A DNA stretch of 37,385 nt from a virus. Lineage: Duplodnaviria > Heunggongvirae > Uroviricota > Caudoviricetes. The stretch's first letter is position 1, and each line of letters starts with the position of its first letter. Of this stretch, positions 1 through 37,385 are shown piece by piece. The notes below the pieces were generated by a model. That model was given only the letters and a program-made list of their open reading frames with translations. It did not search any database and had not been told where the DNA came from. The stretch is from the IMG/VR virus record IMGVR_UViG_2651869691_000008. The stretch is one strand, 5' to 3'. Both the position numbers and the translations under genes were made by a program.

Positions 1-549
1 ATGCAATTTAATATCCCTACGTTGCTTACACTGTTCCGTGTCATCCTTATCCCATTCTTTGTATTGGTCTTTTATTTGCCTGTCACCTGGTCGCCGTTTG
101 CCGCCGCGCTCATTTTCTGCGTCGCGGCGGTGACTGACTGGTTCGATGGTTTTCTGGCACGCCGCTGGAATCAGAGTACCCGGTTTGGTGCTTTCCTTGA
201 CCCTGTCGCAGATAAAGTTCTCGTGGCTATCGCCATGGTGCTGGTAACCGAGCATTACCACAGCTGGTGGGTGACCTTACCGGCAGCAACGATGATCGCC
301 CGTGAAATTATTATTTCTGCGCTACGCGAATGGATGGCGGAGTTGGGTAAACGCAGTAGCGTGGCTGTCTCCTGGATTGGGAAAGTGAAAACCACTGCCC
401 AGATGGTGGCGTTAGCCTGGCTGCTGTGGCGTCCGAACATTTGGGTTGAGTACGCCGGTATTGCACTTTTCTTTGTGGCTGCGGTACTGACTCTGTGGTC
501 AATGTTGCAATATTTGAGCGCTGCGCGTGCAGATTTGCTTGATCAGTGA
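1..549 (+). CDS. pgsA: CDP-diacylglycerol--glycerol-3-phosphate 3-phosphatidyltransferase (phosphatidylglycerophosphate synthase)
   Basis: 182-aa [23 protein letters not shown]...; full-length match to enterobacterial PgsA as I recall it; followed by the glyW-cysT-leuZ tRNAs as in E. coli. Confidence 0.9.
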
Positions 550-700
550 TCGTTTCGGCGCAATTTTCAGCAAACGATCAAAAGTGGTGAAAAATATCGT
601 TGACTCATCGCGCCAGGTAAGTAGAATGCAACGCATCGAACGGCGGCACTGATTGCCAGACGATAATAAAATCAAGTGATTAACTGATTGCTTGATGAAT

Positions 701-776
<76 letters not shown>

Positions 777-829
777 GTTTAAAAGGCATCGGCGTCAGCG
801 GATGTCTGGCTGAAAGGCCTGAAGAATTT

Positions 830-903
830 GGCGCGTTAACAAAGCGGTTATGTAGCGGATTGCAAATCCGTCTAGTCCGGTTCGACTCCGGAACGCGCCT
901 CCA
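830..903 (+). tRNA. cysT: tRNA-Cys (anticodon GCA)
   Basis: GGCGCGTTAACAAAGCGG...GATTGCAAATCC anticodon loop...GGTTCGACTCCGGAACGCGCCTCCA. Confidence 0.9.
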
Positions 904-915
904 CTTTCTTCCCGA

Positions 916-1002
916 GCCCGGATGGTGGAATCGGTAGACACAAGGGATTTAAAATCCCTCGGCGTTCGCGCTGTGCGGGTTCAAGTCCCGCTCCGGGTAC
1001 CA
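916..1002 (+). tRNA. leuZ: tRNA-Leu (anticodon TAA), long variable arm
   Basis: GCCCGGATGGTGGAATCGGTAGACACAAGGGATTTAAAATCCC...GGTTCAAGTCCCGCTCCGGGTACCA. Confidence 0.9.
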
Positions 1003-1045
1003 TGGGAAAGATAAGAATAAAATCAAAGCAATAAGCAGTGTCGTG

Positions 1046-1069
1046 AAACCACCTTCGGGTGGTTTTTTT
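1046..1069 (+). terminator. rho-independent terminator of the tRNA operon
   Basis: GC hairpin AAACCACC-TTCG-GGTGGTTT followed by a T-run. Confidence 0.6.
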
Positions 1070-1154
1070 GTATTTGTATTTTGTGCAATGGCGGTTGAGT
1101 GGCGATGGTGTGGCGATATGCAGAAACAATGGTAGTGCACGTGCTGTTTAAACT

Positions 1155-1259
1155 CTAAGGATGAAGCAGAATTCTTCTGCAGCTCCTCCGTATTTCGCAT
1201 AGTGAACCAGGACCTCTGTTAAACAAAAATTTTTCTGGGATTTTTCCACTCGACTTCAT
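1155..1259 (-). pseudogene. degenerate hok/gef-like remnant (retains SLCEIR motif, hydrophobic segment lost)
   Basis: minus-strand translation MKSSGKIPEKFLFNRGPGSLCEIRRSCRRILLHP; DNA 1185-1206 and upstream leader 1290-1395 are paralogous to the intact hok locus at 2011-2430. Confidence 0.3.
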
Positions 1260-1540
1260 TTTTCCTCCTGCAATCCACCAACAGGTACCTGCGCTAATCT
1301 ATCTTTTTAATCTGACAACATCTTGGGAAAAGGCAAATTCGTCAGATTTACTGTTTTTCTGCTGCCTCGAATCCCGATGTCTGAAGCACTGATAAGAGTT
1401 CTATCTCTTTGATATAGATCTTTTTTTTGATGAATTGCACGACATATTATCGTTATGACACCTTCTTGTTAAAGGTATTGTACTCCTCATCTCGATTTTA
1501 TGATGTGGGCTATGATTGGTTAGTAATAGAGTGTATCGGT

Positions 1541-1822
1541 ATGCGATGTGGTTTATTAATGGCAATCTGCCTTTGTTTAGTATCTTTTAGCGGATATGCA
1601 GCAACAGGAAAGTCTGATGCTCAGATCAAAAAAGAAATAATTAAAGAATCCATTGAATCTTATCCAGGCAATTGTGCGTGTCCTTATAATCATGCAAGGA
1701 ATGGTAGTAGATGTGGTGGACGCAGTGCATATAGCCGTAATGGAGGGTATGACGTGGTATGTTATGAGGGTGATGTTACCGATGAAATGATCCGGCAATG
1801 GAAGCAGGAGAATGCTGAGTAA
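1541..1822 (+). CDS. small secreted or periplasmic protein of unknown function (Sec-type signal peptide, several Cys)
   Basis: ATG at 1541 gives MRCGLLMAICLCLVSFSGYAATG...; AT-rich; start could be further upstream in the 1427 ORF; function unknown. Confidence 0.4.
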   Translation: MRCGLLMAICLCLVSFSGYAATGKSDAQIKKEIIKESIESYPGNCACPYNHARNGSRCGGRSAYSRNGGYDVVCYEGDVTDEMIRQWKQENAE

Positions 1823-1890
1823 TCTCTTTTAACAGGTTTGTTGTGCGAGCATTATGTGCCGTTAACGGTACACTAGCTAGTGATAGTTCC

Positions 1891-1931
1891 AAAAAGAAAA
1901 CCCGCAGTTCTTACGCTGCGGGTTTGTTGTT
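1891..1931. terminator. bidirectional hairpin terminator (CCCGCAG...CTGCGGG) flanked by A/T runs
   Basis: stem CCCGCAG / CTGCGGG with T-rich tracts on both strands; lies 3' of hok (minus) and of the 1541-1822 ORF (plus). Confidence 0.5.
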
Positions 1932-2010
1932 CATGTCTGTGAGATAGGGTGCCACTTCAGCCAACCTTAGCAACCGATTGACGGGGGATTGCTCCCCCGT
2001 CGCGGTTTCC

Positions 2011-2151
2011 TTACTGCTTACACTGTAAGAACGCCGCAAACTCCGCTCCCCAGAAGCTCATCCGTATTTCACACAGCGAACCGTGTAGCATCCAGATGAT
2101 GAGGATTACCGTCACGCAGAACGTGATGGCCGTAAGCGATTTTTGCGACAT
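2011..2151 (-). CDS. Hok/Gef-family type I toxin (46 aa, single TM helix)
   Basis: minus-strand ORF MSQKSLTAITFCVTVILIIWMLHGSLCEIRMSFWGAEFAAFLQCKQ, not in the ORF track because <60 aa; AAGGAG RBS 8 nt upstream; SLCEIR and E.AAF motifs typical of Hok; 3' hairpin GACGGGGGATTGCTCCCCCGTC at 1979-2000 and terminator at 1891-1931. Confidence 0.6.
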   Translation of the reverse strand: MSQKSLTAITFCVTVILIIWMLHGSLCEIRMSFWGAEFAAFLQCKQ

Positions 2152-2342
2152 AGCGCTTGCTCCTTTGTTGGAGAGGCGCTAACCTATCACTTGCTTAAGG
2201 TAGATATGTTAGGGCCTCGGTTAAACAGAAATGTTTTCCGGGGCCTTTCCACATCTGGCCTTCGGGTATTCCCTCCGACCATCAGCCGAAAGGCACCCGC
2301 GCGTAATCTATCGCTTTTTTGTTACTCCGGCAATTCTGCCTG

Positions 2343-2603
2343 TTAATTCTGAGGTAAAGGCAAACTCATCTGATTGTTTCCCCTGTGTGAAGCTGGCAGC
2401 TCATGCCACGGGATACCTTCTGAAGAGTGAACGCCGGAGGTGTGTTTTGATGTGAATTTATGGAAAGCTTCCAGTGTTGAGAAGCATACGCCGCATTCCA
2501 GGTTGTTACACTGGTAATACTTTTGCCGCACGGTGTTTGAATCATTTTCCGGACGACTGGTGCGGATACGGGCAGATGCGCCACAAAGCGGACAACGGAA
2601 CAT
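2343..2603 (-). CDS. ogr: Ogr/Delta-family zinc-finger late-gene transcriptional activator
   Basis: MFRCPLCGASARIRTSR...YYQCNNLECGVCF four-Cys motif as in P2 Ogr; AAGGGAGG RBS; its 3' coding end overlaps DNA paralogous to the hok leader. Confidence 0.8.
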   Translation of the reverse strand: MFRCPLCGASARIRTSRPENDSNTVRQKYYQCNNLECGVCFSTLEAFHKFTSKHTSGVHSSEGIPWHELPASHRGNNQMSLPLPQN

Positions 2604-2645
2604 AGCGACCTCCCTTAACGTGGTGCTGCTGCTATTCTAAGTTGC

Positions 2646-3755
2646 TCACTCTGTTTCTGCTATCCATTCCGGGATTTTTGCCTCAAGCTCAAGCTGCGTG
2701 GTAAAGCCGCTGTTATCGATGGTGTGCTCGGCTTTTGCAATAATCCAGTCCTGATTATCAATCTCGCTTTTAAATCCTGTTACCGTGCCATGCATTTCGG
2801 GGTAGAGTTCTGCACGACCACATGCCAGCGTGATGGAGAATGATGCGGCTCCGCGTTGTAGCTGCTGCCACTTTGCCGCCGCTGCGCGTCTTGCTGCCTG
2901 CTCGTTCTGATAAGTCTTGCGTAACACAAACACATTGCCTTCCGCGCCTTCCATATAATCACCTTCGCGGCTGCTGCTTTTCTCCTTTTTGGGTTTTGGC
3001 GGTTTGCGGTGTTTCACGCTGACTTTTTTCTTTTTCCCGTAATTAAGATCAAGCCAGTAAGCGCGTACCCCCGTATACGCTTCGCGGTCAGCAATGCGGA
3101 ACTGATGGCGATCGCCACTGCTGCGCGTGATGGCGAACGATGGCAACGGCTGGCCCTGTGCGTTCACGCCACCGCCTGGCATAATGAATAACAGATTACC
3201 GCTTTTTACCGTGGTGATTGCGCCCAGCATTTCCGCCATGCGCGTAAGGAAGGACATGTCGCTTTCTTCGGTCTGGTCGGCGTGGTCGATTTCGATATCC
3301 ATCAGCATTTCGCTGATTTGCGGTTTCAGACCATACCGATGAGCGATGGCGGATACCACACGCTCAACGGTCACATCATGCCAGGACACCTCACGTTTAA
3401 CGTTAAATTCATCCCGAAAATCTGCGCTTCTGGCTGAAACAGTCAGCCTGTCCGGCGGTCCTTCGTGAGCGATTTCATCAACAATGTAAGTGCCTTTTTC
3501 TGTCAGCGGTTCTCCTTTCCAGCCAATGAGAACCGTCAGGCGCGCGCCCCGTGGCGGTAGCTGCAACTGACCATCCGCATCATCCAGCGTGATGGTGAGC
3601 TGGTCCGCGTCAAATCCCCGGTTGTCGGTCAGTGACAGGCTCATCAGGCGCTCTGCCACGCCTGACAGCGTTTTACCCTCCGCGAGAATATCAAAATCCG
3701 GCATTTTCACGGGGTCTGTGCCCTGACTGAGCAATTGCATGGTGGTATCGGTCAT
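2646..3755 (-). CDS. P2 gpD-like tail protein (late control gene D)
   Basis: start refined to ATG at 3755 (GGAGGG RBS 5 nt upstream) within the 2646-3887 ORF; by P2 synteny the gene preceding ogr is D; family call from position and size. Confidence 0.8.
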   Translation of the reverse strand: MTDTTMQLLSQGTDPVKMPDFDILAEGKTLSGVAERLMSLSLTDNRGFDADQLTITLDDADGQLQLPPRGARLTVLIGWKGEPLTEKGTYIVDEIAHEGPPDRLTVSARSADFRDEFNVKREVSWHDVTVERVVSAIAHRYGLKPQISEMLMDIEIDHADQTEESDMSFLTRMAEMLGAITTVKSGNLLFIMPGGGVNAQGQPLPSFAITRSSGDRHQFRIADREAYTGVRAYWLDLNYGKKKKVSVKHRKPPKPKKEKSSSREGDYMEGAEGNVFVLRKTYQNEQAARRAAAAKWQQLQRGAASFSITLACGRAELYPEMHGTVTGFKSEIDNQDWIIAKAEHTIDNSGFTTQLELEAKIPEWIAETE

Positions 3756-3912
3756 CTGTTCCCTCCCTGTGCGGCATGGTCGCATGTGCGTGCGGAGGGG
3801 GTTACTGCTTTTTGTTGTCGCCGGATCGGGAGAACGGCACAGGGGTGAGATTACGCGCGTGGTGGGTGATGATTGTTGCCGAATCATTTAACGGATACAA
3901 GGGGCTAAAGCT

Positions 3913-5097
3913 ATGAGTGAAACTCGTTTTCATGGTGCCCGTGTTACGGAAAATACCGACCTGGTAACAGCGATTAACGATGTTGATTCCAGCGTTATCG
4001 GTATCGTGGCAACGGCGGATGATGCGGACGCGAAGCTGTTCCCGCTGAACAAGCCCACACTGCTGACCCGCGTCAATGACGTGCTGGGAAAATGCGGGAC
4101 AACGGGGACGCTTTATCGTGCGCTTAAGGCCATCGCAGACCAGGTGAGCACAAAGGTGATCGTCGTTCGCGTGGCTGAACACAAAGAAGAAGACGGAAAG
4201 ACGCAGGATCAACTGGTTATCGGTGGTTCTGAATCTGACGGCAGCTATACGGGGATGTATGCGCTGCTTGTTGCAGAGCAGGATGAAAGCATCGGATACC
4301 GTCCGCGTATTCTGGCCGCGCCGGAGCTGGACACGGAGGCGGTGACAAAATCCCTGTGCGTGATTGCGGGTAAACTGCGCGCGTTTGTGTATGCCTCATG
4401 TCACGGCTGTAACACGATGGCTGAGGTGATTACCTACCGCCAGAAATTCAACGAACGTGAGGTGATGCTCTTATGGCCGGACTTCATCGCCTACAACCCG
4501 AAAAGTGGCAAAAACGAAACGTTCCCCGCGCCTGCCTATGCGTGCGGCCTTCGTGCGTACATTGACCATGAGCAGGGATGGCACAAATCACTGTCCAACG
4601 TTCCGGTTAAAAATGTGCTGGGGATGTCCAGGCATGTGTTCTGGTCGTTGCAGGCCGAAGACAGCGATGCCAACAGCCTCAACAACAAAGAAATCACGAC
4701 CATTATTCGTCGCAACGGGTTCCGCTTCTGGGGCAACCGCACACCGGAAACGAACGCCTACATCTTTGAGGTGTATACCCGAACCGCACAGGTGCTGGCT
4801 GATTCAATTGCGGAAGCGCAGTTTGAAACCATCGACAGTCCACTGACGCCTGCGAACGTGAAAGATGTTATCAGTGCCATCAGGGCAAAACTGGATTCAC
4901 TGGTTACTGCCGGGAAACTGATTGGGGCGTCGTGCTGGTATGACGTGGTGGATAACGGCACCACGAATTTACGTCAGGGGCGTGTGCGTATTCGCTACAA
5001 ATATACGCCTGTTCCCCCGCTGGAAGACATGGAGCTTTACCAGTCGTTTACTGATGAATTCTTTGGTCCCGCATTTGCGGTGCTGGGAGGTGTCTGA
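3913..5097 (+). CDS. contractile tail sheath protein (P2 gpFI-like)
   Basis: 394-aa ORF; sheath-like size and position ahead of the tube gene; opposite strand to D/ogr. Confidence 0.85.
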   Translation: MSETRFHGARVTENTDLVTAINDVDSSVIGIVATADDADAKLFPLNKPTLLTRVNDVLGKCGTTGTLYRALKAIADQVSTKVIVVRVAEHKEEDGKTQDQLVIGGSESDGSYTGMYALLVAEQDESIGYRPRILAAPELDTEAVTKSLCVIAGKLRAFVYASCHGCNTMAEVITYRQKFNEREVMLLWPDFIAYNPKSGKNETFPAPAYACGLRAYIDHEQGWHKSLSNVPVKNVLGMSRHVFWSLQAEDSDANSLNNKEITTIIRRNGFRFWGNRTPETNAYIFEVYTRTAQVLADSIAEAQFETIDSPLTPANVKDVISAIRAKLDSLVTAGKLIGASCWYDVVDNGTTNLRQGRVRIRYKYTPVPPLEDMELYQSFTDEFFGPAFAVLGGV

Positions 5098-5609
5098 TGG
5101 CTGTACCAAAACATCTTCGCTTTTTTACGCTGTTTGTGGATGGTGAAAACGAAGTGGGTAAGGTGACGTCCGTCACCCTGCCTAAACTGACGCGCAAAAC
5201 CGACAGCTATCGTGGTGGTGGCATGATGGGGGCGGTAAGTATTGATCTCGGTCTGGACGACTCCGCGCTTGATGCGAGTTTTGTTATGGGGGGAGCTGTT
5301 CGTGCGCTGTTCCTTAAATATGGCGGCACGATTGACGGCACGCTGCTGCGTTTTGCGGGTGAATACTACACCGATGCAGAAAGCGATCTGTATGAAATCG
5401 AGATGCGCGGACGTGTGACGGAAATTGATATGGGGGAAGCCAAACAGGGCGAAGCCACATCACACACTTACGCCATTAAAAACACCTACTACAAGCTGAG
5501 TGTTAACGATCGCCCGTTGTGGGAGATTGACCTGCTGAACTTCATTTACCGGAAGGACGGCAAGGACATTGTGCCCGATCGCATCCGTTCCGCGCTTGGG
5601 CTTGGCTGA
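5097..5609 (+). CDS. tail tube protein (P2 gpFII-like)
   Basis: 170-aa ORF; start overlaps the sheath stop (TGATG). Confidence 0.85.
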   Translation: MAVPKHLRFFTLFVDGENEVGKVTSVTLPKLTRKTDSYRGGGMMGAVSIDLGLDDSALDASFVMGGAVRALFLKYGGTIDGTLLRFAGEYYTDAESDLYEIEMRGRVTEIDMGEAKQGEATSHTYAIKNTYYKLSVNDRPLWEIDLLNFIYRKDGKDIVPDRIRSALGLG

Positions 5610-5663
5610 TAAGTAATATGCAGGCGGCGCAGTGCGTCGCCTCTGACTGAAAGGAGTTTCCTG

Positions 5664-6029
5664 ATGAAAGAGACGAAAAACATCGATACCGAAAACACGG
5701 TCGTTGCTGACACTGTGAAAGAAACCAGTGAGCGTGGCGTAAAACTTACCCAACCAATTGAGCGAGGCGGCGAAAAAATCACGTATGTGGAGATCACCGG
5801 AGCTATTGAGCAGGCTGGATCTCTGCGAGATTTGTCGCTGTCTGATGTGCTGAATCTGAAAGCGGAATCCATGTTTACGCTGCTGTCACGCGTGACATCA
5901 CCGCGACTGGATGAAGTGACGATCAAAAAAATGGCATCCCGTGACTTTATTCAGTTATGTGCGGTTGCCGTAAATTTTTTGAGCGGTGCGGACTCTGGCG
6001 GGAAGAACGAACAGGCGACGGAAGCCTGA
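5664..6029 (+). CDS. tail assembly chaperone (P2 gpE-like)
   Basis: 121-aa acidic ORF immediately upstream of the tape-measure gene. Confidence 0.75.
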   Translation: MKETKNIDTENTVVADTVKETSERGVKLTQPIERGGEKITYVEITGAIEQAGSLRDLSLSDVLNLKAESMFTLLSRVTSPRLDEVTIKKMASRDFIQLCAVAVNFLSGADSGGKNEQATEA

Positions 6030-6193
6030 TCACGATTGTGTGCTTTGAGCACATAGAAGACTTTGTGGCAGATATTGCCGTTATTTTTAACTGGTCGCCC
6101 GCCGAAATCTTCATGATGACGCCCGGCGAAGTGGTTAGCTGGCGTGAGCGGGCGGCACTTCGCAGCGGGAGTGCAGACAATGAAGACTCTTGA
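5664..6193 (+). CDS. gpE+E' fusion chaperone made by programmed -1 frameshift at the T-run 5975-5981
   Basis: slippery TTTTTTG at 5975-5981 in the E frame; the -1 frame continues ...FFERCGLWREERTGDGSLITIVCFEHIEDFVADIAVIFNWSP... to a stop at 6193, overlapping the T start. Confidence 0.6.
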
Positions 6194-8987
6194 TATCCGG
6201 GTCGCTTTCAGCGCCGTTGACAGGCTGACCCGGCCTGCCGAAAACGCCCGCCGCCTGATGGGGCAGTTTGGTGACTCCATCCAGCGAACGCAGGGGGCGA
6301 TCAAAAATCTCGAGCGTCAGGCGCGTTCATTTGAGCGCGCCCGCGACGCTGTCAGTAAAGCGGATGCGGGTATCGTGAAAGCACGACGCCAGCTTAACGC
6401 CCTTAATCAGTTACAACGCACGGGTACAGTGCTCAGCGAAAAACAACAAAAGCTGATGCAGCAGTTAAGCAGCCGGCTTGAACGCCTGAATGAATCGCGC
6501 ACACGGGAAATTCAGAAAATGCGGGAACTTGGCGGAGAGCTGAAACGCCACGGCATTTCCCTGACAGGCAGCGATAACACCATCCAGCAGGCCATCAGAC
6601 GCACCGAACAGTACAACAACCAGCTTGAACGCGAACGGCAGGCGCTTGCGCGTGTAACGCGGGCGCGTGAGCGGTATTCGCGCGCGCAGGAAACCGCGGG
6701 AAAACTGAAAACAGGTGGTGCGCTGGCAATTGGTGCTGCAGCGGCTGGCGGCTATGCTGCCGGGCGTTTTTTGCAGCCTGCGATCGGGTTCGGCAAAGAG
6801 ATGTCCCGCGTTCAGGCACTGACGCGAATCGACAAAAACAGCCCGCAGTTTAAGGCGCTGCGTGAGCAGGCGTTAAAACTTGGTTCTGAAACACAGTTTA
6901 CTGCGAGTGATGCCGCCAGTGGGCAGAGCTTTCTGGCAATGGCTGGTTTTACTCCGCAGGCCATTCAGGCCGCATTGCCCGGTGTTCTTAATATGGCGCT
7001 GGCAGGTGGCGTCGAACTCGGCGAGACGGCTGATATAGGCTCCAATATCCTCACACAGTTCAACCTGACAGCCGATCAAATGGACCGGGTTGGCGATACG
7101 CTGACAGCAGCATTCACCCGGACCAATACTGATTTACGCGCGCTGGGCGAAACCATGAAGTATACCGGTCCGGTTGCCGCAAAACTTGGTATCAGTCTTG
7201 AAGAAGCGGCGGCCATGGCCGGGATGCTTGCCAATAATGGTCTTCGCGGAAGCGATGCTGGTACGGCCATGCGCGCAAGTCTGTCCCGCCTTGCATCACC
7301 GCCAAAAGCTGCGGCTGATGCACTGAAAGAGCAGGGGGTGTCAGTTGCTGACGCCAGAGGCAAAATGCGCCCGATGGAGGATGTGCTGCTTGATCTCTAT
7401 AAGGCGACACAAAAATACGGACAGGTGGACCAGGTCTCCTTCTTCAAGGACATCGCCGGAGAAGAGGCGTTCGTTGGTTTGCAGACGCTTGTTGCGGCGG
7501 CTGGTTCAGGAGAACTGCAAAAACTGACCAGAGAATTGCAGGGGGCAAGGGGAGAGGCCGATCGCGTTGCAAAAGTAATGGCCGATAATCTTGATGGAGA
7601 CCTGAAAAATCTCGACAGCGCATGGGAAGGTCTTCGTATTCGCATCAGTGATCTGGTTGACGGTCCGCTGCGTTCTGTCACGCAGTGGCTCACGCGGGTG
7701 CTTGAAAAAATCACCTCGCTGGCGCAGGCCCATCCGGTACTGACGCGCCAGCTACTGATAGCAAGCGGTGCGTTGCTGGCAATGACTGCAACGATTGGCT
7801 CGTTGTCGCTGGTTATTGGGGTGCTTTACGGGAAGCTGGCCACCTTGCGTCTTGGTTTCGACATTCTTACCCGGTCAATGAATGTCATCAGGGTGTTGCC
7901 TGCGCTGTGGGGAATGGTGACGGGTTCTGTTTCTTTGCTGGGAGGAGCTATCGGGGCGCTGTTCAGTCCGGTTAGTCTTATCGTGGCTGCGCTTGCCGGC
8001 GCTGCCGTTCTTATCTGGAAATACTGGGATCCCATCAGGGCATTTTTTGCCGGGGTGTTCAGCGGGATTATGGAAAGGCTGAACCCGTTGCGTGAAACCT
8101 TTGAACGGTTTGGCCCTGTTTTTGACGCAATCGGAAGCGGGATCAGCCAGGTGTTTAACTGGTTTAAATCGCTGCTGTCACCGATGGAGTCCAGCAAGGA
8201 AACGCTGGATAAATGTACCAGTGCTGGCGAGATATTCGGTAACGTTCTTGGTGGCGCGTTACAGCTTGTTCTGACGCCTGCAAAAATGTTGCTGGATACG
8301 CTGGCGTGGATACTTGAAAAACTCGGTGTTCTTCCGGATGAAGCGGAAAGGGCGAGAAAGAAAATCGAAGACGCACAGCGTGCGGCCATTCTTCAGGACA
8401 AGGTTGCCTTACTTCAAGGGGACCTGGCGAAAATCAATCCGCCGAAGCCTGTGGAAAATGGCAATGGCACCGGAGGTGATAAACCCAAAGACAACAAACC
8501 GCTCACAGACAGCAATACCGGGACGCTACGCAGACTCAGCAAAATTGCTGATAACACAGGTAAGCTGGTTGATGAGACGAAAAAACGCATTGGCCCCGGC
8601 GATATTGTCTTTAAGAACCTGCCCCGCGCACTTGCTGTTCGTGGGGAGTGGCAGGAGCGGAAGATTGCGCAGGTCAGTAAGCCTGCCCCCGCAATTAATA
8701 TCACACCTGTGGTTCCGGCTCCGCTGCCTCCGGCGCTGGTCCCTGTTGTTGCGGCCAGCTCCCGCCCGGTGGCAGAGGCCATACGATCGCCAGTGGCATC
8801 AGTTCCTGCAACTTCCCGTAACCGGGAGACTGTTGCCTCCGGATTTGGCGGTGAAATTCATGTTCATCTGCATAACGTTGTTACGCAGAATCCCCGCGAA
8901 CTGGCGAAACTGGTCGGTGAAATGGTCAGGGCAGAGATGGAACGGCGCGCCCGTGCCGGGCGTGGCAGTTTTTACGATAAAGATTGA
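6180..8987 (+). CDS. tail tape measure protein (P2 gpT-like)
   Basis: long ORF, coiled-coil-rich N-terminus, Ala/Gly-rich hydrophobic middle; ATG at 6180 preferred (GGGAG RBS) over GTG at 6144. Confidence 0.85.
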   Translation: MKTLDIRVAFSAVDRLTRPAENARRLMGQFGDSIQRTQGAIKNLERQARSFERARDAVSKADAGIVKARRQLNALNQLQRTGTVLSEKQQKLMQQLSSRLERLNESRTREIQKMRELGGELKRHGISLTGSDNTIQQAIRRTEQYNNQLERERQALARVTRARERYSRAQETAGKLKTGGALAIGAAAAGGYAAGRFLQPAIGFGKEMSRVQALTRIDKNSPQFKALREQALKLGSETQFTASDAASGQSFLAMAGFTPQAIQAALPGVLNMALAGGVELGETADIGSNILTQFNLTADQMDRVGDTLTAAFTRTNTDLRALGETMKYTGPVAAKLGISLEEAAAMAGMLANNGLRGSDAGTAMRASLSRLASPPKAAADALKEQGVSVADARGKMRPMEDVLLDLYKATQKYGQVDQVSFFKDIAGEEAFVGLQTLVAAAGSGELQKLTRELQGARGEADRVAKVMADNLDGDLKNLDSAWEGLRIRISDLVDGPLRSVTQWLTRVLEKITSLAQAHPVLTRQLLIASGALLAMTATIGSLSLVIGVLYGKLATLRLGFDILTRSMNVIRVLPALWGMVTGSVSLLGGAIGALFSPVSLIVAALAGAAVLIWKYWDPIRAFFAGVFSGIMERLNPLRETFERFGPVFDAIGSGISQVFNWFKSLLSPMESSKETLDKCTSAGEIFGNVLGGALQLVLTPAKMLLDTLAWILEKLGVLPDEAERARKKIEDAQRAAILQDKVALLQGDLAKINPPKPVENGNGTGGDKPKDNKPLTDSNTGTLRRLSKIADNTGKLVDETKKRIGPGDIVFKNLPRALAVRGEWQERKIAQVSKPAPAINITPVVPAPLPPALVPVVAASSRPVAEAIRSPVASVPATSRNRETVASGFGGEIHVHLHNVVTQNPRELAKLVGEMVRAEMERRARAGRGSFYDKD

Positions 8988-8993
8988 GGAGTC

Positions 8994-9488
8994 ATGGCCA
9001 TGATGATGATCTATGGCATGTTTGTTTTTGAGCTGCGCACGTTGCCGCATCAGCAGTTACAGCAAAACAAAAGCTGGCGGCATGTGAAAAATGAACGCGT
9101 TAACCGTTCAGCAAGCTGGCAGTATATCGGGGCAGGCGATGATCGCATCGTTCTTTCTGGTGTGCTTTATCCTGAAATTACAGGTGGCGAAGTGTCGCTT
9201 TCGTTGCTGACCTCGCAGGCATATACAGGACGCCCCTGGCCTCTGATTGATGGTGTCGGGCAGATTTACGGCATGTATGTCCTGACCGGAACGAATACGA
9301 CCCGCTCCGAGTTTGATCGCTACGGTAAGGCGAAAAAGATAGAATTTTCACTGACTCTTGAACGCTGTGATGAGGATTTGCGGGAGCGCCTGCAATCCTC
9401 ATCGTTCAGTGATATGCTGTCCGGCTTCAAAGATAAGGTCACATCATCCCTTAACAGCGCGGCCAGCTCCGTTAAAGGGCTGTTTTGA
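8994..9488 (+). CDS. tail protein (P2 gpU-like)
   Basis: 164-aa ORF directly after the tape measure; GAGGAG RBS. Confidence 0.75.
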   Translation: MAMMMIYGMFVFELRTLPHQQLQQNKSWRHVKNERVNRSASWQYIGAGDDRIVLSGVLYPEITGGEVSLSLLTSQAYTGRPWPLIDGVGQIYGMYVLTGTNTTRSEFDRYGKAKKIEFSLTLERCDEDLRERLQSSSFSDMLSGFKDKVTSSLNSAASSVKGLF

Positions 9489-9492
9489 TTAA

Positions 9493-9525
9493 CGCAAAAC
9501 CGCTAATGGTCAGATTAGCGGTTTT
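9493..9525. terminator. bidirectional hairpin between convergent U and invertase genes
   Basis: AAAACCGCTAAT-GGTCAG-ATTAGCGGTTTT, 10-bp stem flanked by A/T runs. Confidence 0.5.
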
Positions 9526-10114
9526 CATTTTCCTGAGTCTGCCTGGTTGTTTCTTCAGCCTGTATATCGCCTACAGGGTGATAACGATAAATCGTCGATA
9601 TGCCGATGTCGTAAATGATCGCCAGTTGTTTCCTGTCATGACCGTTTTTAATCAGCCTCGCTATTTGCTCGTGTTGTTCTTTTGTCAACTTCGGGCGACG
9701 TCCGCCAATGCGTCCTTGTGCGCGTGCTGCTGCCAGCCCGGCCAGTGTACGCTCTACAATTAATTCACGTTCCATTTCGGCTAAAGCCCCCATGACGTGA
9801 AAAAAGAAACGCCCCATGGGTGTTGATGTGTCAATGCTGTCCGTCAGACTACGGAAATTAACACCTTTTTCCCGCAATTCCTCAATAAGCGTGATCAGGT
9901 GTTTCATACTTCTGCCCAGTCTGTCCAGCTTCCAGACAACCAGCGTATCTCCTTCTGATAGCGTTCTGAGCAGTTTTTTCAATCCCGGTCTGGCTGATTT
10001 CGTTCCGCTGATTTTATCTTCAAAAATCAGTTCACATCCTGCGCAGTTCAGTGCATTGCGTTGTAAATCCGTGTTCTGGTCATTTGTTGACACACGAATA
10101 TAGCCAATTTGCAT
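9515..10114 (-). CDS. serine DNA invertase (Hin/Gin/Cin/Pin family)
   Basis: ATG at 10114 (AAGAGGA RBS) gives MQIGYIRVSTNDQNTDLQRNAL...LVVWKLDRLGRSMKHLI...GRIGGRRPKLT, resolvase catalytic domain plus C-terminal HTH; the longer 9515-10324 ORF is an N-terminal artefact. Confidence 0.9.
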   Translation of the reverse strand: MQIGYIRVSTNDQNTDLQRNALNCAGCELIFEDKISGTKSARPGLKKLLRTLSEGDTLVVWKLDRLGRSMKHLITLIEELREKGVNFRSLTDSIDTSTPMGRFFFHVMGALAEMERELIVERTLAGLAAARAQGRIGGRRPKLTKEQHEQIARLIKNGHDRKQLAIIYDIGISTIYRYHPVGDIQAEETTRQTQENENR

Positions 10115-10168
10115 AAAAAACATCCTCTTTGTTTCGTGAAAAATACATAGTTGGTATAGGTAGGGATA

Positions 10169-10194
10169 AAAACGAAAACGTTGGTTTGGGGGAA
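10169..10194 (+). other. hix/gix-like 26-bp recombination site at start of cassette 1
   Basis: AAAACGAAAACG-TT-GGTTTGGGGGAA; shares the AAAC(C/G)-NN-GGTTT core with sites at 10683, 11200 and (inverted) 12761. Confidence 0.6.
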
Positions 10195-10689
10195 GGTTCT
10201 GCGCTGCCTGTTGGTGTGCCCGTTCCATGGCCCTCAGCCACACCACCAACGGGCTGGCTGAAATGCAATGGTGCAGCATTTTCTTCTGAAATGTATCCCG
10301 GACTGGCAAAAGCCTACCCCGCAAATAAATTACCGGATTTACGGGGAGAATTTATTCGCGGCTGGGATGATGGGCGCGGGGTGGATGCTGGCCGCGCTTT
10401 GCTTAATTGGCAGCCACACACAATTTTGGATCATGCACACTATATGGAATTATGGACCGGGAACGGACTTGCCGTGGAAAGTGCACGGGAAGGATTAAAC
10501 CCTGGAATACTGGCTACATACGGGGACGGGGGAATAGTTAAAACAGACGAACCCGGTTTAAGGGTGCCTTCCTCACTACGAGCCATTAGCTCTCGTAATG
10601 TAAAACGGTTTGGTGAAATTAGTGGAAATGTAGGTACAGAAACTCGCCCTCGCAACGTTGCATTCAATTACATCGTAAGAGCCGCATGA
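10183..10689 (+). CDS. silent (promoterless, startless) tail-fibre C-terminal tip cassette 1
   Basis: in-frame GLGEGSALPVGVPVPWPSATPPTGWLKCNGAAFSSEMYP...RGWDDGR identical to the H junction region, divergent middle, conserved C-terminus ETRPRNVAFNYIVRAA; no in-frame ATG with RBS. Confidence 0.7.
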   Translation, partial: GLGEGSALPVGVPVPWPSATPPTGWLKCNGAAFSSEMYPGLAKAYPANKLPDLRGEFIRGWDDGRGVDAGRALLNWQPHTILDHAHYMELWTGNGLAVESAREGLNPGILATYGDGGIVKTDEPGLRVPSSLRAISSRNVKRFGEISGNVGTETRPRNVAFNYIVRAA

Positions 10690-10708
10690 AAACGTTGGTT
10701 TGGGGGAA
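10683..10708 (+). other. hix/gix-like recombination site at start of cassette 2
   Basis: CGCATGAAAACG-TT-GGTTTGGGGGAA; overlaps the cassette-1 stop codon. Confidence 0.6.
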
Positions 10709-11206
10709 GGTTCTGCGCTGCCTGTTGGTGTGCCCGTTCCGTGGCCCTCAGCAACACCACCAACGGGCTGGCTGAAATGTAACGGCGCAGCATTTTCTTC
10801 TGAAATGTATCCCGGACTGGCAAAGGCTTACCCCACCAATAAATTACCGGATTTACGGGGTGAATTTATTCGTGGCTGGGATGATGGACGTAGTGCGGAT
10901 GCGGGGAGAACAATATTATCCGCTCAAGGTGATGCCATACGTAATATCTATGGTGAGTTCAAGACTGTAAACACTGAAAATTATTCAATATGGGAATCAG
11001 TAGGCTCGTTTAAGGGGGCAGTGGTGCCTTTAAATTCCTCAACAAACAATAGTTATTTCTCCTTAGTCAGAAGTATGGTGACAGAAAGGACAGACGGCGC
11101 TGTTTACCCAAAAGTGATTGGCCTTGATGCTTCAAAAATTGTTCCAACTGCAAACGAAAACCGCCCACGCAACATTGCGTTTAATTACATCGTAAGGGCA
11201 GCATGA
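10697..11206 (+). CDS. silent tail-fibre C-terminal tip cassette 2
   Basis: same conserved N-linker and C-terminal RPRNIAFNYIVRAA, distinct central region. Confidence 0.7.
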   Translation, partial: GLGEGSALPVGVPVPWPSATPPTGWLKCNGAAFSSEMYPGLAKAYPTNKLPDLRGEFIRGWDDGRSADAGRTILSAQGDAIRNIYGEFKTVNTENYSIWESVGSFKGAVVPLNSSTNNSYFSLVRSMVTERTDGAVYPKVIGLDASKIVPTANENRPRNIAFNYIVRAA

Positions 11207-11225
11207 AAACGTTGGTTTGGGGGAA
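11200..11225 (+). other. hix/gix-like recombination site at start of cassette 3
   Basis: AGCATGAAAACG-TT-GGTTTGGGGGAA. Confidence 0.6.
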
Positions 11226-11693
11226 GGCTCTGCACTGCCCGTTGGTGTGCCTGTTCCATGGCCCTCAGCCACACCACCAACGGGCTGGCTGAAATGTAAC
11301 GGTGCAGCATTTTCTTCTGAAATGTATCCCGGACTGGCAAAGGCTTACCCCACAAATAAATTACCGGATTTACGCGGAGAATTTATCCGTGGCTGGGATG
11401 ATGGGCGAGGAATTGATGCGGCACGCGCTTTATTGAGCATTCAAAACGGGATGTTGGAAAAACACCGCCATATTGTTGTAGCTAACGATGGATATGACAC
11501 AAAAGATGAATGGGAGTTGGCTACGATTTTCAAAAAAACATATACACAAGGCAGGGGACTTGATGCCACAAATACAGGAGGGAGTTTGATTCCATCACCA
11601 ACGCTTCATTCACGAGGAAGTATTGGTAACACAGGTGGTAGTGAAACCCGCCCCCGCAATATTGCATTTAACTATATCGTGAGGGCGGCTTAG
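11214..11693 (+). CDS. silent tail-fibre C-terminal tip cassette 3
   Basis: same conserved N-linker and C-terminal RPRNIAFNYIVRAA, distinct central region. Confidence 0.7.
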   Translation, partial: GLGEGSALPVGVPVPWPSATPPTGWLKCNGAAFSSEMYPGLAKAYPTNKLPDLRGEFIRGWDDGRGIDAARALLSIQNGMLEKHRHIVVANDGYDTKDEWELATIFKKTYTQGRGLDATNTGGSLIPSPTLHSRGSIGNTGGSETRPRNIAFNYIVRAA

Positions 11694-11699
11694 TTATAT

Positions 11700-12311
11700 T
11701 CAACTGGCTGATGCCAGTGGTATTTCCGGCAAGTTGATATCTGGTGCCATGTTTATATCCATTGCGTTCAGCGCGTCTATATAATCCAGCACGGCATTAA
11801 GCCGGGTGGTTTCTGCCTGCGTCAACTTCCGCCCGGCCCGCAACTTCAACTGAATCAGACTTATGGAATCCATTGCCGCATCAGCCAGTGACTGGCGCTT
11901 GGTTTCTGCCGCTTCTACTGCGGCACGATGTTGTACCTCAGTATCTGTCACCCATTTTTCACCATCCCATTTATCGTATGGTGTTAACGGGGCGATAGTG
12001 GTTGTATTTTTCGGGTAGTCACCCAGCGCCGTGATTTCTTCGGTGTTTCCCGTGTCAGTGCTATAGACGGTTTCACCACGATGGTCTGGCGCATACTCCC
12101 ATGAATTTAAATCCTCCGAACGGCGAATAGCATAGCCAGATTTATGTGCGCCTGGGGCATCTAAACAGGAATTAGCCGGAATACCAACACCCACAGCAAG
12201 ATATTCAGTTGATTCGGAAATATATTCCCGTGTCTCACCATCATAGTTATAAACGACGATGTTTCCTGCCTGTACGGCAATAAGGTCATCATTTAATATC
12301 GCGTTATTCAT
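11700..12311 (-). CDS. tail fibre assembly protein (P2 gpG / Tfa-like chaperone)
   Basis: 203-aa ORF immediately after H (start overlaps H stop, TAATG); Tfa-like position and size. Confidence 0.8.
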   Translation of the reverse strand: MNNAILNDDLIAVQAGNIVVYNYDGETREYISESTEYLAVGVGIPANSCLDAPGAHKSGYAIRRSEDLNSWEYAPDHRGETVYSTDTGNTEEITALGDYPKNTTTIAPLTPYDKWDGEKWVTDTEVQHRAAVEAAETKRQSLADAAMDSISLIQLKLRAGRKLTQAETTRLNAVLDYIDALNAMDINMAPDINLPEIPLASAS

Positions 12312-13906
12312 TATGCGGTTCTCACAATATAATTGAAGGCAATATTGCGTGGGCGGGCTTCATTCCCCCCTGAGGATTCCGTTCTGTATTGACTGGTAAA
12401 TCTACCGTTAATTGCACCTTGCCGGACGGCGTTATCTGTCGACAACAGACTATCCCCTCCTTTGTCATTTGGCACCAGTACCGTGTTATCCCACGCGTCC
12501 CATGACCGAATATTATGATAATGACTTCCTGTTAACCACCCCTGCATGCTTAAGATGCCCCTTCCGGCATCCACCCCGCGCCCATCATCCCAGCCACGGA
12601 TAAATTCACCGCGTAAGTCTGGTAATTTATTGGTGGGGTAAGCCATTGCCAGTCTGGGATACATTTCAGAAGAAAATGCTGCGCCGTTACATTTCAGCCA
12701 GCCCGTTGGTGGTGTTGCTGAGGGCCACGGAACGGGCACACCAACGGGCAGTGCAGAACCTTCTCCTAAACCAAGGTAATCAAGAACGCCCTGAGTGCTG
12801 GTTTTACCAAGAATGGCACGTCCAACACTTGTCAACGCGGTTAACGCGGCACGATCTGCCCCTGTAAAATATGGGAGTTTATCTGCTGATGTAGCAAGCT
12901 TCGCCAGCGCCGTCAGGATGGCATCCTTCGGTTGCTTACCCGCAAGCGCGTTAGTCATGGTGGTCGCAAAATTCGGGTCATTGCCCAGCGCCGCAGCCAG
13001 TTCGTTCAGCGTGTTCAGTGCATCAGGTGACGAATCTACAAGTGCGGCAATCGCGGCCATAACGAAAGCTGTGCTTGCGATCTGGGTATTATTAGTCCCC
13101 TGTGGCGCTGTTGGTGTTGTTGGCGTTCCGGTCAGTGCCGGGCTGTTTAATGGTGCTTTCTTGTTCGTTTCATCCATTACCACCTTAACAGCTTTTGGTG
13201 TCGCTGCCAGCGTTTCAGACGTGCTGTTCGTGGCGCTACTGAGCTGAACAATCCCTTTTTGTGTAGTGGTGGCGTTCTGGGCGGTATATTTCCCGTTAGC
13301 CAGGTCATATGCAGCCTTAACCGCTTTCGGTGTTGCGGCCAGTGTTTCTGATTCACTGTTAATTGCACTGCTTAACTGAGTAAAACCTTTTACGGTCAGC
13401 GAGGCGTCCGGGTGACGTCGTGATTGTTCGTGCTCTGATATTTTATCATCCACATATTTGCGGGTTGCCAGAACCACAGACGGGTCGATTTTCAGCGTGA
13501 TGGCTTCGGTGTTCGTGACAACCAGAATCATGCGGATAGTCTGGGTGCGTCCACTGCCTTCCTGCAACTGCGGTTTGTACGTTTCCGGGCAGTTTGCCAC
13601 CGCAATGAGTACACCTTCATCATCATAAAGACCAATCTCACGGATCCAGAATCCTCCCTCGTTTTCAGGGATGATTTGCTCCGCAATAATCTGGCTCTGA
13701 TTGTTAGGGTCAACACTCAGAAGATTCAGCGGTGCAATGCGTTTCTGGTTAATCAGTTTTGTTTGTGCAGGGTCTGGTGTTGGTAACACACCATTTGCAT
13801 CACCAACGGCCATTTGCGTCAGATTCAGCTTACTGCCGAGCATCGTCGCGTTAGCCAGTCGTGCCGCGCCCTGATTAGTCAGAATGGCGTAGTATTTCAC
13901 TGTCAT
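12311..13906 (-). CDS. tail fibre protein (P2 gpH-like), currently fused to variable tip 0
   Basis: N-terminal two-thirds P2 H-like (AEHEQSRRHPDASLT, repeated QLSSA..S.SETLAATPKAVK, ALGNDPNFATTMTNALAGKQPKD); after ...DYLGL the sequence matches the cassette linker, then a unique tip ending EARPRNIAFNYIVRTA. Confidence 0.9.
   Translation of the reverse strand: MTVKYYAILTNQGAARLANATMLGSKLNLTQMAVGDANGVLPTPDPAQTKLINQKRIAPLNLLSVDPNNQSQIIAEQIIPENEGGFWIREIGLYDDEGVLIAVANCPETYKPQLQEGSGRTQTIRMILVVTNTEAITLKIDPSVVLATRKYVDDKISEHEQSRRHPDASLTVKGFTQLSSAINSESETLAATPKAVKAAYDLANGKYTAQNATTTQKGIVQLSSATNSTSETLAATPKAVKVVMDETNKKAPLNSPALTGTPTTPTAPQGTNNTQIASTAFVMAAIAALVDSSPDALNTLNELAAALGNDPNFATTMTNALAGKQPKDAILTALAKLATSADKLPYFTGADRAALTALTSVGRAILGKTSTQGVLDYLGLGEGSALPVGVPVPWPSATPPTGWLKCNGAAFSSEMYPRLAMAYPTNKLPDLRGEFIRGWDDGRGVDAGRGILSMQGWLTGSHYHNIRSWDAWDNTVLVPNDKGGDSLLSTDNAVRQGAINGRFTSQYRTESSGGNEARPRNIAFNYIVRTA
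12761..12786 (-). other. hix/gix-like recombination site inside H at the constant/variable junction
   Basis: minus strand reads TTCTTGATTACC-TT-GGTTTAGGAGAA, inverted relative to the three cassette sites. Confidence 0.6.
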
Positions 13907-14511
13907 GCGTTTACTCTCAGATTATCAATTAAATGAATGGCCGGGGCAGGGAAATAGTCCCCTTCGACAATAATGGACTCCGGGGTGTAGGGATAAACCG
14001 TCAGGGCATCGCCGTGATAGCATCCCGTACCAACGAAAATCTTTCCGTTCACACTCAGGCTGATCGCCAGCCCCGTCAGATGGCGACTTACTGGTTTTGC
14101 ATCCGCAATAAGGCGCTCAAGTTCCTGATACATTTCATTGGTGATGCCCTGATCAAGTACTCCGACAACAATGCGAAATGTTCCCGGCTCCTCGTTGAGT
14201 TGCCACCACTCCTTTACTTCAATCAGGTAACCGAGAGGCTCCACGGCTCTTCGCAGTGCGCTGATGGTCCCTTTGTGTCGGTGTATCAGCCATGCATCAC
14301 GAATCACCTGTCGCTTTGTCTCTTCCGGCCAGTTGCGATCCCAGCGGTCAACGGAAAACGCCCAGGCGAGATAAGGCAGCAGATGCACCGGGCAGGTGTC
14401 CGGCGACCACAGCGTGTTGAGGTCTACCGGAATGTCTGTAATGCGTGTTCCGACGGCTTCGGCACAACGCATGAAATTGCTGGCTGATGGTGGTAACAAC
14501 GAATTACTCAT
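13903..14511 (-). CDS. baseplate/tail protein (P2 gpI-like)
   Basis: position between J and H; start refined to ATG at 14511, just after the J stop. Confidence 0.75.
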   Translation of the reverse strand: MSNSLLPPSASNFMRCAEAVGTRITDIPVDLNTLWSPDTCPVHLLPYLAWAFSVDRWDRNWPEETKRQVIRDAWLIHRHKGTISALRRAVEPLGYLIEVKEWWQLNEEPGTFRIVVGVLDQGITNEMYQELERLIADAKPVSRHLTGLAISLSVNGKIFVGTGCYHGDALTVYPYTPESIIVEGDYFPAPAIHLIDNLRVNA

Positions 14512-15400
14512 TGCGCCCACCTTCGCTGATGGTGAATGACTCACAGCGCGCCGCCTGTATGTCGCTGATGGCCATATTCTGTGTGGGTTCGATTATCTCC
14601 ACGCGTTGCACACCGTGCACATGCAGTGCGGCAGCAATGGCGGACAACGCCACGTCCTGACCGATAAGCCCCTGCTCAGCCAGCCACTTCCTGAACGACG
14701 ATTCAGCCGCGGCCAGAATAGGTTCGGATTCCGGGCCGGGGTAAAAGTACAGTTTTGCATTCAGCCGCCATGTCACGATTCTGGCGCTCTGTACGGTCAG
14801 GCGGTCGGCCACCGGGCGGGTATCCTCTGCATTCAGAACGGCGCGAACGGTATTAAGCAACGCCTCCGTTGCTGTGCCGTCGCCTTCAGTGGACAGAATG
14901 GAAACCGTCACATTTGCCGGAGACGGACTGATAGCCCGCGCATCACGCACCAGACCGCTGGCGCTGCGGGCAAAATACTCGTATGCGCCTGACGGGCCAG
15001 CAACACTCAGGCCGTCGTACGCCCGCTGCGCCCGCAATCTCAGCGAGGTGTCGCTCTCCATCACCGCGTCGGTGGTATCCGTTGCCGGAGTGATGGTCAG
15101 GCGCTTTGTGTTCATATTGCCCGCGAGGTTGTCCAGGTCTGTCCCGGCGCTGTGGCTTAACATGCAGGCGCGTGCCCCCTCATTGACCCGCTGGCGTAAC
15201 AGCATTTCACGAAACGCTGTTGTCTGGGCGATAACGTTCAGGGGTTCCGATTCCAGCTCCAGCGCGGCGGAAACGGCTTCACGCTGTTCGGCGGGATAAG
15301 CCGCAATCATCATGGCCTTTGTATCAGCCAGAATTGCCTCAAAATCAGGCTCCGCGATGATGGCGGGTTCCGGTAACTGGGAAAGGTCAACGGCAGGCAT
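14504..15400 (-). CDS. baseplate protein (P2 gpJ-like)
   Basis: 298-aa ORF in the V-W-J-I-H order. Confidence 0.8.
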   Translation of the reverse strand: MPAVDLSQLPEPAIIAEPDFEAILADTKAMMIAAYPAEQREAVSAALELESEPLNVIAQTTAFREMLLRQRVNEGARACMLSHSAGTDLDNLAGNMNTKRLTITPATDTTDAVMESDTSLRLRAQRAYDGLSVAGPSGAYEYFARSASGLVRDARAISPSPANVTVSILSTEGDGTATEALLNTVRAVLNAEDTRPVADRLTVQSARIVTWRLNAKLYFYPGPESEPILAAAESSFRKWLAEQGLIGQDVALSAIAAALHVHGVQRVEIIEPTQNMAISDIQAARCESFTISEGGRNE

Positions 15401-15402
15401 GA

Positions 15403-15753
15403 TTACTCCCTCAGCGTGATGGTTAATTCAACATTCTGCATGGTCTGCATGACAGTGCCCGACAACGTCACCCCGGCGCGGCCTCCCGCTTTCCAGACAA
15501 CGTCGATGGCATCCAGGGCAATGCGGGGTTCCCATCGTGTCAGCGCAATCACGGCAGCACTCATGCATTGCAGACGCGTGGTGTTATTCATGGGTTCGTC
15601 AATCAAATCAGGCACAAGGCTGCCATATTCCCGTCGCATAACCCGGCTTGCCAGCGGGGTGGTCAGGATGTCCCTGACTGACTGTTTCAGGTGCTCCATA
15701 TCGTTCAGGTTTCCCGTCCCGTCCGGATTCATTCCTGTGTAGCGGGTTGTCAC
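15403..15753 (-). CDS. baseplate protein (P2 gpW-like, GPW/gp25 family)
   Basis: 116-aa ORF between V and J. Confidence 0.8.
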   Translation of the reverse strand: MTTRYTGMNPDGTGNLNDMEHLKQSVRDILTTPLASRVMRREYGSLVPDLIDEPMNNTTRLQCMSAAVIALTRWEPRIALDAIDVVWKAGGRAGVTLSGTVMQTMQNVELTITLRE

Positions 15754-16331
15754 TGCGGGCCTCCTGTCGAATCGCTGCCGCCTTTCACGCCACCGTGTGT
15801 ATGCGTATGCACGGTAATGCCGTTTGAGGTGAAGCTGCCGCCGCTGTGCGTGATATTGCCGCTCATCTTTCCTCCTTTTGTGACGTCAAGCGTCGCTGTT
15901 CTCAGAAGGTTTGTGCATTCCACGACGGGCGTATCCAGTGTCACGCTGACGGATGCCTGCAGGGTGGCTGTTTTCATGCCGCTGGCGCTCAGTGCGCCAG
16001 CGTCTGCGTCGTAGCGGAACACCGCGCCATCCGGCGCGCTGACCACGATTTCTTTCAGGCTTTTGCCGGGTGCCGGACTGGCATCACTCCACAGACTGCC
16101 AATTATCATGGCGGTTTCCGGATTGCCGCCGATGCAGGCAATTACCACCTGTTCGCCGGGTGATGGCGGAAGCCACACGTTGAAGGCTCCCGCGCGTGTG
16201 GTGTTCCAGCGCAGCCAGCCTGTTTCCAGTTCGCCGCTGCGAACGCGCACGCACCAGGATTCCTCGTCAACTTCAGAGATGATCCCGGTGCGGATGATGT
16301 TGCTCAGCAGTCGCATGAGTTCTGCGCTCAC
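15750..16331 (-). CDS. baseplate spike protein (P2 gpV-like)
   Basis: 193-aa ORF with Gly-rich C-terminus ending HTHTHGGVKGGSD; position before W. Confidence 0.8.
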   Translation of the reverse strand: MSAELMRLLSNIIRTGIISEVDEESWCVRVRSGELETGWLRWNTTRAGAFNVWLPPSPGEQVVIACIGGNPETAMIIGSLWSDASPAPGKSLKEIVVSAPDGAVFRYDADAGALSASGMKTATLQASVSVTLDTPVVECTNLLRTATLDVTKGGKMSGNITHSGGSFTSNGITVHTHTHGGVKGGSDSTGGPQ

Positions 16332-16972
16332 CGTACAGCCTCCGCAATCCGGCCCAGCACCGTGTTATAAATCAGGCGTTCATCTGCCTGACTGATACCC
16401 AGCAGCTCACGTACCGGGTAATCGGTGAAAATGCCCGGCGCAACCTGATCGCGCTCGCCGAACTGATGAACGCGTGCAATACGTGCGGCCACGCCGCTGT
16501 AACCCACCGTCACACCGGAGGCATCCGCGCGGGCTTTCAGGTAACGGGTGGTGCGCAGTTTTACGAACATGGGGACGCGCTTTGTGCTGTCCTGGTTGAT
16601 GCGCCGGGTGCGTATTTCCAGAAAACGGTCGATGTCATCCCGGTAAAACGTGCGGATATTGTTTTTATCCTCATCCCACCCGGTAATGGTTCGCCCGTAT
16701 TTCCCCGTGTCGTGATGCCAGTTTTTCAGCGTGCGTGCTTCGTTATTCCAGATAAAGCGAATGCGTTCCTGTATCCGGGTTACGCGGCGTCTGCGTGGTG
16801 TCCACGCGGTCCCGTCCGGCGCTTTCTGTGACCGGATACGCGCCTGCTGGGCGCGGCGTAAATCCTGTGCCAGCTTTCTGGCGATGTTATTGATGGCCTG
16901 CTGATTCAGGCTGTCGCGGATGGCCTCAAAGGTTTCATCCACGCGGGTGAATGCCTTATCCATCGCTTTCAC
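16328..16972 (-). CDS. tail completion / virion morphogenesis protein (P2 gpS position)
   Basis: position between R and V; 214 aa, longer than I expect for P2 S. Confidence 0.6.
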   Translation of the reverse strand: MKAMDKAFTRVDETFEAIRDSLNQQAINNIARKLAQDLRRAQQARIRSQKAPDGTAWTPRRRRVTRIQERIRFIWNNEARTLKNWHHDTGKYGRTITGWDEDKNNIRTFYRDDIDRFLEIRTRRINQDSTKRVPMFVKLRTTRYLKARADASGVTVGYSGVAARIARVHQFGERDQVAPGIFTDYPVRELLGISQADERLIYNTVLGRIAEAVR

Positions 16973-17423
16973 CCCACGTCACATCCTGGAATACATGCGA
17001 CCAGTCGCCTTCGGAAGATGGCAGGCGGGGTTTTGGCTCCGGCAGGTGTTCTGCCTGCGGTGTGCCCTGACTGCTGCGCGTGATGCGAACGCGTTCCCGC
17101 AGGGGGAGCGTAAACAGGAGATCGGCGCTGTCATCGTCATTGATAACGGCGGAGAATTTGATGTCCTGATTACGCTCAGGGTTGAGCAACAACTGTGGCT
17201 GATTTTCGGATAACCACGCCAGCAGCGGCAGCGTGAGGTCGTCCAGCTCCCCGGCGTAATCCATGACAAACATCACCATCTGATAGCGGTAAGCAAACGA
17301 TGGGGTTTCTCCGGTCGTTTCAATGTTGCCGCTCTCCACGAAAATGGTGAATTTTTCCGGGTTAGCCTGACACCATCGGCATGAACGGGTCATGGCTTCA
17401 CGCAGGGAATCAGTTTTCAGCAT
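16956..17423 (-). CDS. tail completion protein (P2 gpR-like)
   Basis: 155-aa ORF after the lysis genes, as in P2. Confidence 0.65.
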   Translation of the reverse strand: MLKTDSLREAMTRSCRWCQANPEKFTIFVESGNIETTGETPSFAYRYQMVMFVMDYAGELDDLTLPLLAWLSENQPQLLLNPERNQDIKFSAVINDDDSADLLFTLPLRERVRITRSSQGTPQAEHLPEPKPRLPSSEGDWSHVFQDVTWGESDG

Positions 17424-17700
17424 GGTTGTTATCCTCGTTGTTCAGTCGTTGCAGCCTGCGCTGTTCCAGTAATTCAATGGCCCGTTTATCCGCGTTACAG
17501 GTTTCCAGTGCATCCAGAAGGCGGTCGCCCCATATACCGAGATTTCCCCATGTGGGAGTGTCAGGGAAGGGGGGAGGCGTTACCGGTATGGTCAGCGTCT
17601 GCGGTATAAGCCGGACTGACGGCGCTGGCAGTGGCGCGTTCTGCGTGCCTGCGCAGCCTGTCAGTAAAACGAGCGTCAGGCAAAGCGTGGGCGCATTCAT
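17410..17700 (-). CDS. o-spanin lipoprotein (LysC/Rz1-like), overlapping the i-spanin gene in another frame
   Basis: MNAPTLCLTLVLLTGCAG lipobox, Pro-rich; overlaps the 17561-17968 ORF. Confidence 0.45.
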   Translation of the reverse strand: MNAPTLCLTLVLLTGCAGTQNAPLPAPSVRLIPQTLTIPVTPPPFPDTPTWGNLGIWGDRLLDALETCNADKRAIELLEQRRLQRLNNEDNNHAEN

Positions 17701-17968
17701 CTTTTGCAATATCGTTGCGTAGCTGTTCACGTCTTACCTCTCCGTCCTGATTGCGTTGCTGATTTTCCACGCGGAGTTGCGCCAGCACCTGCTGCATATC
17801 CTGTACCCCGGCGCTGATGATATTCAGGGTGTCGGCGGTACTTTTCAGGGTGCTGGCCTGCGCTTCGTTTCTGGCGTTCTCCCGGCCCAGCGACCACGAC
17901 AGACGCATGGATGTTCCCCATCCGGCAGTCAGAAGGAAAGCGACGCCAAGCGTGGGCCAGAGCTTCAT
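17561..17968 (-). CDS. i-spanin (LysB/Rz-like)
   Basis: ATG at 17968 gives MKLWPTLGVAFLLTAGWG (N-terminal TM) followed by a coiled-coil-like region; directly after the endolysin. Confidence 0.5.
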   Translation of the reverse strand: MKLWPTLGVAFLLTAGWGTSMRLSWSLGRENARNEAQASTLKSTADTLNIISAGVQDMQQVLAQLRVENQQRNQDGEVRREQLRNDIAKDECAHALPDARFTDRLRRHAERATASAVSPAYTADADHTGNASPLP

Positions 17969-18357
17969 GCCGGATAGGCTCCGTGTGGTAACTGAAAATG
18001 CGGTCCGTCTTTCAGAGTCTTCCAGTCGCCGCCCCATTCCACCGGAATATTCAGTTCCCGGCTGGCCTGTCTGAATGCTGCTGCGATTTTTTCGTACAGC
18101 GGCCATTCCCATGACACCTGGCTGCCGATATAAGCCACAACATCCACGGCATGCCCCGTAAGGTGGCGGCTGTTCATGGTCTGGCTCTTACCCGTGGCCA
18201 CCAGTTGCTTCTGGCGGTAACGGCTGCGCAACCCTTCGGTGATACCAAAATCCACTTCCGAGATTTCCAGTGCCCGTCGGGTCACTTTCACCAGATCAGG
18301 ATTTACGCCCTGCAAATTCTTTTCGCTCCGGCTGCTGAATTTAAATGTGTTGCTCAT
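17965..18357 (-). CDS. endolysin, peptidase M15 family (L-alanyl-D-glutamate peptidase-like)
   Basis: 130 aa with ...SRHLTGHAVDV...WGGDW..., zinc-peptidase-like motifs; not a P2 K-type lysozyme. Confidence 0.7.
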   Translation of the reverse strand: MSNTFKFSSRSEKNLQGVNPDLVKVTRRALEISEVDFGITEGLRSRYRQKQLVATGKSQTMNSRHLTGHAVDVVAYIGSQVSWEWPLYEKIAAAFRQASRELNIPVEWGGDWKTLKDGPHFQLPHGAYPA

Positions 18358-18692
18358 TCGTCCTTCTCCTTCACCCTGCGATTAAAGGCCGCAATAACCT
18401 TGTCGCGTGCTTTCTCTGCACCCATAAAACCGATTGATGCGCCGATAAACGTCACGGCATCTTCAGGAAACCCGAAGAAGCGCAACGACCCGGCCACGGC
18501 CATGGCAAGAACGCCGCACGCCAGCGATCCCGTTACGGTCTGAACCAGTGTTCGTCCGTCATAAAGACTCATCAGCGCGGAAATGCTGACCGCCGCGCCT
18601 ACTGCATACACCGTTGGCAGGTGGTCAAAGAGCCACGCAATAACCTGCTCTGTGATCCCTGTTTGAATGGTGCTCACTGCTACTCCCCCCAC
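18354..18692 (-). CDS. holin (P2 gpY position)
   Basis: 112 aa with multiple hydrophobic helices and charged C-terminus; between X and the endolysin. Confidence 0.6.
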   Translation of the reverse strand: MGGVAVSTIQTGITEQVIAWLFDHLPTVYAVGAAVSISALMSLYDGRTLVQTVTGSLACGVLAMAVAGSLRFFGFPEDAVTFIGASIGFMGAEKARDKVIAAFNRRVKEKDE

Positions 18693-18880
18693 AACTGAAT
18701 CATTTCTCGTTTCTTCTTCTCCGGCTCCGGCATCTCAACTTCCTGCCCGGCGTCCAGAAATACCTGCTGACAGAGTCCGGGGTTGGCATCCAGCACCTTT
18801 TCGGTGACGCCCTGCGTCGTGCCGTAGTACCGGAAACAGAGCGAATCCACGGTGTCGCCTTCCAGTGCCTTCACTTTCAT
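18680..18880 (-). CDS. tail protein X-like (P2 gpX position)
   Basis: ATG at 18880 gives MKVKALEGDTVDSLCFRYYG...; start overlaps the L stop. Confidence 0.55.
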   Translation of the reverse strand: MKVKALEGDTVDSLCFRYYGTTQGVTEKVLDANPGLCQQVFLDAGQEVEMPEPEKKKREMIQLWGE

Positions 18881-19383
18881 CAGCACAACTCCGCAAAGAT
18901 TCGCGGGCGGCACAGAATGTCAGAGATGGCCCAGCTCACATCGCGCCACAAATCCGATGTCTGTATATCCAGAGCGTCCGCCCGGCGGTCGCCCTTGTCC
19001 GTAGTGTCTGCATCACGATAACGCTCCAGAATCAGGGCGCGCGTGGCGGTATAAACAGCATTGCGCCAGTGCCAGAGATTGACGCTTTCTCCGTTAATTA
19101 CGGGTGCCGGAACATCGGCCAGCGTCTGATGGCCAGCTGCCTGCTGTTCCTGCTGCCATGCTTCCAGCTCGCGGGTAACGTGTGCCACAGCCCCGGTGGC
19201 AGTATGCAGCAGGCGGGAGGTGGTCACGCGCCCCGGCAGTCGTACCGCCAGACGCAGCTCGCGCAGCACAATATCCGGCCAGAATGCACCCGCTGAAATG
19301 CGGGTATCGCCATCATCGGTATCGGTGATGTCGTCCTCTGCGGGTCCGGGGTTGGTTCTGGCAACCATACTCATGGGGTTCAC
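18880..19383 (-). CDS. head completion / stabilisation protein (P2 gpL-like)
   Basis: 167-aa ORF after the terminase small subunit. Confidence 0.75.
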   Translation of the reverse strand: MNPMSMVARTNPGPAEDDITDTDDGDTRISAGAFWPDIVLRELRLAVRLPGRVTTSRLLHTATGAVAHVTRELEAWQQEQQAAGHQTLADVPAPVINGESVNLWHWRNAVYTATRALILERYRDADTTDKGDRRADALDIQTSDLWRDVSWAISDILCRPRIFAELC

Positions 19384-19475
19384 TCCTGAAAAAATCGGGC
19401 GGTGGGTGCGCGGTGTAAGCGGTCACGGAGTCAAACCGGAACACCGCGCACGCCGCCCGCTGACGGGGTCAGTCG

Positions 19476-20276
19476 TTAACCGCGCTTCGCCTTCTGCGTC
19501 GCGGTGGTTTTTCGTGTTGCAGGCTTCCGCGTTGTCTTTTTACTTTTGCTGCTTTCGTCCTGCGCCTGCGGTGTGCTGGCATCTTCTGGTGCGGCTGCGG
19601 AATCGGCTTTTTTCAGGGCGCGGGAAAGGGTTGCAATCTCGCGTTTCACACCTGCGTTCGGGTTCAGGTGCATTGCTTCGCGCAGCAGCTTCAGTGACAG
19701 GGCCATGCTGTCCGCATCACTCAGGCCACGGCGGGCAAAGGCGCACGCCTTGCATAATTTGGCGCGCACTTCGTCCGGCATGTCCTGGTCGGTGACAATC
19801 TCCCGGAGGGTGTCCAGTGGTTCGATAAAGGCGGACAAATCCGCGTCGGCATCCGTCCCGGCCTGCGTCAGTACCGGATTACAGATTTCTTCGGTCAGTA
19901 CCGTGGCAGCAGTACGGCCAAAGTTATCCGGCATGATGAGGTTGTGACGGACTACATACGCACCAATACGCAGCGCCAGCGGAAGATCGCCGCAGTCAAT
20001 CGCCCACACCATCAGCGTGGCAATCACTTCATCCTGCTGCCCGCCGTCAGCCTCCAGCGTTCCCTCAATCCAGCCGGAAAAGTCCGGCAACAACTCTTTT
20101 TTGATGGCGGCTTTGGCGCTTCTGGCCTGTACGCCCTTAAGCCGGGCCTGTGCCAGACGCAGACGATACAGCACCTCTTCATGCGCGGTACGCGCGGCGT
20201 GGTCCACGCCTTCATTCGCCCGGCCTGCGCGCTGTGCCATCACGTTCTGCCAGTGTTGCTGTGCAGGAGTAATCAT
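19476..20276 (-). CDS. terminase small (endonuclease) subunit (P2 gpM-like)
   Basis: 266 aa with basic Lys/Arg/Thr-rich C-terminal tail; position after the capsid gene. Confidence 0.8.
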   Translation of the reverse strand: MITPAQQHWQNVMAQRAGRANEGVDHAARTAHEEVLYRLRLAQARLKGVQARSAKAAIKKELLPDFSGWIEGTLEADGGQQDEVIATLMVWAIDCGDLPLALRIGAYVVRHNLIMPDNFGRTAATVLTEEICNPVLTQAGTDADADLSAFIEPLDTLREIVTDQDMPDEVRAKLCKACAFARRGLSDADSMALSLKLLREAMHLNPNAGVKREIATLSRALKKADSAAAPEDASTPQAQDESSKSKKTTRKPATRKTTATQKAKRG

Positions 20277-20321
20277 TTTTTCTCTCCGTTACAGGCGGGC
20301 ATGATGCCCGCCGTGAGTTGA

Positions 20322-21374
20322 TTAGCTGTCGGCGAACTTCAGGCCAGTGACCATCGCGCACTTGCCATAGTCTTCAACGACATAAGCGTCATTGATGGAC
20401 TGGTAGGTGGCGATGCGGTTGTATTCCGGTTCGTCTTTCATCAGACGACGCATTGAACCTTTCTGCCAGTAAATCGACAGGTTGTTGAACGAGGTGATCA
20501 GCATCGTTGCATCCGGGAAGAACGGCGCAAGGAACACGCCCAGCCCGCCAATGGTGCGCGATGACAGGATGAGCTGCCCGGCAAGTAATTCCGCATTGGG
20601 ATTCTGGCCGCTGATGCTGTTCAGCACGGGCAGACGCAGCGAGTTAAACAGGTTGCGCCCCATAATCACCACGAGGTCGTCAGCTTCCTTGTGCCATTCA
20701 TCCAGCAGGGATGAGCGTGCGTCCTGTACCAGTGCATCAGCGTTCGCATACTTACCCGCGTGCGCCACGGTGTTGTCCATGTTGCGGGAGGTCAGCGTCA
20801 CGTCATTCATAACGCGCTCGCTGGCGTCGGTTCTGATGTGCTCCAGCCAGCCCACGTTAACGTCCTGAAGCAGCTTGTTGGTGCTGAAGTTGGACTCATC
20901 CGCGTGAGACGTGCCGTTGAAACCGATCATGATGCGGTCAAGCGCCACCTGTCGGGCAATCTGTGCGCTGATGCGGGACTGAAAATCAGGATGTGCCGCC
21001 CAGGCATCAAGCTGCGGATATGAAATAAACGTATCGTAGTTCACCTGTTCGCACTGGTATTTGCGTTTTTTCAGATCAACCACGTTATTCGGGTTACGGC
21101 GTTTTGTGCCGTCATAACTGGTATTCGTGCGCGCAATCGGTCCTGTGGTATCCAGGAGGATTTTTTCGCCTTTCTGGTCGGTCACGCCGATCACGTTAAT
21201 TCTTTTTGTAAATTCGGTGCTTTCCTTTGAGGCGTTTTCAAAACGCTGCTGCACCGAGGGTTCTACGGTAAATCGCGATACCAGCGCAGAGACCGGGATA
21301 TTGTTAAGCGACGCCTGCTGCGTCATGTAGCAGCCCAGCTTGTTACGGGTAATATCTGACATCACCAGATTCAT
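20322..21374 (-). CDS. major capsid protein (P2 gpN-like)
   Basis: 350 aa; FTVEPSVQQ...INVIGVTDQKGEKI...YVVEDYGKCAMV motifs resemble P2 N; AGGAG RBS. Confidence 0.9.
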   Translation of the reverse strand: MNLVMSDITRNKLGCYMTQQASLNNIPVSALVSRFTVEPSVQQRFENASKESTEFTKRINVIGVTDQKGEKILLDTTGPIARTNTSYDGTKRRNPNNVVDLKKRKYQCEQVNYDTFISYPQLDAWAAHPDFQSRISAQIARQVALDRIMIGFNGTSHADESNFSTNKLLQDVNVGWLEHIRTDASERVMNDVTLTSRNMDNTVAHAGKYANADALVQDARSSLLDEWHKEADDLVVIMGRNLFNSLRLPVLNSISGQNPNAELLAGQLILSSRTIGGLGVFLAPFFPDATMLITSFNNLSIYWQKGSMRRLMKDEPEYNRIATYQSINDAYVVEDYGKCAMVTGLKFADS

Positions 21375-21397
21375 AAAAAATTTGCTCCTTTGTCTTA

Positions 21398-22234
21398 TCA
21401 GAAGTCAGCCAGCTGGTCGGAGGCTGCGCCCGTTGCGGTGAACCGGTTCTGCGGATCGCCGTCCTGCGTGCGCAGTTTTTCCTTCAGTGCTGCCAGCTCT
21501 GTGGTCAGTGAAGTGATTTTCTGGCGGTCCTGCTGATGGCGGGTTTCCAGTGCATTAAAACGGTCGATAATGTCGGCCTGTGACGTTGCGACGCTTTCCA
21601 CCGCTTCCTGAATACGGGAGAAACTGGCGTCATCCGCTTTGCGGCCACGACCAATAATCCCCATTACGCGGTTAAACCACTGGGTGCCTTCTTCCTGGCG
21701 TTGTTCTGCCATTTCGATGATTTCAGACTCGATGGCTTCGGAGATAAGCGGTGCTTCACCCTGGATACTGTTGAACGTCATCACCGCCTGACGTTGCTGT
21801 GCCGTGAATTTCAGGCGCTCAGTGCCCAGGCTTGCCGGGGTGTCGGTCATCGCCAGCCCGACCAGATAGGCGCGCCCGTTAACGGAGAACTGCGGGTGCA
21901 GTTCGATACTGGAATAGATTTTCTTGCCGTCAGCGACAAGCTGCTTCATGCGCTCGGTCGGTTCGATTTCTGCATACAGCGCAGTACGTCCGGCCAGCGG
22001 ACCTTCCGTAATGTCTTCCGTACTCAGTGCGGTGACATCGCCCATTGCGGAAAATTCGCTTGACGGGCATGGCGAGAGATAGTGCTCAACGTTCACGCGG
22101 GCAGCGTAAACATCCGGGTTGAAGTTCTCGGCGGCTTCACGCAGATGCACCGGACTGATTTCACGGCCATCAACAGTTGATCCGGAGACAGCCACGCGAA
22201 ACTTTTTGCGGGATGTCTTTTTTTCATTAGCCAT
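21398..22234 (-). CDS. capsid scaffolding protein (P2 gpO-like)
   Basis: 278 aa, basic N-terminus, coiled-coil C-terminus; first gene of the operon divergent from P. Confidence 0.85.
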   Translation of the reverse strand: MANEKKTSRKKFRVAVSGSTVDGREISPVHLREAAENFNPDVYAARVNVEHYLSPCPSSEFSAMGDVTALSTEDITEGPLAGRTALYAEIEPTERMKQLVADGKKIYSSIELHPQFSVNGRAYLVGLAMTDTPASLGTERLKFTAQQRQAVMTFNSIQGEAPLISEAIESEIIEMAEQRQEEGTQWFNRVMGIIGRGRKADDASFSRIQEAVESVATSQADIIDRFNALETRHQQDRQKITSLTTELAALKEKLRTQDGDPQNRFTATGAASDQLADF

Positions 22235-22387
22235 AGTTTTGCCCCTCTGACTGGTTCTTCAGTCATGATGGCAAAGCGTAACAGGCTGATACAAAGGGCT
22301 TTTGTTGTAAGAAAACGGCCAGAACAGGGGGTTAAGGAGAACAGTTTCGCGCGCGGGTAATCTTCCTGTAATTACTCAGGGGGAGCA

Positions 22388-24139
22388 ATGATTCAGGACG
22401 CTTTTGTGCGCCAGCGTGCGCGGCAACTTTACTGGCAGGGTTATCCGCCCGCAGAAATATCACGTCTGATGGGAATAAACCCGAACACGATTTATGCGTG
22501 GAAAAAACGCGACCAGTGGGATGAAACGCCACCCGTGCAGCGTGTCACGCAGTCCATCGATGCGCGCCTCATCCAGCTTACTGAAAAACAGAATAAAACA
22601 GGTGGTGACTTTAAGGAAATAGACCTGCTGACCCGGCAGCTTAAAAAACTGCATGATGGCCAGCCGGATGCGACGGCCACAGGAAAGAAAGGCCGGGCGA
22701 AAAAACTCAAAAATCATTTCACGCCGGAGCAGATTGCCGCACTGCGGGAAAAAATCATCAGCAGGCTCGAGTGGCATCAGCGGGGCTGGTTTGACTCCCT
22801 GACCCTTTGCAGAGAAGCCGGGATACGTAACAGGATGATCCTGAAATCCCGACAGATTGGGGCGACCTGGTATTTTGCACAGGAAGCACTGCTGATGGCG
22901 CTGCGTGACGATGTGGCACAACCATACCAGCGTAACCAGATTTTTTTGTCTGCGTCGCGTCGTCAGGCGTTCCAGTTTAAAAGCATTATTCAGAAGGCCG
23001 CGGCTGAAGTTGATGTGGAGCTGAAAGGGGGCGATAAAATCATCCTCTCCAACGGCGCAGAGCTGCATTTTCTCGGCACTTCTGCTGCGTCGGCACAGTC
23101 CTATACGGGCAATTTTTATTTTGATGAATTTTTCTGGGTCAGTCGCTTTGCTGAACTGCGCAAGGTGGCTGGCGCTATGGCAACCCTCAGCGGACTGCGG
23201 CGCACCTACTTCTCCACGCCATCCACCGAAACGCACGAGGCATACGCCTACTGGAACGGCGACCGCTGGAACGAGAAAAAGGCCACGCATAAACGCCAGC
23301 GTTTTTCTGTGGACTGGAAAACGCTGCATAACGGGCTTATCTGCCCTGACCGGACGTGGCGGCAAATTGTCACGCTGGAAGATGTGGTTAATCACGGCTG
23401 GAAACACACCGATATTGACGAAATTCGTGATGAAAACACCGAAGACGAGTTCCGCAATCTCTATATGTGTGAGTTTGTCCGCGAAGGGGAATCGGCATTT
23501 AACCTGAATATCCTGATTGGCTGCGGTGTTGACGGATACGACGACTGGAAAGACTGGAAACCTTTTGCTCCCCGCCCGATGGGGAATCGTCCGGTATGGA
23601 TTGGGTATGACGCAAACGGCAGCAGTGGCAACGGCGACAGCGGCGCTGTGTCCGTGGTGGTTCCTCCGGCTGTTCCTGGTGGCCGTTTTCGAACGGTGGA
23701 GACGCGACGCGTTCAGGGGCTGGAGTTTGAAGAACAGGCCAGAGTCATTGAAGAGTTCACGTGTAGCTACAACGTGGAACACATCGGCATTGATGTGACG
23801 GGCGGGAACGGGGAGGCTGTTTATCAGATAGTGAAGCGGTTTTTCCCTGCTGCTATTCCGTACACCTTCACGCTGTCATCCAAACGGTCGCTGGTACTGA
23901 AAATGCTGCAAATAATGCGTGCCGGACGGTGGGAATACGATCGCGCCGAACGCGAGCTGGTCGCGGCCTTTAACGCCGTGCGTAAGGTGAAAACACCGGG
24001 CGGCTTTATCACTTACGAAACGGACCGCGCGAGGGGGATCAGCCACGGCGACCTTGCGTGGGCAACCATGCTTGCTGTCATTAACGAACCAATTGGCGGC
24101 GAAGGAGAAAACGAGCGTTTCACGGTTATGGAGTTCTGA
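22388..24139 (+). CDS. terminase large (ATPase) subunit (P2 gpP-like)
   Basis: 583-aa ORF divergent from O; terminase-like size and position. Confidence 0.9.
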   Translation: MIQDAFVRQRARQLYWQGYPPAEISRLMGINPNTIYAWKKRDQWDETPPVQRVTQSIDARLIQLTEKQNKTGGDFKEIDLLTRQLKKLHDGQPDATATGKKGRAKKLKNHFTPEQIAALREKIISRLEWHQRGWFDSLTLCREAGIRNRMILKSRQIGATWYFAQEALLMALRDDVAQPYQRNQIFLSASRRQAFQFKSIIQKAAAEVDVELKGGDKIILSNGAELHFLGTSAASAQSYTGNFYFDEFFWVSRFAELRKVAGAMATLSGLRRTYFSTPSTETHEAYAYWNGDRWNEKKATHKRQRFSVDWKTLHNGLICPDRTWRQIVTLEDVVNHGWKHTDIDEIRDENTEDEFRNLYMCEFVREGESAFNLNILIGCGVDGYDDWKDWKPFAPRPMGNRPVWIGYDANGSSGNGDSGAVSVVVPPAVPGGRFRTVETRRVQGLEFEEQARVIEEFTCSYNVEHIGIDVTGGNGEAVYQIVKRFFPAAIPYTFTLSSKRSLVLKMLQIMRAGRWEYDRAERELVAAFNAVRKVKTPGGFITYETDRARGISHGDLAWATMLAVINEPIGGEGENERFTVMEF

Positions 24140-25185
24140 TGAGCAGAAAAAATAAAAAAGTGCGCATGAGTTCACGCATTGATCTCGCTGATGCGCTCAG
24201 GAAAGAATCATCGCTCAGTGCATTCACATTTGATGGTCCTTATCGCCTGACCGGGCATGACCTGCTGGACAATATGTACTGTGCTGATAACGGGCGGTGG
24301 TATGAAACCCCGGTGGACTGGTACGGTCTGGCAAGAGCCGCCCGGCAAACGTCCTGGCATCAGTCTGCGCTTTACTTTAAGCGCAATGTATTGCTCGGTT
24401 GCTACATCCCGCACCCGCTGCTTTCCCGGCAGGATTTCTCGGCGCTGGCGCTGGACTGGTTTGTGTTCGGTAACGCATTCCTTGAGCTTCGGAGTAATAT
24501 GCTCGGCGAACCACTTAAATTACGGCACGCACTGGCGAAATACGTGCGACGCGGAAGCGATCTTGAATCATGGTGGTATGTGCAGGATGGCAAGGACGCG
24601 TTTCAGTTTCGCCCTGGCAAAGTGTGCCACCTGATGAATCCGGACATTAACCAGGAAATTTACGGCATGCCGGAATATCTTGGCGCATTACTCTCGGCCA
24701 GCCTTTCTCATTCGGCGGACATGTTCAGAAAACTGTACTACGACAACGGATCCCACGCCGGGTGCATCATCTACATCGGTGCAGCGCAGGTAAACCGCGA
24801 AAGCATGGACTCCCTGAAAGAAACGCTACAGGGGGCACGTGGTGGTGGTGCGTTTAAAAACGTGCTCATTCATGCGCCCAACGGGGGCAAAGAGGGGGTG
24901 CAAATTTTGCCGTTCCAGCAGATCACCGCAAAAGATGAGTTCATGAATGTTAAGGCGGCATCCCGTGATGATGTGCTGGCTGCGCACCGCGTTCCGCCGC
25001 AACTGATGGGGGCGATGCCGGGCGAAAAAAGTGCGTTTGGTGATGTGGAGAAGGCCGCGCGGGTTTACGCAATTAACGAGCTGATGCCCGTCATGGAGGC
25101 CATGAAGCATATCAATGACTGGCTTGGCGAAGAGGTGATCCGCTTTAACCCTTACGCACTGTTAGATACCCAGCCCACATCCTGA
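24139..25185 (+). CDS. portal protein (P2 gpQ-like)
   Basis: 348-aa ORF overlapping the P stop (TGATG); last late gene before the cos region. Confidence 0.9.
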   Translation: MSRKNKKVRMSSRIDLADALRKESSLSAFTFDGPYRLTGHDLLDNMYCADNGRWYETPVDWYGLARAARQTSWHQSALYFKRNVLLGCYIPHPLLSRQDFSALALDWFVFGNAFLELRSNMLGEPLKLRHALAKYVRRGSDLESWWYVQDGKDAFQFRPGKVCHLMNPDINQEIYGMPEYLGALLSASLSHSADMFRKLYYDNGSHAGCIIYIGAAQVNRESMDSLKETLQGARGGGAFKNVLIHAPNGGKEGVQILPFQQITAKDEFMNVKAASRDDVLAAHRVPPQLMGAMPGEKSAFGDVEKAARVYAINELMPVMEAMKHINDWLGEEVIRFNPYALLDTQPTS

Positions 25186-25643
25186 CGCGCTTCGCTTGTC
25201 TGCTGCTTCGCCGGGGCATAAAAAATTTATGCCCCGACTCTCCAGCTCCTGTATCAGTCAGATAATTTCACGACGCTTTCCTGCTTATTGCCATCATCGA
25301 CGGTCAGACTCTTACGCAATCCCACTGCGCTGACTGCATGTTCTCGCCGCCTCAGTGCGATTTTGACGGCCTTACCTTTCACCCCATCAAACCAGAATCC
25401 CTCACGTATTTTTCACGCTCAGCGTGAGAAATACGGCCATTCTGTCGTGTCGCTGCGACATCGTTAAGGGAACGCTATTTACCCCCTGAAACGCGGGCTG
25501 TTCCCCCGTCACCTGCGCGCAGAAAAAACGCGTTTTTTTGTGCACGCACGGATCCTTGACGGATCCAGCCGCCACGGGGGTCGGAAGGGTAAAAAGTCGT
25601 TCAAAAAAATTGTGCAAATTTGTGCACTATTGTGCATTAAAAT

Positions 25644-25670
25644 AAACGCCCAGGAAGAGGGCGTTTTGGC
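25644..25670. terminator. bidirectional hairpin terminator closing the minus-strand cargo operon
   Basis: AAACGCCC-AGGAAGAG-GGGCGTTTT with T-runs on both strands. Confidence 0.5.
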
Positions 25671-25676
25671 TTATTT

Positions 25677-25937
25677 CTATAGCTTTGATGCAGGCTGGGC
25701 CAGATGCAAGGGTTGGACATACCAGCCTTTTGATAACCAACTCTCTGCAACCTCTTTACTCCTTGTTATTGCTGGTATTCCGATGCCGTTATTTACATGC
25801 ATCCATGCTACTGGCTCTGCTTCCAGTGATGCCAGTGCAATTTCATAAGCACGGCGCTCAATATTGTCTCGAACGTCCAAGCTGCCTATGCGCTCTTTGA
25901 TTTCTTTAATCAGTTCTTTGTCGGTGAAAGTTGTCAT
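25677..25937 (-). CDS. hypothetical protein (cargo operon gene 4)
   Basis: 86-aa ORF, GAGGA RBS, 3 nt after the upstream gene stop. Confidence 0.55.
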   Translation of the reverse strand: MTTFTDKELIKEIKERIGSLDVRDNIERRAYEIALASLEAEPVAWMHVNNGIGIPAITRSKEVAESWLSKGWYVQPLHLAQPASKL

Positions 25938-25940
25938 GTG

Positions 25941-26228
25941 TTAGTCCTCATCCACTTCAACGCCATCTTTCAGCGTGATGCCGTGCCAATCATCAGCCCA
26001 ACTGGTTAGCCCTGGCGCATCAATGCTAGGCATATAAACGCTTGCAGTGTGGTAGCCCTTATCGTTATCAATGCTGGCAACGTGCTCGCCGTTGTATGCG
26101 CTCAGCGTGTCCAGGACGCTATAAAACTTTCCTCCGGCTGCCCTGAAATCCTTTACAGCCTTCACAAGGCGATTCCACGCTTTTTCCTGTTCTGGCGTCA
26201 GGTCGATTAATTCCTGCAAAGTTGCCAT
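25941..26228 (-). CDS. hypothetical acidic protein (cargo operon gene 3)
   Basis: start refined to ATG at 26228 (AAGGAG RBS); MATLQELIDLTPEQEKAWNRL... Confidence 0.55.
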   Translation of the reverse strand: MATLQELIDLTPEQEKAWNRLVKAVKDFRAAGGKFYSVLDTLSAYNGEHVASIDNDKGYHTASVYMPSIDAPGLTSWADDWHGITLKDGVEVDED

Positions 26229-26229
26229 A

Positions 26230-26544
26230 TCACTCTCCTTTGATGTCAATGTTTACAGCTTGGCAAGCCTCTTTGAGCACCCAGTCAACAGCGTCTTTCC
26301 ATGCTCCGGTTTCGGTTGGCGGATTCTCACGTTTTACCAGTTCATAGAAACGTACTGCTCTAACCAGTCCATCTGACGGTTTTGCCTGTAGTACAGCCTG
26401 AGCTATACGGTATGCCTGGAGCATACGGGCGTCGTTGATATCCATTCCGAACGGAATTTCTGATGATCGTGATTCTGCATCTTCAAGCCTGGCAATTTCT
26501 TTACGTAAAAAGTATTTCAACTCTTGTTTTTGTTTTCTGTTCAT
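26230..26544 (-). CDS. hypothetical protein (cargo operon gene 2)
   Basis: 104-aa ORF; start ATG overlaps the upstream stop (ATGA). Confidence 0.55.
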
Positions 26545-26873
26545 GTGTTTTTTCCCTTTTTGTCTGCCACTTCTCTCCTGATAATTTCATTGCACAAATC
26601 CACGCACTCATTGCAGATGTAAACAGACGGTCCAGCAATCACCTTTGTGACTTCGTACTGGGATTTATTGCAGAAGCTGCAATAAATCGTTTCCTCGCCT
26701 GAAGTCCATGTTTTGCTGGTTTCGCCAGACATCAGTTGTTTGAGGTCTTTTTCACGACGAAGAACTATCTGGCCACATTCAGCTATTTTTTGGATGTTGA
26801 CATTTTCTTCTTTCGCCAGCGCTTCCATCCGCTCAATCAGTCGCTGCGCTTTTTCTCTGTCAATGTGTTGCAT
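26541..26873 (-). CDS. ClpX N-terminal zinc-binding-domain-like protein (stand-alone ZBD with N-terminal helical extension)
   Basis: C-terminal ...[41 protein letters not shown] closely matches the ClpX N-domain ([37 protein letters not shown] as I recall it); no AAA+ module. Confidence 0.7.
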
Positions 26874-26936
26874 TGTGTCCCCTTTGTTTGTGTTCCCGGA
26901 TTAAAGTCATCAGGGCGGATGCGCCCTGATGTTGTA

Positions 26937-27248
26937 TTATTCGGGAAATAACGCCCGGATATTTCCGGCCATCTGACTGGTTATCTGTGCGGTTGATACT
27001 GGCTGTGATGCGGGGCGTTCTGTCCTGGTTTGTGTCACTGATAACGCTTCATCATCAGCCCATGCAGCCAGTCGGTAAGCCTCTGCCGGATTCATTTTCA
27101 GAAGTGCCAGCCCGGCCAGAAAAGCCACACGTTGGCCGCTTTTGCGGGCTTCTGGTGTAAGGCTGTCCAGCCAGGCGCATGCTTCGCCTTCGTTCTTGAC
27201 GGCGGCGGGCTTCAGATAGAAACTTATTCGTCTGGTTGGTGTCGTCAT
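26937..27248 (-). CDS. ParR-like DNA-binding partner protein
   Basis: ATG at 27248 (AAGGAG RBS), 4 nt after the ParM-like stop; N-terminal RRISFYLKP...LDSLTPEARKSGQRVAFLAGLAL and C-terminal NIRALFPE resemble plasmid R1 ParR as I recall it. Confidence 0.55.
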   Translation of the reverse strand: MTTPTRRISFYLKPAAVKNEGEACAWLDSLTPEARKSGQRVAFLAGLALLKMNPAEAYRLAAWADDEALSVTQTRTERPASQPVSTAQITSQMAGNIRALFPE

Positions 27249-27252
27249 TGGT

Positions 27253-28212
27253 TTACTCCTTGTCCATTGCGTACAGCCCATTAACCAGAGCAAACTGTGG
27301 CACCCCGTCCGCGATGAAAGTCGCATTAACTCCGCAGGCTTCGCGGATAGCGGGTGCCACAATCTCCGCCCCGCCACCGACAACCATCACCCGCCCGTAA
27401 CCCGAAAAACCCGCCAGCGCGCGGATCACGCGTTGTTTCAGTGTTTCTTCCTTTTCACGAATAACCGCCATCAGGCTGGCGTAATGCGCGTCATTGTGGA
27501 TGTGCTGGCGCAGCCAGGCTTCATCATGGCGATGTTCGATAATGGTATTGGCGATGTGGTGACTGGTGCGCATACCGTTAGTGGCCATCACCGACAGTAC
27601 GGCATCGGCCATCAGAGAAACGCCTACGTGTGGGTCGCAAAACACCTGGCTGATACCTGCCAGTTGCCCCTGAACCTTTGCCACATCCAGCGTGGTTCCG
27701 CCCAAATCCACAATCAGCAGGGATTCAAACGGACTCATGTCAGCCAGTGCCTTAAAGCCAGCCGGAATGGATTCAGGCATAACCCGCACGTTACGGATAG
27801 TGAATGCTTCGCCGTTCTGGTACTCCACCGGGCGCATAACGTTCGCTTTTTTGCGGTTGATGTTGGGCATGTCCGGCTGTGCGTTTGTGTCGAAATATTC
27901 GCTCAGTGGCAGGGTGACAACCACATCCACTTCCTGTGGTGTGATGCCTGATTTGACCAGCGCGTGATGAATGGCAATGACATTCACATCGCTGTACTGG
28001 TATTGCGTGTCGGTCGTCTGGACAAAGCGATCGCTGACCGGATCAAAACCATAGCGCACGCCATCAAGCATGTAGTTCGCGGGCTGCGTGCCACCGAACG
28101 GCGCAGACCATTCCGACTTGAAGCTGTTCGGGCTGATGGCGTTGCGGCGTTCGCCGTTCTCAGTCCATGCCAGCTTGATGTTGGTGGAGCCGTCATCGAT
28201 ACAAATTTTCAT
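27253..28212 (-). CDS. ParM/StbA-family actin-like ATPase
   Basis: MKICIDDGSTNIKLAW...ISPNSF...YSDVNVIAIHHAL...MPESIPAG...LIVDLGGTTLDV...VMVVGGGAEI; strong resemblance to plasmid R1 ParM throughout. Confidence 0.85.
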   Translation of the reverse strand: MKICIDDGSTNIKLAWTENGERRNAISPNSFKSEWSAPFGGTQPANYMLDGVRYGFDPVSDRFVQTTDTQYQYSDVNVIAIHHALVKSGITPQEVDVVVTLPLSEYFDTNAQPDMPNINRKKANVMRPVEYQNGEAFTIRNVRVMPESIPAGFKALADMSPFESLLIVDLGGTTLDVAKVQGQLAGISQVFCDPHVGVSLMADAVLSVMATNGMRTSHHIANTIIEHRHDEAWLRQHIHNDAHYASLMAVIREKEETLKQRVIRALAGFSGYGRVMVVGGGAEIVAPAIREACGVNATFIADGVPQFALVNGLYAMDKE

Positions 28213-28246
28213 GTCGCTTTTCCTTATGTTGATTAATTAATCGTTT

Positions 28247-28339
28247 ACGGGATTCTGAAATCCCGTTTTTGCCTGTTTTATGCGCGCTTCATATATCGCG
28301 GCGCGTTTTTTGCTCATTTACGGGATTTGTGAATCCCGT
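28247..28339. repeat. two ~39-bp direct repeats each containing an 8-bp-arm palindrome (ACGGGATT-N4-AATCCCGT), 73 bp apart
   Basis: palindromes at 28247-28266 and 28320-28339; one in the A/parM intergenic region, one inside the last codons of A; candidate operator or centromere-like sites. Confidence 0.6.
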
Positions 28340-31111
28340 TTCTGTCTGTTTTTTGTTTCCACTGGTCAGGCCACCCCGCAGCAGGTCTGCTTTGCGGTGG
28401 GCGCGTTCAGTGGTTTCACTGATTCTCTGTGCGTGCTCTGCGTCGCGGATGGCGCGCAGCATGTCAGAAAGCACGGTAACGGGTGTTTTCATGGTGTTCT
28501 GGTCTTGCTGAAGTGTGGATGCCAGGCGTGCGGCGGCTTCGGGGTCTGATGCCCCCAGCTGTTCCAGATAGCTGGCGACCGGGTTATGGCGGATCTCCGT
28601 GCTGCTTACGCCGTGGTTACGGCTCAGGCGCTGCCAGAGCTGCGTGATCCGGCTGTCCGGTCGGGTATCCGGTTTGCGTACAATTTCAAATCCCTGCGGT
28701 GCAATGATGCTGCCGTCAACGTACAGACTGCCGCCCCGTAACAGGTGCTGCATCTGCTGTTCACCGATATGCAGGCCGAGAGATTCAGCAGACTCCCGCC
28801 ATTCTTTAGCGAGTAATTCGTGGTTATCAGGCAAAGGCCGCTGCTGTTTGCGGCTCTGTGTCCAGCTCTGCATTTCATCACGGCTGTTTTTTGCCTGTTT
28901 GTCACGAAGCGAACGCATCAGCGCCCGGCGTTCGTGCCGTTTCAGTGAGCGCATCCATTCGTTCACTTCAACGCCGTCAGGGAGCTGCGGCCACGGTGCT
29001 GGCCGTTCTTCCGGCTGTTCTGTCCCGTTGTTGTCTGTTTCCTGTACACGGGGACAGTTATTGCCACGAGTCCAAGGGGCGGCAGGGCCGCCCTGAAGGT
29101 CAAAACCATTTTCGCGGGCGCTGTCTTCCGCTTCCGGTTTGCGTCTTACCAGCTTCCAGTTATCCGGATGCGTGCACACACGGGAGGATTCCCCGATGAG
29201 TGGTGACCAGATCCCGTAAATCTGTACGCTCTGTTCGCCGTAATCGTTCAGCTCATCGGCGAGGTCGTAGGCGGTGCGAATCAGGTAGTCTTTGCGTGGA
29301 ACAAGTACGCCGCCCTGTTTCTCAATGTAGGTGGCAAAACATCCGGCATCAGCGGCAGCAAGAACCGCATCCATTGCGTCATCCTTCAGCCGTTGCGGGC
29401 CTTCCGGGTTGCGTGCCATCTGGCTGGCAAGGCGACGCAGTTCACGCCACACCTGACGGGAGGGGATGCCAAAGAACTGGAACTGGCGGACCCGGTGAAG
29501 GCGCGCCCAGCCAATGGCGCGTTCCACGCTCTCGGTCATTGATTTTCCGGTTTCGTGGTCAACGCGTGGTTTGCCTGTTTTCGGGTCGATGCCATCCACG
29601 GCGCGGCTGTCCAGGTTTTTTCCGATGTAGGTGGCGATGTAGCTGGTTGGCGTGCCTTTTGAGCCGTCGACATACTCCGCCTTAAAGCGCGGAGTAATAT
29701 CATCGCCCAGCTCGTGACGATCTTCCTGAATGGCAATATCGCGGGTGTGGGACACAATGGTGTCGATTTCTTCCGGATGAGCAAAGACCATCATATGCCA
29801 GTGCACGGTGCCGTCATGGTGAGGCTCCACCGTGCGGATGCCATACCAGCGCAGGCCGTCGCGGTTCAGTTTCTTGCGGACCGCCGCAAAAAACGTGTTA
29901 ACCAGGTAATCGCTGGAGTCGCGCATGGTGGCCCCGTTCCATTTGGGATTCGGATGACCGTTCTCTGTTGTAGCGTGGTATTTTGACGGGCAGGTGACAG
30001 TCAGAAACACCGCTTTGTCGCCACGGGCTTCGGCCAGAAGTTCCAGCCCCTTCATGGTGGCCATCATTTCTGCCTTACGGTGAACCGGGTTACTTACTCC
30101 CGCGTAATACACTGTCTTGAGATCAATCGTGAACCCGTCTTCGTTTTCCAGCATGAAACTTTTCAGGAAATCGCGTGTTTTCTCGCGCTGTGCGCGAAAC
30201 TCGCTTAACGCGTCCTGGCTCAGATAGGGCGATGTTTTTCTGGAAACCAGACAGGCGGCGCGGAGTTGTTCTTCTCTCCACTCGCAACGTAACAGCCACA
30301 GTTTGCGTTTCCACCATTCCGCACAGGTCAGGCGAAGGATTGCGCCCGGCAGCAGCTCCGTGTCCGGTTCGTTCCTCCGGTCTTTGTCTGTTGTCAGTGC
30401 GTCATAATGTGGAGGCATGGCGTGCAGGTGTAACGCCATGCGGGCCAGCATCTGATACGCCTTCAGCGTTACATCCATGGTCAGTTCGCCATCGGTCGCG
30501 CCAAAGCCATCGCAGAGTTTTTCGAAGGTGCTGCTGAACATCGCCGCCGTCATGGTGGCCAGCGTCTGTATCTGGTGTTTGTTGAGCTGCGGCAGGTAAA
30601 GCAAATCGTCCAGGCGTTCGCGTCCGGCAAGGGAGCGATAACCCTGTGTCAGCCAGCGGTGATCGGTGCGCTCCAGACGTTCGAATATTTTGCGCAGGTT
30701 TCCGCGCGCGTAGCGTTCAGCCTGCCAGCTCTTTTTGCCTTTCTGACGATCGGCTTCCTGTTTTTTGCGCAGGAAGGAGAGGTGGCGAATAAGCGGATCG
30801 CGCAGATAGGACGGCAGCAGGCGCAGCGAGGCCATGGCTTCATCCACCGCACCGCGTGCCTGTTTTCTGGCGTCTCCTGCCAGTGTGATGGTTTTGTCCT
30901 GTTTTTCCTGTGCGTCCAGGCTTTTATTAATCAGGTTGCCCAGCGGCGTTGCGGAGAACGCCGCATCAGCCATTTCCTGGCGGCGCTCGTTCTCTACCCG
31001 GTAGGCATCCAGCCAGGAGGAAAGCGCGGATTCAGGAGCGGGGATCCCCGTTCCTTCACGCCCCACTGCGTGGCGCGGTTGTTGCCAGTCCCTGATGTAC
31101 TCTGCCGTCAT
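28289..31111 (-). CDS. rolling-circle replication initiation protein (P2 gpA-like)
   Basis: 940 aa; DGTVHWHMMVF and YIATYIGKN motifs of the phiX174 A / P2 A family; longer than I expect for P2 A. Confidence 0.9.
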   Translation of the reverse strand: MTAEYIRDWQQPRHAVGREGTGIPAPESALSSWLDAYRVENERRQEMADAAFSATPLGNLINKSLDAQEKQDKTITLAGDARKQARGAVDEAMASLRLLPSYLRDPLIRHLSFLRKKQEADRQKGKKSWQAERYARGNLRKIFERLERTDHRWLTQGYRSLAGRERLDDLLYLPQLNKHQIQTLATMTAAMFSSTFEKLCDGFGATDGELTMDVTLKAYQMLARMALHLHAMPPHYDALTTDKDRRNEPDTELLPGAILRLTCAEWWKRKLWLLRCEWREEQLRAACLVSRKTSPYLSQDALSEFRAQREKTRDFLKSFMLENEDGFTIDLKTVYYAGVSNPVHRKAEMMATMKGLELLAEARGDKAVFLTVTCPSKYHATTENGHPNPKWNGATMRDSSDYLVNTFFAAVRKKLNRDGLRWYGIRTVEPHHDGTVHWHMMVFAHPEEIDTIVSHTRDIAIQEDRHELGDDITPRFKAEYVDGSKGTPTSYIATYIGKNLDSRAVDGIDPKTGKPRVDHETGKSMTESVERAIGWARLHRVRQFQFFGIPSRQVWRELRRLASQMARNPEGPQRLKDDAMDAVLAAADAGCFATYIEKQGGVLVPRKDYLIRTAYDLADELNDYGEQSVQIYGIWSPLIGESSRVCTHPDNWKLVRRKPEAEDSARENGFDLQGGPAAPWTRGNNCPRVQETDNNGTEQPEERPAPWPQLPDGVEVNEWMRSLKRHERRALMRSLRDKQAKNSRDEMQSWTQSRKQQRPLPDNHELLAKEWRESAESLGLHIGEQQMQHLLRGGSLYVDGSIIAPQGFEIVRKPDTRPDSRITQLWQRLSRNHGVSSTEIRHNPVASYLEQLGASDPEAAARLASTLQQDQNTMKTPVTVLSDMLRAIRDAEHAQRISETTERAHRKADLLRGGLTSGNKKQTETGFTNPVNEQKTRRDI

Positions 31112-31117
31112 AGTGAT

Positions 31118-31483
31118 TTACTTCGTCATGCCATTCAGGGTGTCGCGGCAGGCTGTAGCCAGCCGCTGAATTTCCAGCACGGTGTCTTCTGTGTCGGCAT
31201 GGCGATGTGTGATGCGGATGCTGTCGGCAATCACATCGACGATTGCAGAGGATGGGCGCTGGTAAATGCCAATAACGGACGGGGTGCCACCTTCAATGCG
31301 GTAAAGCCTGTAATTTCCCTCGTGGCTGTCAATCATGTAGCGACCATCAATAACAATCTTTCCGTCAGCGAGCTGCGGTACAGGCAGGGATTTCTGGTAC
31401 ATGTCATAACGATCACGCACGCGAGCGGCAAGATCACGTTCTGTGTTGAGCAGGTATTCAAGAAAGTCGTTGGCGAGAATCAT
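31118..31483 (-). CDS. hypothetical early-operon protein
   Basis: 121-aa ORF immediately upstream of A in the same orientation. Confidence 0.5.
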   Translation of the reverse strand: MILANDFLEYLLNTERDLAARVRDRYDMYQKSLPVPQLADGKIVIDGRYMIDSHEGNYRLYRIEGGTPSVIGIYQRPSSAIVDVIADSIRITHRHADTEDTVLEIQRLATACRDTLNGMTK

Positions 31484-31555
31484 TGCGGCAATCCTCTTGT
31501 TACAGATGTGCGAAGGCCTCCCGCCGCAAGGTGCAGGAAAGGCCCGGAACAGGAA

Positions 31556-31786
31556 TTAATGGAGTTTGTTTTGCTGCTGGATGAGCTGTTGAAGCTCGTG
31601 CAGATCATCCGCCAGATAGCTGAAAACAGAGGCGGAATAAATGTTTGATAGTGCGTGGCTGCGCTCATGCAGCATATTGATGTGCATGATTTGCGCGACG
31701 CGTGATGCGCGGGAAAGTCTGCGGTTGATTTCAGTCTGGATGTGACGACGCTCCGCGATAGCGCGGTGTGGTTTGCGGTTTGCCAT
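31556..31786 (-). CDS. hypothetical early-operon protein (basic, 76 aa)
   Basis: ORF with plausible coding composition; no recognisable family. Confidence 0.4.
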   Translation of the reverse strand: MANRKPHRAIAERRHIQTEINRRLSRASRVAQIMHINMLHERSHALSNIYSASVFSYLADDLHELQQLIQQQNKLH

Positions 31787-32108
31787 GGTGTGGCCCCTTG
31801 TGTAGTAAGTTGTGAAAACTCACCATCCAGAGCTGCGAAACTGTGGGTGGCGAGACGTACGAGGTTCGCAGTACCGGCTACACAAGAACCCGGCCCGACC
31901 GAAGTCGGCCCCGTACGCCCCGCCATAATTCTGACGCGAAAAAAACGTGGCAATACAGTACGCACAAAAAAACCGCTGGCGCGGTTGTGCGCTTGTGTAG
32001 TCAGCAGGCTGCGAAACCCGACACCCGTTTTGTGAGGTGCAGCGGAAATGTAACCTGACTGATTGCGGCATGGCAAGCGGTTTTTTTGTGTGTGCATGTT
32101 CTGGTTTC

Positions 32109-32408
32109 TTACTGGTTCAGAAAAAAATCAAAAACCTTGTCAATGCGTTGCAGCAGCTCTTGCTGTATTGCTTCCGGTGTTTCCGGTTCGCCTGGCGCCT
32201 TCAACGTCGCGCAGAAATCAGCGATTTCATGATGGAGCGTCAGGCGAATGGCAGGAGCCGTGGTTCTGGCGTGCTCCAGCTCATCCAGCAGTGCCAGCAC
32301 GGCAGACGGCGAGAGCATTGCGCGAAATGCCAGTAATTTTTGAGGCGTTGCCATTCGTTGCAGGGCAAATGCCAGTTCGCGTAGCTTCTGGTGGTTGATG
32401 GTGCTCAT
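32109..32408 (-). CDS. hypothetical early-operon protein
   Basis: 99-aa ORF; stop overlaps the start of the next gene. Confidence 0.5.
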   Translation of the reverse strand: MSTINHQKLRELAFALQRMATPQKLLAFRAMLSPSAVLALLDELEHARTTAPAIRLTLHHEIADFCATLKAPGEPETPEAIQQELLQRIDKVFDFFLNQ

Positions 32409-32671
32409 GTTCTGGCTTCCTTCAGTAGCTGGTTAAACATGTGAGTAAGTGGATTGCTACACCCGAACGGCATCGGGTTTACGTGGTAAGAAGCCTGGCC
32501 TCCAGTTTTGCGAGCGCGACCACCTGTGCTGCGGTTTGTTCTGATGACTAAGCCGCTGCGCCAAAGTCGGCGTAACTCAGCATTAATAGCTGTGGTTGGG
32601 GTGTTCAGTGCTGCGGCGATTTCTCCGCCGCTACAACCCGGATGTGTAGTGATGTAGTCCAGAATGGTCAT
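32405..32671 (-). CDS. probable winged-helix DNA-binding protein
   Basis: 88 aa; ...SGGEIAAALNTPTTAINAELRRLWRSGLV... helix-turn-helix-like segment. Confidence 0.45.
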   Translation of the reverse strand: MTILDYITTHPGCSGGEIAAALNTPTTAINAELRRLWRSGLVIRTNRSTGGRARKTGGQASYHVNPMPFGCSNPLTHMFNQLLKEART

Positions 32672-32871
32672 TTGCGTGGCTCCTGTACCTGTCGGATAAG
32701 ATTCACCCGCGCCACGTTGGTGGCGCAGAAGTAAGTGCCGTCAGTGAGGTAGATGTGGTGTGCATCCTTTTCCGAACGATGTTTGTCGATAGTGGTAATC
32801 AGGCGTTCGTCGACCTCGTATTCGCGCCCTCTGGAGGTAAAGCGAATGATGGGAAAATGCTTAATTGCCAT
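32668..32871 (-). CDS. hypothetical early-operon protein
   Basis: 67-aa ORF, overlapping-stop arrangement with neighbours. Confidence 0.4.
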   Translation of the reverse strand: MAIKHFPIIRFTSRGREYEVDERLITTIDKHRSEKDAHHIYLTDGTYFCATNVARVNLIRQVQEPRK

Positions 32872-32894
32872 TGCGCCCCCTTTGTCCAGTAACC

Positions 32895-33311
32895 CTATGC
32901 GTGAAATACGGCACGTTGCGTGTCATCAATGAATACAGCTTGAGAGCGTTCTATCAGGCGGAGATTTGTCAGAAGCTCTGACTCTTTTGTGTGGTAAGGC
33001 GTTATCAGGTAGTTGCCGTGCAGTTCGGCAATAATGGTGTATTGCGTCATTATTGCCGAACCAAGAATGTAAATGCGGCGTCCAATGCTGGACGGATTCA
33101 TGGCTGCAACTGTTGACTGTGTTTTAAGAGTGTCGATTTCTTTGCCCTGTTCCTCAATAATTTTGGCTGCTTCAGAGGTGGCTATTGCGATGGTCAGTGC
33201 GTAAAGCGCTGCCATATGTTGATTATCTTTCTGGGCTGCCCTGGACAGCTTGTCTTGCTCTGCTGACACTATTTTTAATGTATTGATAATATTTTTTTCT
33301 TTTGCGTTCAT
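32895..33311 (-). CDS. hypothetical protein (AT-rich)
   Basis: 138-aa ORF in an AT-rich segment. Confidence 0.45.
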   Translation of the reverse strand: MNAKEKNIINTLKIVSAEQDKLSRAAQKDNQHMAALYALTIAIATSEAAKIIEEQGKEIDTLKTQSTVAAMNPSSIGRRIYILGSAIMTQYTIIAELHGNYLITPYHTKESELLTNLRLIERSQAVFIDDTQRAVFHA

Positions 33312-33403
33312 TTTATATCTCCGTTATTTACGTGTGCGAATACCTCCGCGAATGCGGATAGTTTTCAGGTTTTCGGGTTTAATCTGGTGTTTTGTTTAAG
33401 CTA

Positions 33404-33517
33404 TTATTTGTCAGTGAAAAAGCGTTCAATCTTTTTTACTGAATGAATAATTCGCATAATCCCAATGGCGCAGGCCACCGAAATAATCAGAACAAGCCAT
33501 GAGATAAATATACTCAT
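33404..33517 (-). CDS. 37-aa hydrophobic peptide (single predicted TM helix, basic C-terminus)
   Basis: MSIFISWLVLIISVACAIGIMRIIHSVKKIERFFTDK; ATG overlaps the stop of the upstream 80-aa ORF (ATGA); GGGGAA RBS; not in the ORF track because <60 aa. Confidence 0.35.
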   Translation of the reverse strand: MSIFISWLVLIISVACAIGIMRIIHSVKKIERFFTDK

Positions 33518-33756
33518 GCGATATTCCCCAGCTTATACGGTTCAATGTGTTCCCCGCATTCTGCGGCACAGATCAGCTCGGAAAGTTCGTTCAGTGCATC
33601 CAGATCATCAGCGTAAAAAGCAACGTCATACAAACTCCGGATTGCCCTGGTCAATGAGTCACGGGCTGCATGTTCAGCATGAGCGCCTGATGCACTTAAG
33701 CGAAAATAAAATCGTTCAAGTGCTTTGTTAATGAGAGTTTTATATTCTTTGCCCAT
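33514..33756 (-). CDS. hypothetical early-operon protein
   Basis: 80-aa ORF. Confidence 0.45.
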   Translation of the reverse strand: MGKEYKTLINKALERFYFRLSASGAHAEHAARDSLTRAIRSLYDVAFYADDLDALNELSELICAAECGEHIEPYKLGNIA

Positions 33757-33767
33757 CGCAACGCCCT

Positions 33768-34046
33768 TTAATCTGCTTTCTGAATTTCAGCTTCTGAATC
33801 CATACAAATAATTTCGATATAGGGTTCATCGCCATTAACCTGACGTGCCTTTTCAGCTTCGCTAATGATTTCTCGTACGGTCTGGTACGGAAGCTCCACA
33901 GTCAGGCGCGTACCGTTCAGATAAACGTAAGTAGCTGCGTTTTTTTCGGATGGAACAACTCCGTCAATGGCTGATGCGCGTAATAACAGTTCACCGCGAA
34001 AATCAATAAAACGGATAAATACACCTTGTGCATGCTCTTTGGTCAT
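33768..34046 (-). CDS. hypothetical early-operon protein
   Basis: start refined to ATG at 34046 (AGGTG RBS) within the 33768-34106 ORF. Confidence 0.45.
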   Translation of the reverse strand: MTKEHAQGVFIRFIDFRGELLLRASAIDGVVPSEKNAATYVYLNGTRLTVELPYQTVREIISEAEKARQVNGDEPYIEIICMDSEAEIQKAD

Positions 34047-34056
34047 AAAGCACCTG

Positions 34057-34407
34057 TTATAAATCAGCCTGTTTAATAAAACTTTGCCCGCGAAGCAGAC
34101 GATCAACCGTGCGAAGTGCTTCGTATAATGTGAAATCCTGCCCGAAGTGATTGTCGCCGCAGTTCAATGCAAAAATGCGGTTTCCGGTAAACGGATTGCG
34201 TGGGCATTTGTGGACCACGATTCCAGCTTTCTCAATCAGCCAGGCATGCTCGCCGATTTGTTTTACAGCGTGGCCATCCGGTGTTGCGTGCGTCTCGTTC
34301 AGGTTATAGCGACTGTTACTACGTGATGCACTGGTAGCGACGTGGTGTACATGGCGTTCTACGCCATTACGAAATTTGGAGTATGGATTATTAGCGTTTT
34401 TTTTCAT
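34057..34407 (-). CDS. hypothetical early-operon protein
   Basis: 116-aa ORF after the Cox-like gene. Confidence 0.5.
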   Translation of the reverse strand: MKKNANNPYSKFRNGVERHVHHVATSASRSNSRYNLNETHATPDGHAVKQIGEHAWLIEKAGIVVHKCPRNPFTGNRIFALNCGDNHFGQDFTLYEALRTVDRLLRGQSFIKQADL

Positions 34408-34428
34408 GATGGTGCTCTGTTCATTGTT

Positions 34429-34632
34429 TTAGCTGTTAGCCAAAGCGTCTTTTAACATCGCCACAAGGTTTACTTCAGGCTTTTCCATTTTGGCGCGTTT
34501 GGGGCGGATAATAATTCGACCGTCAGCCAACATCTTTTTGCATGTATTAAGAGGGATACCTGTTATCTCTGCATATTTCTGCAGGGATACATAGGGGGCA
34601 TTCACATTGATATTGATGGTTATACCTGACAT
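34429..34632 (-). CDS. Cox/excisionase-like HTH DNA-binding protein
   Basis: 67 aa; YVSLQKYAEITGIPLNTCKKMLADGRIII resembles the HTH of P2 Cox / AlpA-type excisionases; AGGAGG RBS. Confidence 0.55.
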   Translation of the reverse strand: MSGITININVNAPYVSLQKYAEITGIPLNTCKKMLADGRIIIRPKRAKMEKPEVNLVAMLKDALANS

Positions 34633-34648
34633 CCCACTAGCCTCCTGA

Positions 34649-34855
34649 TCAGGAAGATTTGTTTTGTTCTTTCTGGGTTAGCTCTAGGCCGCGAAGGAAG
34701 ATCATGCGCGCCATGTTAGAGGATGAGCGTTGTTCTTTAGCTGCCATTTCATCAATGACGGCTCGCTCCTCGAGGGACAGCCGAAGTGCCAGTCTTGGAC
34801 CTGTGGCGGTGTTACGCGGAATGCGTGATCTGGTATCGTGAAGAACTTGTTTCAT
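34649..34855 (-). CDS. putative ribbon-helix-helix regulator, first gene of the early operon
   Basis: PRLALRLSLEERAVIDEMAAKEQRSSSNMARMIFLRG looks like an RHH fold; weak RBS. Confidence 0.4.
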   Translation of the reverse strand: MKQVLHDTRSRIPRNTATGPRLALRLSLEERAVIDEMAAKEQRSSSNMARMIFLRGLELTQKEQNKSS

Positions 34856-34897
34856 AGTGGTATATTGTGATCATCTAATAGCTCGTGAAATCATTTT

Positions 34898-34915
34898 GGT
34901 ATCAAAAAAGATACC
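34898..34915. promoter_or_regulatory. candidate operator palindrome GGTATC-N6-GATACC between divergent repressor and early operon
   Basis: perfect 6-bp inverted repeat 16 bp upstream of the repressor start codon. Confidence 0.35.
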
Positions 34916-34930
34916 TGTCAAGGTTTTTGT

Positions 34931-35335
34931 ATGAAAAATGATATTGGTCAGCGGTTGCGTGAGGAAAGGGAAAGATTGGGACTTAGTCAAGTTGCCATGA
35001 GCGACATTGGTGGAGTCAAAAAGCTAACTCAGCTTAGATATGAGAAAGGAGATAGCTTTCCTGATGCTGCGTATTTGGCAGCGCTGTCTCGTTTTGGCCT
35101 TGATGTTCAGTATGTTGTGTTGGGAATTCACTCACCTGAAACTTATAACGATGATGAGCAGGAGTTGATTACTCGCTTTCGAGCAGCTTCGTTAGATGTG
35201 AAAAACGCGGTGATTGGGGCTTTAAAAGGTGCGATCAGTGAAAAGGAAACTCAGCCATCAGGACGTGAGTTAAATATTTCTGGTGGTAAAAACCGTATCG
35301 CTGGTCGTGACTATAACGAAACTAAGGGTAGGTGA
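34931..35335 (+). CDS. immunity repressor (HTH, XRE/Cro-C1 type; P2 C-like position)
   Basis: N-terminal IGQRLREERERLGLSQVAMSDIGGV helix-turn-helix; divergent from the early operon and co-oriented with int. Confidence 0.75.
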   Translation: MKNDIGQRLREERERLGLSQVAMSDIGGVKKLTQLRYEKGDSFPDAAYLAALSRFGLDVQYVVLGIHSPETYNDDEQELITRFRAASLDVKNAVIGALKGAISEKETQPSGRELNISGGKNRIAGRDYNETKGR

Positions 35336-35350
35336 TAGTAGGGAGGTGAC

Positions 35351-36001
35351 ATGGCCGTCAACTCAAACGGTTCAAACAATCGCGTTGCTGGGCGTGATTT
35401 TCACGAAAAGAATATTCAGATAGAGCGATATGATGGTTCTCAGACCGTCAATATCGCAATCCCTTCGAATAATGATGATGACGATCGCCCTTTGCTTAAG
35501 GCTCAGCGTAAGGAGCTAAATAGCTTGGTTGCTGCTATTGCAGAAGCTAGCAATACTGAAGCGTTTATTATTTGGCAAAAAGTACATGCGGAGATTGGTG
35601 TAGCTGGTATTGATGATATGACAGTAAATCAATATAAAACAGCGGAGAGTTTTCTGCATGCAATGCTTGAGCGATGTAAAGATCATGATGCCTGTAAGGC
35701 TCTTGTAAGTTTATTACTACGTAACAGTGAAGACTGTGGACTTCGACAAAAACTTCTGCGGTATTGCCATATCAATTTCGGTACAGGACGTTTAAACGAT
35801 CTTACTCGTTCTCAGTTACAGTCTGCATTGTCGTGGTTAGAGCAACAATCGGCATCAAGCCACACAGAGAGTTCGACCTTACCAGAAGTCCGACTTCGTG
35901 CTTCAGAATTAATCCGACTTTATCCAAAAGAAATAATATTCTTTATCTGCGTAGGGGTTTTGGTAGGCGGTGTCATTTCTAGGGCGTTTTTTAATTTGTA
36001 A
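35351..36001 (+). CDS. C-terminally membrane-anchored protein of unknown function (lysogeny-operon cargo)
   Basis: 216 aa; strong GGGAGG RBS; C-terminal hydrophobic helix IIFFICVGVLVGGVISRAFF; N-terminus repeats the repressor C-terminal motif NR(I/V)AGRD(Y/F). Confidence 0.65.
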   Translation: MAVNSNGSNNRVAGRDFHEKNIQIERYDGSQTVNIAIPSNNDDDDRPLLKAQRKELNSLVAAIAEASNTEAFIIWQKVHAEIGVAGIDDMTVNQYKTAESFLHAMLERCKDHDACKALVSLLLRNSEDCGLRQKLLRYCHINFGTGRLNDLTRSQLQSALSWLEQQSASSHTESSTLPEVRLRASELIRLYPKEIIFFICVGVLVGGVISRAFFNL

Positions 36002-36030
36002 TCTTACTTGAGCTAAATTGAGGTAATGAT

Positions 36031-36378
36031 ATGAAAGTAAAAAAGGTTCAACTATTAGTTACTTTTTTATCTATGTTTTCTTTTTCCGCCCTCGCAATGC
36101 CTTTTAAAACTATTGAACGTGAGAGTTTCAATGGGGTATGGCCATTTAATACTGATGAGGTTCAATTACAGTGTCTTGATGGTAATCCTTATGTGATGAA
36201 TTTTGACGATAATAAGTTATATGCGCTTACAGGTTTGGCTCGAATAAAAGGTAAAACATTTGGTGCGTTACCGTTAGATAACAATAATCCATTTTGGCTA
36301 GATAATGATGCCGCCCCAGGGTTAAAAAAGAGTCTGGGGGATGTCACTAAGGCTGCATTTGATTTATGTGATAAGTAA
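36031..36378 (+). CDS. small secreted/periplasmic protein (Sec signal peptide, two Cys), AT-rich
   Basis: MKVKKVQLLVTFLSMFSFSALA then mature domain; GAGGT RBS; visibly AT-rich versus the prophage backbone. Confidence 0.65.
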   Translation: MKVKKVQLLVTFLSMFSFSALAMPFKTIERESFNGVWPFNTDEVQLQCLDGNPYVMNFDDNKLYALTGLARIKGKTFGALPLDNNNPFWLDNDAAPGLKKSLGDVTKAAFDLCDK

Positions 36379-36383
36379 CTAAA

Positions 36384-37385
36384 ATGTCGGTTCGTAAGAT
36401 TCCATCAGGTAAATGGCTTTGCGAATGTTATCCCTACGGGGCATCGGGAAAACGCATACGTAAACAGTTTGCGACAAAAAGTGAGGCGCTCTCTTATGAG
36501 CGCCGTTTAATGAATAGTAGAGTTGGAGACGAGTTTCAAGATGGTTCTGGTCCTCGTCTTTCTGAGTTGATTGCTCGTTGGTTTGAGATGTACGGTAAAA
36601 CCTTGTCCTCTGGTGCAGAGCGCAAAGTCAAACTTGAGGCGATTTGTTCCAGGCTGGGAGATCCATTTGCTTCTCAGTTTGACAAAAATATGTTTGCTAC
36701 TTATCGGGAAAGAAGGCTATCTGGAGAATGGAATCCCAAGGGGAAGAAAAAACTTAGTGAAGCAACCGTTAATCGCGAGCAGTCATATCTACATGCTGTT
36801 TTTGCCGAACTGAAGCGCCTTGGGGAGTGGTCTGGTGAAAACCCCCTGACTGGTATTCGCAAGTTTCGTGAGGAAGAAAAGGAACTGGCGTTTCTGTATG
36901 TAGATGAGATTGAGCGCCTTCTGATTGCGTGTGATGAGTCACGGAATAAAGATTTGGGGGTTGTTGTCCGTATTGGGCTTGCGACGGGTGCTCGGTGGAG
37001 TGAAGCAGAAGGATTAAAGCAATCTCAAGTACTGCCCGGTCGAATCACATTTGTTAAAACTAAAGGAAAGAAGAACCGCACTGTACCGATTTCACCTCAA
37101 TTGCAGGCTATGCTTCCTAAAAAACGAGGAGCGCTATTTTCACCATGTTATGAGGCTTTTGACGCTGCAATTAAGAGAGCGAAGATCGAGCTTCCTGATG
37201 GGCAATTAACTCATGTGCTACGTCACACGTTTGCCAGTCATTTTATGATGCGGGGCGGAAATATTCTTGTGTTGCAAAAAATACTGGGGCATAGCGATAT
37301 AAAAATGACTATGCGTTATGCGCATTTTGCTCCAGGTCATTTAGAGGCTGCTGTTGAATTGAACCCTTTTGACAATAGAGGGTAA
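36384..37385 (+). CDS. int: tyrosine integrase (P2 Int-like)
   Basis: 333 aa; C-terminal ...HVLRHTFASHFMMRGGNILVLQKILGHSDIKMTMRYAHF catalytic R-H-R-Y region; stop at the window edge. Confidence 0.9.
   Translation: MSVRKIPSGKWLCECYPYGASGKRIRKQFATKSEALSYERRLMNSRVGDEFQDGSGPRLSELIARWFEMYGKTLSSGAERKVKLEAICSRLGDPFASQFDKNMFATYRERRLSGEWNPKGKKKLSEATVNREQSYLHAVFAELKRLGEWSGENPLTGIRKFREEEKELAFLYVDEIERLLIACDESRNKDLGVVVRIGLATGARWSEAEGLKQSQVLPGRITFVKTKGKKNRTVPISPQLQAMLPKKRGALFSPCYEAFDAAIKRAKIELPDGQLTHVLRHTFASHFMMRGGNILVLQKILGHSDIKMTMRYAHFAPGHLEAAVELNPFDNRG

Follow-up and report, generated by a model that had tools for sequence, protein, structure and literature searches.

Hok of plasmid R1 is a peptide of 52 aa, and the hok/sok locus of this plasmid is one of the systems with which the cassette described here can be compared. 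Closer relatives are present in the databases, as RefSeq holds the identical peptide under the label 'Hok/Gef family protein' (WP_000078920.1) and the genome of phage P88 annotates the same gene as gp52 (NC_026014), so that the word 'unannotated', which a first-pass annotation made from the DNA alone had applied to this ORF, has to be dropped. An enrichment of hok genes in prophages and tandem hok islets have been described previously, and according to that preprint 98% of these islets have peptides of one 60% identity cluster and local duplication seems to be their origin (bioRxiv 10.1101/2025.08.07.668861). A literature search for hok in connection with ogr or P2-like phages gave nothing specific, and the papers on P2 defence hotspots made no mention of hok.

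The window, i.e. the whole stretch of 37,385 nt that was analysed (IMG/VR record IMGVR_UViG_2651869691_000008), contains ogr, gpD and tail genes in the order known from P2 with the integrase gene at the opposite end, and Pfam profiles recognise Ogr_Delta (52.4 bits) and Phage_GPD (63.6 bits). The element is a P2-like prophage (Peduoviridae, Xuanwuvirus, P88-like) in the 3' half of leuZ, and the region described here is its ogr-side end (Table 1). Its attL core comprises leuZ from the anticodon loop to the 3' end of the gene and a further 69 nt including the leuZ terminator, and a second, identical 124-bp core is found 169 nt beyond the int stop in strain AR_0013, which is 100% identical. In the empty site of BL21 (L011) position 1071 is joined directly to the sequence that follows attR, and for the majority of the matching genomes in the window search the match is limited to 1001-1071. 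As empty-site strains have nothing from position 1072 onward, both hok copies are phage DNA enclosed by the two att repeats, and their earlier placement at the prophage-host boundary does not hold. The comparison with the int-distal junction and with empty-site strains, which had been proposed along with the first-pass annotation, located the leuZ core. Two copies of GTGGCGAT next to attL are candidate arm-type sites at which the integrase would bind, and GTGGCGAT as well as GTGACAAT are also present directly past the int stop (pattern positions). Read from attL, the phage DNA starts with this arm carrying integrase-site-like repeats, followed by a dead hok copy with a scrap of ogr, a cargo slot and finally hok, ogr and gpD.

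Table 1: Features at the ogr-side end of the leuZ prophage and its integrase gene (positions in the window).
Feature	Position	Strand	Remark
tRNA-Leu (leuZ)	916-1002		
attL core	948-1071	+	124-bp perfect direct repeat; true prophage-host junction
Two GTGGCGAT repeats (1099, 1110)	1099-1117	+	candidate integrase arm-type sites, P' arm
Relic hok locus	1144-1308	-	5' leader with -10 box, joined directly to the last third of a hok CDS; pseudogene
Trace of ogr 3' end upstream of the relic	1321-1348	-	NLTNLPFPK; intact ogr NQMSLPLPQ
93-aa Cys-rich small protein, N-terminal hydrophobic segment	1541-1822	+	phrog_27544, 193.7 bits
Intrinsic terminator of hok mRNA	1898-1925	-	found in the sequence
fbi-like 3' box (GGCUGAAGUGGCACCC)	1947-1962	-	complementary to the mRNA 5' end
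3' UTR hairpin, conserved	1979-2002	-	directly after the hok stop
hok CDS, 46 aa (MSQKSLTAITFCVTVILIIWMLHGSLCEIRMSFWGAEFAAFLQCKQ)	2011-2151	-	Pfam, PHROG, RefSeq
Predicted Sok-like antisense unit	2157-2256	+	TTGCTC (2157-2162), 17-nt spacer, TAACCT (2180-2185)
Leader ORF in the R1 mok frame, 19 codons	2195-2254	-	SD GAAGG, ATG 2254-2252, TAA 2197-2195
Predicted hok mRNA 5' end (GGGUGCCUUUCGGCU), tac-like element	2284-2298	-	start of the Rfam RF01794 alignment
Predicted hok promoter	2305-2333	-	TTGCCG, 17-nt spacer, TAGATT; read from the sequence; starts 10 nt after the ogr stop
ogr, 86 aa	2343-2603	-	Pfam Ogr_Delta, residues 3-49
Integrase	36384-37385		other end of the element

The peptide of the intact locus scores 30.1 bits against Pfam HOK_GEF PF01848 (cutoff 22; residues 7-44) and 82.8 bits against PHROG 251 'MokW-like host killing', and from these profile matches it can be assigned to the Hok/Gef toxin family, as had been proposed from its motifs. 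The other elements named at that stage were found again, namely a good ribosome binding site (SD AAGGAG at 2165-2160, 8 nt ahead of the ATG), the 3' hairpin and the terminator. The CDS is strongly conserved with about 9 variable columns out of 140, compared with 28 out of 80 in the leader. Over its full length (2298-2141) the leader aligns to the Rfam sok model RF01794 with 47.9 bits (E = 7.7e-9), a score below the gathering score of 59, and position 1 of the model falls on the predicted mRNA 5' end at 2298. The promoter proposed for this transcript (2333-2305) begins 10 nt past the ogr stop codon at 2345-2343 and the leader is therefore located outside of ogr, contrary to the earlier view that it runs into the ogr 3' end.

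Folding of the RNA, another of the checks suggested at the outset, gave the expected closure, as in the MFE structure of 2298-1888 the 5' end (2298-2284) is paired with the 3' box (1962-1947) at z = -8.15. In an RNAalifold consensus a local 5' hairpin was chosen in place of the fbi closure, and the fbi structure was therefore tested explicitly. The tac/fbi helix is 96% paired across 15 loci, in all of which the tac-like 5' element, able to pair either locally or with 1947-1962, is unchanged; because this side is invariant there is no double compensatory change in the helix, and its support consists of complementarity and one-sided changes only. A second helix between leader and 3' UTR (helix 6, ucb/dcb-like; about 2201-2186 with about 1978-1964) is 92% paired in the 15 loci with compensatory double changes in 3 pairs, and the 3' hairpin (helix 14) shows compensatory changes in 2 pairs, so that some covariation accompanies the RNA complementarities. 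On the opposite strand the predicted Sok RNA would span about 2192 to about 2256 (both ends approximate). The hexamers of its promoter align with what we take to be the position of the R1 sok promoter, its -10 hexamer is TAACCT in 8 of 9 loci and TAAGCT in the ninth (L014), and the 71-nt RNA of the Sok region folds with z = -4.67. Since a consensus promoter scan left both the hok and the sok promoter under its threshold, their placement here follows from alignment to the presumed R1 position together with conservation. We infer the transcript ends and the expression of Sok from this arrangement, and the intact locus is predicted to encode a type I toxin-antitoxin system of the hok/sok type.

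Within the leader an ORF in the frame of R1 mok starts about 45 nt farther upstream than what is presumably the mok start of R1. In the window allele it ends 43 nt before the hok ATG, and a canonical mok overlapping hok is absent from this allele. The same frame is closed at 2197-2195 in P88 and L006 and continues to the end of hok in L002, L005 and L015, where it has 78-87 codons; thus, the mok overlap is polymorphic within the subfamily, and with a closed frame it is uncertain whether hok can be translated in the manner of R1.

The second copy keeps no Sok promoter, hok SD, ATG, TM helix, 3' UTR or terminator. Its segment 1209-1308 is 72% identical to 2211-2317 of the intact locus and 1144-1208 is 70% identical to 2014-2082 (about 71% at the DNA level overall), and as these two homology blocks abut, a single 128-nt deletion corresponding to 2083-2210 must have occurred. 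The decayed copy reported earlier, with loss of the hydrophobic segment and about 120 bp, is therefore real, and one clean deletion, by which the Sok promoter, the hok start and the membrane helix were lost, accounts for it; its extent has been redrawn to 1144-1308 plus 1321-1348, instead of 1155-1259 plus a leader up to about 1395. The identical deletion junction is found in relic variants that are 86-93% identical to one another, and the same structure occurs in 646 genomes and in lineages diverged by about 13%. The 34-codon ORF created by the fusion (1155-1259) is not conserved and gave no Pfam match, the relic as a whole gave no Rfam match, the O157 relic carries ATA in place of ATG, promoter and ORF are degraded, and the relic is more diverged (about 87% identity) than the adjacent segment with the 93-aa ORF (95-97%). 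By these features it is a pseudogene.

Upstream of the relic, 1321-1348 matches the last 10 codons of ogr (2348-2375) at 22 of 28 positions (z about 4). The paralogy that had been reported to continue to about 2430 holds for this block; the similarity of 2376 to about 2430 to the relic side did not exceed that of shuffled sequences (p about 0.07). The 1321-1348 block is absent from hok loci outside P2-like contexts. The trace of ogr retained by the relic speaks for an origin in another P2-like phage and not for a remnant of a previous integration into the chromosome. The IMG/VR contig L017 contains, in this order, int, the P arm, a single core, the relic and hok and has no 5' half of leuZ, which is the attP configuration. 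No att copy was found between the relic and the intact hok. Lying between attL and attR and being joined to int in L017, the relic is carried by the phage and does not represent the remnant of an earlier integration in the form in which this had been worded. A search for distant homologues (blastn, 1072-1420) in 5,426 E. coli genomes returned only deleted forms and no intact progenitor, the phage collection gave for 1130-1420 just three matches of 72.5%, all to intact hok leaders, and an IUPAC pattern searched in GTDB species genomes yielded 23 chance matches in unrelated taxa and none in Enterobacteriaceae. As no intact progenitor was found, the origin of the relic stays a scenario. Phage record 520873, which has the same integrase, was considered as evidence from a packaged genome and rejected, as it is a cut-out prophage that includes yecA and ends inside hok.

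The region is ordinary, since both cassettes are located inside the phage. The intact cassette, annotated as a Hok/Gef gene beside ogr, was detected in 1545 of the 5426 complete E. coli genomes; it is already known and common, and its novelty is low. From about 1890 on, the block of hok and ogr (with gpD where present) is found again in phage P88 (98.3% identity) and in prophages inserted at ihfA or serS, and the module that is common to P2-like phages with other att sites has its end at about 1889-1891. The suggestion that the phage itself carries a hok module close to its att site has thus been borne out. The ogr product matches the 72-position NCBIfam profile PRK09678 with residues 1-61, and residues about 62-86 form a C-terminal tail beyond the Ogr/Delta homology. 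Between the relic and the hok terminator a variable slot is occupied by the gene of the 93-aa secreted-type protein (hypothetical protein WP_001303543.1 in RefSeq), which is phage cargo (moron); L006 has other genes in this slot.

An integration of the phage into a resident chromosomal hok locus, with the junction falling in the leader of hok close to the 3' end of ogr, had been suggested by the relic-like sequence that extends past the hok promoter into the last 10 ogr codons. This reading is refuted by the att repeat and by the comparison with empty sites, as the att repeats are located at 948-1071 and beyond int, empty sites have nothing from 1072 onward and the same hok-ogr junction sequence is found at ihfA, at serS and in the P88 genome. 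The relic (1144 to about 1400) could instead be chromosomal debris of an older leuZ prophage that does not belong to the present phage and is not mobilised with it. It is located 73 nt from the att core, similar to the att-adjacent intact hok of the P2-like prophages L002 and L022-L024, its ogr-tail scrap would be expected at a prophage end, and it is present in no INPHARED phage record. A new phage entering leuZ would however insert between leuZ and the debris and not past it, the relic and the intact hok have no att copy between them, L017 links int to the relic via one core, and among the matches listed no genome has the relic without P2-like genes, all of which makes such debris very unlikely.

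One might also think that the relic has been kept for a new function, for example as part of the P' arm of attP with binding of IHF or Cox or as a decoy for the Sok RNAs of other loci. The same structure in 646 genomes and across lineages about 13% diverged and the position next to the arm-type repeats would fit to this, yet the relic evolves faster than its neighbours (87% versus 95-97%), its ORF and promoter are degraded and it has lost the stretch complementary to the 5' end of Sok, so that we regard this idea as very improbable. A somewhat more serious doubt concerns the intact copy, as the window allele might be translationally silent or cryptic like several chromosomal hok loci of K-12, its mok-type leader ORF being truncated at 2197-2195 as in P88 and L006 and open in L002, L005 and L015. 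Against this, the hok CDS is strongly conserved, no damage is seen in the SD, the start codon, the 5' and 3' boxes or the antisense promoter, the allele with the closed frame is widely distributed and occurs in the isolated phage P88, and the structure could still be opened by a short leader ORF that ends before the SD of hok; a silent allele is thus rather unlikely.

With high confidence we regard the region as the end of a P88-like leuZ prophage carrying a hok/sok-type cassette together with a phage-borne hok pseudogene that most likely came from another P2-like phage. In the proposed model a hok mRNA of about 405 nt (2298 to about 1893) would be kept in a closed form by base pairing between its 5' end and the 3' box, and a short antisense RNA would be made from the strand opposite to the leader. 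Once this antisense RNA is no longer replenished, either after loss of the prophage or after a shut-off of transcription by an infecting phage, the 46-aa membrane toxin would be translated and the cell would die. We infer toxicity and biological role from this model, the most likely role being prophage stabilisation and/or defence by abortive infection. The most probable source of the relic is the junction of hok and ogr in another P2-like phage, the donor of the leuZ att-int module; redundant after the recombination, it could then have been inactivated by the one 128-nt deletion. The att-int module may have been exchanged between the two P2-like phages with one illegitimate joint in the ogr 3' end. 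In hok loci that are otherwise nearly identical, the variation is concentrated in the segment of the leader that Sok would target, with changes in step in the 3' UTR partner of this segment, and diversifying selection may act on the Sok target, giving each co-resident prophage a private antidote so that toxins are not cross-neutralised. These two modest readings, the relic with its ogr scrap as the footprint of an att-int swap and the Sok-target variation as a result of diversifying selection for private antidotes, are tentative proposals and, in our view, less likely than not.

The intact locus, a known and widespread phage-borne Hok/Gef cassette, has little importance beyond annotation. Three corrections follow for this prophage family: its attachment site is the 124-bp 3' segment of leuZ, the hok cassette is part of the phage, and so are about 0.8 kb of relic and cargo, and the relic, so far unannotated, is a pseudogene and should not be called a toxin. 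The polymorphic mok frame and the variable Sok target covarying with its 3' UTR partner could be of interest for work on the specificity of type I toxin-antitoxin systems and on the mosaicism of P2-like phages. If the module swap took place, such relics could be used to trace changes of the integration site in these phages.

With hok/sok of R1 the cassette shares a small toxin that has a TM segment and the motifs SLCEIR and E.AAF, an mRNA of about 400 nt with a long leader and a 5' end complementary to the 3' box, a predicted antisense promoter over the hok SD and start, and the 3' hairpin and terminator. It differs in being phage-borne and not plasmid-borne, in its 46-aa toxin and in an Rfam score under the gathering score, and unlike mok of R1 the leader ORF of the window allele does not overlap hok. 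Among named NCBIfam subfamilies the best match is HokA of E. coli K-12 (NF007290; 35.8 bits, E = 6e-9), and as this is far under the equivalog cutoff of 89 the peptide is not a HokA orthologue. The Hok of Stx-converting lambdoid phages (PHROG 251) is a 46-aa peptide of the same subfamily with about 82-84% identity to 1947-2319, but its gene adjoins lom without any ogr and has another terminator and another sequence upstream of the -10 box. The gene of P88 and of other Xuanwuvirus/P2-like prophages is the same gene at the same position (WP_000078920.1 / WP_000078916.1); P88 encodes the same peptide, and its DNA is 98.3% identical from 1891 onward, across ogr and into gpD. A relic copy is missing from P88 and from the prophages at ihfA or serS, in which the slot near att is either empty or occupied by different cargo (Com and a DNA methyltransferase). 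Like the tandem hok islets, the prophage contains two hok-derived loci within 2 kb. Unlike in the islets, these copies are only about 71% identical in their DNA, one of them is dead and the dead one has its own scrap of the ogr tail, which argues that the relic is better read as a probable recombination scar between two P2-like phages than as a duplication.

Using the int-distal junction and a prophage-free strain we located the att core at 948-1071, outside the hok leader, where the first-pass annotation had placed the prophage-host junction; its sequence observations are largely right but this leading reading is wrong. E. coli AR_0013 (NZ_CP032204.1), which carries a matching prophage, is 100% identical to window 1001-2650 and repeats 948-1071 perfectly 169 nt beyond the int stop, and beyond this distal repeat the chromosome resumes toward yecA. 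At the empty site of BL21, position 1071 joins directly to the sequence found after the distal repeat. The perfect 124-bp repeat, which is leuZ from the anticodon loop through its terminator, and the empty site thus show that everything from 1072 to int is the inserted element, with both hok copies inside it. P2-like prophage genes run from ~2343 onward, and 5,425 genomes match window 1001-2650, the majority only over 1001-1071. For this leuZ-integrating phage family the att core is unusually long, covering the 3' half of leuZ and the terminator. Repeats of the GTGGCGAT type are found on both arms of the core (window 1099-1117; locus L004 3560-3800(-)) and are candidate integrase arm sites. 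In AR_0013 the distance from leuZ to the int stop exceeds that in the window by ~1.2 kb, so an indel somewhere between leuZ and int distinguishes the two prophages.

Features of the window around the hok locus and at the element borders
Feature	Position	Strand	Remarks
pgsA and tRNA genes glyW, cysT, leuZ	window start; tRNA genes 701-1002		
ORF93	1541-1822	+	93 aa, Cys-rich, N-terminal hydrophobic segment; phrog_27544
Terminator	1898-1925	-	of hok mRNA
3' hairpin	1979-2002	-	downstream of hok
hok ORF	2011-2151	-	46 aa; Pfam HOK_GEF, PHROG 251
SD AAGGAG	8 nt before hok ATG	-	read from sequence
Predicted sok promoter	2157-2185	+	TTGCTC-17-TAACCT
Variable regions	2163-2238 and 1933-1967		ten-locus hok alignment
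hok promoter	2333-2305	-	TTGCCG-17-TAGATT; read from sequence, working from the Rfam 5' end
ogr	2343-2603	-	P2-like prophage gene; stop 2345-2343
gpD	2646-3887	-	P2-like prophage gene, then tail genes
Integrase	36384-37385		ends exactly at window end

The 46-aa ORF, described before as unannotated, is in fact named 'Hok/Gef family protein' in RefSeq (WP_000078920.1) and listed as gp52 in the P2-like phage P88. It matches Pfam HOK_GEF (30.1 bits, curated cutoff 22) and PHROG 251 'MokW-like host killing' (82.8 bits), and its best NCBIfam match, HokA, reaches 35.8 against an equivalog cutoff of 89. On these scores it belongs to a phage subfamily of Hok toxins and is no HokA orthologue. The Rfam sok/hok-leader model aligns full length to 2298-2141(-) (E = 7.7e-9) with a score below the gathering score. 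Folding of the 411-nt transcript pairs its 5' end GGGUGCCUUUCGGCU with GGCUGAAGUGGCACCC at 1962-1947 (z = -8.15); such closure of the 5' end on a 3' box is typical of hok mRNAs. When the structure was checked against 15 related loci, the closure helix was 96% paired with one-sided changes only, and compensatory changes were found at three pairs of a second long-range helix between leader and 3' UTR and at two pairs of the 3' hairpin. For the 5' end RNAalifold favours a hairpin formed locally, which may match the 'activating' pairing that hok mRNAs are known to adopt as an alternative. The predicted sok promoter falls at the position of its counterpart in plasmid R1; its -10 box is kept in eight of nine compared loci (TAAGCT in the ninth, L014), and the predicted Sok-like RNA of ~65-70 nt is well structured (z = -4.67).

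The sole hok/sok-type feature failing in the intact locus is mok, the leader frame coupled to hok in R1. A leader ORF in this frame has a conserved SD and ATG (2254-2252(-)) and overlaps all of hok in L002, L005 and L015 (78-87 codons), while in the window allele it has 19 codons (2195-2254(-)) and is closed, as in P88, by a TAA (2197-2195) in the variable region, which leaves 43 nt to the hok ATG. The closed frame raises the real, if rather unlikely, possibility that this hok allele is poorly or not translated. Across ten near-identical P2-like hok loci, variation concentrates in the part of the leader complementary to Sok (28 variable columns of 80) and in its 3' UTR partner region, against 1 variable column in the first 60 nt and about 9 in 140 in the CDS. 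At three leader/3' UTR pairs both partners have changed together. This variation may reflect diversification of antisense specificity. From the terminator into the CDS, a hok locus adjoining raiA in strain MB07081 (L014 2499-2912) shares 95% identity with the window. Its leader differs, however, and the 5' end (GGACACC) lacks complementarity to the 3' box of the same locus (GGCACCC), which is apparently a recombinant within the cassette.

The second copy aligns to the intact locus in two blocks, 1209-1308 to 2211-2317 (72%) and 1144-1208 to 2014-2082 (70%). As the blocks abut, the relic differs from the intact locus by a single clean deletion of 128 nt (equivalent to 2083-2210). Lost with it are the promoter and 5' end of Sok, the membrane helix of the toxin, and the SD and ATG of hok; the relic has no 3' UTR or terminator either. 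The same junction is found in 646 E. coli genomes, in variants that share 86-93% identity. The fused ORF shows no conservation, and in O157:H7 its ATG is lost. The relic has also diverged further (~87% identity) than the adjacent ORF93 segment (95-97%); it is a pseudogene. The proposed continuation of leader homology into ogr holds as far as 2375, where a 28-nt block upstream of the relic (1321-1348) matches the last ten codons of ogr at 2348-2375 (22/28, z about 4); past 2375 the similarity shows no excess over shuffles (p about 0.07). The block is missing where hok lies in a context that is not P2-like, and the Ogr residues encoded by its counterpart fall outside the Ogr/Delta homology region.

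The relic had been suggested to be left from an earlier integration. A newly arriving phage, however, would insert itself between the tRNA gene leuZ and any remnant of that kind, whereas the relic is situated to the phage side of attL; no att copy was found between relic and intact hok. Moreover, IMG/VR contig L017 (34,888 nt) has the order int, 106 nt, single core, relic, ORF93, hok, ogr and lacks the leuZ 5' half, an attP (or tandem-unit) configuration in which the relic is joined to int. We therefore rejected chromosomal debris. The most economical origin is that two P2-like phages recombined. One, a leuZ-integrating phage, would have supplied the att-int module along with its hok and ogr tail, the other the part with cargo, hok, ogr and gpD, and the redundant hok would then have decayed. 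As no intact progenitor of the relic was found, the decay step stays a scenario.

The alternative proposed before, a hok module brought by the phage beside its att site, is borne out by the block from ~1890 on (hok, ogr, and gpD where directly next), which adjoins ihfA, serS and leuZ and recurs in P88 with 98.3% identity. Of 5426 complete E. coli genomes, 1545 have the 1890-2345 segment, at up to seven places each, and the narrower cassette (1947-2319) adjoins lom in Stx-converting phages (~82-84% identity). By this distribution the cassette is phage cargo. The slot from att to the hok terminator varies in content. L002 and L022-L024 have nothing there, L015 and L027 have Com and a DNA methyltransferase, the window has the relic and ORF93 (of the phage protein family phrog_27544, 193.7 bits), and L006, a prophage at the same att site, has the relic with a TagO-like and a zinc-ribbon protein. 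In O157:H7 (L001 4873-6120, ATCC 43888; Sakai prophage Sp13) an IS30 element has inserted at a point corresponding to window ~1873, which has removed hok, ogr and part of gpD and left the relic and ORF93 in place. In other P88-like prophages (L002 4971-6554, L015 1439-2372, L027) a GmrSD-type restriction endonuclease separates ogr from gpD, or the Com and methyltransferase (Mom-like) pair separates att from hok. In strain STEC367 (L013 517-2768) a related hok cassette has as neighbours an ogr/Delta-like gene in the opposite orientation, an integrase and a toprim protein, possibly the setting of a P4-like satellite.

Prophage-borne hok, hok islets and the very gene found here have already been described or annotated, and the finding of the cassette with its relic is ordinary. 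The hok/sok locus of plasmid R1 is the paradigm for its mechanism. By this analogy a stable folded hok mRNA would be held silent by an unstable antisense RNA, and prophage loss, or an infecting phage that shuts off transcription, would let the toxin be made, stabilising the prophage and/or aborting infection. We infer this mechanism for the window locus from the R1 paradigm together with hok/sok action as summarised in preprint 10.1101/2025.08.07.668861.

Follow-up and report, generated by a model that had tools for sequence, protein, structure and literature searches.

In phages P2, 186 and Fels-2 the late tail genes form the F operon, with the order FI-FII-E-E'-T-U-D followed by ogr (B in 186), and an Ogr-responsive activator site lies approximately 55 bp upstream of the FI transcription start, or approximately 80 bp from the FI ATG. 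The consensus for such sites is TGT-N12-ACA (PMC3931495). A different arrangement is found at pP/pO of P2 and p12/pV of 186, where a single activator dyad sits in the middle of a divergent late gap of approximately 150 bp. In the annotation of P2 pP/pO, transcription begins 55-56 bp away on either side of one activator site. P/O is the sole pair of this kind in P2 and 186, and in both phages ogr is annotated with its own non-late promoter. Two phages with the gene layout described below have been characterized: P88 is inducible and lytic (PMC5285337), and Citrobacter phage phiSM shows spontaneous activity (PMC6456863). We found no published description of an inverted FI-U block. The orientation of the tail operon is not mentioned in the papers on P88, SEN4/5, phiSM and Serratia PP4, and the inversions discussed in the Xenorhabdus and Kosakonia tailocin papers are those of fibre cassettes only.

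Here we analyze a stretch of 37,385 nucleotides of viral DNA (the window), in which the genes FI to U lie on the opposite strand to D. This inverted FI-U layout is the normal, anciently fixed order of a large P2-like branch that includes viable phages, and it is already known from public annotated genomes rather than from a published statement. The features at and around the block are as follows.

2343-2603, minus strand: ogr, late-gene activator with an Ogr/Delta zinc finger (Pfam Ogr_Delta, 5e-14), 42 bp downstream of D
2646-3755, minus strand: gene D, baseplate hub / late control D, 369 aa (Pfam Phage_GPD)
3756-3912, no strand: divergent D/FI control region, 157 bp, between the D ATG (3755) and the FI ATG (3913)
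3913-5097, plus strand: FI, tail sheath (Pfam sheath domains)
5097-5609, plus strand: FII, tail tube (Pfam Phage_tube, 2e-46)
5664-6193, plus strand: E (5664-6029) and an overlapping putative E' frame to 6193, tail assembly chaperones (open reading frames)
6144-8987, plus strand: T, tape measure protein (Pfam PhageMin_Tail, 4.5e-55)
8994-9488, plus strand: U, tail protein and final gene of the inverted block (Pfam Phage_P2_GpU, 2.6e-38)

The P2-like late tail gene set is identified by Pfam matches for FI, FII, T, U, D and Ogr_Delta. The match for E is weak (Phage_TAC_7, E 0.006, under the curated cutoff); at the E/E' position P88 is annotated with two small tail proteins. Structural proteins of the window share 33-57% identity with their counterparts in 186. 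FI is 98% identical to that of P88 and 46% identical to those of P2 and 186, and the ogr product shares 36-38% identity with P2 Ogr and 186 B. For ogr, the first-pass annotation had chosen a GTG open reading frame at 2366-2584, which has no Pfam match; the real gene is the overlapping ATG frame at 2343-2603.

Both the open reading frame layout and the Pfam matches place FI to U on the plus strand and D, ogr and V to H-G on the minus strand, as first reported, with a 157-bp divergent gap between D and FI. The block had also been described as inverted relative to every other late operon, which is too broad: I, J, W, V and onward to O are on the minus strand like G and H, but P-Q (22388-25185) is on the plus strand and co-directional with FI-U. 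Comparison with P2, 186, Fels-2, phiCTX and other canonical Peduoviridae bears out the inversion of FI to U relative to the canonical order, in which D directly follows U in the same direction. D is uncoupled from its usual operon and lies outside that of FI. D is no longer downstream of U and needs its own promoter; it has its own ribosome-binding site, a Shine-Dalgarno sequence (GGAGGG) before the ATG at 3755.

The U/invertase junction and the tail-fibre cassettes

At its distal end the FI-U block meets the gene for a DNA invertase and an invertible tail-fibre region, in which inverted repeats of 214-240 nt are present.

9496-9525, no strand: two-way intrinsic terminator hairpin common to the FI-U operon and the invertase gene (terminator scan)
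9515-10114, minus strand: serine DNA invertase of the Hin/Gin/Cin/Pin type (Pfam Resolvase and HTH_7)
10129-10689, 10700-11206 and 11217-11693, plus strand: three silent cassettes for the H C-terminus, each with Collar domains
11700-12311, minus strand: G, in the invertible tail-fibre region (10129-13906)
12311-13906, minus strand: H, in the same region
10169-10194, 10683-10708, 11200-11225 and 12761-12786, no strand: hix-like sites scoring 22-26 bits

The hairpin, AAAACCGCTAATGGTCAGATTAGCGGTTTT, has a 12-bp stem with an A-run on its 5' side and a T-run on its 3' side, and is placed between the U stop codon (9486-9488) and the invertase stop codon (9515-9517). U and the invertase gene thus converge on a common terminator, in agreement with the first-pass annotation.

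The invertase gene and cassettes adjoin one breakpoint of the block, and the layout had at first been viewed as a notable event in this prophage, perhaps linked to the invertase. Under such a reading, the adjacent Hin/Gin-type enzyme would have catalyzed a recent inversion at a secondary site, either as a large invertible segment or as a one-off accident. The best hix-like score on the U side of the block ranks 9th of 37360 window positions, but at 8.8 bits it is far below the true sites, and the D side reaches only 3.6 bits. The initial failure to see a convincing hix-like site at either junction is upheld, and no inverted repeat joining the two junctions was found. The block accordingly lacks inverted 26-bp hix-like sites at its two ends, and near-identical copies do not occur in both orientations: a synthetic P2-type U-to-D junction built from window sequence was found at a query coverage of at least 80% in 0 of 1413 E. 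coli genomes. The layout is also present where the invertase is absent, in SEN5 and in 63 of the 80 IMG/VR loci, a number of which are truncated, and is common to relatives with as little as 60% identity in D. Conversely, the canonical phage Fels-2 carries the same invertase in the same position relative to its cassettes. A recent, invertase-catalyzed inversion is therefore extremely improbable. The invertase serves the tail-fibre cassettes and not the FI-U block.

Distribution and origin of the inverted layout

P88 is collinear with the window, and a single HSP (1891-10108) runs over both junctions. The alignment covers 78% of window positions 1100-37385 at 95.3% identity, giving a product of 74.5%; the right end of the prophage may be slightly incomplete. 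The ICTV convention for membership of a genus is a nucleotide identity to the type phage of approximately 70% or more, taken over the whole genome. The order ogr-D, FI to U, invertase, fibre cassettes, G-H is likewise that of Xuanwuvirus, and sequence comparison identifies the prophage in the window as a Xuanwuvirus (P88-like). Other Xuanwuvirus phages are 92-95% identical to it in DNA sequence through both junctions and 96-99% identical in D.

The same inverted layout is annotated in P88, phiSM, SEN4/SEN5, phiT5282H, 3LV2017 and ST16-OXA48phi5.4, and is present in five ICTV genera of the Peduoviridae: Xuanwuvirus, Novemvirus, Reginaelenavirus, Reipivirus and Senquatrovirus. Prophages in around 27 genera of Enterobacterales also belong to the inverted branch. 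Among 80 GTDB loci surveyed, the 60 whose D is at least 60% identical to that of the window are inverted without exception, and those with a D approximately 50% identical that contain FI are all canonical. A parallel IMG/VR census found the inverted layout in 80 of 80 loci, all above the same threshold of D identity. Of 5426 complete E. coli genomes, 1355 (around a quarter) have an unbroken D/FI junction, and the U/invertase junction is present in 621.

These counts bear on whether the layout could stem from faulty assembly at one junction or at both, as was initially considered. Nothing speaks for an artefact beyond the unusual look of the locus relative to P2. Identical junctions are found in independently sequenced phage genomes and in the complete E. 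coli genomes just described, and all 140 of the GTDB and IMG/VR loci above the 60% threshold are inverted; the probability of an artefact is negligible. The initial doubt over viability is likewise dispelled by P88 and phiSM, whose activity in the inverted layout is documented (PMC5285337, PMC6456863). The first-pass annotation had itself allowed that the arrangement might be the norm in related functional phages, and this is what was found. In its FI-U region the prophage shows no rearrangement, misassembly or visible damage, and comparisons of such prophages with P2 should expect the inverted layout.

Outside the inverted clade, orientation was checked in approximately 30 canonical phages and loci, and inversions of independent origin may exist elsewhere in the Peduoviridae. 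Canonical outgroups include P2, 186, Fels-2, phiCTX, Mannheimia phiMhaA1, Ralstonia RsoM1USA and Vibrio MAR. The inverted taxa, SEN5 included, are monophyletic in trees of D, FI, FII and U (neighbor-joining trees without bootstrap), and the gap in D identity between the canonical and inverted groups is modest (53% versus 60%). Taken on sequence grounds, these observations point to one ancient inversion of FI-U. Whether FI-U runs with or against D gives a clean two-state marker that separates this large branch from the P2/186/Fels-2 type.

A different origin could lie in mosaic exchange, whereby an ancestor swapped its FI-U genes for a foreign contractile-tail module that by chance had the opposite orientation. 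P2-like phages are mosaic, with rearranged late operons known elsewhere, for example in Smp131 (PMC3931495), and if the exchange was old and the donor closely related, the present-day picture would be much the same. Even so, genes within the block (33-46%) show a divergence from 186 similar to that of the outside genes D, V, W, J and I (46-57%), and the distance of FI, FII, T and U from their 186 and P2 counterparts is much like that of D, V, W, J, I, N, P and Q. The trees of FI, FII, U and D agree on the inverted clade and place canonical enterobacterial phages next to it, and the activator dyad of the pF type keeps its canonical spacing of 79-83 bp from FI. We regard mosaic exchange as improbable, and favor inversion in place: a segment running from just upstream of pF to the end of U was flipped once in the common ancestor and has been fixed from then on, with the neighboring serine invertase uninvolved.

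The divergent D/FI control region

The D/FI gap measures 145-175 bp (median 153 bp) in 58 relatives and contains conserved blocks in a clade-wide alignment. Its elements, together with the corresponding late gap between O and P, are listed below.

3776-3784, minus strand: predicted D promoter element, an extended -10 reading TGcGACCAT in the window and TGaAATCAT in the clade consensus, 46 bp from the dyad center
3814-3835, no strand: Ogr-type activator dyad GTTGT-N12-AGAAC, of the TGT-N12-ACA class with one mismatch (AGA for ACA)
3868-3873, plus strand: predicted -10 of an FI promoter, GATGAT, 46 bp from the dyad center
22235-22387, no strand: O/P divergent late control region, 153 bp, with a sister dyad GTTGT-N12-AGAAC at 22304-22325

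A strict search of the window for TGT-N12-ACA gave four matches, fewer than expected by chance and none at the start of a late operon. The one-base-variant dyads were found by comparing the D/FI gap, the O/P gap and the clade alignment. TTGTTGT-N12-AGAAC has two exact matches in the 37 kb, each at the center of one of the two divergent late gaps. A third candidate dyad at 17876-17899 on the minus strand was rejected: it has two mismatches, lies within coding sequence and has no obvious -10 element. A generic sigma-70 scan returned no promoter in the D/FI gap; activator-dependent promoters would be expected to escape such a scan, and the result is uninformative.

Across the 58 relatives, no element of the D/FI gap is better conserved than the dyad. 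Measured from its center (approximately 3824.5), the D ATG is 69 bp away and the FI ATG 88 bp. The equivalent dyad of P88 is at 33253-33274. The distance to the FI ATG has a median of 82 bp in the clade and is 79-83 bp in canonical phages, as for the annotated P2 pF site, and by sequence the dyad is a predicted counterpart of the Ogr-type site of canonical F operons. The -10-like hexamers to either side (3776-3781 on the minus strand and 3868-3873 on the plus strand) are weak, with 3-4 of 6 positions matching; in the alignment, the clade consensus on the FI side, GATTAT, is shifted downstream by about one base. The overall layout, a central dyad with -10-like elements approximately 45 bp to each side, is that of pP/pO. 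Because phages with the inverted layout are viable (PMC5285337, PMC6456863), the essential gene D must be expressed from within the D/FI gap. By analogy with P2 pP/pO, the dyad would drive FI and D divergently.

Alternatively, the inversion may be ancient and fixed while D and ogr depend on an independent promoter that is constitutive, early or under another regulator, in which case the timing of D expression would differ from that in P2. The weak predicted -10 of D in the window (GACCAT), the conserved CGCGCG-rich block that adjoins it and the separate promoter of ogr in P2 and 186 are all compatible with this. The central position of the dyad and the equal spacing of the two -10-like elements instead mirror both the window's own O/P gap and P2 pP/pO, and the D-side -10 block is kept in relatives down to 60% D identity. 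An independent D promoter is thus a less likely alternative, albeit one with a real share of the probability.

According to the mechanism that we prefer, pF and its Ogr-binding dyad would have moved along with FI, so that the dyad now lies in the middle of the 157-bp gap and probably activates two divergent late promoters. The rightward promoter would be read from FI to U and stop at the hairpin at 9496-9525, and the other would be read through D and ogr. The architecture would be that of P2 pP/pO, with one activator site approximately 55 bp from each transcription start and predicted late starts near 3880 for FI and near 3769 for D, and D would remain a late, Ogr-dependent gene in a separate D-ogr unit. 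We consider it highly probable that this whole account, an ancient in-place inversion fixed since and dyad-driven divergent FI-U and D-ogr units, is correct. A broader formulation is favored by a narrower balance: that a single ancient inversion of pF and FI to U is a shared derived character of at least five Peduoviridae genera, which made the pF site into a second bidirectional Ogr-dependent promoter in the style of pP/pO and created a new D-ogr late operon with the activator gene directly under a dedicated late promoter. The D/FI gap is predicted to be a natural second example of a divergent late promoter with a shared activator, and is easily testable.

Comparison with known systems

The closest systems are P88 and the other Xuanwuvirus phages (P884B11, 500465-2, 520873, PhiR44_2, Chuche and Citrobacter phage Shae_phiSM), which have ogr-D, FI-U, invertase, cassettes and G-H in the same orientation as the window. 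They differ from it in the C-terminus of the tail fibre, in the cassettes and in part of the early and accessory genes. Three tandem silent cassettes are present in the window, whereas P88 has one alternative fibre and an assembly gene. In Senquatrovirus (SEN4/SEN5), Novemvirus (phiT5282H), Reginaelenavirus (3LV2017) and Reipivirus (ST16-OXA48phi5.4), FI-U likewise diverges from D, ogr follows D wherever it is annotated, and D is 62-77% identical to that of the window. SEN5 and phiT5282H differ in having no invertase beside U, which converges instead on a fibre assembly gene.

The F operon of P2, 186 and Fels-2 shares with the window its genes, their internal order, an activator of the Ogr/Delta type and the predicted site upstream of FI; in the window FI to U and the promoter are inverted and D is not downstream of U. 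Fels-2 also has an invertase and cassettes between G and FI. The Hin/Gin/Cin/Pin segments (Mu G, P1 C and the fibre switches of Fels-2 and PSP3) resemble the window's tail-fibre region, where the invertase and 26-bp hix-like sites flank the cassettes (10.1-12.8 kb). The 5.6-kb FI-U block differs from these segments in having no such sites, and its other orientation is never seen. The nearest counterpart of the D/FI gap is P2 pP/pO (186 p12/pV), which both the O/P gap (153 bp) and the D/FI gap (157 bp) of the window resemble. Where P2 and 186 have P/O alone, the inverted clade would have a second such pair in FI/D, as judged from its sequence.

Gene map of the tail region

Genes in the window were assigned from ORF calls and Pfam matches. 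Beyond the tRNA genes, the window holds a P2-like prophage extending to an integrase gene truncated by the window's right end.

Features of the window (coordinates, strand, assignment)
1-549, pgsA, at the left end
701-1002, tRNA-Gly, tRNA-Cys and tRNA-Leu, at the left end
2343-2603, minus, ogr, late-gene activator (Pfam Ogr_Delta, 5e-14)
2646-3755, minus, D, baseplate hub (Pfam Phage_GPD)
3913-5097, plus, FI, sheath (Pfam sheath domains)
5097-5609, plus, FII, tube (Pfam Phage_tube)
5664-6029, plus, E (weak Phage_TAC_7 match, below cutoff)
6144-8987, plus, T, tape measure (Pfam PhageMin_Tail)
8994-9488, plus, U, tail protein (Pfam Phage_P2_GpU)
9515-10114, minus, invertase (Pfam Resolvase and HTH_7)
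10129-11693, plus, three silent cassettes (Pfam Collar domains)
11700-12311, minus, G (Pfam Caudo_TAP)
12311-13906, minus, H (tail-fibre domains)
to 22234, minus, I, J, W, V, S, R and onward to O (ORFs and similarity to 186 proteins)
22388-25185, plus, P and Q (ORFs and similarity to 186 proteins)

The map agrees with the first-pass annotation in placing FI-U on the plus strand, divergent from D across a gap of exactly 157 bp (3756-3912) and convergent with the invertase gene at a hairpin (9496-9525) that has a perfect 12-bp stem and runs of A and T on its flanks. Two details differ. The ogr gene, previously read as a GTG ORF at 2366-2584, is the overlapping ATG ORF, and the block does not oppose every other late operon, since P-Q is likewise on the plus strand.

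The prophage, aligned with the whole P88 genome, matches over 78% at 95.3% identity, and a single HSP covers 1891-10108; it is therefore a Xuanwuvirus prophage. It lies directly downstream of pgsA and a tRNA-Gly/tRNA-Cys/tRNA-Leu(taa) cluster (window 1-1100); the 3' end of the Leu tRNA gene is its probable integration site. Between this end and ogr is a 46-aa Hok/Gef-family toxin ORF (2011-2151, minus; Pfam HOK_GEF, 3.7e-7) matching a P88 gene annotated 'MokW-like host killing'; Rfam found no antisense RNA family for it at the gathering threshold. A plasmid-type partition module comprises ParM (27253-28212; StbA_N/ParM, 6e-82) and a Plasmid_stab_B protein (26937-27383).

Distribution and ancestry of the inverted order

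Megablast of window 2300-12400 against phage genomes matched Escherichia phage P88, Xuanwuvirus P884B11, Citrobacter phage Shae_phiSM, 500465-2, 520873, PhiR44_2, Chuche and others, each in a single collinear alignment across both junctions at 92-95% identity. Annotated orientations in the P88-type relatives equal those of the window, so the synteny comparison finds the block inverted relative to P2, 186 and Fels-2 but in the usual order for its own relatives. Named phages of five ICTV genera are annotated with this layout: Xuanwuvirus (P88), Senquatrovirus (SEN5), Novemvirus (phiT5282H), Reginaelenavirus (3LV2017) and Reipivirus (ST16-OXA48phi5.4). Phages that carry it are viable: P88 is inducible and lyses E. 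coli strains (PMC5285337, as cited in PMC6456863), and phiSM shows spontaneous activity (PMC6456863).

Among 5426 complete E. coli genomes, 1355 have the D/FI junction (3300-4400) intact, almost always at 95-99% identity. As a control, a synthetic P2-type junction was built from the window's sequence (the terminal 400 nt of U joined to the initial 400 nt of D); its halves are joined in none of the 1413 E. coli genomes having either one. Intact U/invertase junctions occur in 621 complete E. coli genomes, and many others have U without an adjoining invertase.

A wider census used D-protein alignment to select 80 loci from GTDB species representatives, and tblastn was used to score which way FI, FII, T and U point with respect to D. 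The block is inverted in every one of the 60 loci whose D reaches 60% identity to that of the window. They span about 27 genera (Salmonella, Citrobacter, Enterobacter, Klebsiella, Raoultella, Kosakonia, Kluyvera, Serratia, Pectobacterium, Brenneria, Erwinia, Pantoea, Edwardsiella, Symbiopectobacterium, Xenorhabdus, Photorhabdus, Providencia, Morganella, Hafnia, Yersinia and others). Where D is about 50% identical and FI is present, the order is canonical without exception. The block is likewise inverted throughout the 80 best IMG/VR loci (D 62-99%).

The earlier reading of a rearrangement thus holds as to orientation but not as to age: the inverted order is old, fixed and clade-defining in viable phages. 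A recent event in this prophage is contradicted by the same order in all census loci with D at least 60% identical and in roughly one in four complete E. coli genomes, and an assembly error by the recurrence of both junctions in phages and E. coli genomes. The inverted order is neither recent nor invertase-mediated, nor is it an assembly error.

Some database records call for comment. A 226-kb contig from a genome labelled as a Firmicute, 'Vagococcus sp. WN89Y' (NZ_JBQPOM010000071.1), carries a prophage with D 97% identical to the window's; the assembly is probably contaminated or mislabelled. Product names in the Shae_phiSM record (OR565851.1, 2294-4745) are displaced by one gene, so that D carries the name 'ogr/Delta-like zinc finger' and the sheath gene that of 'late control gene D protein'. 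The IS21-family element IS100 lies under the FI-T-U match in 520873 (NC_049344) and 503458 (NC_049341), seemingly splitting the tape measure gene; these Xuanwuvirus records may be defective prophages.

P2, 186, Fels-2, phiCTX, Mannheimia phiMhaA1, Ralstonia RsoM1USA and Vibrio vB_VpaM_MAR all have the canonical order, which is therefore ancestral. Neighbor-joining trees were made for D, FI, FII and U with the Vibrio phage as root; each places its 58-61 inverted taxa in a single clade free of canonical taxa. Divergence from 186 is about equal inside the block (identity: FI 46%, FII 46%, U 44%, T 33%) and outside it (D 48%, V 46%, W 47%, J 52%, I 57%, N 40%, P 42%, Q 50%). Import of a foreign tail module does not fit these data, as the block's proteins are about as far from 186 as their neighbors and the trees recover one inverted clade. 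We infer a single inversion in place in the clade ancestor, a well-supported reading short of proof because the trees carry no bootstrap values.

The invertase and fibre cassettes

The first-pass annotation had also noted that one breakpoint abuts the invertase and cassette locus, though with no convincing hix-like site at either junction. A hix half-site model was built from the window's own four strong hix-like sites (22-26 bits), three at the starts of tandem silent cassettes (10169, 10683, 11200) and the fourth inside H (12761). The cassettes (10129-10689, 10700-11206, 11217-11693) encode alternative H C-termini with a Collar domain in each. Inverted homology to H 12543-12782 extends over 214-240 nt in each of them, and the hix-like sites lie at the edges of these repeats. 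G is the only fibre-assembly gene in this switch (10129-12786); the window thus has a multi-cassette switch, whereas P88 has a single alternative fibre and assembly gene.

The evidence speaks against a role of the invertase in the inversion. At the FI-U junction zones the best hix scores are only 3.6 and 8.8 bits, no inverted repeat linking the two junctions was found in the window, and the inverted layout exists without an invertase in SEN5 and phiT5282H. The gene is also absent from 63 of the 80 inverted IMG/VR loci, some of them truncated. Conversely, canonical Fels-2 carries the same invertase at this position, immediately upstream of FI, and in P2 fun(Z) occupies this position. The G-to-FI gap is an accessory-DNA slot in P2-like phages, and the invertase is a bystander to the inversion.

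A candidate bidirectional late promoter between D and FI

P2 late operons depend on Ogr through a TGT-N12-ACA site (PMC3931495). The P2 record has one site common to divergent pP and pO, whose transcripts start 56 and 55 bp away from it in the two directions, and one pF site about 83 bp from the FI ATG. The window's 37 kb contain exactly two copies of TTGTTGT-N12-AGAAC, at 3812-3835 (D/FI gap) and 22302-22325 (O/P gap), each close to the middle of its gap of about 155 bp. The core, GTTGT-N12-AGAAC, is one base off GTTGT-N12-ACAAC, so a strict pattern search missed it. When the D/FI gaps of 57 relatives and the window are aligned, this dyad is the most conserved element, and many relatives have the perfect form. 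Across the alignment, the median distance of its centre is 69.5 bp to the D ATG and 82 bp to the FI ATG. In canonical enterobacterial loci a dyad of this type is found at 79-83 bp from the FI start codon, and this matching spacing identifies the D/FI dyad as the likely pF site, carried along with the inversion.

Conserved -10-like elements lie 46 bp either side of the dyad centre: consensus TGaAATCAT on the D strand (TGcGACCAT in the window, 3776-3784) and consensus GATTAT on the FI strand (GATGAT in the window, 3868-3873). Their positions predict starts near 3769 (minus) and 3880 (plus), each about 55 bp from the centre. The inversion would have moved the pF dyad between D and FI, where it would drive divergent late transcription of both, with ogr, 42 bp beyond D, included in the late D transcript. 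D might possibly be driven by an Ogr-independent promoter. Since essential D must be transcribed from within the gap in viable phages, a bidirectional late promoter is the simplest reading.

Other elements were seen. Alternating CGCGCG(CG) blocks immediately precede the predicted late -10s (3783-3795, 3854-3859, 22346-22353), the D-side copy being among the best-conserved columns of the clade-wide alignment; P2 pF has nothing like it. A third dyad, GTTGT-N12-ATAAC (26931-26952), lies just downstream of the partition module, recurs in P88 at 10116 and may be a further Ogr-responsive site. Within the lysis-gene region, TCGTGGTCGCTGGGCCGGGAGAAC (17876-17899, minus) closely resembles the D/FI dyad region, GTCGCCGGATCGGGAGAAC, and could be an internal late promoter for R-S-V and following genes or a chance match.

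The inverted arrangement is known inasmuch as many annotated reference genomes show it; in the searchable full text of papers on P88, SEN4/5, phiSM, Serratia PP4 and Xenorhabdus/Kosakonia tailocins we found no statement on it. A clade-wide second bidirectional Ogr promoter would be a modest, easily testable point of comparative genomics. Late operons are rearranged in other P2-like phages too, such as Smp131 (PMC3931495). The proposed D-ogr co-transcription would much resemble P2, where ogr is transcribed late by read-through from pF, and the D/FI gap would function in the manner of pP/pO.

Follow-up and report, generated by a model that had tools for sequence, protein, structure and literature searches.

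The window analysed here, a stretch of 37,385 nucleotides held as IMG/VR record IMGVR_UViG_2651869691_000008, is an almost complete prophage that adjoins a host gene for a CDP-alcohol phosphatidyltransferase. The region spanning the tube gene, gene E, and gene T is 100% identical to the corresponding sequence of E. coli AR_0013 and 98% identical to that of phage P88. The element is a P88-like prophage (Xuanwuvirus, Peduoviridae), and about a quarter of complete E. coli genomes (1375 of 5426) carry a relative of it.

Pfam identities define the gene order as sheath-tube-E-E'-T-U. The sheath gene (3913-5097) is followed by an FII-like tail tube gene (5097-5609, plus strand), the upstream neighbour of gene E, which matches PF04985 (Phage_tube) at 2.1e-46. 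Gene E (5664-6029, plus strand) is preceded by AAAGGAG and encodes the 121-aa product of the 0 frame, a putative tail assembly chaperone. Gene T, the tape measure gene (6180-8987, plus strand), matches PF10145 (PhageMin_Tail) at 4.4e-55, carries GGGAG 8 nt upstream of its start, and has position 6180 as its RefSeq start as well. Gene U (8994-9488) encodes gpU (PF06995). The E/E' pair lies between the tube gene (FII) and the tape measure gene (T), which is the placement that characterizes a P2-type chaperone pair, and both members occupy the exact place of the tail assembly chaperone pair in long-tailed phages.

The tail operon is rearranged in this genus. A gpD-like baseplate hub gene, also assigned by Pfam, is found at 2646-3887 on the minus strand, upstream of the sheath gene (FI) and divergent from it, whereas gene D closes the F-E-T-U-D operon in P2. 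On the other side of gene U, a serine invertase gene (Resolvase and HTH_7 domains; 9515-10324, minus strand) lies beside three tandem cassettes of approximately 515 bp. These cassettes form a repeat family (10125-11421) whose members are 80-90% alike, and each encodes a tail-fibre 'Collar' C-terminus on the plus strand. The cassette ends repeat, in inverted orientation, the sequence 12312-12372, which lies at the 3' end of tail-fibre gene H (12311-13906, minus strand). The invertase and cassette region as a whole (9515-12372 of the window) looks like a multi-cassette invertible host-range switch.

Within gene E, a TTTTTTG heptamer is located at 5975-5981 on the plus strand, where the first-pass annotation had placed a slippery site in the E frame. 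Counted from the ATG at 5664, the 0-frame codons across the site are AAT (5973-5975), TTT (5976-5978), and TTG (5979-5981). The offset, (5975-5664) mod 3 = 2, means that the heptamer is read as T TTT TTG and conforms to the canonical X XXY YYZ pattern. In the -1 frame, the final upstream stop is a TGA at 5942-5944, after which the frame is open from 5945 to a TGA at 6191-6193. Since gene E itself terminates at 6027-6029, E' can be reached by a -1 shift only within the 85-nt overlap at 5945-6029. The first codon after the shift is GAG at 5981, and the E' extension (5981-6193, plus strand) comprises 70 codons plus the TGA, giving a predicted E+E' product of 176 aa and approximately 19 kDa. The 3' end of E' and the tape-measure ATG at 6180 overlap by 14 nt, and the earlier description of a -1 frame open to 6193 and running into the start of the tape measure gene was accurate. 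Indeed, every element of that description is correct. It did not mention, however, that T TTT TTG is overlapped by another heptamer in phase with E, A AAT TTT (5972-5978, plus strand). Under a strict X XXY YYZ definition, by which AAAAATG and AAAAATC do not qualify and were disregarded, these two are the only such motifs across the whole E reading frame.

The presence of a heptamer by itself carries little information. The window holds 24 copies of TTTTTTG on both strands, against 11.7 expected. In-phase XXXYYYZ motifs occur at a background rate of approximately 0.4% of codons (43 in 10671 codons, counted in the ORF set of the window without E itself, with a spurious antisense ORF kept in its place), which corresponds to approximately 0.11 expected per 28-codon E/E' overlap. 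The site stands out from chance through its phase and its location, through the homologues of its -1 product, and through its conservation among relatives. One further frameshift candidate in the window, A AAG GGA AAA AAC at 26553-26559 on the minus strand, was rejected as being only a ribosome-binding site plus an ATGA start/stop overlap. This motif lies at the 3' end of an ORF for a ClpX-type zinc-finger protein (26541-26873), and the next ORF (26230-26544) follows in the -1 frame of the minus strand.

Both parts of the predicted fusion are homologous to P2 proteins. The E' extension matches PF06528 (Phage_P2_GpE) with 47.3 bits against a cut-off of 23 (E 1.5e-12), covering all 37 profile positions, and the domain corresponds to residues 29-64 of the extension (6065-6172, plus strand). 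A broader match to phrog_1756 (3.1e-38) spans residues 1-68 and accordingly begins at the first post-shift residue. The 0-frame product matches phrog_103, labelled 'tail protein', at 3.4e-35, while its match to PF10109 (Phage_TAC_7) is weak (0.0058, 17.1 bits, under the cut-off of 25). Profile-profile comparison by hhalign relates a Xuanwu-group E profile to a P2-group gpE profile built from P2, Fels-2, Yersinia, RSA1, Smp131, and Milagro sequences, with a probability of 99.3% (E 1.4e-20, 85 columns). The final residues of each profile are the 'xFL' whose codons make up the heptamer, and the slip sites of the window and of P2 share one alignment column. When the same construction is applied to P2, it yields an E of 91 aa and an E+E' of 142 aa, which are the published sizes (PMC3091744). 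A search of NCBIfam gave no match, and a PDB sequence search with the fusion profile returned nothing at E<=1. A single-sequence AlphaFold2 model of the fusion (pLDDT 47, pTM 0.38) was unusable.

The P2 system serves as the closest reference. According to Christie (2002) and Xu (2004), as cited in PMC3091744, P2 shifts by -1 at TTTTTTG to extend gpE into gpE+E'; the gpE/gpE+E' frameshift of Christie et al. 2002 (J Bacteriol 184:6522) is likewise cited in PMC5009743. The window shares with P2 an identical T TTT TTG heptamer in the same phase and in a homologous column at the end of the E 'xFL' motif, the position of E between FII and T, an E' end that overlaps the start of T, and the lack of a downstream hairpin. 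Several differences are also evident. The window E is longer (121 versus 91 aa) and carries an N-terminal extension. Its E+E' product measures 176 rather than 142 aa and includes a 14-residue insertion (the CGLWREERTGDGSL region) after the shift site. Moreover, the E/E' overlap covers 85 nt in place of 37 nt and contains the additional overlapping heptamer A AAT TTT.

The lambda gpG/gpGT pair provides a second point of comparison. As in the window, lambda has two overlapping ORFs between the major tail or tube gene and the tape measure gene. Its slippery sequence is G GGA AAG and differs from that of the window, whose phage, unlike lambda, is a contractile-tailed myovirus. The families of lambda G and T gave no match in a Pfam scan of E, E', and their surroundings, in which only P2-type families were found; lambda and the window thus share no sequence family in that scan. 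By its sequence, the site would work like lambda G/GT and yet is not a member of the gpG/gpGT sequence family. The conserved tail chaperone frameshift represented by lambda was described by Levin (1993) and by Xu, Hendrix & Duda (2004, 2013, 2014), as summarised in PMC5009743.

Conservation in relatives had been named in the first-pass annotation as a point on which the proposal could fail, and the slippery site proved to be conserved. In tblastn searches of phage genomes with the fusion sequence, E and E' are recovered as two pieces in different frames down to approximately 33% identity, with two-piece matches in Klebsiella, Enterobacter, Yersinia, Ralstonia, Vibrio, and Mannheimia phages. 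An in-phase T TTT TT(G/C/T) is present in the overlap of 11 of 13 named phages. In other Peduoviridae, namely Smp131 of Stenotrophomonas, the Burkholderia phages Milagro, KS5, KS14, and KL3, and Fels-2 of Salmonella, an in-phase T TTT TTG or T TTT TTT occupies the overlap, and the fusions are only 31-35% identical to that of the window. The E/E' fusion is already annotated as a two-piece coding sequence in Smp131 and Milagro, and as a note in Fels-2. A wider sample was drawn from one-genome-per-species bacterial assemblies with a search alignment of four sequences. Among the resulting 79 loci from other species, 74 hold an in-phase T TTT TTN in the E/E' overlap, and 10 of the loci combine it with C CCT TTT. 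At close range, all 80 of 80 IMG/VR relatives keep AAATTTTTTG; that scan of viral contigs with E returned only 98-100% identical loci, and its result describes invariance within the P88 type and not diversity.

The five loci without a qualifying T TTT TTN fall into different situations. In one of them (L165), the heptamer is present and E is broken. Two loci (L115 and L116, from Klebsiella spallanzanii / michiganensis) have a T run interrupted at approximately position 1128 of the locus, reading CCCTTTCTTG, and their sole in-phase heptamer is C CCT TTC, which is reported to be highly shifty in E. coli. Judged from these sequences, the Klebsiella loci appear to be an independent parallel to the lineage of P884B11 and PhiSM, which holds A AAT TTT only. 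The two remaining loci come from Symbiopectobacterium metagenome-assembled genomes. In L099 (868-1380), E and E' form one continuous frame, a hard-wired fusion reading ...LTPFLAPGGAWRIERGGDG..., while L100 (853-1464) contains additional frame disruptions; this state could reflect prophage decay in an insect symbiont or a homopolymer assembly error. Among the named phages, Mannheimia phage PHL101 (1006-1015 of its locus, L011) has no T run and carries G GGA AAG / A AAG GGC in the overlap. By this comparison, the same recoding event makes use there of another slippery sequence, which resembles that of lambda and is placed nearer to the C-terminus. The T TTT TTN exceptions in P884B11/PhiSM (A AAT TTT), the two Klebsiella loci (C CCT TTC), and PHL101 (G GGA AAG) keep another in-phase heptamer.

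The pattern of substitution provides evidence of a different kind. Codon differences between the window and the 91%-identical P884B11 lineage were counted without gaps as synonymous or nonsynonymous in both frames. Before the heptamer (5945-5974), frame 0 shows five synonymous and no nonsynonymous differences, and frame -1 shows none and six, respectively. Past the heptamer and ahead of the annotated GTG (5982-6037), the ratio becomes 2/8 in frame 0 and 7/5 in frame -1. The same contrast over wider intervals gave Fisher p values of 0.015 and 0.001. Protein-level constraint, as far as it can be read from substitutions, acts on frame 0 up to the heptamer and on frame -1 from there on. Such a switch is predicted by a fusion product and not by an independent E' gene.

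These counts bear directly on whether E' is a small gene of its own, translated from the GTG at 6038 (51 aa) or the ATG at 5957 (78 aa) without any frameshift. Both ORFs are called in RefSeq and GenBank as 'GpE family phage tail protein' on hundreds of contigs, and position 5957 is occupied by ATG or GTG in both lineages. Against this explanation, the segment 5982-6037 ahead of the GTG evolves as -1-frame coding sequence, whereas the -1 codons around the ATG at 5957 (5945-5974) do not. Neither candidate start has a Shine-Dalgarno sequence, in contrast to E (AAAGGAG) and T (GGGAG), and the GTG is sequestered in a conserved 9-bp hairpin. Across the family, the starts at 5957 and 6038 are not conserved; P2 has just three open -1 codons before its heptamer and no start among them. 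The conservation captured by phrog_1756 also starts at the first post-shift residue and not at either start codon. We consider an independent E' gene very unlikely. The extension at 5981-6193 is defined by translation, the phrog_1756 match, and the substitution pattern, which favours frame -1 from 5982 onwards.

A change of frame at the level of transcription was also weighed. RNA polymerase slippage on the T6 run would leave some transcripts with one U fewer. The run at the site is indeed homopolymeric, and trans-frame products are known to arise by slippage during transcription (PMC5009743). However, the run has only 6 T, and the bacterial slippage described in PMC5009743 involves approximately 9 consecutive A or T. 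In the P884B11 lineage the run is no longer than T4 (AAATTTTATG), and in the Klebsiella loci the sequence is CCCTTTCTTG; both follow the ribosomal X XXY YYZ rules and not those of polymerase slippage. In addition, the motif is strictly held in codon phase, for which transcriptional slippage has no need. Polymerase slippage is thus so improbable that it hardly competes with ribosomal frameshifting.

No stimulatory element was detected around the slip site. Folding of the downstream sequence was no better than controls, with z = +0.39 for 5982-6030 (49 nt) and z = -0.37 for 5982-6070 (89 nt) relative to shuffles, and a scan of 5600-6400 against Rfam returned no family at E<=1. No Shine-Dalgarno-like (AGGAGG-like) stimulator was found upstream of the slip site. 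The site accordingly lacks what defines stimulated -1 frameshifting of the dnaX / IS3 type, namely a hairpin or pseudoknot 5-9 nt after the heptamer, or an SD-like element. The P884B11 type folds somewhat better downstream (z -1.41), although not significantly, and its hairpin is not conserved in the window. The only conserved hairpin is a 9-bp stem at 6036-6054 (UGUGUGCUUUGAGCACAUA), which lies 55 nt past the slip site, too distant for a classical stimulator. It is situated in the E' coding region, encloses the GTG at 6038, and is conserved in the P884B11 type. Downstream structure is likewise reported to be absent in P2 and in the P2-like phages of Burkholderia (BCC) (PMC3091744).

Taken together, we assign a probability of about 0.9 to a programmed -1 frameshift of the P2 E/E+E' type in the window, a reading drawn from sequence and comparison. 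It is built on features observed there: the site, its phase, the open frame, the homology of both parts to P2, the conservation, and the switch in constraint. The first-pass interpretation, a tail chaperone frameshift as in P2-like phages, is therefore supported by gene order, by the homology of E and E', by conservation, and by the substitution switch. In this model, most ribosomes on gene E would terminate at 6027-6029 and release the 121-aa chaperone E. A minority would slip back by 1 nt on A AAT TTT TTG (5972-5981) and continue in the -1 frame as far as the TGA at 6191-6193, producing the 176-aa E+E' with 70 C-terminal residues that contain the P2 E' domain. The slippery sequence alone would determine the shift.

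The function proposed for the two products follows the tail chaperone model for P2 and lambda, which is summarised in PMC5009743; the same source reports that frameshift efficiency in the P2 type is 2-3 fold above that of lambda. If the pair acts like its counterparts in P2 (E/E+E') and lambda (G/GT), the E part common to both products would bind the tape measure protein, and the E' part would recruit the tail tube protein and start its polymerisation. Tail assembly would then require a fixed E : E+E' ratio, and both E and E+E' would be expected outside the virion. Slippage in vivo, its efficiency, the heptamer used, and the chaperone function are inferred.

Among the rival explanations, only the one that concerns the choice of heptamer is a real competitor. 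The genus is dimorphic at this point. The window and the P88 type read AAATTTTTTG at 5972-5981 and hold both overlapping heptamers, whereas P884B11 (1015-1024 of locus L004) and Citrobacter phage PhiSM (2386-2395 of locus L003) read AAATTTTATG and hold A AAT TTT only. Their codons are GTA AAT TTT ATG, and T TTT TTG has been lost while A AAT TTT was kept. Probing of 5426 complete E. coli genomes with 44-nt allele probes found the window type in approximately 818 genomes and the ATG type in approximately 598 (536 of them exact matches). Approximately 58% of E. coli prophage copies thus carry both heptamers and approximately 42% carry A AAU UUU only (TTG>ATG). Slippage in the window could take place on one heptamer or the other, or on the two in succession. 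The predicted products are equally long, and residue 106 (Leu or Phe) is the sole difference between them. The corresponding tryptic junction peptides are predicted to be DFIQLCAVAVNFLER for a slip on U UUU UUG and DFIQLCAVAVNFFER (+33.98 Da) for a slip on A AAU UUU.

Ribosomes may slip on the upstream A AAT TTT (5972-5978), either exclusively or in addition to T TTT TTG. In such a case, tRNA-Asn would occupy the P site and tRNA-Phe the A site, and Phe would replace Leu at residue 106. A AAT TTT is the only heptamer common to both Xuanwuvirus lineages, and the ATG type is present in approximately 598 complete E. coli genomes, against approximately 818 for the window type. PhiSM, which has A AAT TTT only, is a plaque-forming and lysogenising phage (PMC6456863). 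If E+E' is essential in PhiSM as reported for P2, it must be made there on A AAU UUU. Assays in E. coli place H_HH.U_UU.Y heptamers, the class to which A AAT TTT belongs, among the most efficient, and the A-site tetramer U_UU.U ranks well above U_UU.G, which reached only 1.8-3.6x background in E. coli reporters (PMC4066793). The two Klebsiella loci with C CCT TTC only and the 10 loci that pair C CCT TTT with T TTT TTN are further points in favour of an upstream site. Conversely, P2 lacks an upstream heptamer and shifts at TTTTTTG, and no other motif comes close to T TTT TTN in its conservation between species (74 of 79 loci). On balance, slippage on A AAT TTT is a serious candidate, which we nonetheless place somewhat short of even odds.

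A related proposal treats the shift signal as a compound decamer, A AAU UUU UUG, that offers two successive chances to slip. With the genus dimorphic, the E : E+E' ratio would then differ between lineages, or the shift would really take place on A AAU UUU, with U UUU UUG as a bystander. We advance this idea tentatively and consider it possible but rather doubtful.

The fusion is missing from current annotation. Genus records in RefSeq and GenBank describe E as a 'tail protein' and E' as a separate ORF of 51 aa (from the GTG at 6038) or 78 aa (from the ATG at 5957). A slippage join was found in none of the Xuanwuvirus RefSeq/GenBank records examined, as anticipated by the first-pass remark that standard ORF callers would miss the fusion product. 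Neither version of the fusion sequence is contained in a collection of 15 billion proteins, and the P88 paper does not mention a frameshift. Product names in the surrounding region deserve attention in their own right. The P88 record (KP063541) names the E' ORF 'tail fiber protein'. In OR565851 (Citrobacter phage Shae_phiSM), the coding sequence in the sheath position is labelled 'late control gene D protein', the one in the gpD position is labelled 'ogr/Delta-like zinc finger', and E' is unannotated. The product names in both records look displaced.

The E/E+E' site of this prophage is an ordinary and expected recoding event of an established type, here unannotated in a common E. coli prophage. 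Its main value lies in annotation, as existing records divide what is an essential tail-assembly protein between two entries, a 'tail protein' and a spurious 'GpE family' ORF, and annotation of a ribosomal-slippage join would correct thousands of records. It also adds one more lineage to a well-established recoding event. Beyond annotation, the dimorphism of the slip site offers a small lead on how tightly the E : E+E' ratio is constrained. If the compound decamer and the dimorphic genus hold true, this prophage family would constitute a natural experiment on the variation in chaperone ratio that tail assembly tolerates.

Follow-up and report, generated by a model that had tools for sequence, protein, structure and literature searches.

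A tail-fibre gene with four exchangeable tips and one chaperone gene: a very probable Gin-family multiple-inversion switch in a P88-like Escherichia coli prophage

A phage tail-fibre gene that lies next to a DNA invertase gene and to three start-less counterparts of its own 3' part raises the question of whether these parts can be exchanged for one another and, if so, by what kind of system and with which products. Such a locus occupies part of the window studied here (the whole stretch of DNA that was analysed, 37,385 nucleotides), and the initial annotation proposed it to be a multi-cassette invertible tail-fibre tip system. Every structural detail of that proposal was borne out, including the sites, the repeats, the domains, and the in-frame fusions. 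The window is a single sequence in one arrangement, and the evidence for inversion comes from its prophage lineage. The features of the locus are given below with their coordinates in the window.

9515..10114, minus strand: Gin/Hin (Din)-family serine DNA invertase, 199 aa (Pfam Resolvase, 1.5e-51, and HTH_7, 1.4e-12)
10007..10021, minus strand: candidate Fis-binding 15-mer GAAGATAAAATCAGC, gene nt 94-108 (crude Fis-motif scan and ungapped alignment to Mu gin)
10169..10194, plus strand: crossover site S1, AAAACGAAAACG-TT-GGTTTGGGGGAA, the outermost site, 55 bp upstream of the invertase start codon
10183..10689, plus strand: silent cassette 1, type TE, with collar, variable head, conserved C-terminus, and stop (Pfam Collar, 2.6e-13)
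10683..10708, plus strand: crossover site S2, CGCATGAAAACG-TT-GGTTTGGGGGAA, overlapping the TGA stop of cassette 1
10697..11206, plus strand: silent cassette 2, type TG (Pfam Collar, 2.2e-14)
11200..11225, plus strand: crossover site S3, AGCATGAAAACG-TT-GGTTTGGGGGAA, overlapping the stop codon of cassette 2
11214..11693, plus strand: silent cassette 3, type TA, convergent with tfa (Pfam Collar, 2.3e-14)
11700..12311, minus strand: tail-fibre assembly (chaperone) gene tfa (Pfam Caudo_TAP, 9.6e-31)
12311..12772, minus strand: tip TB of H, currently expressed and exchangeable, aa ~379-531
12761..12786, minus strand: crossover site S0, TTCTTGATTACC-TT-GGTTTAGGAGAA, inside H, with the TT core in codon 378
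12787..13906, minus strand: constant part of tail-fibre gene H, aa 1-377 (Pfam Phage_tail_fib N-terminal domain, 1.5e-62, and Phage_fiber_2 repeats)

The three tandem promoterless cassettes opposite to H were confirmed to be start-less and to lie on the plus strand, where they form a family of direct repeats with spacings of 514 and 517 nt. Pfam searches detected a Tail Collar domain in each cassette and in the C-terminus of H, and the collar region of H matches T4 gp37, gp12, and a 'short tail fiber' structure (9cuy). When the four tips were aligned, the first ~68 aa were found to be nearly invariant, the following ~70-95 aa divergent, and the last ~16 aa conserved (ExRPRNxAFNYIVRxA), which upholds the divergent centre and the conserved C-terminus proposed for the tips. 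The junction part, earlier described as about 60 identical aa, is actually ~68 aa long and 89-92% identical at the DNA level. The 5' part of each cassette forms an inverted repeat of 214-240 nt (88-91% complementary) with positions 12543-12782 in H. Nucleotide identity of the constant part of H to its relatives reaches 98.4-99.8%.

By searching the pattern ACSTTGGTTTRGGRGAA across the 37-kb window, we found exactly four occurrences, compared with 0.01 expected by chance. Each of these sites comprises 26 bp, namely a 2-bp core between two 12-bp half-sites that are imperfect inverted repeats. The core is TT in all four when each is read in its own orientation, and S0 is inverted relative to S1-S3; the four hix/gix/cix-type sites proposed initially were thus all confirmed in kind, position, and opposite orientation to the site in H. 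The inner half-sites resemble those of Mu gix, which reads TTATCCAAAACC-TC-GGTTTACAGGAA in NC_000929 (GGTTT(A/G)GG(A/G)GAA here versus GGTTTACAGGAA in Mu), and the outer half-sites are degenerate (ATTACC or AAAACG, a poor match to the gix/hix consensus AAAACC). The last bases of cassette 1 constitute the outer half of S2, and no half-site follows cassette 3.

The adjoining enzyme is a small serine recombinase with an N-terminal catalytic domain and a C-terminal HTH, as in the Din family; its placement in the Hin/Gin family agrees with both Pfam and structural alignment, residues 1-185 aligning to phage Mu Gin structures (PDB 3uj3/4m6f) with E ~1e-90. The catalytic Ser9 lies within the motif MQIGYIRVSTNDQ, and the motif YIRVSTNDQ is shared with Gin. 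The ORF is intact, and enzymes that are identical or differ by one residue occur at loci in differing isomeric states (the protein is identical at loci L001, L002, L004, L007-L009, L011, and L012, annotated as WP_001165544.1). Din enhancers classically carry two Fis-bound sites at a spacing of ~48 bp and occupy the 5' part of the invertase gene. Judging from the motif scan, the Fis-like 15-mer listed above, which is conserved with gin and sits where Mu gin carries GAAGATAAATTAAGC, could belong to a recombinational enhancer of this kind; the second Fis candidate is ambiguous, with its centre at nt 138 or ~150 (37 or ~49 bp from the first) and a poor score.

In-silico inversions yielded three fusions, in all of which the reading frame of H continues to a native stop codon, with predicted H lengths of 546 aa (cassette 1), 547 aa (cassette 2), and 537 aa (cassette 3). 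Four sites serve one constant part, and each cassette is in frame after inversion. Every one of these products also occurs naturally: the fusion of H with cassette 1 is contiguous in E. coli EC43 (100% coverage, 96.8% identity, one piece), that with cassette 2 in E. coli GPEC1031 (100% coverage, 94.3% identity, one piece), and that with cassette 3 in strains 266917_2 (98.2%) and STEC1590/1589 (97.4%). These natural fusions are annotated as full-length CDSs whose lengths are exactly as predicted, and cassette 3 is seen in both orientations among relatives. Since the inner sites flip along with the DNA, successive inversions shuffle the cassette order, and 12 isomers can be reached from the arrangement in the window (TB is expressed in two of them, TE in four, TG in four, and TA in two). 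The initially proposed four host ranges are therefore right as to the number of in-frame tips but not as to the number of states, which is 12 rather than merely four.

Inversion itself is documented by two assemblies of E. coli E2348/69. When CP059840.2 is inverted between the cores of the outermost site (homologous to S1) and the H site, it becomes EPEC1 LT903847 with 0 mismatches over 6,840 bp; a reciprocal conservative inversion at the sites thus separates the two assemblies of this strain, and the crossover is confined to <=37 bp containing the site. Two overlapping inversions have previously been detected by sequencing in the P2-like prophage of E2348/69 (Goldberg et al. 2014, Genome Med), and the coexistence of four variants was validated there by PCR (NC_011601.1 1891695-1893703 and 1892127-1893703; PMC4272514). 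That locus is the same as match H131 in our database search with the H::cassette 3 fusion. It belongs to the same prophage lineage as the window and has the same layout (U> inv< cassettes tfa H<), with DNA identities of 99.1% in the constant part of H and 97.7% in tfa, and it shares the tips TA and TB, the TB->tfa unit, and the inversion sites. However, E2348/69 has three sites, three tips (TA, TB, and TC), and 4 isomers, whereas the window has four sites, four tips (TA, TB, TE, and TG), and 12 isomers. The exact cassette set of the window was absent from the complete E. coli genomes in our collection, the best match showing 94% coverage.

Considering that only one arrangement is present in the window, that the enhancer remains a candidate with an ambiguous second Fis site, and that some relatives bear frameshifted or partial cassettes, the array might be a frozen relic, that is, the leftovers of past exchanges made inert here because the enzyme or the sites are dead or the enhancer is missing. 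However, we consider this explanation very unlikely, as the invertase that is intact here is identical at loci in several isomeric states and differs from the enzyme of the E2348/69 locus, where isomers coexist, by a single residue in the C-terminal tail (E197K), and as none of the four sites or the four tip ORFs is disrupted and all fusions are in frame.

The wider lineage provides further evidence on where recombination occurs. In the 13 lineage loci surveyed, 2-6 tips of at least 8 types were found in many permutations, all of which obey the inversion model, and the left half-sites stay with their own flank in 13 of 13 loci. In addition, removal of the stretch from S1 to S3, core to core, converts the window locus into that of AR_0013; this junction, which falls in 23 identical nt with the site core at their centre, is free of mismatches, pointing to cassettes being deleted or inserted site-specifically. 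The initial annotation also suggested RecA-dependent switching, which is possible because the repeat arms (89-92% identical) hold perfect runs of 29, 90, and 32 nt, long enough for RecA. That homologous recombination of this kind between the inverted collar-domain repeats does the switching, with the 26-bp sites and the invertase being incidental or inactive, appears very unlikely in view of these constant flanks, of the mappable natural crossovers within 23-37 bp around the site (in E2348/69 despite ~200 nt of homology on offer), and of the Enterobacter prophage FR-phi, in which deletion of gin abolished tail-fibre recombination (Nat Microbiol 2026; PMC13418256).

Taken together, the gix-type sites, the E2348/69 inversion, and the published coexisting isomers lead us to conclude that the system in the window is very probably a tail-fibre switch of the Gin-family multiple-inversion kind ('shufflon-like', p15B-Min-type), carried by what appears to be a complete P88-like (Peduoviridae) prophage of E. 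coli. This kind of switch, and essentially the same element, is already known from the near-identical E2348/69 prophage, and the mechanism adds nothing new because it was demonstrated there earlier. The invertase would bring S0 together with S1, S2, or S3, each of which has the opposite orientation, and exchange strands at the common TT core; host Fis presumably assists by binding an enhancer within the 5' part of the invertase gene. Inversion of the intervening DNA would then join the constant 377-aa N-terminal part of H in frame to another tip of ~155-170 aa, each comprising a collar domain and a C-terminus that are conserved and, between them, a variable, presumably receptor-binding head. 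Cassettes may occasionally be lost or gained by recombination between directly repeated sites. We infer that the switch is active in the window's own lysogen and that the four tips recognize distinct receptors. If so, a population derived from one lysogen would release virions with up to four adsorption specificities, which would let a prophage family common in E. coli reach a wider range of hosts; the tip modules also circulate in P1-like phage-plasmids, to which the cassettes of the window match with ~90% nt identity. Such loci are prone to mis-assembly or contig breaks and get annotated as strings of 'phage tail protein' fragments, and one strain can look different between assemblies owing to them.

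The gene tfa poses a problem of its own. Its start overlaps the stop codon of H (TAATG), it is the only Caudo_TAP gene in the region, and its position between cassette 3 and H places it within each of the invertible segments. The initial annotation made no mention of this gene. Linkage of TB to tfa is kept in 13 of 13 loci, with tfa co-oriented with H in eight and flipped in five. Being locked inside the innermost unit (TA> <tfa <TB), tfa becomes antisense to the H operon after any odd number of inversions, which is its state in 6 of the 12 isomers, including both that express TA. Because this lone gene is flipped in that way, the notion of four host ranges presupposes that tfa is either expressed or dispensable. 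We looked for a promoter able to express tfa in flipped isomers and found none; thus, some isomers may give no functional fibres. Two readings of the flipped gene are offered tentatively, at a rather low probability. The convergent layout specific to this lineage, in which the late operon FI-FII-E-T-U and V-W-J-I-H run toward the switch from opposite sides, might permit transcription of tfa in either orientation, the flipped gene being reached by read-through of a hairpin (9496-9525) and of the antisense invertase gene. Alternatively, tfa-flipped isomers might produce fibre-defective virions, and the switch would then double as an on/off layer for infectivity. Neither reading was found in the literature searched.

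Comparison with other known systems helps to place the multiple-inversion switch. Mu G/Gin, P1 C/Cin, e14 P/Pin, and P88 use the same enzyme family and 12-2-12 sites, they resemble the window in having the invertase beside the segment and the crossover within the fibre gene, and P88 even has the same gene layout (D<, FI-U>, inv<, ..., H<). However, these systems have two sites and two tips, each tip with its own tfa (in Mu these are U and U', and P88 likewise has two tfa genes), whereas the window has four sites, four tips with a common conserved C-terminus, and one tfa; the core is TT in the window and TC in Mu. Assignment to the two-state Mu G/P1 C type was therefore rejected, considering the single Caudo_TAP gene and the four tips with a conserved C-terminus. 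The R64/IncI shufflon (Rci, pilV) follows the same logic, in that a surface adhesin gets its specificity from whichever of several invertible 3' cassettes is joined to a constant 5' gene part, but this likeness is an analogy only and not membership. An R64-type shufflon was rejected as Rci, which works on sfx sites, belongs to the tyrosine recombinases, whereas the recombinase adjoining the cassettes is of the serine type; a single tyrosine recombinase was found in the window, namely the prophage integrase (36384-37385). The Min multiple-inversion system of plasmid p15B was reportedly described by Iida, Sandmeier, Arber, and colleagues in 1990-92. It has six sites and many more isomers than the window. 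The resemblance to Min suggested initially holds: by description, both combine a Din-family invertase and more than two sites with a single constant 5' part of the tail-fibre gene and several 3' cassettes as alternatives, although p15B is a P1-related plasmid and the window a chromosomal P88-like prophage. The Min work is referenced in PMC6906374. Long reads served to quantify the three C-terminal isoforms of FR-phi in prophage as well as virion DNA; infectivity varied among these isoforms, and only one of them infected the test host, via FhuA (PMC13418256). FR-phi is, by description, like the window in its gin-dependent shuffling but is a different phage in a different host, and the up to six tips in the E. 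coli loci examined here may be compared with the up to six paralogs that its authors noted in related loci (PMC13418256).

The initial annotation had placed four crossover sites in this locus, three of them opening silent cassettes and inverted relative to the one within the tail-fibre gene H, with an invertase beside cassette 1. These and its other structural statements on the locus all hold: the sites and the enzyme were located as listed below, and four copies of the 17-mer ACSTTGGTTTRGGRGAA were counted in the 37 kb, where chance would give 0.01.

9515-10114, minus strand: serine recombinase of 199 aa (Pfam Resolvase, 1.5e-51, and HTH_7)
10169-10194, plus strand: S1, 26-bp site opening cassette 1, TT core
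10683-10708, plus strand: S2, 26-bp site opening cassette 2, TT core
11200-11225, plus strand: S3, 26-bp site opening cassette 3, TT core
11700-12311: tfa, the sole tail-fibre assembly gene (Caudo_TAP), its start overlapping the H stop codon
12761-12786, minus strand: S0, 26-bp site within H, TT core

The recombinase aligns with the Mu Gin crystal-structure sequences over residues 1-185 (E ~1e-90) and keeps the catalytic-serine motif YIRVSTNDQ. The gix site in the Mu genome is TTATCCAAAACC-TC-GGTTTACAGGAA, to which the inner half-sites of the window, GGTTT(A/G)GG(A/G)GAA, are closely alike, whereas its outer halves are more degenerate. A Fis-like 15-mer conserved with gin is found at nucleotides 94-108 of the invertase gene (window 10007-10021); by our home-made Fis score, this is the single convincing conserved site and the position of the second expected one is ambiguous. 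Recombination would presumably be helped by host Fis binding to such a putative enhancer within the 5' portion of this gene.

The window carries tip types TE, TG and TA as silent cassettes 1, 2 and 3, respectively, and TB as the expressed tip of H. The 214-240 nt following each site are 88-91% complementary to H 12543-12782 and code for a Tail Collar domain, a region that matches the T4 gp37 tip, T4 gp12 and a 'short tail fiber' structure; like the matched T4 fibre proteins, the tips are presumably homotrimers. Comparison of the four tip proteins reveals ~68 nearly invariant residues, 70-95 divergent ones and then a common C-terminus, ExRPRNxAFNYIVRxA. An HxH motif was observed soon after the collar in three of the four tips, namely HYH in TB, HAH in TE and HRH in TA (window 12480-12500, 10430-10445 and 11470-11480, within the tip variable regions), TG being without it; these motifs recall the metal-binding HxH motifs in T4 gp12 and gp37. 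In cassettes 1 and 2 the stop codon falls within the following site's outer half, which makes both of them self-contained modules with the order inner half-site, tip, stop and outer half-site.

The invertase would recombine S0 with whichever site is oppositely oriented, and because inner sites flip along with the inverted segment, cassette order would be shuffled by later events. When all inversions between sites of opposite orientation were simulated, 12 isomers proved reachable, with TB expressed in 2, TE in 4, TG in 4 and TA in 2. When three products were built in silico by strand exchange at the TT core, H remained in frame in all of them (…GVLDYLGLGEGSALP…) and ended on the cassette's own stop codon, with predicted fusion lengths of 546 (cassette 1), 547 (cassette 2) and 537 aa (cassette 3). 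All three fusions exist in nature, each as one contiguous alignment with the same H constant part: cassette 1 in EC43 (96.8% identity), cassette 2 in GPEC1031 (94.3%) and cassette 3 in 266917_2 (98.2%) and STEC1590/1589 (97.4%). They are annotated as coding sequences whose lengths match the prediction exactly.

The most stringent evidence for recombination is an isomeric pair of assemblies from a single strain, E2348/69, whose enzyme differs from that of the window by a single residue past the HTH (E197K). In record CP059840.2 the invertase is followed by TC and TA pointing rightward and then by tfa and the TB::H fusion pointing leftward, while in its derivative EPEC1 (LT903847) the order is invertase, TB and tfa rightward, TA and TC::H leftward. 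Inverting CP059840.2 between the central dinucleotides of the outermost and H sites gives a sequence identical to LT903847 across 6,840 bp (0 mismatches), and flanking differences place the exchange within a stretch of at most 37 bp that includes the site, although ~200 nt of homology were on offer. At this same locus, Goldberg et al. found two inversions that overlap (NC_011601.1 1891695-1893703 and 1892127-1893703) and, in single-colony cultures, four coexisting variants validated by PCR (PMC4272514); their coordinates overlap our match H131.

We mapped 13 loci of the prophage lineage, in which the H constant parts share 98.4-99.8% nucleotide identity and the invertases are 99.5-100% identical. 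Tips number 2-6 per locus and belong to at least eight types (TA-TH), with order and orientation varying widely among the loci. Invertase-side sites point in one direction and H-side sites in the opposite one, left half-sites stay with their own flanks in all mapped loci, and all 13 arrangements obey the inversion model. The exact tip set of the window was found in none of the complete E. coli genomes in the collection, the closest having 94% coverage and lacking TG. The AR_0013 prophage (mapped genes 99.8-100% identical to the window) is without cassettes 1 and 2, and the window minus the DNA from the S1 core to the S3 core equals AR_0013 with no junction mismatch and 3 mismatches in ~5 kb. 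This junction lies within 23 identical nucleotides with the site core at their centre. Recombination at the sites thus alters cassette number as well, the difference implying either deletion between direct repeats or the reverse insertion. Such events between directly repeated sites are normally disfavoured by Gin-type invertases. The window without S2-S3 was likewise set against KOr024, but background divergence made the result uninformative.

In SCU-101 (3427-5415), the annotated H is 662 aa long and continues through TA into TB, the cassette that follows; between the two, both stop and site have changed (CATCACCAACGC-TT-GGTTT...), suggesting a decayed junction. Tip cassettes and a related invertase also match P1-like phage-plasmids (~90-100-kb E. 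coli plasmids and phage vB_EcoM-673R5) at ~88-92% nucleotide identity, so tip modules circulate among prophages of the P2 family and phage-plasmids of the P1 family. In a species-wide survey with the invertase, relatives of at least 70% identity mostly adjoined two-site segments or contigs breaking at a site; matches of ~60% identity in unrelated taxa were set aside, as they resemble a spread transposon or plasmid recombinase. Many Enterobacterales drafts have contig ends 10-130 nt from a gix-like site adjoining a related invertase gene (loci L016, L022, L025, L029, L034, L039, L041, L042 and L046), and assemblies seem to break at such repeated or heterogeneous segments.

RecA-driven exchange between the repeats, which the initial annotation had allowed as an additional route of switching, is possible in principle considering that identical runs of 29-90 nt are present; however, the junctions in both the E2348/69 pair and AR_0013 are confined to the sites, and in phage FR-phi, a second published case, where infectivity differed among locked isoforms, deletion of gin ended tail-fibre shuffling (PMC13418256). 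It is unlikely that the array is a frozen relic, because invertase, sites and the four tip ORFs alike are intact, and because loci in several different isomeric states share this enzyme.

The window is E. coli chromosome carrying a P2-family prophage: its first 1,100 bases have a match in each of the 5,426 complete E. coli genomes (top identity 99.5%). Genes around the switch are as follows.

First 1,100 bases: pgsA, then tRNA-Gly, tRNA-Cys and tRNA-Leu (chromosomal flank)
2646-3887, minus strand: gpD
3913-9488, plus strand: sheath, tube, tape measure and gpU
Beyond the switch region, minus strand: gpI, J, W, V, S, R, lysis genes, L, M, N and O
Thereafter: P and Q (plus strand), followed by gpA and an integrase truncated by the window end

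The order of these genes agrees with phage P88 (Xuanwuvirus, Peduoviridae) and not with P2 itself. The FI-FII-E-T-U tail operon (plus strand) is convergent with V-W-J-I-H (minus strand), and gpD (minus strand) is divergent from FI (window 2646-9488); compared with a P2-type phage, the FI-U block occupies its usual position but in the opposite orientation. Because P88 and all 12 E. coli relatives have the convergent layout, it is a lineage trait, and the late operons consequently aim into the invertible region from either side. Several other elements were observed. Rfam matches to C4 antisense RNA (83 bits; 31843-31930, minus strand) and isrK (62 bits; 31966-32040, minus strand) lie within or adjoin an Ash-family ORF (31480-32097), a P1/P7-type immunity-I-like module within a P2-family prophage. 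A ParM/StbA-type actin-like segregation ATPase gene (27253-28212, minus strand; Pfam StbA_N, 6e-82, and ParM_N) adjoins the gpA replication gene (28289-31111), representing plasmid-partition-type cargo in an integrated prophage. Two diverged direct copies of a ~200-nt non-coding stretch (~1181-1375 and ~2055-2400; 75-86% identity in blocks), separated by a small ORF (1427-1822), lie between tRNA-Leu and the ogr/gpD end of the prophage and may be a scar left by a previous element at the same attachment site.

The tfa gene, absent from the initial annotation, immediately follows TB in 13/13 loci and lies within every invertible segment. In 6 of the 12 isomers, both TA-expressing ones included, its direction is therefore opposite to that of the H operon; this state occurs in 5 of the 13 natural loci, among them STEC1590, whose arrangement is that of AR_0013 flipped. 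The common C-terminus suggests that all four tips are served by one Tfa chaperone; a PDB sequence search with Tfa gave no match. A second set of sites around tfa alone was considered and rejected, as the 52-61-nt inverted repeats at cassette 3' ends are conserved C-terminal coding sequence; tfa flipped separately from TB was seen in none of the 13 loci. No promoter for flipped tfa was found, nor a dedicated one for tfa or the cassettes. Sigma-70 matches between 9400 and 14000 numbered 6 (6.3 expected), and neither S1 nor tfa had one upstream. A P2-type TGT-N12-ACA element lies in the invertase-S1 spacer (10130-10147); it was rejected as a cassette or tfa promoter, since the pattern shows no enrichment (4 occurrences where 9 were expected) and its spacing does not suit a start in either direction. 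The lineage late-promoter motif TGTTGT-N11-SAGAAC, derived from the P/O and FI upstream regions, had exact matches only in those regions and none near the switch. The FI-U late operon aims into the switch from the invertase side, where a hairpin is present at 9496-9525 (-15.6 kcal/mol, z = -2.1), and no plus-strand terminator was predicted from beyond it to the flipped-tfa position. It is conceivable that flipped tfa would be reached by late-operon read-through.

The locus works in the manner of the Din-family multiple-inversion tail-fibre switches of p15B Min type and is classed with them, and the interpretation of the initial annotation was essentially correct. An R64-type shufflon is ruled out because its recombinase is a tyrosine enzyme and that of the window a serine one, and a Mu-G-type two-set switch because there is one tfa gene in all, not one per tip; Mu and P88 have a tfa for each tip and thereby avoid the problem of flipped tfa. 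A locus of this kind has already been described and would not surprise a specialist, its closest described relative being that of the E2348/69 P2-like prophage, which has one cassette fewer than the window.

Follow-up and report, generated by a model that had tools for sequence, protein, structure and literature searches.

The Min multiple DNA-inversion system of p15B and P1-like phage-plasmids was reportedly described by Sandmeier, Iida and Arber in 1990-92, and the architecture in which one tfa gene accompanies several cassettes is of this long-known and widespread type. In the gene table of pMCR_SCKP-LL83, a region reported as 99% identical to the p15B min region includes one 612-bp tfa and six candidate cassette ORFs of ~145-157 aa, which are annotated merely as 'hypothetical protein' (PMC5786510). 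In EPEC E2348/69, Goldberg et al. (2014) studied a complex invertible locus of P2-like type; they described inversions of ~2,200 and 1,800 bp by sequencing and PCR, with all four variants PCR-verified (PMC4272514).

The window analyzed here, the whole 37,385-nt stretch of viral DNA, contains a switch of this already known kind, with Din-family inversion as in the p15B Min system and the EPEC "shufflon". We interpret the locus as a Min-type (p15B-like) multiple DNA-inversion switch for the tail-fiber gene of an E. coli P2-like prophage, with a probability of roughly 0.65 that covers jointly the Min-type switch, the split collar, the generalist Tfa and the orientation scheme detailed below. Its features are listed in Table 1.

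Table 1. Features of the tail-fiber inversion locus, given as positions in the window.
Feature	Position	Strand	Description
Invertase-side terminator	9496..9525	none	12-bp stem flanked by T runs; bidirectional hairpin
Din-family (Hin/Gin/Cin/Pin/Min) serine DNA invertase, 199 aa	9515..10114	-	Pfam, phrog_125
Fixed spacer, invertase start codon to site s1	10115..10168		contains TGT-N12-ACA at 10130-10147
Crossover site s1	10169..10194	+	AAAACGAAAACG TT GGTTTGGGGGAA
Silent tip D	10183..10689	+	collar N-half, HxH-type variable insert, C-terminal motif 10639-10686
Crossover site s2	10683..10708	+	left half includes TGA stop codon of tip D
Silent tip B	10697..11206	+	collar N-half, variable insert without HxH (DAIRNIYG class), C-terminal motif 11156-11203
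Crossover site s3	11200..11225	+	left half includes TGA stop codon of tip B
Silent tip C	11214..11693	+	C-terminal motif 11643-11690; tail-to-tail with tfa, 6-nt gap
tfa, predicted tail-fiber assembly chaperone, lambda-Tfa type, 203 aa	11700..12311	-	Caudo_TAP; sole copy
gpH tail fiber, 531 aa	12311..13906	-	constant part and currently fused tip A; Pfam Phage_tail_fib, Phage_fiber_2, Collar
Tip A (gpH 3' end)	12311-12772	-	C-terminal motif 12314-12361
Crossover site s4, within gpH	12761..12786	-	TTCTTGATTACC TT GGTTTAGGAGAA

The invertase gene lies beside site s1, and its product combines the Pfam domains Resolvase (3e-50) and HTH_7 (1.3e-12) and matches phrog_125 'DNA invertase' at 1e-98; the length of its coding sequence equals that of the RefSeq annotations of three related genomes (L001, L002 and L005). 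Four 26-bp crossover sites with a TT core were identified, three on the plus strand and one in inverted orientation on the minus strand, all with a hix/gix-like 12+2+12 layout of two imperfect 12-bp half-sites around the 2-bp core. Whatever the isomer, the left half of s1 keeps its place beside the invertase. L010 is an isomer that pairs the H-side left half with a right half of the B/D type and has the right half of tip A behind a silent left half, so the exchange maps to the TT core plus or minus a few bases. Inversion of Min-type arrays occurs, as evidenced by natural isomers with the predicted products (L002, L006, L010, L020, and L092 versus L093) and by the experimental proof in the E2348/69 prophage, which has the same layout. 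According to a state model, 12 states are reachable with the four tips of the window, and no inversion splits the segment C> <tfa <A. The serine invertase would recombine four sites placed exactly at the junction of fiber shaft and tail collar, and each cassette encodes a collar N-half of ~70 aa, a variable receptor-binding insert of ~70-90 aa and a C-terminal segment of 14-16 aa.

A six-frame regular-expression scan of the 37-kb window returned exactly four E-x-RPRN(I/V)AFNYIVR(A/T)A-stop endings, those of the four tips, all of which lie where the preliminary description of this DNA had placed them. In a codon alignment of the tips, 11 of the last 16 codons (those for P, N, A, F, N, Y, I, V, R, A and A) vary synonymously, which upheld the further claim of conservation at the protein level. 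At the 5' ends of the cassettes, by contrast, the collar halves show 88-91% complementarity or identity of their DNA across 214-240 nt. The Pfam Collar domain was present in all four tips (E 1e-13 to 2e-14; 2.6e-13 for tip D). Past the collar, tips A, D and C carry an HxH metal-binding motif (HYH, HAH and HRH, respectively), and the tip alignment showed no HxH in tip B, which has NIYGEF in its place. In comparisons with orthologs, dN/dS was 0.2-0.27 for tip D, 0.16-0.47 for tip B and 0.02-0.2 at a dS of 0.46-1.2 for tip C, and no stop codons were found within these three silent tips, the frames of which are intact. Every tip type occurs fused to H in some genome, including tip D in L012 and L019, tip B in L010 and L021, and tip C, with tfa convergent, in L006, L020, L023 and L093. 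Judged by these ratios and frames, the silent tips are under purifying selection and functional.

Residues 383-449 of H aligned in phmmer searches to residues 26-92 of the T4 gp37 tip (2xgf_A) and residues 507-531 to its last 25 residues (218-242); gpH also matched the phiTE STF (9cuy) in the PDB sequence search. In T4 gp37, residues 811-881 together with 1010-1026 make up domain D10, whose fold is that of the gp12 collar (PMC6957217). The same collar N-half is found in lambda Stf, along with an HxH needle and the C-terminal ...KNIAFNYIVRLA, and the motif is invariant across 30 diverse homologs, Xenorhabdus and Serratia among them. By sequence alignment, the motif would be the returning C-terminal segment that completes a split collar domain common to lambda Stf and T4 gp37. 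This reading is based on the gp37 alignment and the published domain boundaries; an AF2 monomer model of tip A, with a pLDDT of 45, was too poor to use. A role as fold element of a split domain would account for a motif that is conserved in the protein yet free at synonymous sites, and if the motif is a structural element first, its conservation needs no chaperone argument.

The tfa product was recognized by Pfam Caudo_TAP (E 9.6e-31) and phrog_105 'tail fiber assembly' (1.3e-90), is 35% identical to lambda Tfa over the full length (E 3e-35) and has homologs that carry Caudo_TAP_N and Caudo_TAP. The gene lies directly 3' of the fiber gene, with its ATG overlapping the gpH stop codon (TAATG). 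Only one Caudo_TAP gene was found in the region from 9.5 to 13.9 kb, in agreement with the preliminary description, which had noted one Tfa gene for four tips inside invertible DNA. The contrast that it drew with Mu-type segments, where each tip has its own chaperone, also holds, as the P2-like phage L004 has a Mu-style layout with two convergent tfa genes.

All of the 88 tfa copies (87 loci) are located directly behind a tip with this C-terminus, and throughout the family one Tfa accompanies many tips, the number of cassettes in a locus ranging from 2 to at least 9. Tips of types B, C and D each have, in two-arm segments of related phages, a directly adjacent Tfa with 77-80% identity to the window Tfa, and stop and start codons of these tips and their own Tfa genes overlap. 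Extra chaperone genes beside cassettes in related prophages, a possibility raised in the preliminary description, were therefore partly found, and these pairs argue against its suggestion that silent tips fold without a chaperone. Its other option, a common recognition element with one shared chaperone, fits both the position of all tfa copies behind motif-bearing tips and the observation that N-domains of Tfa with full or at least 97% identity occur together with tip variable regions of only 26-31% identity. Identity of the tip variable regions correlated with Tfa N-domain identity at r = 0.44, and Tfa is thus not wholly independent of the tip type. Within every Min-type array examined, tfa lies directly behind the A-type tip and forms a fixed unit with it, so that a specific A-Tfa pairing is kept in these arrays; some tip-specific adaptation of Tfa, or mere linkage, may exist alongside generalism. 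Taken as sequence patterns, these data point to a single Tfa that would serve as generalist chaperone for collar-type tips. Tfa and gp38 act at the fiber C-terminus in published models (PMC9608196; PMC3004832). Trimerization is presumably started by Tfa-type chaperones at the collar/C-terminal region. The target of Tfa would accordingly be the invariant collar and C-terminal region instead of the variable insert, and a generalist of this type could serve with one gene the entire range of cassette numbers observed.

Located between s3 and s4, tfa is part of any segment that can invert from the present state. That the gene flips away from H after any inversion, as had been proposed, is correct for any single inversion; however, two-step states in the state model return the A-tfa unit to H orientation behind another expressed tip, and real cases are L002, L013 and L021. 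Tips B and D are expressible in this model with tfa either co-oriented or opposed. Tip C is expressible only with tfa convergent to H, so a generalist Tfa would also have to come from transcription outside the H operon. Among the 19 resolved natural arrays, tfa was opposed to the expressed fiber in eight (42%). Transcription of tfa in the opposed state may enter from the invertase side or start inside tip A. A sigma-70 promoter scan revealed no promoter for the opposed orientation, with matches at chance level. The TGT-N12-ACA box in the spacer next to the invertase is kept in all Min-type spacers, absent from Mu-type spacers and does not match the late-promoter boxes of this phage; it could be a weak lead for a promoter in the opposed orientation. 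The strong hairpin between gpU (+) and the invertase gene (-) terminates both converging transcription units; it lies between the array and the T-U operon that converges on it, and counts against the proposed expression of tfa in the opposed state. Tentatively, we consider it possible that a generalist Tfa has the invariant split collar with the C-terminal segment as its recognition target and that an invertase-side or internal promoter allows its expression from both sides of the array.

The 14-aa motif could instead be kept mainly as a dedicated Tfa docking tag and not as a fold requirement, which we regard as doubtful. Every Tfa of the subfamily sits behind a motif-bearing tip, the lambda Stf and Tfa pair is arranged likewise, and the literature models mentioned above locate the action of Tfa and gp38 at the fiber C-terminus. 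However, T4 gp37 has the same C-terminus, yet its native chaperones are gp38 and gp57A with no Caudo_TAP protein, the motif aligns within gp37 to residues 1010-1026 of the D10 collar, and Tfa of Mu binds the distal tip and not the collar (PMC9608196). A fold role and a docking role of the motif are not mutually exclusive. It is unlikely that only tip A needs Tfa and that the other tips trimerize unaided, with the orientation of tfa irrelevant to them. The welding of tfa to tip A in all Min-type arrays, the strong conservation of tip C, which is never co-transcribed with tfa from H, and the frequency of opposed arrays would all be in line with such a division, but two-arm relatives keep Tfa behind B-, C- and D-type tips, where dispensable chaperones would hardly be retained, and the collar-type fibers of solved biology (T4 gp37 and gp12) need chaperones (PMC3004832).

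With quite low probability, Tfa in the opposed state is supplied in trans by other prophages of the same cell and no second array promoter is needed. In E. coli genomes with matches to the region, the number of matching places has a median of 2 and reaches 26, and Tfa looks generalist, but a phage cannot count on the prophages that happen to reside in each new host, and minimal two-tip arrays persist in many backgrounds. That the silent cassettes are decaying, non-functional remnants, as the preliminary description had allowed for, has a probability close to nil. Nothing was found in its favor for the window; some relatives (L003) carry frameshifted cassettes. The intact frames and dN/dS values of 0.02-0.47, far below 1 with dS as high as 1.2, argue against decay, as do the fusion of each type to H elsewhere and the inversion proven experimentally in E2348/69 (PMC4272514).

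Our comparison adds the rule that all cassettes share a split collar scaffold and that a single lambda-type Tfa would serve very different inserts. For host-range engineering of phages and tailocins, this suggests that new specificities are graftable between the collar halves, and grafted specificities may not need a matching chaperone. If the generalist Tfa and its expression from both sides are true, the collar N-half, any insert and RPRNIAFNYIVRAA would constitute a portable, chaperone-compatible scaffold and a design rule for receptor-binding tips, and the growth of arrays to at least 9 cassettes with one chaperone would be explained. The remaining puzzle is that tip C is expressible only when the sole chaperone gene points against the fiber operon.

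Among the known systems, the R64 shufflon (Rci/pilV) similarly uses multiple inversions to put alternative C-termini on one constant gene, but it is non-homologous, with a tyrosine recombinase and a pilus adhesin; an R64-type shufflon (Rci on sfx sites) was rejected because a serine resolvase/invertase is encoded here. Lambda Stf/Tfa and the T4 gp37 tip (PDB 2XGF) share the collar N-half, the HxH needle (tips A, C and D) and the identical ending ...NIAFNYIVR.A with the tips of the window, and lambda also has a lambda-type Tfa immediately downstream of the fiber gene. Both differ in having a single long HxH-repeat needle and no inversion, whereas the inserts of the window are short (70-90 aa) and tip B is without HxH. 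The Mu G and P1 C segments (Gin/Cin) use the same invertase family and swap the 3' end of a fiber gene, but they have two arms with an own Tfa on each (U and U'), while one Tfa and more than two arms are found here; a two-arm segment of this kind was rejected because the tips do not each have their own Tfa behind them.

The P2-like prophage "shufflon" of EPEC E2348/69 belongs to the same prophage lineage, has the same order of T, U, invertase, cassettes, tfa and H (L005) and is 96% identical to the window across the shared part. L005 matches that locus, and the segment lengths derived from it fit the published inversion sizes (PMC4272514). It has three tips and four states, compared to four tips and 12 reachable states here.

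The array of the window has ~88% nucleotide identity to roughly 200 P1-like plasmids. It differs from p15B Min in that it sits on the P2-type gpH of a chromosomal prophage and not on a P1 S-type fiber, in having four cassettes instead of six, and in the cassette that lies tail-to-tail with tfa (C-type here, D-type in L089). Common to both are the Din-family invertase with several crossover sites, one constant fiber 5' part with many alternative collar-type 3' cassettes, and a single 203-aa tfa inside the invertible DNA (as in L089).

The locus has the layout of the p15B Min multiple-inversion system, with a serine invertase, three silent tip cassettes (D, B and C) and a fourth tip, A, that is currently fused to the tail fibre gene gpH and followed by a single tail-fibre assembly chaperone gene, tfa, whose ATG overlaps the gpH stop codon. 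The window is a P2-like prophage of E. coli; complete E. coli genomes contain relatives of it, the closest being 95-99% identical. Within 2646-9525, the FI-FII-E-T-U tail operon is inverted compared with canonical P2 and converges on the invertase/cassette array across the terminator, with gpD (2646-3887) divergent from FI. The canonical co-directional order is retained in L004, a P2-like phage whose segment is of the Mu type.

Fibre-tip array of the prophage and adjoining features
Feature	Position	Strand	Remark
Tape measure	6144-8987	+	
gpU	8994-9488	+	
Hairpin terminator	9496-9525	both	bidirectional
Serine invertase	9515-10114	-	199 aa
Crossover site s1	10169-10194		26 bp
Tip D cassette	10183-10689	+	promoterless
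Crossover site s2	10683-10708		26 bp
Tip B cassette	10697-11206	+	promoterless
Crossover site s3	11200-11225		26 bp
Tip C cassette	11214-11693	+	promoterless
Tfa	11700-12311	-	203 aa
gpH	12311-13906	-	followed by I, J, W, V
Crossover site s4	12761-12786		26 bp

Every cassette begins at a hix/gix-like 26-bp site, which reads ...GAAAACG TT GGTTTGGGGGAA at s1-s3 and TTCTTGATTACC TT GGTTTAGGAGAA within gpH, the latter on the opposite strand; the left half-site of the following cassette contains the stop codon of tip D and likewise that of tip B. Natural isomers confirm the inversion mechanism. Both states of one minimal two-tip array are represented by two of the comparison loci (L092 and L093), three loci (L002, L013 and L021) carry a non-A tip fused to H followed by a silent A and then tfa, and tfa is convergent with H in L006, L010, L012, L020 and L023. 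In L010 a B/D-type right half follows the left half-site on the H side, and the distinctive right half of A (GGTTTAGGAGAA) stands behind a silent left half, an arrangement that maps the exchange to the TT core. B-type and D-type cassettes are duplicated in this same array. Across the window's cassettes, the repeats encoding the collar N-half (10178-10391, 10687-10908, 11204-11443 and 12543-12782) are 88-91% complementary/identical DNA. Such similarity of the 5' repeats adjoining the crossover sites, set against a C-terminal motif that drifts synonymously, points to their concerted evolution by gene conversion.

All four tips consist of three parts: an invariant collar segment of ~70 aa (Pfam Phage Tail Collar domain, E about 1e-13), a variable insert of 70-90 aa and a common ending, E-x-RPRN(I/V)AFNYIVR(A/T)A (motif letters RPRNIAFNYIVRAA). 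The preliminary description had claimed one C-terminal motif for the four tips, conserved over DNA that differs synonymously, and both points hold, the ending being present in 4/4 tips and 11 of the 16 last codons varying synonymously between cassettes. The motif is also unchanged across a diverse set of 30 homologues (Escherichia, Salmonella, Enterobacter, Serratia and Xenorhabdus). When gpH was compared with PDB sequences by phmmer, residues 383-449 aligned to the T4 gp37 tip (2xgf) at its residues 26-92, and residues 507-531 aligned separately to the final 25 residues of the 2xgf chain (...ENTVKNIAFNYIVRLA). Domain D10 of gp37, which has the gp12 collar fold, is composed of residues 811-881 plus 1010-1026, with the receptor-binding needle D11 (882-1009) inserted between the two parts (Islam et al., PMC6957217). 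Together, these alignments and the D10 boundaries indicate that the cassettes encode split collar halves around a variable insert. The common motif would be the returning half of this split collar, and its conservation would have an ordinary structural explanation. In agreement with this reading, the N-half recurs in lambda Stf (orf-314), together with an HxH needle and the ending KNIAFNYIVRLA; P2's own gpH, unlike that of the window, lacks the motif.

Two candidate sources of structural information were discarded. The AF2 monomer of tip A (30-sequence alignment; pLDDT 45, pTM 0.32) was unusable as fold evidence, as expected for an intertwined trimer. The best PDB sequence match, the phiTE short tail fibre (9cuy), was dropped as a collar template, as the published model covers residues 3-92 only and does not inform the collar structure. 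The variable inserts fall into two structural classes, one with HxH (A, C and D) and one in which HxH is replaced by Q(G/S)DA(I/L)(R/Q)NIxG, the latter comprising tip B and the H-fused tip in L002 (4189-5793); the phiTE fibre aligns with this non-HxH class.

That the silent tips might be dead remnants was rejected. Ungapped orthologues of all four inserts are free of stop codons, dN/dS of the inserts against these orthologues is 0.02-0.47 at dS 0.13-1.2, and each tip type is seen fused to H in some genome. Tip C carries the insert under the strongest constraint (dN/dS 0.02-0.2).

A single chaperone gene for four tips, lying inside the invertible segment, had likewise been proposed; tfa is indeed the sole Tfa gene found at the locus, and its position between s3 and s4 places it within every invertible segment. 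In a mapping set of 87 loci with a Tfa relative plus the window, Min-type arrays contain from 2 to at least 9 cassettes each and, with one exception, a single tfa, which is fixed to the A-type tip. One chaperone per array is the rule, not an oddity. The exception, an IMG/VR contig (L015, 4058-6612), has two tfa copies with mirrored flanking cassettes, which may come from mixed inversion isomers that were mis-assembled rather than from a true duplication. Very large arrays with one tfa each were observed in L028 (1134-5974; at least nine cassettes) and L033 (1-4702; at least eight). In the chromosomal lineage the tail-to-tail neighbour of tfa is a C-type cassette in every case and, with tfa welded to A, C> <tfa <A forms a conserved indivisible core.

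Every tfa of the mapping set is located directly behind a tip with the collar C-terminus. The preliminary description had considered that related prophages might have chaperones of their own for the other tips, and this is the case: in the Mu-style two-arm segments of related phages, B-, C- and D-type tips each precede a Tfa 77-80% identical to that of the window. Identical Tfa N-domains (residues 1-110) are paired with tip inserts sharing just 31% identity, and three more pairings with unrelated inserts involve N-domains at least 97% identical. Published studies of TfaMu and Pam3 gp25 attribute fibre binding to the variable N-domain and trimerisation to the conserved C-domain, with assembly beginning at the C-terminal end of the fibre (PMC9608196; PMC3004832). 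The tip-chaperone pairing, the divergence of the inserts and this published work together favour Tfa as a generalist that putatively reads the common collar and C-terminus of its clients. Tfa N-domain identity and tip-insert identity are correlated with r = 0.44, which may reflect linkage or partial adaptation.

According to the preliminary description, tfa would flip away from H after any inversion. A breadth-first enumeration of the allowed inversions yielded 12 reachable states for the window; the statement is correct for single inversions and fails for two-step states, in which tfa is co-oriented again behind expressed tips B and D. Expression of tip C with a co-oriented tfa is impossible in any state, because no crossover site lies between C and A-tfa. 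Among natural arrays with a resolved H fusion, tfa is opposed to H in 8 of 19. Given the constraint on tip C, which is always expressed with tfa opposed to H, and the presence of a Tfa with C-type tips elsewhere, tfa is most economically explained as being transcribed independently of the H operon as well.

Several sources of such transcription were considered. In a scan of 9.4-14 kb, sigma-70 promoter counts equalled chance; tip A yielded none on the - strand, and the spacer between the invertase and s1 yielded none that was convincing. This fixed spacer contains, between the invertase start codon and s1, TGTTTCGTGAAAAATACA (10130-10147), a match to TGT-N12-ACA, the P2 Ogr-box consensus. The box occurs in all Min-type spacers examined, which are mutually close relatives, and is absent from Mu-type spacers. 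Exact matches in the window number four versus nine expected by chance, and none of the four is at a likely late promoter of this phage; those upstream of FI and P look like TGTTGT...AGAAC..CAGGGG, a pattern to which the spacer box bears no resemblance. As a promoter element the spacer box is a weak lead. As a + strand source, read-through out of the converging FI-U operon is blocked, formally at least, by the strong bidirectional hairpin, and is excluded as a general solution since the Min arrays of P1-like phage-plasmids (L089) have no converging operon. On the - strand, no terminator was detected between tfa and the invertase gene (9526-12311) in a simple scan, so that transcription of the late H operon in the ground state could continue across the antisense cassettes and reach the invertase gene, which has the sense orientation on that strand. 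Upstream of the first cassette, its frame runs on without a stop codon across the fixed spacer as far as a TTG at 10129 (MFREKYIVGIGRDKNENVGLGEG...; 10129-10182), and the same holds in L002; translation of a free tip could in principle occur for whichever cassette adjoins the invertase.

The Min-type architecture is already known and has experimental precedent. About 200 P1-like phage-plasmids (e.g. L089) carry a ~88% identical region with one tfa and 3-7 cassettes annotated as 'phage tail protein'. A plasmid with a segment reported to be 99% identical to p15B min has one 612-bp tfaE, a pin-like recombinase and six candidate cassette ORFs of ~145-157 aa, annotated only as hypothetical proteins (PMC5786510). 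A P2-like prophage of EPEC E2348/69 (L005) shares the gene order of the window and has three tips; sequencing and PCR identified two overlapping inversions at a P2-like prophage locus of that strain, of about 2,200 and 1,800 bp, with all four inversion variants coexisting (Goldberg et al., PMC4272514), and the segment lengths computed from L005 agree with these sizes.

Follow-up and report, generated by a model that had tools for sequence, protein, structure and literature searches.

Gene content and boundaries of the gpA-gpQ interval

The window is a stretch of 37,385 nucleotides from a P88-like (Xuanwuvirus, P2-family) Escherichia coli prophage. An ORF check recovered all six co-oriented minus-strand open reading frames of the preliminary description, at positions 25677-28288 between the replication gene A and the cos/portal end. 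Gene A (28289-31111, minus strand; 940 aa; PF05840, E 4.7e-131; phrog_91, 'nicking at origin') forms the upstream flank, and the core genes of the early lytic operon end with it. The downstream flank is the portal gene Q (24139-25185, plus strand), placed by its ORF position and by comparison of loci, and a conserved cos-proximal region extends between Q and the terminator of the interval. Since these two genes are the flanks, the interval corresponds to the gpA-gpQ hotspot of P2-family phages adjoining cos, the old/tin position to which it had been assigned earlier. From gene A toward cos it encodes ParM, ParR, a protein with a ClpX-type zinc-binding domain (hereafter ZBD protein) and three small proteins of 104, 95 and 86 aa (p104, p95 and p86). 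All six ORFs matched PHROG families (E 1e-26 to 9e-90), and pN/pS among close alleles ranged from 0.04 to 0.60 across the genes; because of these two properties they were taken as real genes.

The genes are tightly packed, with gaps of 4 nt between parM and parR, 1 nt between p104 and p95 and 3 nt between p95 and p86, and with an ATGA overlap of the ZBD gene and p104 at 26541-26544. The overlapping or 1-4 nt spacing noted previously was thus borne out, except that the 63-nt spacer between parR and the ZBD gene had been omitted. This spacer contains a GC-rich hairpin with a 10-bp stem (26908-26931, minus strand), which marks the left edge of the variable region and is followed by no strong U-tract on the sense strand. 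The right edge is an intrinsic terminator at the operon end (25644-25666, minus strand), an 8-bp stem followed by ATTTTAAT.

The domain arrangement of the interval is already known. According to the accessible parts of Rousset et al. (2022; PMC9122126), roughly one in four P2-like phages has a putative partition system at the gpA-gpQ hotspot, and Table S5A of that study, which covers 18,150 gpA-gpQ loci, lists 'StbA + Plasmid_stab_B + zf-C4_ClpX + hypothetical x3'. The flanks there are likewise replication endonuclease A and portal Q. However, that survey catalogued domain arrangements, and the accessible text and tables contain no analysis or testing of the ZBD or the small genes, whereas the link to the exo-xis gene pool and the cassette junctions are worked out here. 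The closest known loci, those of Escherichia phage P88 (NC_026014; Xuanwuvirus P88) and of UTI89's P2-like prophage, match A-parM-parR-ZBD-p104 and the cos region at 97-98% nucleotide identity. They differ in the distal part: P88 lacks p95 and joins p104 to the final 8 codons of p86 (gp20, 112 aa), while UTI89 has an XF1762-family gene and an 87-aa gene where p95 stands here.

Partition genes and upstream palindromes

The first two genes have the composition of a type II (ParMRC) partition locus, an actin-like ATPase with a ParR/StbB adaptor directly 3' of it. ParM (27253-28212, minus strand; 319 aa) is an actin-like partition ATPase matching PF06406 (6e-82) and PF21523 (1.3e-68) at full length, is about 46-52% identical to plasmid ParM proteins and has a pN/pS of 0.07 among close alleles. 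ParR (26937-27248, minus strand; 103 aa) is a DNA-binding adaptor of the StbB family (PF10784, 4e-24; phrog_2515, 3e-58); a 148-aa version starting from TTG was rejected as an over-extension, and the 103-aa version from ATG was taken. Both ParM domains, the StbB-type ParR and the order parM then parR are shared with the ParMRC of plasmid R1/NR1 (StbA/StbB). In contrast to the plasmid system, the locus lies in an integrated prophage, and upstream of parM no R1-like array of 11-bp iterons was found, only two 20-bp palindromes ACGGGATT-N4-AATCCCGT (28247-28266 and 28320-28339); the two are 73 bp apart, with the gene A stop codon between them. Two palindrome matches were observed against 0.18 expected; they were found in parMR-bearing loci and were absent from the parMR-less loci L045 and L216-L220. 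From this distribution we infer that they are a candidate parC or ParR operator.

Among 5,426 complete E. coli genomes, parMR was present in 1,307 (~24%), and 1,453 of its 1,455 places were chromosomal. The type II cassette, made up of parM, parR and probably the two upstream palindromes, would constitute the first part of the interval and appears to be a fixed lineage feature of P88-like P2-family prophages. A literature search on parM in P2-like phages returned nothing specific. A precedent is the actin-like AlpC of the integrated prophage CGP3, which serves the replication of viral DNA and not plasmid inheritance (PMC4446434).

The ClpX-type zinc-binding protein

The third gene (26541-26873, minus strand) encodes a 110-aa protein with an N-terminal helical hairpin, a disordered linker and a ClpX-type C4 zinc-binding domain (PF06689, E 8e-18; match to 1OVX/2DS5, E 2e-19), and its C-terminus lies 11 residues past the ZBD helix. 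Together with the Pfam matches of ParM and ParR, this upholds the earlier ParM-, ParR- and ClpX-ZBD-like assignments. The AF2 model of the protein (mean pLDDT 78) aligned in Foldseek to the E. coli ClpX ZBD with an rmsd of 0.6-1.1 Å and 71-80% identity, and a Foldseek search of the PDB with this model gave ClpX ZBD structures and generic zinc fingers, nothing else. The four Cys ligands are kept, and F16 and I46, the ClpX residues that form the docking patch for λO, SspB, RssB and trigger factor (PMC7804408), have counterparts in F67 and I97, which are invariant or almost invariant. The protein therefore resembles the N-terminal ZBD of E. coli ClpX (PDB 1OVX, 2DS5-2DS8) in zinc ligands, fold and patch residues, but has its own N-terminal helical hairpin and, within its 110 aa, no AAA+ module with a ClpP-binding IGF loop. 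Because the AAA+ module is absent, its identification as a ClpX was rejected in favor of a stand-alone ZBD.

The helical hairpin is family-specific, with only 12 representatives among 1.84 billion proteins. A HMMER search with the N-terminal 60 residues against the 1.84 billion representatives retrieved the protein's own family and one spurious coiled-coil protein, offering no clue to a binding partner. The ZBD gene occurs in 112 of the 5,426 complete E. coli genomes (~2%), and other P2-like phages have homologues at 50%, 44% and 36% identity in their gene A to portal Q interval. In these diverged contexts p104, p95 and p86 were never adjacent; L216, L218 and L219/L220 are devoid of parMR, and the fourth, L045, keeps a parR pseudogene. 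At the level of sequence context, the ZBD gene behaves as an autonomous gene that keeps its position. Its pN/pS of 0.60 among close alleles implies modest constraint. When contigs were scanned with the ZBD protein, true clpX genes dominated the matches, and one apparent full-length relative, L056, was discarded as the host tig-clpP-clpX-lon locus. A literature search on phage-encoded ClpX-ZBD proteins gave nothing specific.

The three distal genes and the exo-xis gene pool

Judged by homology, p104, p95 and p86 all belong to the lambdoid exo-xis gene pool. The p104 protein (26230-26544, minus strand; phrog_26213, phrog_660) is a modular, Ea22-type protein with a leader ending in ...LQAKP followed by a C-module common to Ead/Ea22-like proteins, 66% identical to the C-terminus of the PF13935 protein P0278; its modules recur in hundreds of lambdoid prophage proteins. 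[quoted passage not shown] The p86 protein (25677-25937, minus strand; phrog_5117, phrog_660, phrog_60) begins with a leader of the 933W L0065 (DUF551) type, 86% identical to L0065 over residues 1-44, and continues into a short unrelated tail. The DUF551 of L0065 (residues 135-202) is missing from p86. Weak Pfam, NCBIfam and PADLOC matches to LTXXQ, MC7, DUF2639, valS and PDC-M28C were all sub-threshold and were rejected.

Other loci at the hotspot carry 933W L0064-, L0067- and L0068-like genes together with PF13935 Ead_Ea22 genes. As in the exo-xis/ea region of lambda and Stx phages (ea22, 933W L0063-L0069), these are small genes at the distal end of an early operon; unlike there, the carrier is a P2-family phage, and the genes stand between gene A and cos rather than between exo and xis. 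The accessible portions of PMC3824215 and PMC7093339 report region-level effects of the exo-xis region on lysogenisation and induction, as well as a pro-lysogenic effect of Ea22.

Cassette junctions and co-occurrence of the distal genes

The boundary of p104 and p95 is formed by the sequence ATCAAAGGAGAGTGAtATG (26226-26244, minus strand), which encodes ...IKGE-stop and also serves as the Shine-Dalgarno site for the gene that follows. It is common to the lambda ea22, 933W L0068 and UTI89 cassettes and coincides with breakpoints at r703-720. The motif CATCAAAGGAGAGTGA ends p104, UTI89 XF1762, 933W L0068 and lambda ea22, which are unrelated cassettes, and thus provides a conserved gene-boundary junction for cassette exchange. 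Further breakpoints coincide with the parR stop, the ends of genes and the LQAKP joint between the two p104 modules (r561), and one lies just beyond the terminator; homology among the loci picks up again at r1286-1302, past the terminator. The content of the hotspot varies among otherwise near-identical phages: 74 distinct intervals were found among 89 loci, with the variable region reaching from the parR stop to about 25640. As far as the sequences go, the tight spacing of the distal genes is generic and stems from the junction motif common with lambdoid exo-xis cassettes, which would let P2-like and lambdoid phages swap small early genes.

The preliminary description had regarded the last four genes as one functional unit. 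Two IMG/VR samples bear on this claim, both made up mostly of very close relatives (ParM identity of 99% or more), such that their counts do not represent independent events. The parM-seeded sample consisted of 61 related contigs with the same parMR and complete intervals: 39 of the 61 carried none of the four genes and only 2 carried all four, while the ZBD gene was present in 9, p104 without the ZBD gene in 8 and p86 alone in 5. Among the about 41 ZBD-seeded loci, p104 was full length in 23, represented by its N-module only in 4 and absent from 14; p95 occurred in 3 near-identical contigs only, and all four genes in 3 loci. Every sub-combination of the ZBD gene, p104, p95 and p86 was seen, and the co-occurrence and kept order of a conserved multi-gene module were not. 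With the set not conserved as a unit and with clear lambdoid early-region homologues of p95, p86 and p104, the idea of a single four-gene unit fails the refuting conditions that the preliminary description had itself set.

Expression

A crude consensus scan detected no sigma-70-like promoter in 25400-28700, which is weak negative evidence, and there is no sense-strand terminator between gene A and parM, nor between parR and the ZBD gene. Together with the position at the operon end, this suggests early-operon expression, in which read-through from gene A would carry transcription into the interval as the distal end of the early lytic operon. The genes would therefore act in infection or induction and not as prophage-expressed immunity. 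Against this stand the prophage expression of old and tin in P2 and the possibility of a weak promoter, regulated by ParR, that overlaps the palindromes.

Weighing of alternative explanations

An important question is whether the distal genes, lying where they do, might form a new anti-phage or abortive-infection module expressed from the prophage like P2 old/tin. In P2-like phages this hotspot is home to old, tin, retrons and other systems, other occupants of the slot look defence-like (AAA+Peptidase_S8, HTH-M78+PIN), and the genes are tightly packed. Nevertheless, PADLOC (PADLOC-DB v2) returned no significant match, the best being p104 against PDC-M28C (E 0.0047, 13.8 bits). The absence of a nuclease or abortive-infection domain, noted at the outset, was confirmed, and no enzymatic or effector domain of any kind is present. 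The components are lambdoid early-region genes that do not travel as a set, and exact p95-p86 adjacency at 80% coverage or more was found in just 1 of the 5,426 complete genomes. Moreover, the consensus scan gave the module no promoter of its own, and ClpX, ParM, zinc finger, Ea22 and DUF551 are all absent from the accessible main text of the functional selection of Vassallo 2022. The earlier suggestion of a possible new defence module is not supported, and we consider a four-gene defence system highly improbable.

Smaller units can be drawn around the ZBD gene in two ways. Coupling with p104 through the ATGA overlap, for instance as adaptor and partner or in the manner of a toxin-antitoxin pair, agrees with the position of p104 directly 3' of the ZBD gene in the 23 IMG/VR loci mentioned above, as well as in P88 and UTI89. 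Yet the 14 ZBD loci without p104 have another next gene (a 174/197-aa protein or an L0064-like gene), the ZBD homologues at 36-50% identity never adjoin p104, and p104 modules exist without the ZBD gene, including those in lambdoid prophages. The 174-aa neighbor is ~93% identical where the ZBD proteins are only 50% identical, which indicates that neighbors are swapped and do not co-evolve; a conserved two-gene module is thus unlikely. The other unit, parM-parR-ZBD, would make the ZBD protein a third partition component, for example in the turnover of ParR or ParM through ClpXP. The ZBD gene is indeed directly 3' of parR in 42 of 42 ZBD-seeded P88-like loci, and even in L045 (36% identity) a parR remnant lies just upstream. 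Against this, the gene accompanies parMR in only 9 of the 61 parMR loci and in ~9% of parMR-bearing E. coli genomes, L216, L218 and L219 have it without parMR, and the hairpin-bearing 63-nt spacer separates it from parR, all of which leaves a partition role very unlikely.

A probable two-part composite and a proposed role of the ZBD protein

The reading we prefer, with a probability of about 0.75, is that the interval is a two-part composite and not a unit, combining the partition cassette with swapped exo-xis-pool cassettes, transcribed distally in the early operon, with the ZBD protein acting alone as a ClpX mimic. The second part, bounded by the parR stop codon and the terminator at about 25650, would be a recombination hotspot at which small accessory cassettes are swapped singly or as half-genes at short conserved junction sequences, probably drawn from the pool that lambdoid and Stx phages have in their exo-xis/ea early region. 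The present prophage holds a rare combination of the ClpX-ZBD protein, the Ea22-type p104, the L0066 homologue p95 and p86, a truncated DUF551-type leader. The locus is thus an ordinary one, in which a conserved partition pair of plasmid type precedes four small early-phage genes that are swapped independently of one another. It also corrects a tempting inference, as tight gene spacing within a known defence hotspot does not amount to a defence operon, and it places two unrelated temperate-phage lineages on one exo-xis-type accessory gene pool.

The sole testable lead is the stand-alone ZBD protein. Its fold and patch residues, taken from sequence and the AF2 model, point to mimicry of the ClpX N-domain, most likely by the protein alone. 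Such a mimic would either bind the adaptors or substrates for which the ClpX zinc-binding domain is the docking site, or form a pair with this domain itself. In both cases it would change, early in development, how ClpXP degrades some protein of the phage or the host. A host-manipulation role for the ZBD gene alone is plausible. The fuller proposal is that the ZBD proteins are an uncharacterised, narrowly distributed family of P2-family early genes whose N-domain mimicry reprograms ClpXP in infection through the docking patch or ZBD pairing; this is put forward tentatively, with less than even odds. The protein could, for instance, protect the replication initiator or another phage protein against ZBD-dependent degradation, or block ClpXP-triggered toxin-antitoxin defences. 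If the protein does modulate ClpXP, it would be a simple case of a phage controlling host proteolysis by a copied host docking domain, and, if it reprograms ClpXP, a phage-encoded ClpXP regulator working by domain mimicry.

Two minor observations can be added. The ZBD gene and p104 overlap by ATGA and are adjacent in over half of ZBD-bearing loci, and a loose functional pairing of the two might exist. In Stx phage 933W, L0063 showed a ZBD-like similarity under the Pfam threshold (E 0.015).

Layout and expression of the locus

The window carries a P88-type P2-family prophage (Xuanwuvirus), and the interval analyzed is 97–98% identical at the nucleotide level to Escherichia phage P88 and the UTI89 prophage. 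Replication gene A (28289–31111, minus strand; PF05840, E 5e-131) ends the early operon and is followed by six co-oriented genes, all on the minus strand: parM (27253–28212), parR (26937–27248; 103 aa counted from the ATG), the gene for a 110-aa ClpX zinc-binding-domain (ZBD) protein (26541–26873) and the genes for three small proteins named by their length in amino acids, p104 (26230–26544), p95 (25941–26228) and p86 (25677–25937). The spacing between them is, in order, 4 nt, 63 nt with a hairpin, an ATGA overlap, 1 nt and 3 nt. An intrinsic terminator (25644–25666) comes after p86, and beyond it lie the conserved cos-proximal region and then the portal gene Q on the opposite strand. Since all six proteins have PHROG family matches and their genes show pN/pS values under 1 among close alleles, these ORFs are real genes; their coordinates, sizes and domain calls were correct in the preliminary description.

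In a consensus scan, 25400–28700 contained no sigma-70-like promoter. On the sense strand, the scan placed no terminator in the gene A–parM or parR–ZBD intervals, and the sole good one comes after p86. On this basis the six genes may be expressed by read-through from the early lytic operon, much as the exo-xis genes of lambda ride on the pL transcript. Inside the same operon, upstream of gene A, Rfam matches to a C4 antisense RNA (31843–31930, minus strand; 83 bits) and to the Hfq-binding sRNA isrK (31966–32040, minus strand; 62 bits) adjoin each other. Gene A itself codes for 940 aa, compared with 763–838 aa in the P2-like phages L216, L218 and L219, where a separate ORF of 96–145 aa, with a conserved C-terminal motif, overlaps the gene A end. 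A low-GC stretch at the window's left end, with a cluster of tRNA-Gly(GCC), tRNA-Cys(GCA) and tRNA-Leu(TAA) genes (701–1002, plus strand), is presumably host flank beside the prophage end.

Co-occurrence of the distal genes

The six-gene observation thus stands, but the proposal that the last four genes form one functional unit, possibly a novel defence or host-takeover module, does not: they are not conserved as a set. Seeding IMG/VR with ParM, which leaves the sample unbiased as to the distal genes, gave 61 contigs in which the stretch from parR to Q was complete. Of these, 39 lacked all four genes; the ZBD gene occurred in nine, p104 without the ZBD gene in eight, p86 alone in five and all four together in only two. 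When the ZBD protein was the seed, parR always directly preceded its gene. The following gene was p104 in 23 loci and unrelated in 14, and in four loci the p104 N-terminal module was fused to a different C-module; p95 appeared in only three contigs of this sample, essentially identical to the window. Among 5,426 complete E. coli genomes, the same parMR was found in 1,307, the ZBD gene in 112 and the contiguous p95–p86 pair in a single one. Nor did any of the six proteins match a PADLOC defence model, and the defence reading is not supported.

The locus type is already catalogued at the gpA-gpQ hotspot, where about a quarter of P2-like phages have a putative partition system (Rousset et al., PMC9122126). 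The accessible part of their Table S5A contains the arrangement 'StbA + Plasmid_stab_B + zf-C4_ClpX + hypothetical x3' and gives 43 'ClpX' against 489 'StbA' occurrences, a ratio that matches the ZBD-to-parMR proportion in complete E. coli genomes. At the window locus, cassette families that were already known are newly combined in a hotspot that is itself known.

Cassette architecture and origin

Alignment of 74 distinct intervals to the window placed the left edge of the variable region exactly at the parR stop codon and the right edge just beyond the terminator, with internal breakpoints at the p104 end, about 15 nt before p86 and in the last codons of p86. A further breakpoint lies inside p104, at the '...LQAKP|SDG...' joint of its two modules. 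Unrelated cassettes share the end sequence CATCAAAGGAGAGTGA, which codes for ...IKGE-stop and doubles as a ribosome-binding site for the following gene; it is found after p104, after the UTI89 XF1762-family gene, after L0068 of phage 933W and at the lambda ea22 end. Because this junction is common to unrelated cassettes, the 1–4 nt spacing is generic to the cassette type and loses its value as a sign of a translationally coupled unit. In contig L005 (interval 396–821; protein P0175), otherwise identical, p104 is a 141-aa ORF that runs past the usual stop and overlaps p95, apparently by stop loss. There is also a second, smaller insertion site at about 25160–25182, between the cos region and the portal gene Q stop, with some 630 bp of extra DNA in L012, L026, L035, L161, L169, L203, L204 and L207; this insertion is absent from the window.

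The p95 protein is 99% identical to 933W L0066, and its DNA is 96% identical to the xis-exo region of many Stx phages. Residues 1–44 of p86 are 86% identical to L0065, a DUF551 protein described as the split-off C-terminal part of Ea22 (Donaldson, PMC8614690), the DUF551 domain itself not being in p86. E. coli prophages encode over 500 relatives of p104, whose C-terminal 50 residues match the C-terminal end of a PF13935 Ead/Ea22-like protein at 66% identity. Other P88-like loci hold L0064-, L0067- and L0068-like genes or a PF13935 Ead_Ea22 gene in the same slot, and a few hold larger systems, AAA+Peptidase_S8 or HTH-M78+PIN. These homologies, together with the contents of the other loci, indicate that the hotspot after parMR shares the lambdoid exo-xis/ea gene pool. 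For lambdoid phages, effects of the exo-xis region as a whole on lysogenization and induction are reported, and Ea22 is reported to favour lysogeny (PMC3824215, PMC7093339). Of the larger systems, the candidate defence pair in L193, L200 and L206 (about 380–3670 after parR) consists of an AAA/HTH_50 ATPase and a 734-aa gene, listed as Peptidase_S8 in the accessible part of the table of Rousset et al. (PMC9122126); that in L179 (185–1838) consists of an HTH-Peptidase_M78 protein and a PIN protein.

The parMR genes

Both genes are strongly conserved (pN/pS 0.07 for parM and 0.26 for parR). ParM is about 46–52% identical to plasmid ParM proteins. Two 20-bp palindromes, 73 bp apart, flank the gene A stop just upstream of parM; they occur in parMR-bearing loci, are missing from parMR-less relatives and are a candidate centromere or operator, but there is no counterpart of the R1 iteron array. 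In complete E. coli genomes, 1,453 of 1,455 occurrences of the locus are on the chromosome, so plasmid maintenance is not the usual state of the parMR prophage. A role during replication after induction would be an alternative, with a precedent in AlpC, the actin-like protein of prophage CGP3 (PMC4446434).

The ZBD protein family

Only the ZBD protein has a deeper signal, and the residual interest of the locus lies in its family. Its AlphaFold2 model (mean pLDDT 78) consists of a helical hairpin (residues 6–48), a disordered linker and the ZBD, which superposes on that of E. coli ClpX at 0.6–1.1 Å with 71–80% identity. The hairpin is family-specific, with 12 matches among 1.84 billion representatives. 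Four cysteines and F67 are invariant in the family alignment and I97 nearly so; F67 and I97 are equivalents of ClpX F16 and I46, which belong to the hydrophobic patch where λO, SspB, RssB and trigger factor dock (PMC7804408). Tentatively, the protein could mimic the ClpX N-domain and be made early in development, a reading to which we would give roughly one chance in three. Such a mimic would titrate ZBD-dependent adaptors and substrates or, alternatively, would pair with ClpX.

Full-length relatives are few: Escherichia proteins at 85–100% identity, then single proteins at 70, 50, 44 and 36%. The last three each lie between gene A and portal gene Q of a P2-like phage and run in the direction of A, and none of p104, p95 or p86 was found near them on inspection of each locus. 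The parMR genes are not present in the ZBD-bearing loci L216, L218 and L219/L220; the Salmonella loci L219 and L220 have just two co-oriented genes downstream of A, the ZBD gene and a 99-aa ORF. A 174-aa neighbour is about 93% identical between L216 and P88-like loci, whereas their ZBD proteins are only 50% identical, so the ZBD neighbours were swapped, not co-inherited. The distant P2-like phage L045 (4825–5630, minus strand, and 5730–5927, plus strand) retains a parR pseudogene beside the ZBD gene; a gene pair inserted there between A and the ZBD gene, next to the pseudogene, is, as we take it from the sequences, a Phd/Doc-type toxin–antitoxin.

[quoted passage not shown] Other stand-alone ZBD proteins occur in the unrelated viral contigs L047 (1–462), L048 (about 5833–6198) and L051 (5980–6240). 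Phages may have captured the domain more than once; the architectures in these contigs differ, with one protein of 153 aa bearing its ZBD at the N-terminus and another of 86 aa.

Follow-up and report, generated by a model that had tools for sequence, protein, structure and literature searches.

The window analyzed here, a stretch of 37,385 nucleotides in total (IMG/VR record IMGVR_UViG_2651869691_000008), is derived from a P88-like Xuanwuvirus (Peduoviridae, P2-like) and raises the question why a phage encodes a close copy of the zinc-binding domain (ZBD) located at the N-terminus of the host protein ClpX in a small, free-standing protein. The open reading frame is located on the minus strand at 26541–26873, starts with ATG, encompasses 110 codons and is preceded by the Shine-Dalgarno sequence AAAGGGGA (26878–26885, minus strand, read from the sequence) placed 6 nt upstream of the start codon. 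Its assignment as a stand-alone ZBD protein is based on the list of open reading frames, on the Pfam family PF06689, on 98% identity to gp19 of phage P88 (NC_026014.1, 10195–10527) and on its membership in PHROG 6797, a family of unknown function.

Regarding the protein's C-terminal portion, the profile search resulted in a significant match to the ClpX-type C4 zinc finger (PF06689, zf-C4_ClpX), which covers residues 64–99 with E=8.2e-18 and a score of 64.5 bits compared to a gathering cutoff of 27. The domain as a whole was delimited to residues 62–101 (26571–26690, minus strand) by Pfam, BLASTP, phmmer, the family alignment and Foldseek, with C65, C68, C87 and C90 as ligands. In the earlier note, made from the letters of the sequence alone, it was stated that this part of the protein matches the ClpX ZBD almost residue for residue. 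This is essentially right but somewhat overstated: within the 39 core residues (63–101) 31 are identical to E. coli ClpX (79%), and BLASTP against E. coli ClpX, taken from a genome record, resulted in 33 identities over 53 residues (62%, E=1e-21). Moreover, a phmmer search against the PDB matched the ClpX ZBD entries 1OVX and 2DS5–2DS8 with E about 1e-19. An AlphaFold2 (AF2) model, for which ten family members served as input, reached a mean pLDDT of 81 and predicts helices at residues 6–23 and 27–48, a disordered linker at 53–59 and the ZBD at 62–101. In Foldseek the predicted ZBD superposes on the crystal structures 2DS5, 2DS6, 2DS7 and 2DS8 within 0.6–1.1 Å and on the NMR structure 1OVX within 1.7 Å, at an identity of 71–80%, so that the modeled treble-clef fold appears superposable on the solved ZBDs. 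The ligands Cys65, Cys68, Cys87 and Cys90 do not vary in any full-length homologue of the alignment or in any of the IMG/VR family members, and the ClpX pocket residues F16 and I46 correspond to F67, which is invariant in the family alignment, and to I97, which is either I or V. The protein stops nine residues past the ZBD and an AAA+ module is absent, as the earlier note had held: the NCBIfam ClpX equivalog models score only 49.9 (TIGR00382) and 48.6 bits compared to cutoffs of 370.75 and 359. A recurrent P88-type allele in IMG/VR (L032, L035, L038, L039, L041) replaces Y85 by Cys (PSVCICNEC), so that an additional, fifth cysteine lies two residues ahead of the zinc ligand C87, and several copies of the gene are truncated or frameshifted (P0010, P0015, P0018).

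What might a phage gain from a free copy of this domain? In ClpX, SspB, RssB, trigger factor and substrates like lambda O all dock onto the ZBD, for which the hydrophobic pocket around F16 and I46 is central (PMC7804408), and the ZBD binds short LKxh-type peptides. It was shown that the isolated E. coli ZBD added in trans inhibits RssB-mediated breakdown of sigma-S by ClpXP in vitro (PMC7226468). Since the phage ZBD keeps the pocket surface and since the host ZBD is inhibitory in vitro, a free ZBD acting as a competitive sink for ZBD ligands is plausible. The reading we favor, with a probability of roughly 0.45, is that the phage protein acts as a decoy that captures ligands relying on the N-domain of ClpX; while the presence of the ZBD is confirmed, this interpretation is plausible and has an in vitro precedent. 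The phage would produce a free-standing copy of the N-terminal docking domain, which would fold around zinc as the host domain does and dimerize, the N-terminal hairpin possibly adding avidity. The protein would then compete with ClpX for ligands docking onto the ZBD, i.e., the SspB tail, RssB and N-domain-dependent substrates of the lambda-O/MuA type. As an outcome, adaptor- and N-domain-dependent proteolysis by ClpXP would be selectively damped, and substrates recognized by the pore would be spared. Probably being transcribed with the early string (cox to A to parMR), the gene would act at or after the lytic switch, and the likely benefit would be a stabilization of phage proteins or a block of ClpXP-dependent host responses, e.g., antitoxin turnover. 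The binding partners, the dimerization, the timing of expression and the benefit to the phage are inferred. Two properties of the domain itself count against the decoy reading: owing to the very small size of the ZBD, much of its conservation could be due to structural constraint alone, and the charge-changing surface substitutions compared to ClpX (H22Y, R25T, D37N, E49R) could retarget its specificity.

A ClpX-like ZBD might also act on ClpX directly. The phage ZBD would heterodimerize with the N-domains of ClpX, thereby capping them and altering how the trimer of ZBD dimers is arranged on the hexamer. Residues A29–I47 of ClpX are nearly all identical in the phage protein, the exceptions being D37N and D45E, which suggests that the helix and the strands packing in the ZBD dimer are preserved. 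However, the ZBD is described as a constitutive dimer in the Pfam family description, and together with the very high local ZBD concentration in the hexamer this would disfavor an exchange with a free competitor. Heterodimerization with ClpX is therefore the less likely branch compared to the decoy, and we regard it as improbable.

The genomic context bears on when the protein might be produced and with whom it might cooperate. The ZBD gene resides on the same strand as gpA, which encodes the 940 aa replication endonuclease (28289–31111, minus strand; Pfam Phage_GPA, E=5e-131), on its downstream side. Along the minus strand the order is gpA, parM, parR, a hairpin, the ZBD gene, three small genes, a terminator-like hairpin and the cos/portal region. 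The gene parM (StbA) encodes an actin-like segregation ATPase (27253–28212, minus strand; Pfam, E=6e-82), and the parR/stbB-like gene a partition adaptor (Plasmid_stab_B; 26937–27248, minus strand; Pfam, E=4e-24, and P88 annotation). The placement of the ZBD gene between A and cos given previously holds in that the gene is inside the interval between gpA and portal/cos, but parM and parR intervene between gpA and the ZBD gene. A 10-bp G+C-rich hairpin found in the terminator scan lies between parR and the ZBD gene (26908–26931) and represents the edge of the conserved parMR block, and the homology to Xuanwuviruses lacking the ZBD gene stops there, the match to P884B11 beginning at window position 26911 (position 1412 of the query). 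The ParM/ParR plasmid-segregation pair is complete (26937–28212) and located downstream of gpA in Xuanwuvirus, a genus of integrating P2-like prophages. Close to where gpA ends at its 3′ side there are two near-identical inverted repeats, ACGGGATT..AATCCCGT, of which the first is located in the gap between gpA and parM (28247–28266) and the second inside the gpA coding sequence (28320–28339); these might be parC-like sites or terminators.

Downstream of the ZBD gene follow orf104 (26230–26544, minus strand), a gene of unknown function that is kin to lambdoid early accessory genes according to the list of open reading frames and the PHROG comparison, a small gene of 95 aa counted from ATG (25941–26228, minus strand; PHROG 2821, function unknown) and a small gene of 86 aa (25677–25937, minus strand) that is similar to Ea22-like proteins in their N-terminal part (PHROGs 5117, 660 and 60). 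A bidirectional terminator-like hairpin (25644–25666, terminator scan) closes this leftward gene string before the cos/portal region. The coupling of the ZBD gene to these three small genes proposed earlier agrees with the overlap of its stop with the start of orf104 (ATGA) and with the subsequent gaps of only 1 nt and 3 nt, but the three genes are not conserved together with the ZBD gene. The region 25677–26544 is a mosaic of pieces of early accessory genes of lambdoid and Stx phages (Ea22-like and DUF551 regions), and thousands of E. coli prophages as well as some phage-plasmids match its DNA at 83–97% identity. In P88, the whole gene string is oriented as the early cox-to-A operon. No sigma-70-like promoter was found in 25200–28400, and therefore co-transcription of the ZBD gene with the upstream genes is the simplest assumption; at the same time the timing of expression is thereby inferred only, which counts against the decoy reading.

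The distribution of the gene shows to which extent it belongs to this phage group. Among 5426 complete E. coli genomes, 112 carry the gene, nearly always on the chromosome, and this low frequency is a further point against the decoy reading. Among related prophages its presence varies within the interval between gpA and gpQ, and in related Xuanwuviruses parMR and the hairpin are kept and other genes follow beyond the hairpin, which confirms that the gpA-portal interval is variable. A scan of IMG/VR resulted in more divergent members with 28–72% identity, which are encoded in P2-like contigs with a gpA of 31–52% identity. These contigs mostly lack parMR; in one of them (L072), a ParR-like match of 40% identity is located just upstream of the ZBD gene. 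In all of these P2-like contigs the ZBD gene is on the same strand as gpA, downstream of gpA and upstream of the portal gene, and the Salmonella group, with 43% identity, has the same arrangement of gpA, ZBD gene and portal gene. Moreover, the identity of the ZBD protein drops roughly in parallel with that of gpA. Owing to this constant position and to the identity falling in step with gpA, it is more appropriate to regard the ZBD gene as semi-conserved and resident in the distal early region of Peduoviridae than as a purely sporadic cargo. The earlier assignment as variable cargo of the old/tin hotspot is therefore only partly appropriate: the gene is located in the gpA-portal interval that Rousset 2022 calls the old/tin hotspot, but it holds the same position downstream of gpA in P2-like phages that are very divergent. 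D6-like phage-plasmids (75–120 kb) furthermore carry homologues of about 50% identity, which reside between ref/DUF4406 and the gene of the ppp phosphoesterase, in an array of small early accessory genes. Contigs from the gut named ‘Bacteriophage sp.’ (H35, H52) were considered as sources of distant full-length homologues and rejected, as they carry bacterial tig-clpP-clpX operons; MT839851.1 and MT835503.1, ‘Bacteriophage sp.’ records from human faeces, carry such operons and probably reflect contamination by bacteria or mis-binning.

Next to the ZBD gene, the neighbors differ. Elsewhere, it is followed in some loci by an XF1762-family gene and in others by a Phd/Doc pair, by a set containing YafO or by no recognizable gene, and an obligate partner gene was rejected due to these downstream genes differing from locus to locus. 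A functional link to ParMR was rejected as well, since many P2-like lineages with the ZBD gene lack parMR and many Xuanwuviruses with parMR lack the ZBD gene. With no conserved partner encoded in cis, the protein most likely acts on a host target. Type II toxin-antitoxin modules adjoin the ZBD gene in several arrangements, namely Phd/Doc in two unrelated lineages, HicAB and the YafO toxin (L007 4079–4830; L043/L045/L046/L048; L072 3825–4630; L074/L075/L080 about 5405–6042; L014–L019 6697–7077). The Phd protein of P1 is a known ClpXP substrate. This adjacency may be functional or may merely reflect a hotspot rich in toxin-antitoxin modules.

The same neighborhood suggests that the decoy chemistry might be used in the lysogen, i.e., against incoming phages or rival prophages that need ClpX, e.g., for Mu replication or for the removal of repressor fragments. 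Such a function in prophage exclusion would fit to the location of the gene between gpA and gpQ, an interval in which anti-phage systems abound (PMC9122126), to the frequent adjacency of type II toxin-antitoxin modules (Phd/Doc, HicAB, YafO) and to the requirement of ClpX for prophage induction in S. aureus (PMC10584840). However, PADLOC gives no match for the ZBD protein, the orientation of the gene gives no support to a defense role in the lysogen, the D6-type homologues reside in an early accessory array downstream of ref and Rousset 2022 does not discuss the gene as a defense candidate, making this use doubtful.

The N-terminal half of the protein is specific for the family. Residues 1–48 (26730–26873, minus strand) form a predicted helical hairpin with helices at 6–23 and 27–48, in line with the helical N-terminal extension proposed before, and residues 49–61 (26691–26729, minus strand) form a flexible linker of low confidence, with pLDDT below 50 at residues 53–59 and a length that varies among lineages in the alignment. 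A phmmer search of the hairpin against 1.84 billion representative proteins resulted in only 11 matches, i.e., nine close relatives or fragments, one D6-type member and one protein of 1212 aa with six repeated matches. No relatives of the hairpin were found by phmmer in the PDB, nor in Pfam at E-values up to 10. The hairpin evolves fast, yet E17, E23 and L38 are invariant in the family alignment. The sequence LKQL at residues 44–47 was considered as an internal XB-like ‘LKxh’ motif and was rejected, because it is not conserved in homologues. The conserved hairpin implies a second activity, which counts against the decoy reading.

Two domains joined by a flexible linker, as predicted by the model, resemble tethering adaptors, suggesting that the hairpin might bind a specific target and the ZBD might tether it to ClpXP to promote its degradation. 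This is an unlikely function, considering that known adaptors use short peptide motifs to dock onto the ZBD, that docking of a ZBD onto ClpX has no known route except heterodimerization and that no target is conserved in cis.

The two halves of the protein differ in their evolution. For the decoy speaks that the ZBDs of three lineages are each 74–90% identical to ClpX despite N-domains that are only 23–40% identical to one another; by type, the ZBD identity to ClpX is 79% for P88, 77% for D6, 74% for pEc1079 and 90% for Salmonella. Applying the Nei-Gojobori method, the synonymous sites are saturated between the phage ZBD and the host clpX (Sd 23.5 over 23.2 sites) at a dN of 0.08–0.25, so that the ClpX-like sequence is ancient and held by selection; a recent capture from the host was rejected due to this saturation. 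Between the P88-type and the Salmonella-type, the ZBD shows a dN/dS of about 0.10, whereas the dN of the N-domain is 0.82, and the N-domain evolves approximately six times faster than the ZBD. As an observation apart from this, the N-domains of pEc1079_2 (L004 5950–6312) and D6 (L003 5980–6300) are 98% identical and their ZBDs 79%; over its first half, the ZBD of pEc1079 does not differ from the P88 type, resulting in a chimeric ZBD behind a D6-type N-domain, which points to recombination inside the gene between the phage-plasmid and the P2-like lineages.

The main rival of the decoy is that the ZBD serves merely as a zinc-stabilized scaffold for dimerization or protein binding, to which the hairpin gives specificity, and that the protein regulates a phage process, e.g., replication by gpA, partition or the control of lysis-lysogeny, with ClpXP being uninvolved. 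The invariant E17, E23 and L38 show conservation of the N-domain within the family, and the position near gpA is kept across divergent P2-like phages, both being in agreement with a scaffold. Moreover, in bacteria the ZBD is fused to HTH-like modules (a 136-aa family) and to sigma-70 modules (a Tolypothrix sigma factor), in which it may act as dimerization module only; this likewise counts against the decoy. Against the scaffold speaks however that the ZBD stays 74–90% identical to ClpX, ligand pocket included, over saturated synonymous divergence, and that the N-domain evolves roughly six times faster than the ZBD. Furthermore, the D6-like phage-plasmids have no gpA-type replication gene beside the ZBD gene. 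Taken together, the scaffold is a possible explanation that we consider as rather unlikely, and the decoy remains the preferred reading.

Part of these observations was on record before. RefSeq names the protein ‘ClpX C4-type zinc finger protein’ or, wrongly, ‘carboxylate--amine ligase’; the wrong name is frequent in GenBank and RefSeq (P88 gp19, D6 gp034, many GenBank plasmids), and newer PGAP runs label the family ‘ClpX C4-type zinc finger protein’. In Rousset 2022 (PMC9122126), supplementary file 6 lists loci of the type ‘StbA + Plasmid_stab_B + zf-C4_ClpX + hypothetical...’ between gpA and gpQ, which are not mentioned in the main text. Full-text literature searches did not reveal a described function of the ZBD protein, so that the absence of a described phage function of this kind, as put forward earlier, holds for the literature searched, but the open reading frame did not go unnoticed, as the RefSeq name, PHROG 6797 and the table of Rousset 2022 show. 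As a summary, the existence of the domain is already known. New are the same-strand position just downstream of gpA in divergent P2-like lineages, the occurrence in D6-like phage-plasmids, the saturated synonymous sites and the recurrence of unrelated ZBD-only proteins.

Regarding this recurrence, independent small proteins consisting of a ZBD with different appendages were found in eight viral contigs (L076, L077, L078, L079, L083, L085, L088, L097). That such proteins turn up independently in the early or accessory parts of other temperate phages speaks for the decoy. In the four loci scanned, the neighbors include an antirepressor and an AlpA-type regulator in L078, DNA methyltransferases in L079 and L097, a LexA-like DNA-binding protein in L088 and an integrase in L097. 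Jumbo phages encode full-length ClpX instead of a stand-alone ZBD. In unrelated temperate phages, stand-alone ZBD genes repeatedly have a DNA adenine methyltransferase gene (D12 class, MT-A70, Dam) upstream of them, at a distance of one or two genes; in L071, L074, L075 and L080 it is located between gpA and the ZBD gene, and further cases are L079 and L097. The Klebsiella phage ST846-OXA48phi9.2 carries an unannotated ZBD-only open reading frame of 62–73 aa between cII and the replication-initiator gene (L021 3501–3722; MK416022.1 13044–13265), the record MK416022.1 having a hypothetical open reading frame annotated on the opposite strand instead. Its location beside an O-like gene is worth noting, as lambda O is the classic ZBD-dependent ClpXP substrate. 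In the T4-like Caulobacter phage Cr30, a ZBD-only open reading frame is mis-called (L022 1980–2219), the annotated gp170 covering only part of it; in Caulobacter, cell-cycle adaptors dock on the ClpX N-domain, with CpdR being cited (PMC7804408).

As a tentative generalization, less probable than the decoy reading for the P88-type protein itself, free ClpX N-domain decoys might be a general but as yet unrecognized way by which unrelated temperate phage groups rewire the substrate choice of the host ClpXP, shutting off adaptor- and N-domain-dependent degradation and sparing the bulk ssrA quality control. The groups concerned would be Peduoviridae, D6-like phage-plasmids, a lambdoid phage of Klebsiella and a T4-like phage of Caulobacter, and the P2-like family would represent an ancient, position-conserved member of the early replication module. 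RpoS, SOS components, replication initiators (lambda O, MuA) and antitoxins are under the control of ClpXP, as is the removal of repressor fragments. If true, this would be the first example of a phage copying the docking domain of a protease to edit its substrate list, it would offer a ready genetic tool separating N-domain-dependent from pore-dependent ClpXP functions and it could explain how some prophages stabilize their own proteins or blunt abortive responses based on toxin-antitoxin systems.

In the literature searched, such a device, i.e., a phage copy of the ClpX docking domain, is undescribed, and two kinds that are already known come close to it: proteins with which phages modulate AAA+ proteases of the host, and N-domain decoys that stand alone, e.g., ClpC2. 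Among the former are T4 PinA and T7 Gp4.5, which act on Lon, lambda RexB, which acts on ClpP-dependent proteolysis, and SPO1 Gp53, which acts on ClpC. They share with the proposed decoy that a phage protein reprograms the regulated proteolysis of the host; none is known to be copied from a domain of a host protease, and their mechanisms and targets differ from those of the phage ZBD. The bacterial fusions of the ZBD to HTH modules (136-aa family, P0032/P0071) or sigma factors likewise have a ClpX-type ZBD outside ClpX, but there the ZBD is N-terminal and attached to a DNA-binding module, and these proteins are not phage-borne and are probably transcription factors. The anti-adaptors IraD, IraM, IraP and IraL are small proteins that block the delivery from adaptor to ClpX and thereby stabilize a ClpXP substrate (PMC4045071; PMC7226468), and on RssB the binding sites of IraD and of the ZBD overlap (PMC7226468); in contrast to the phage protein, they are unrelated in sequence, specific for RssB and host-encoded stress regulators. 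Mycobacterial ClpC2 is a free-standing partial homologue of ClpC1 that binds the ligand of the full enzyme and acts as a decoy, whereas it is encoded by a chromosomal host gene, sequesters an antibiotic, has another fold and belongs to another Clp system (PMC10030653). The closest relative is the N-terminal ZBD of E. coli ClpX itself (1OVX, 2DS5–2DS8), with which the phage domain shares the Pfam family, the CxxC-18-CxxC arrangement, 79% core identity, the F16/I46 pocket and a predicted fold within approximately 1 Å. In contrast to the ClpX domain, it is not joined to an AAA+ ring, is located C-terminally in a small protein behind a predicted helical hairpin and carries eight core substitutions, four of which alter the charge or the aromatic character.
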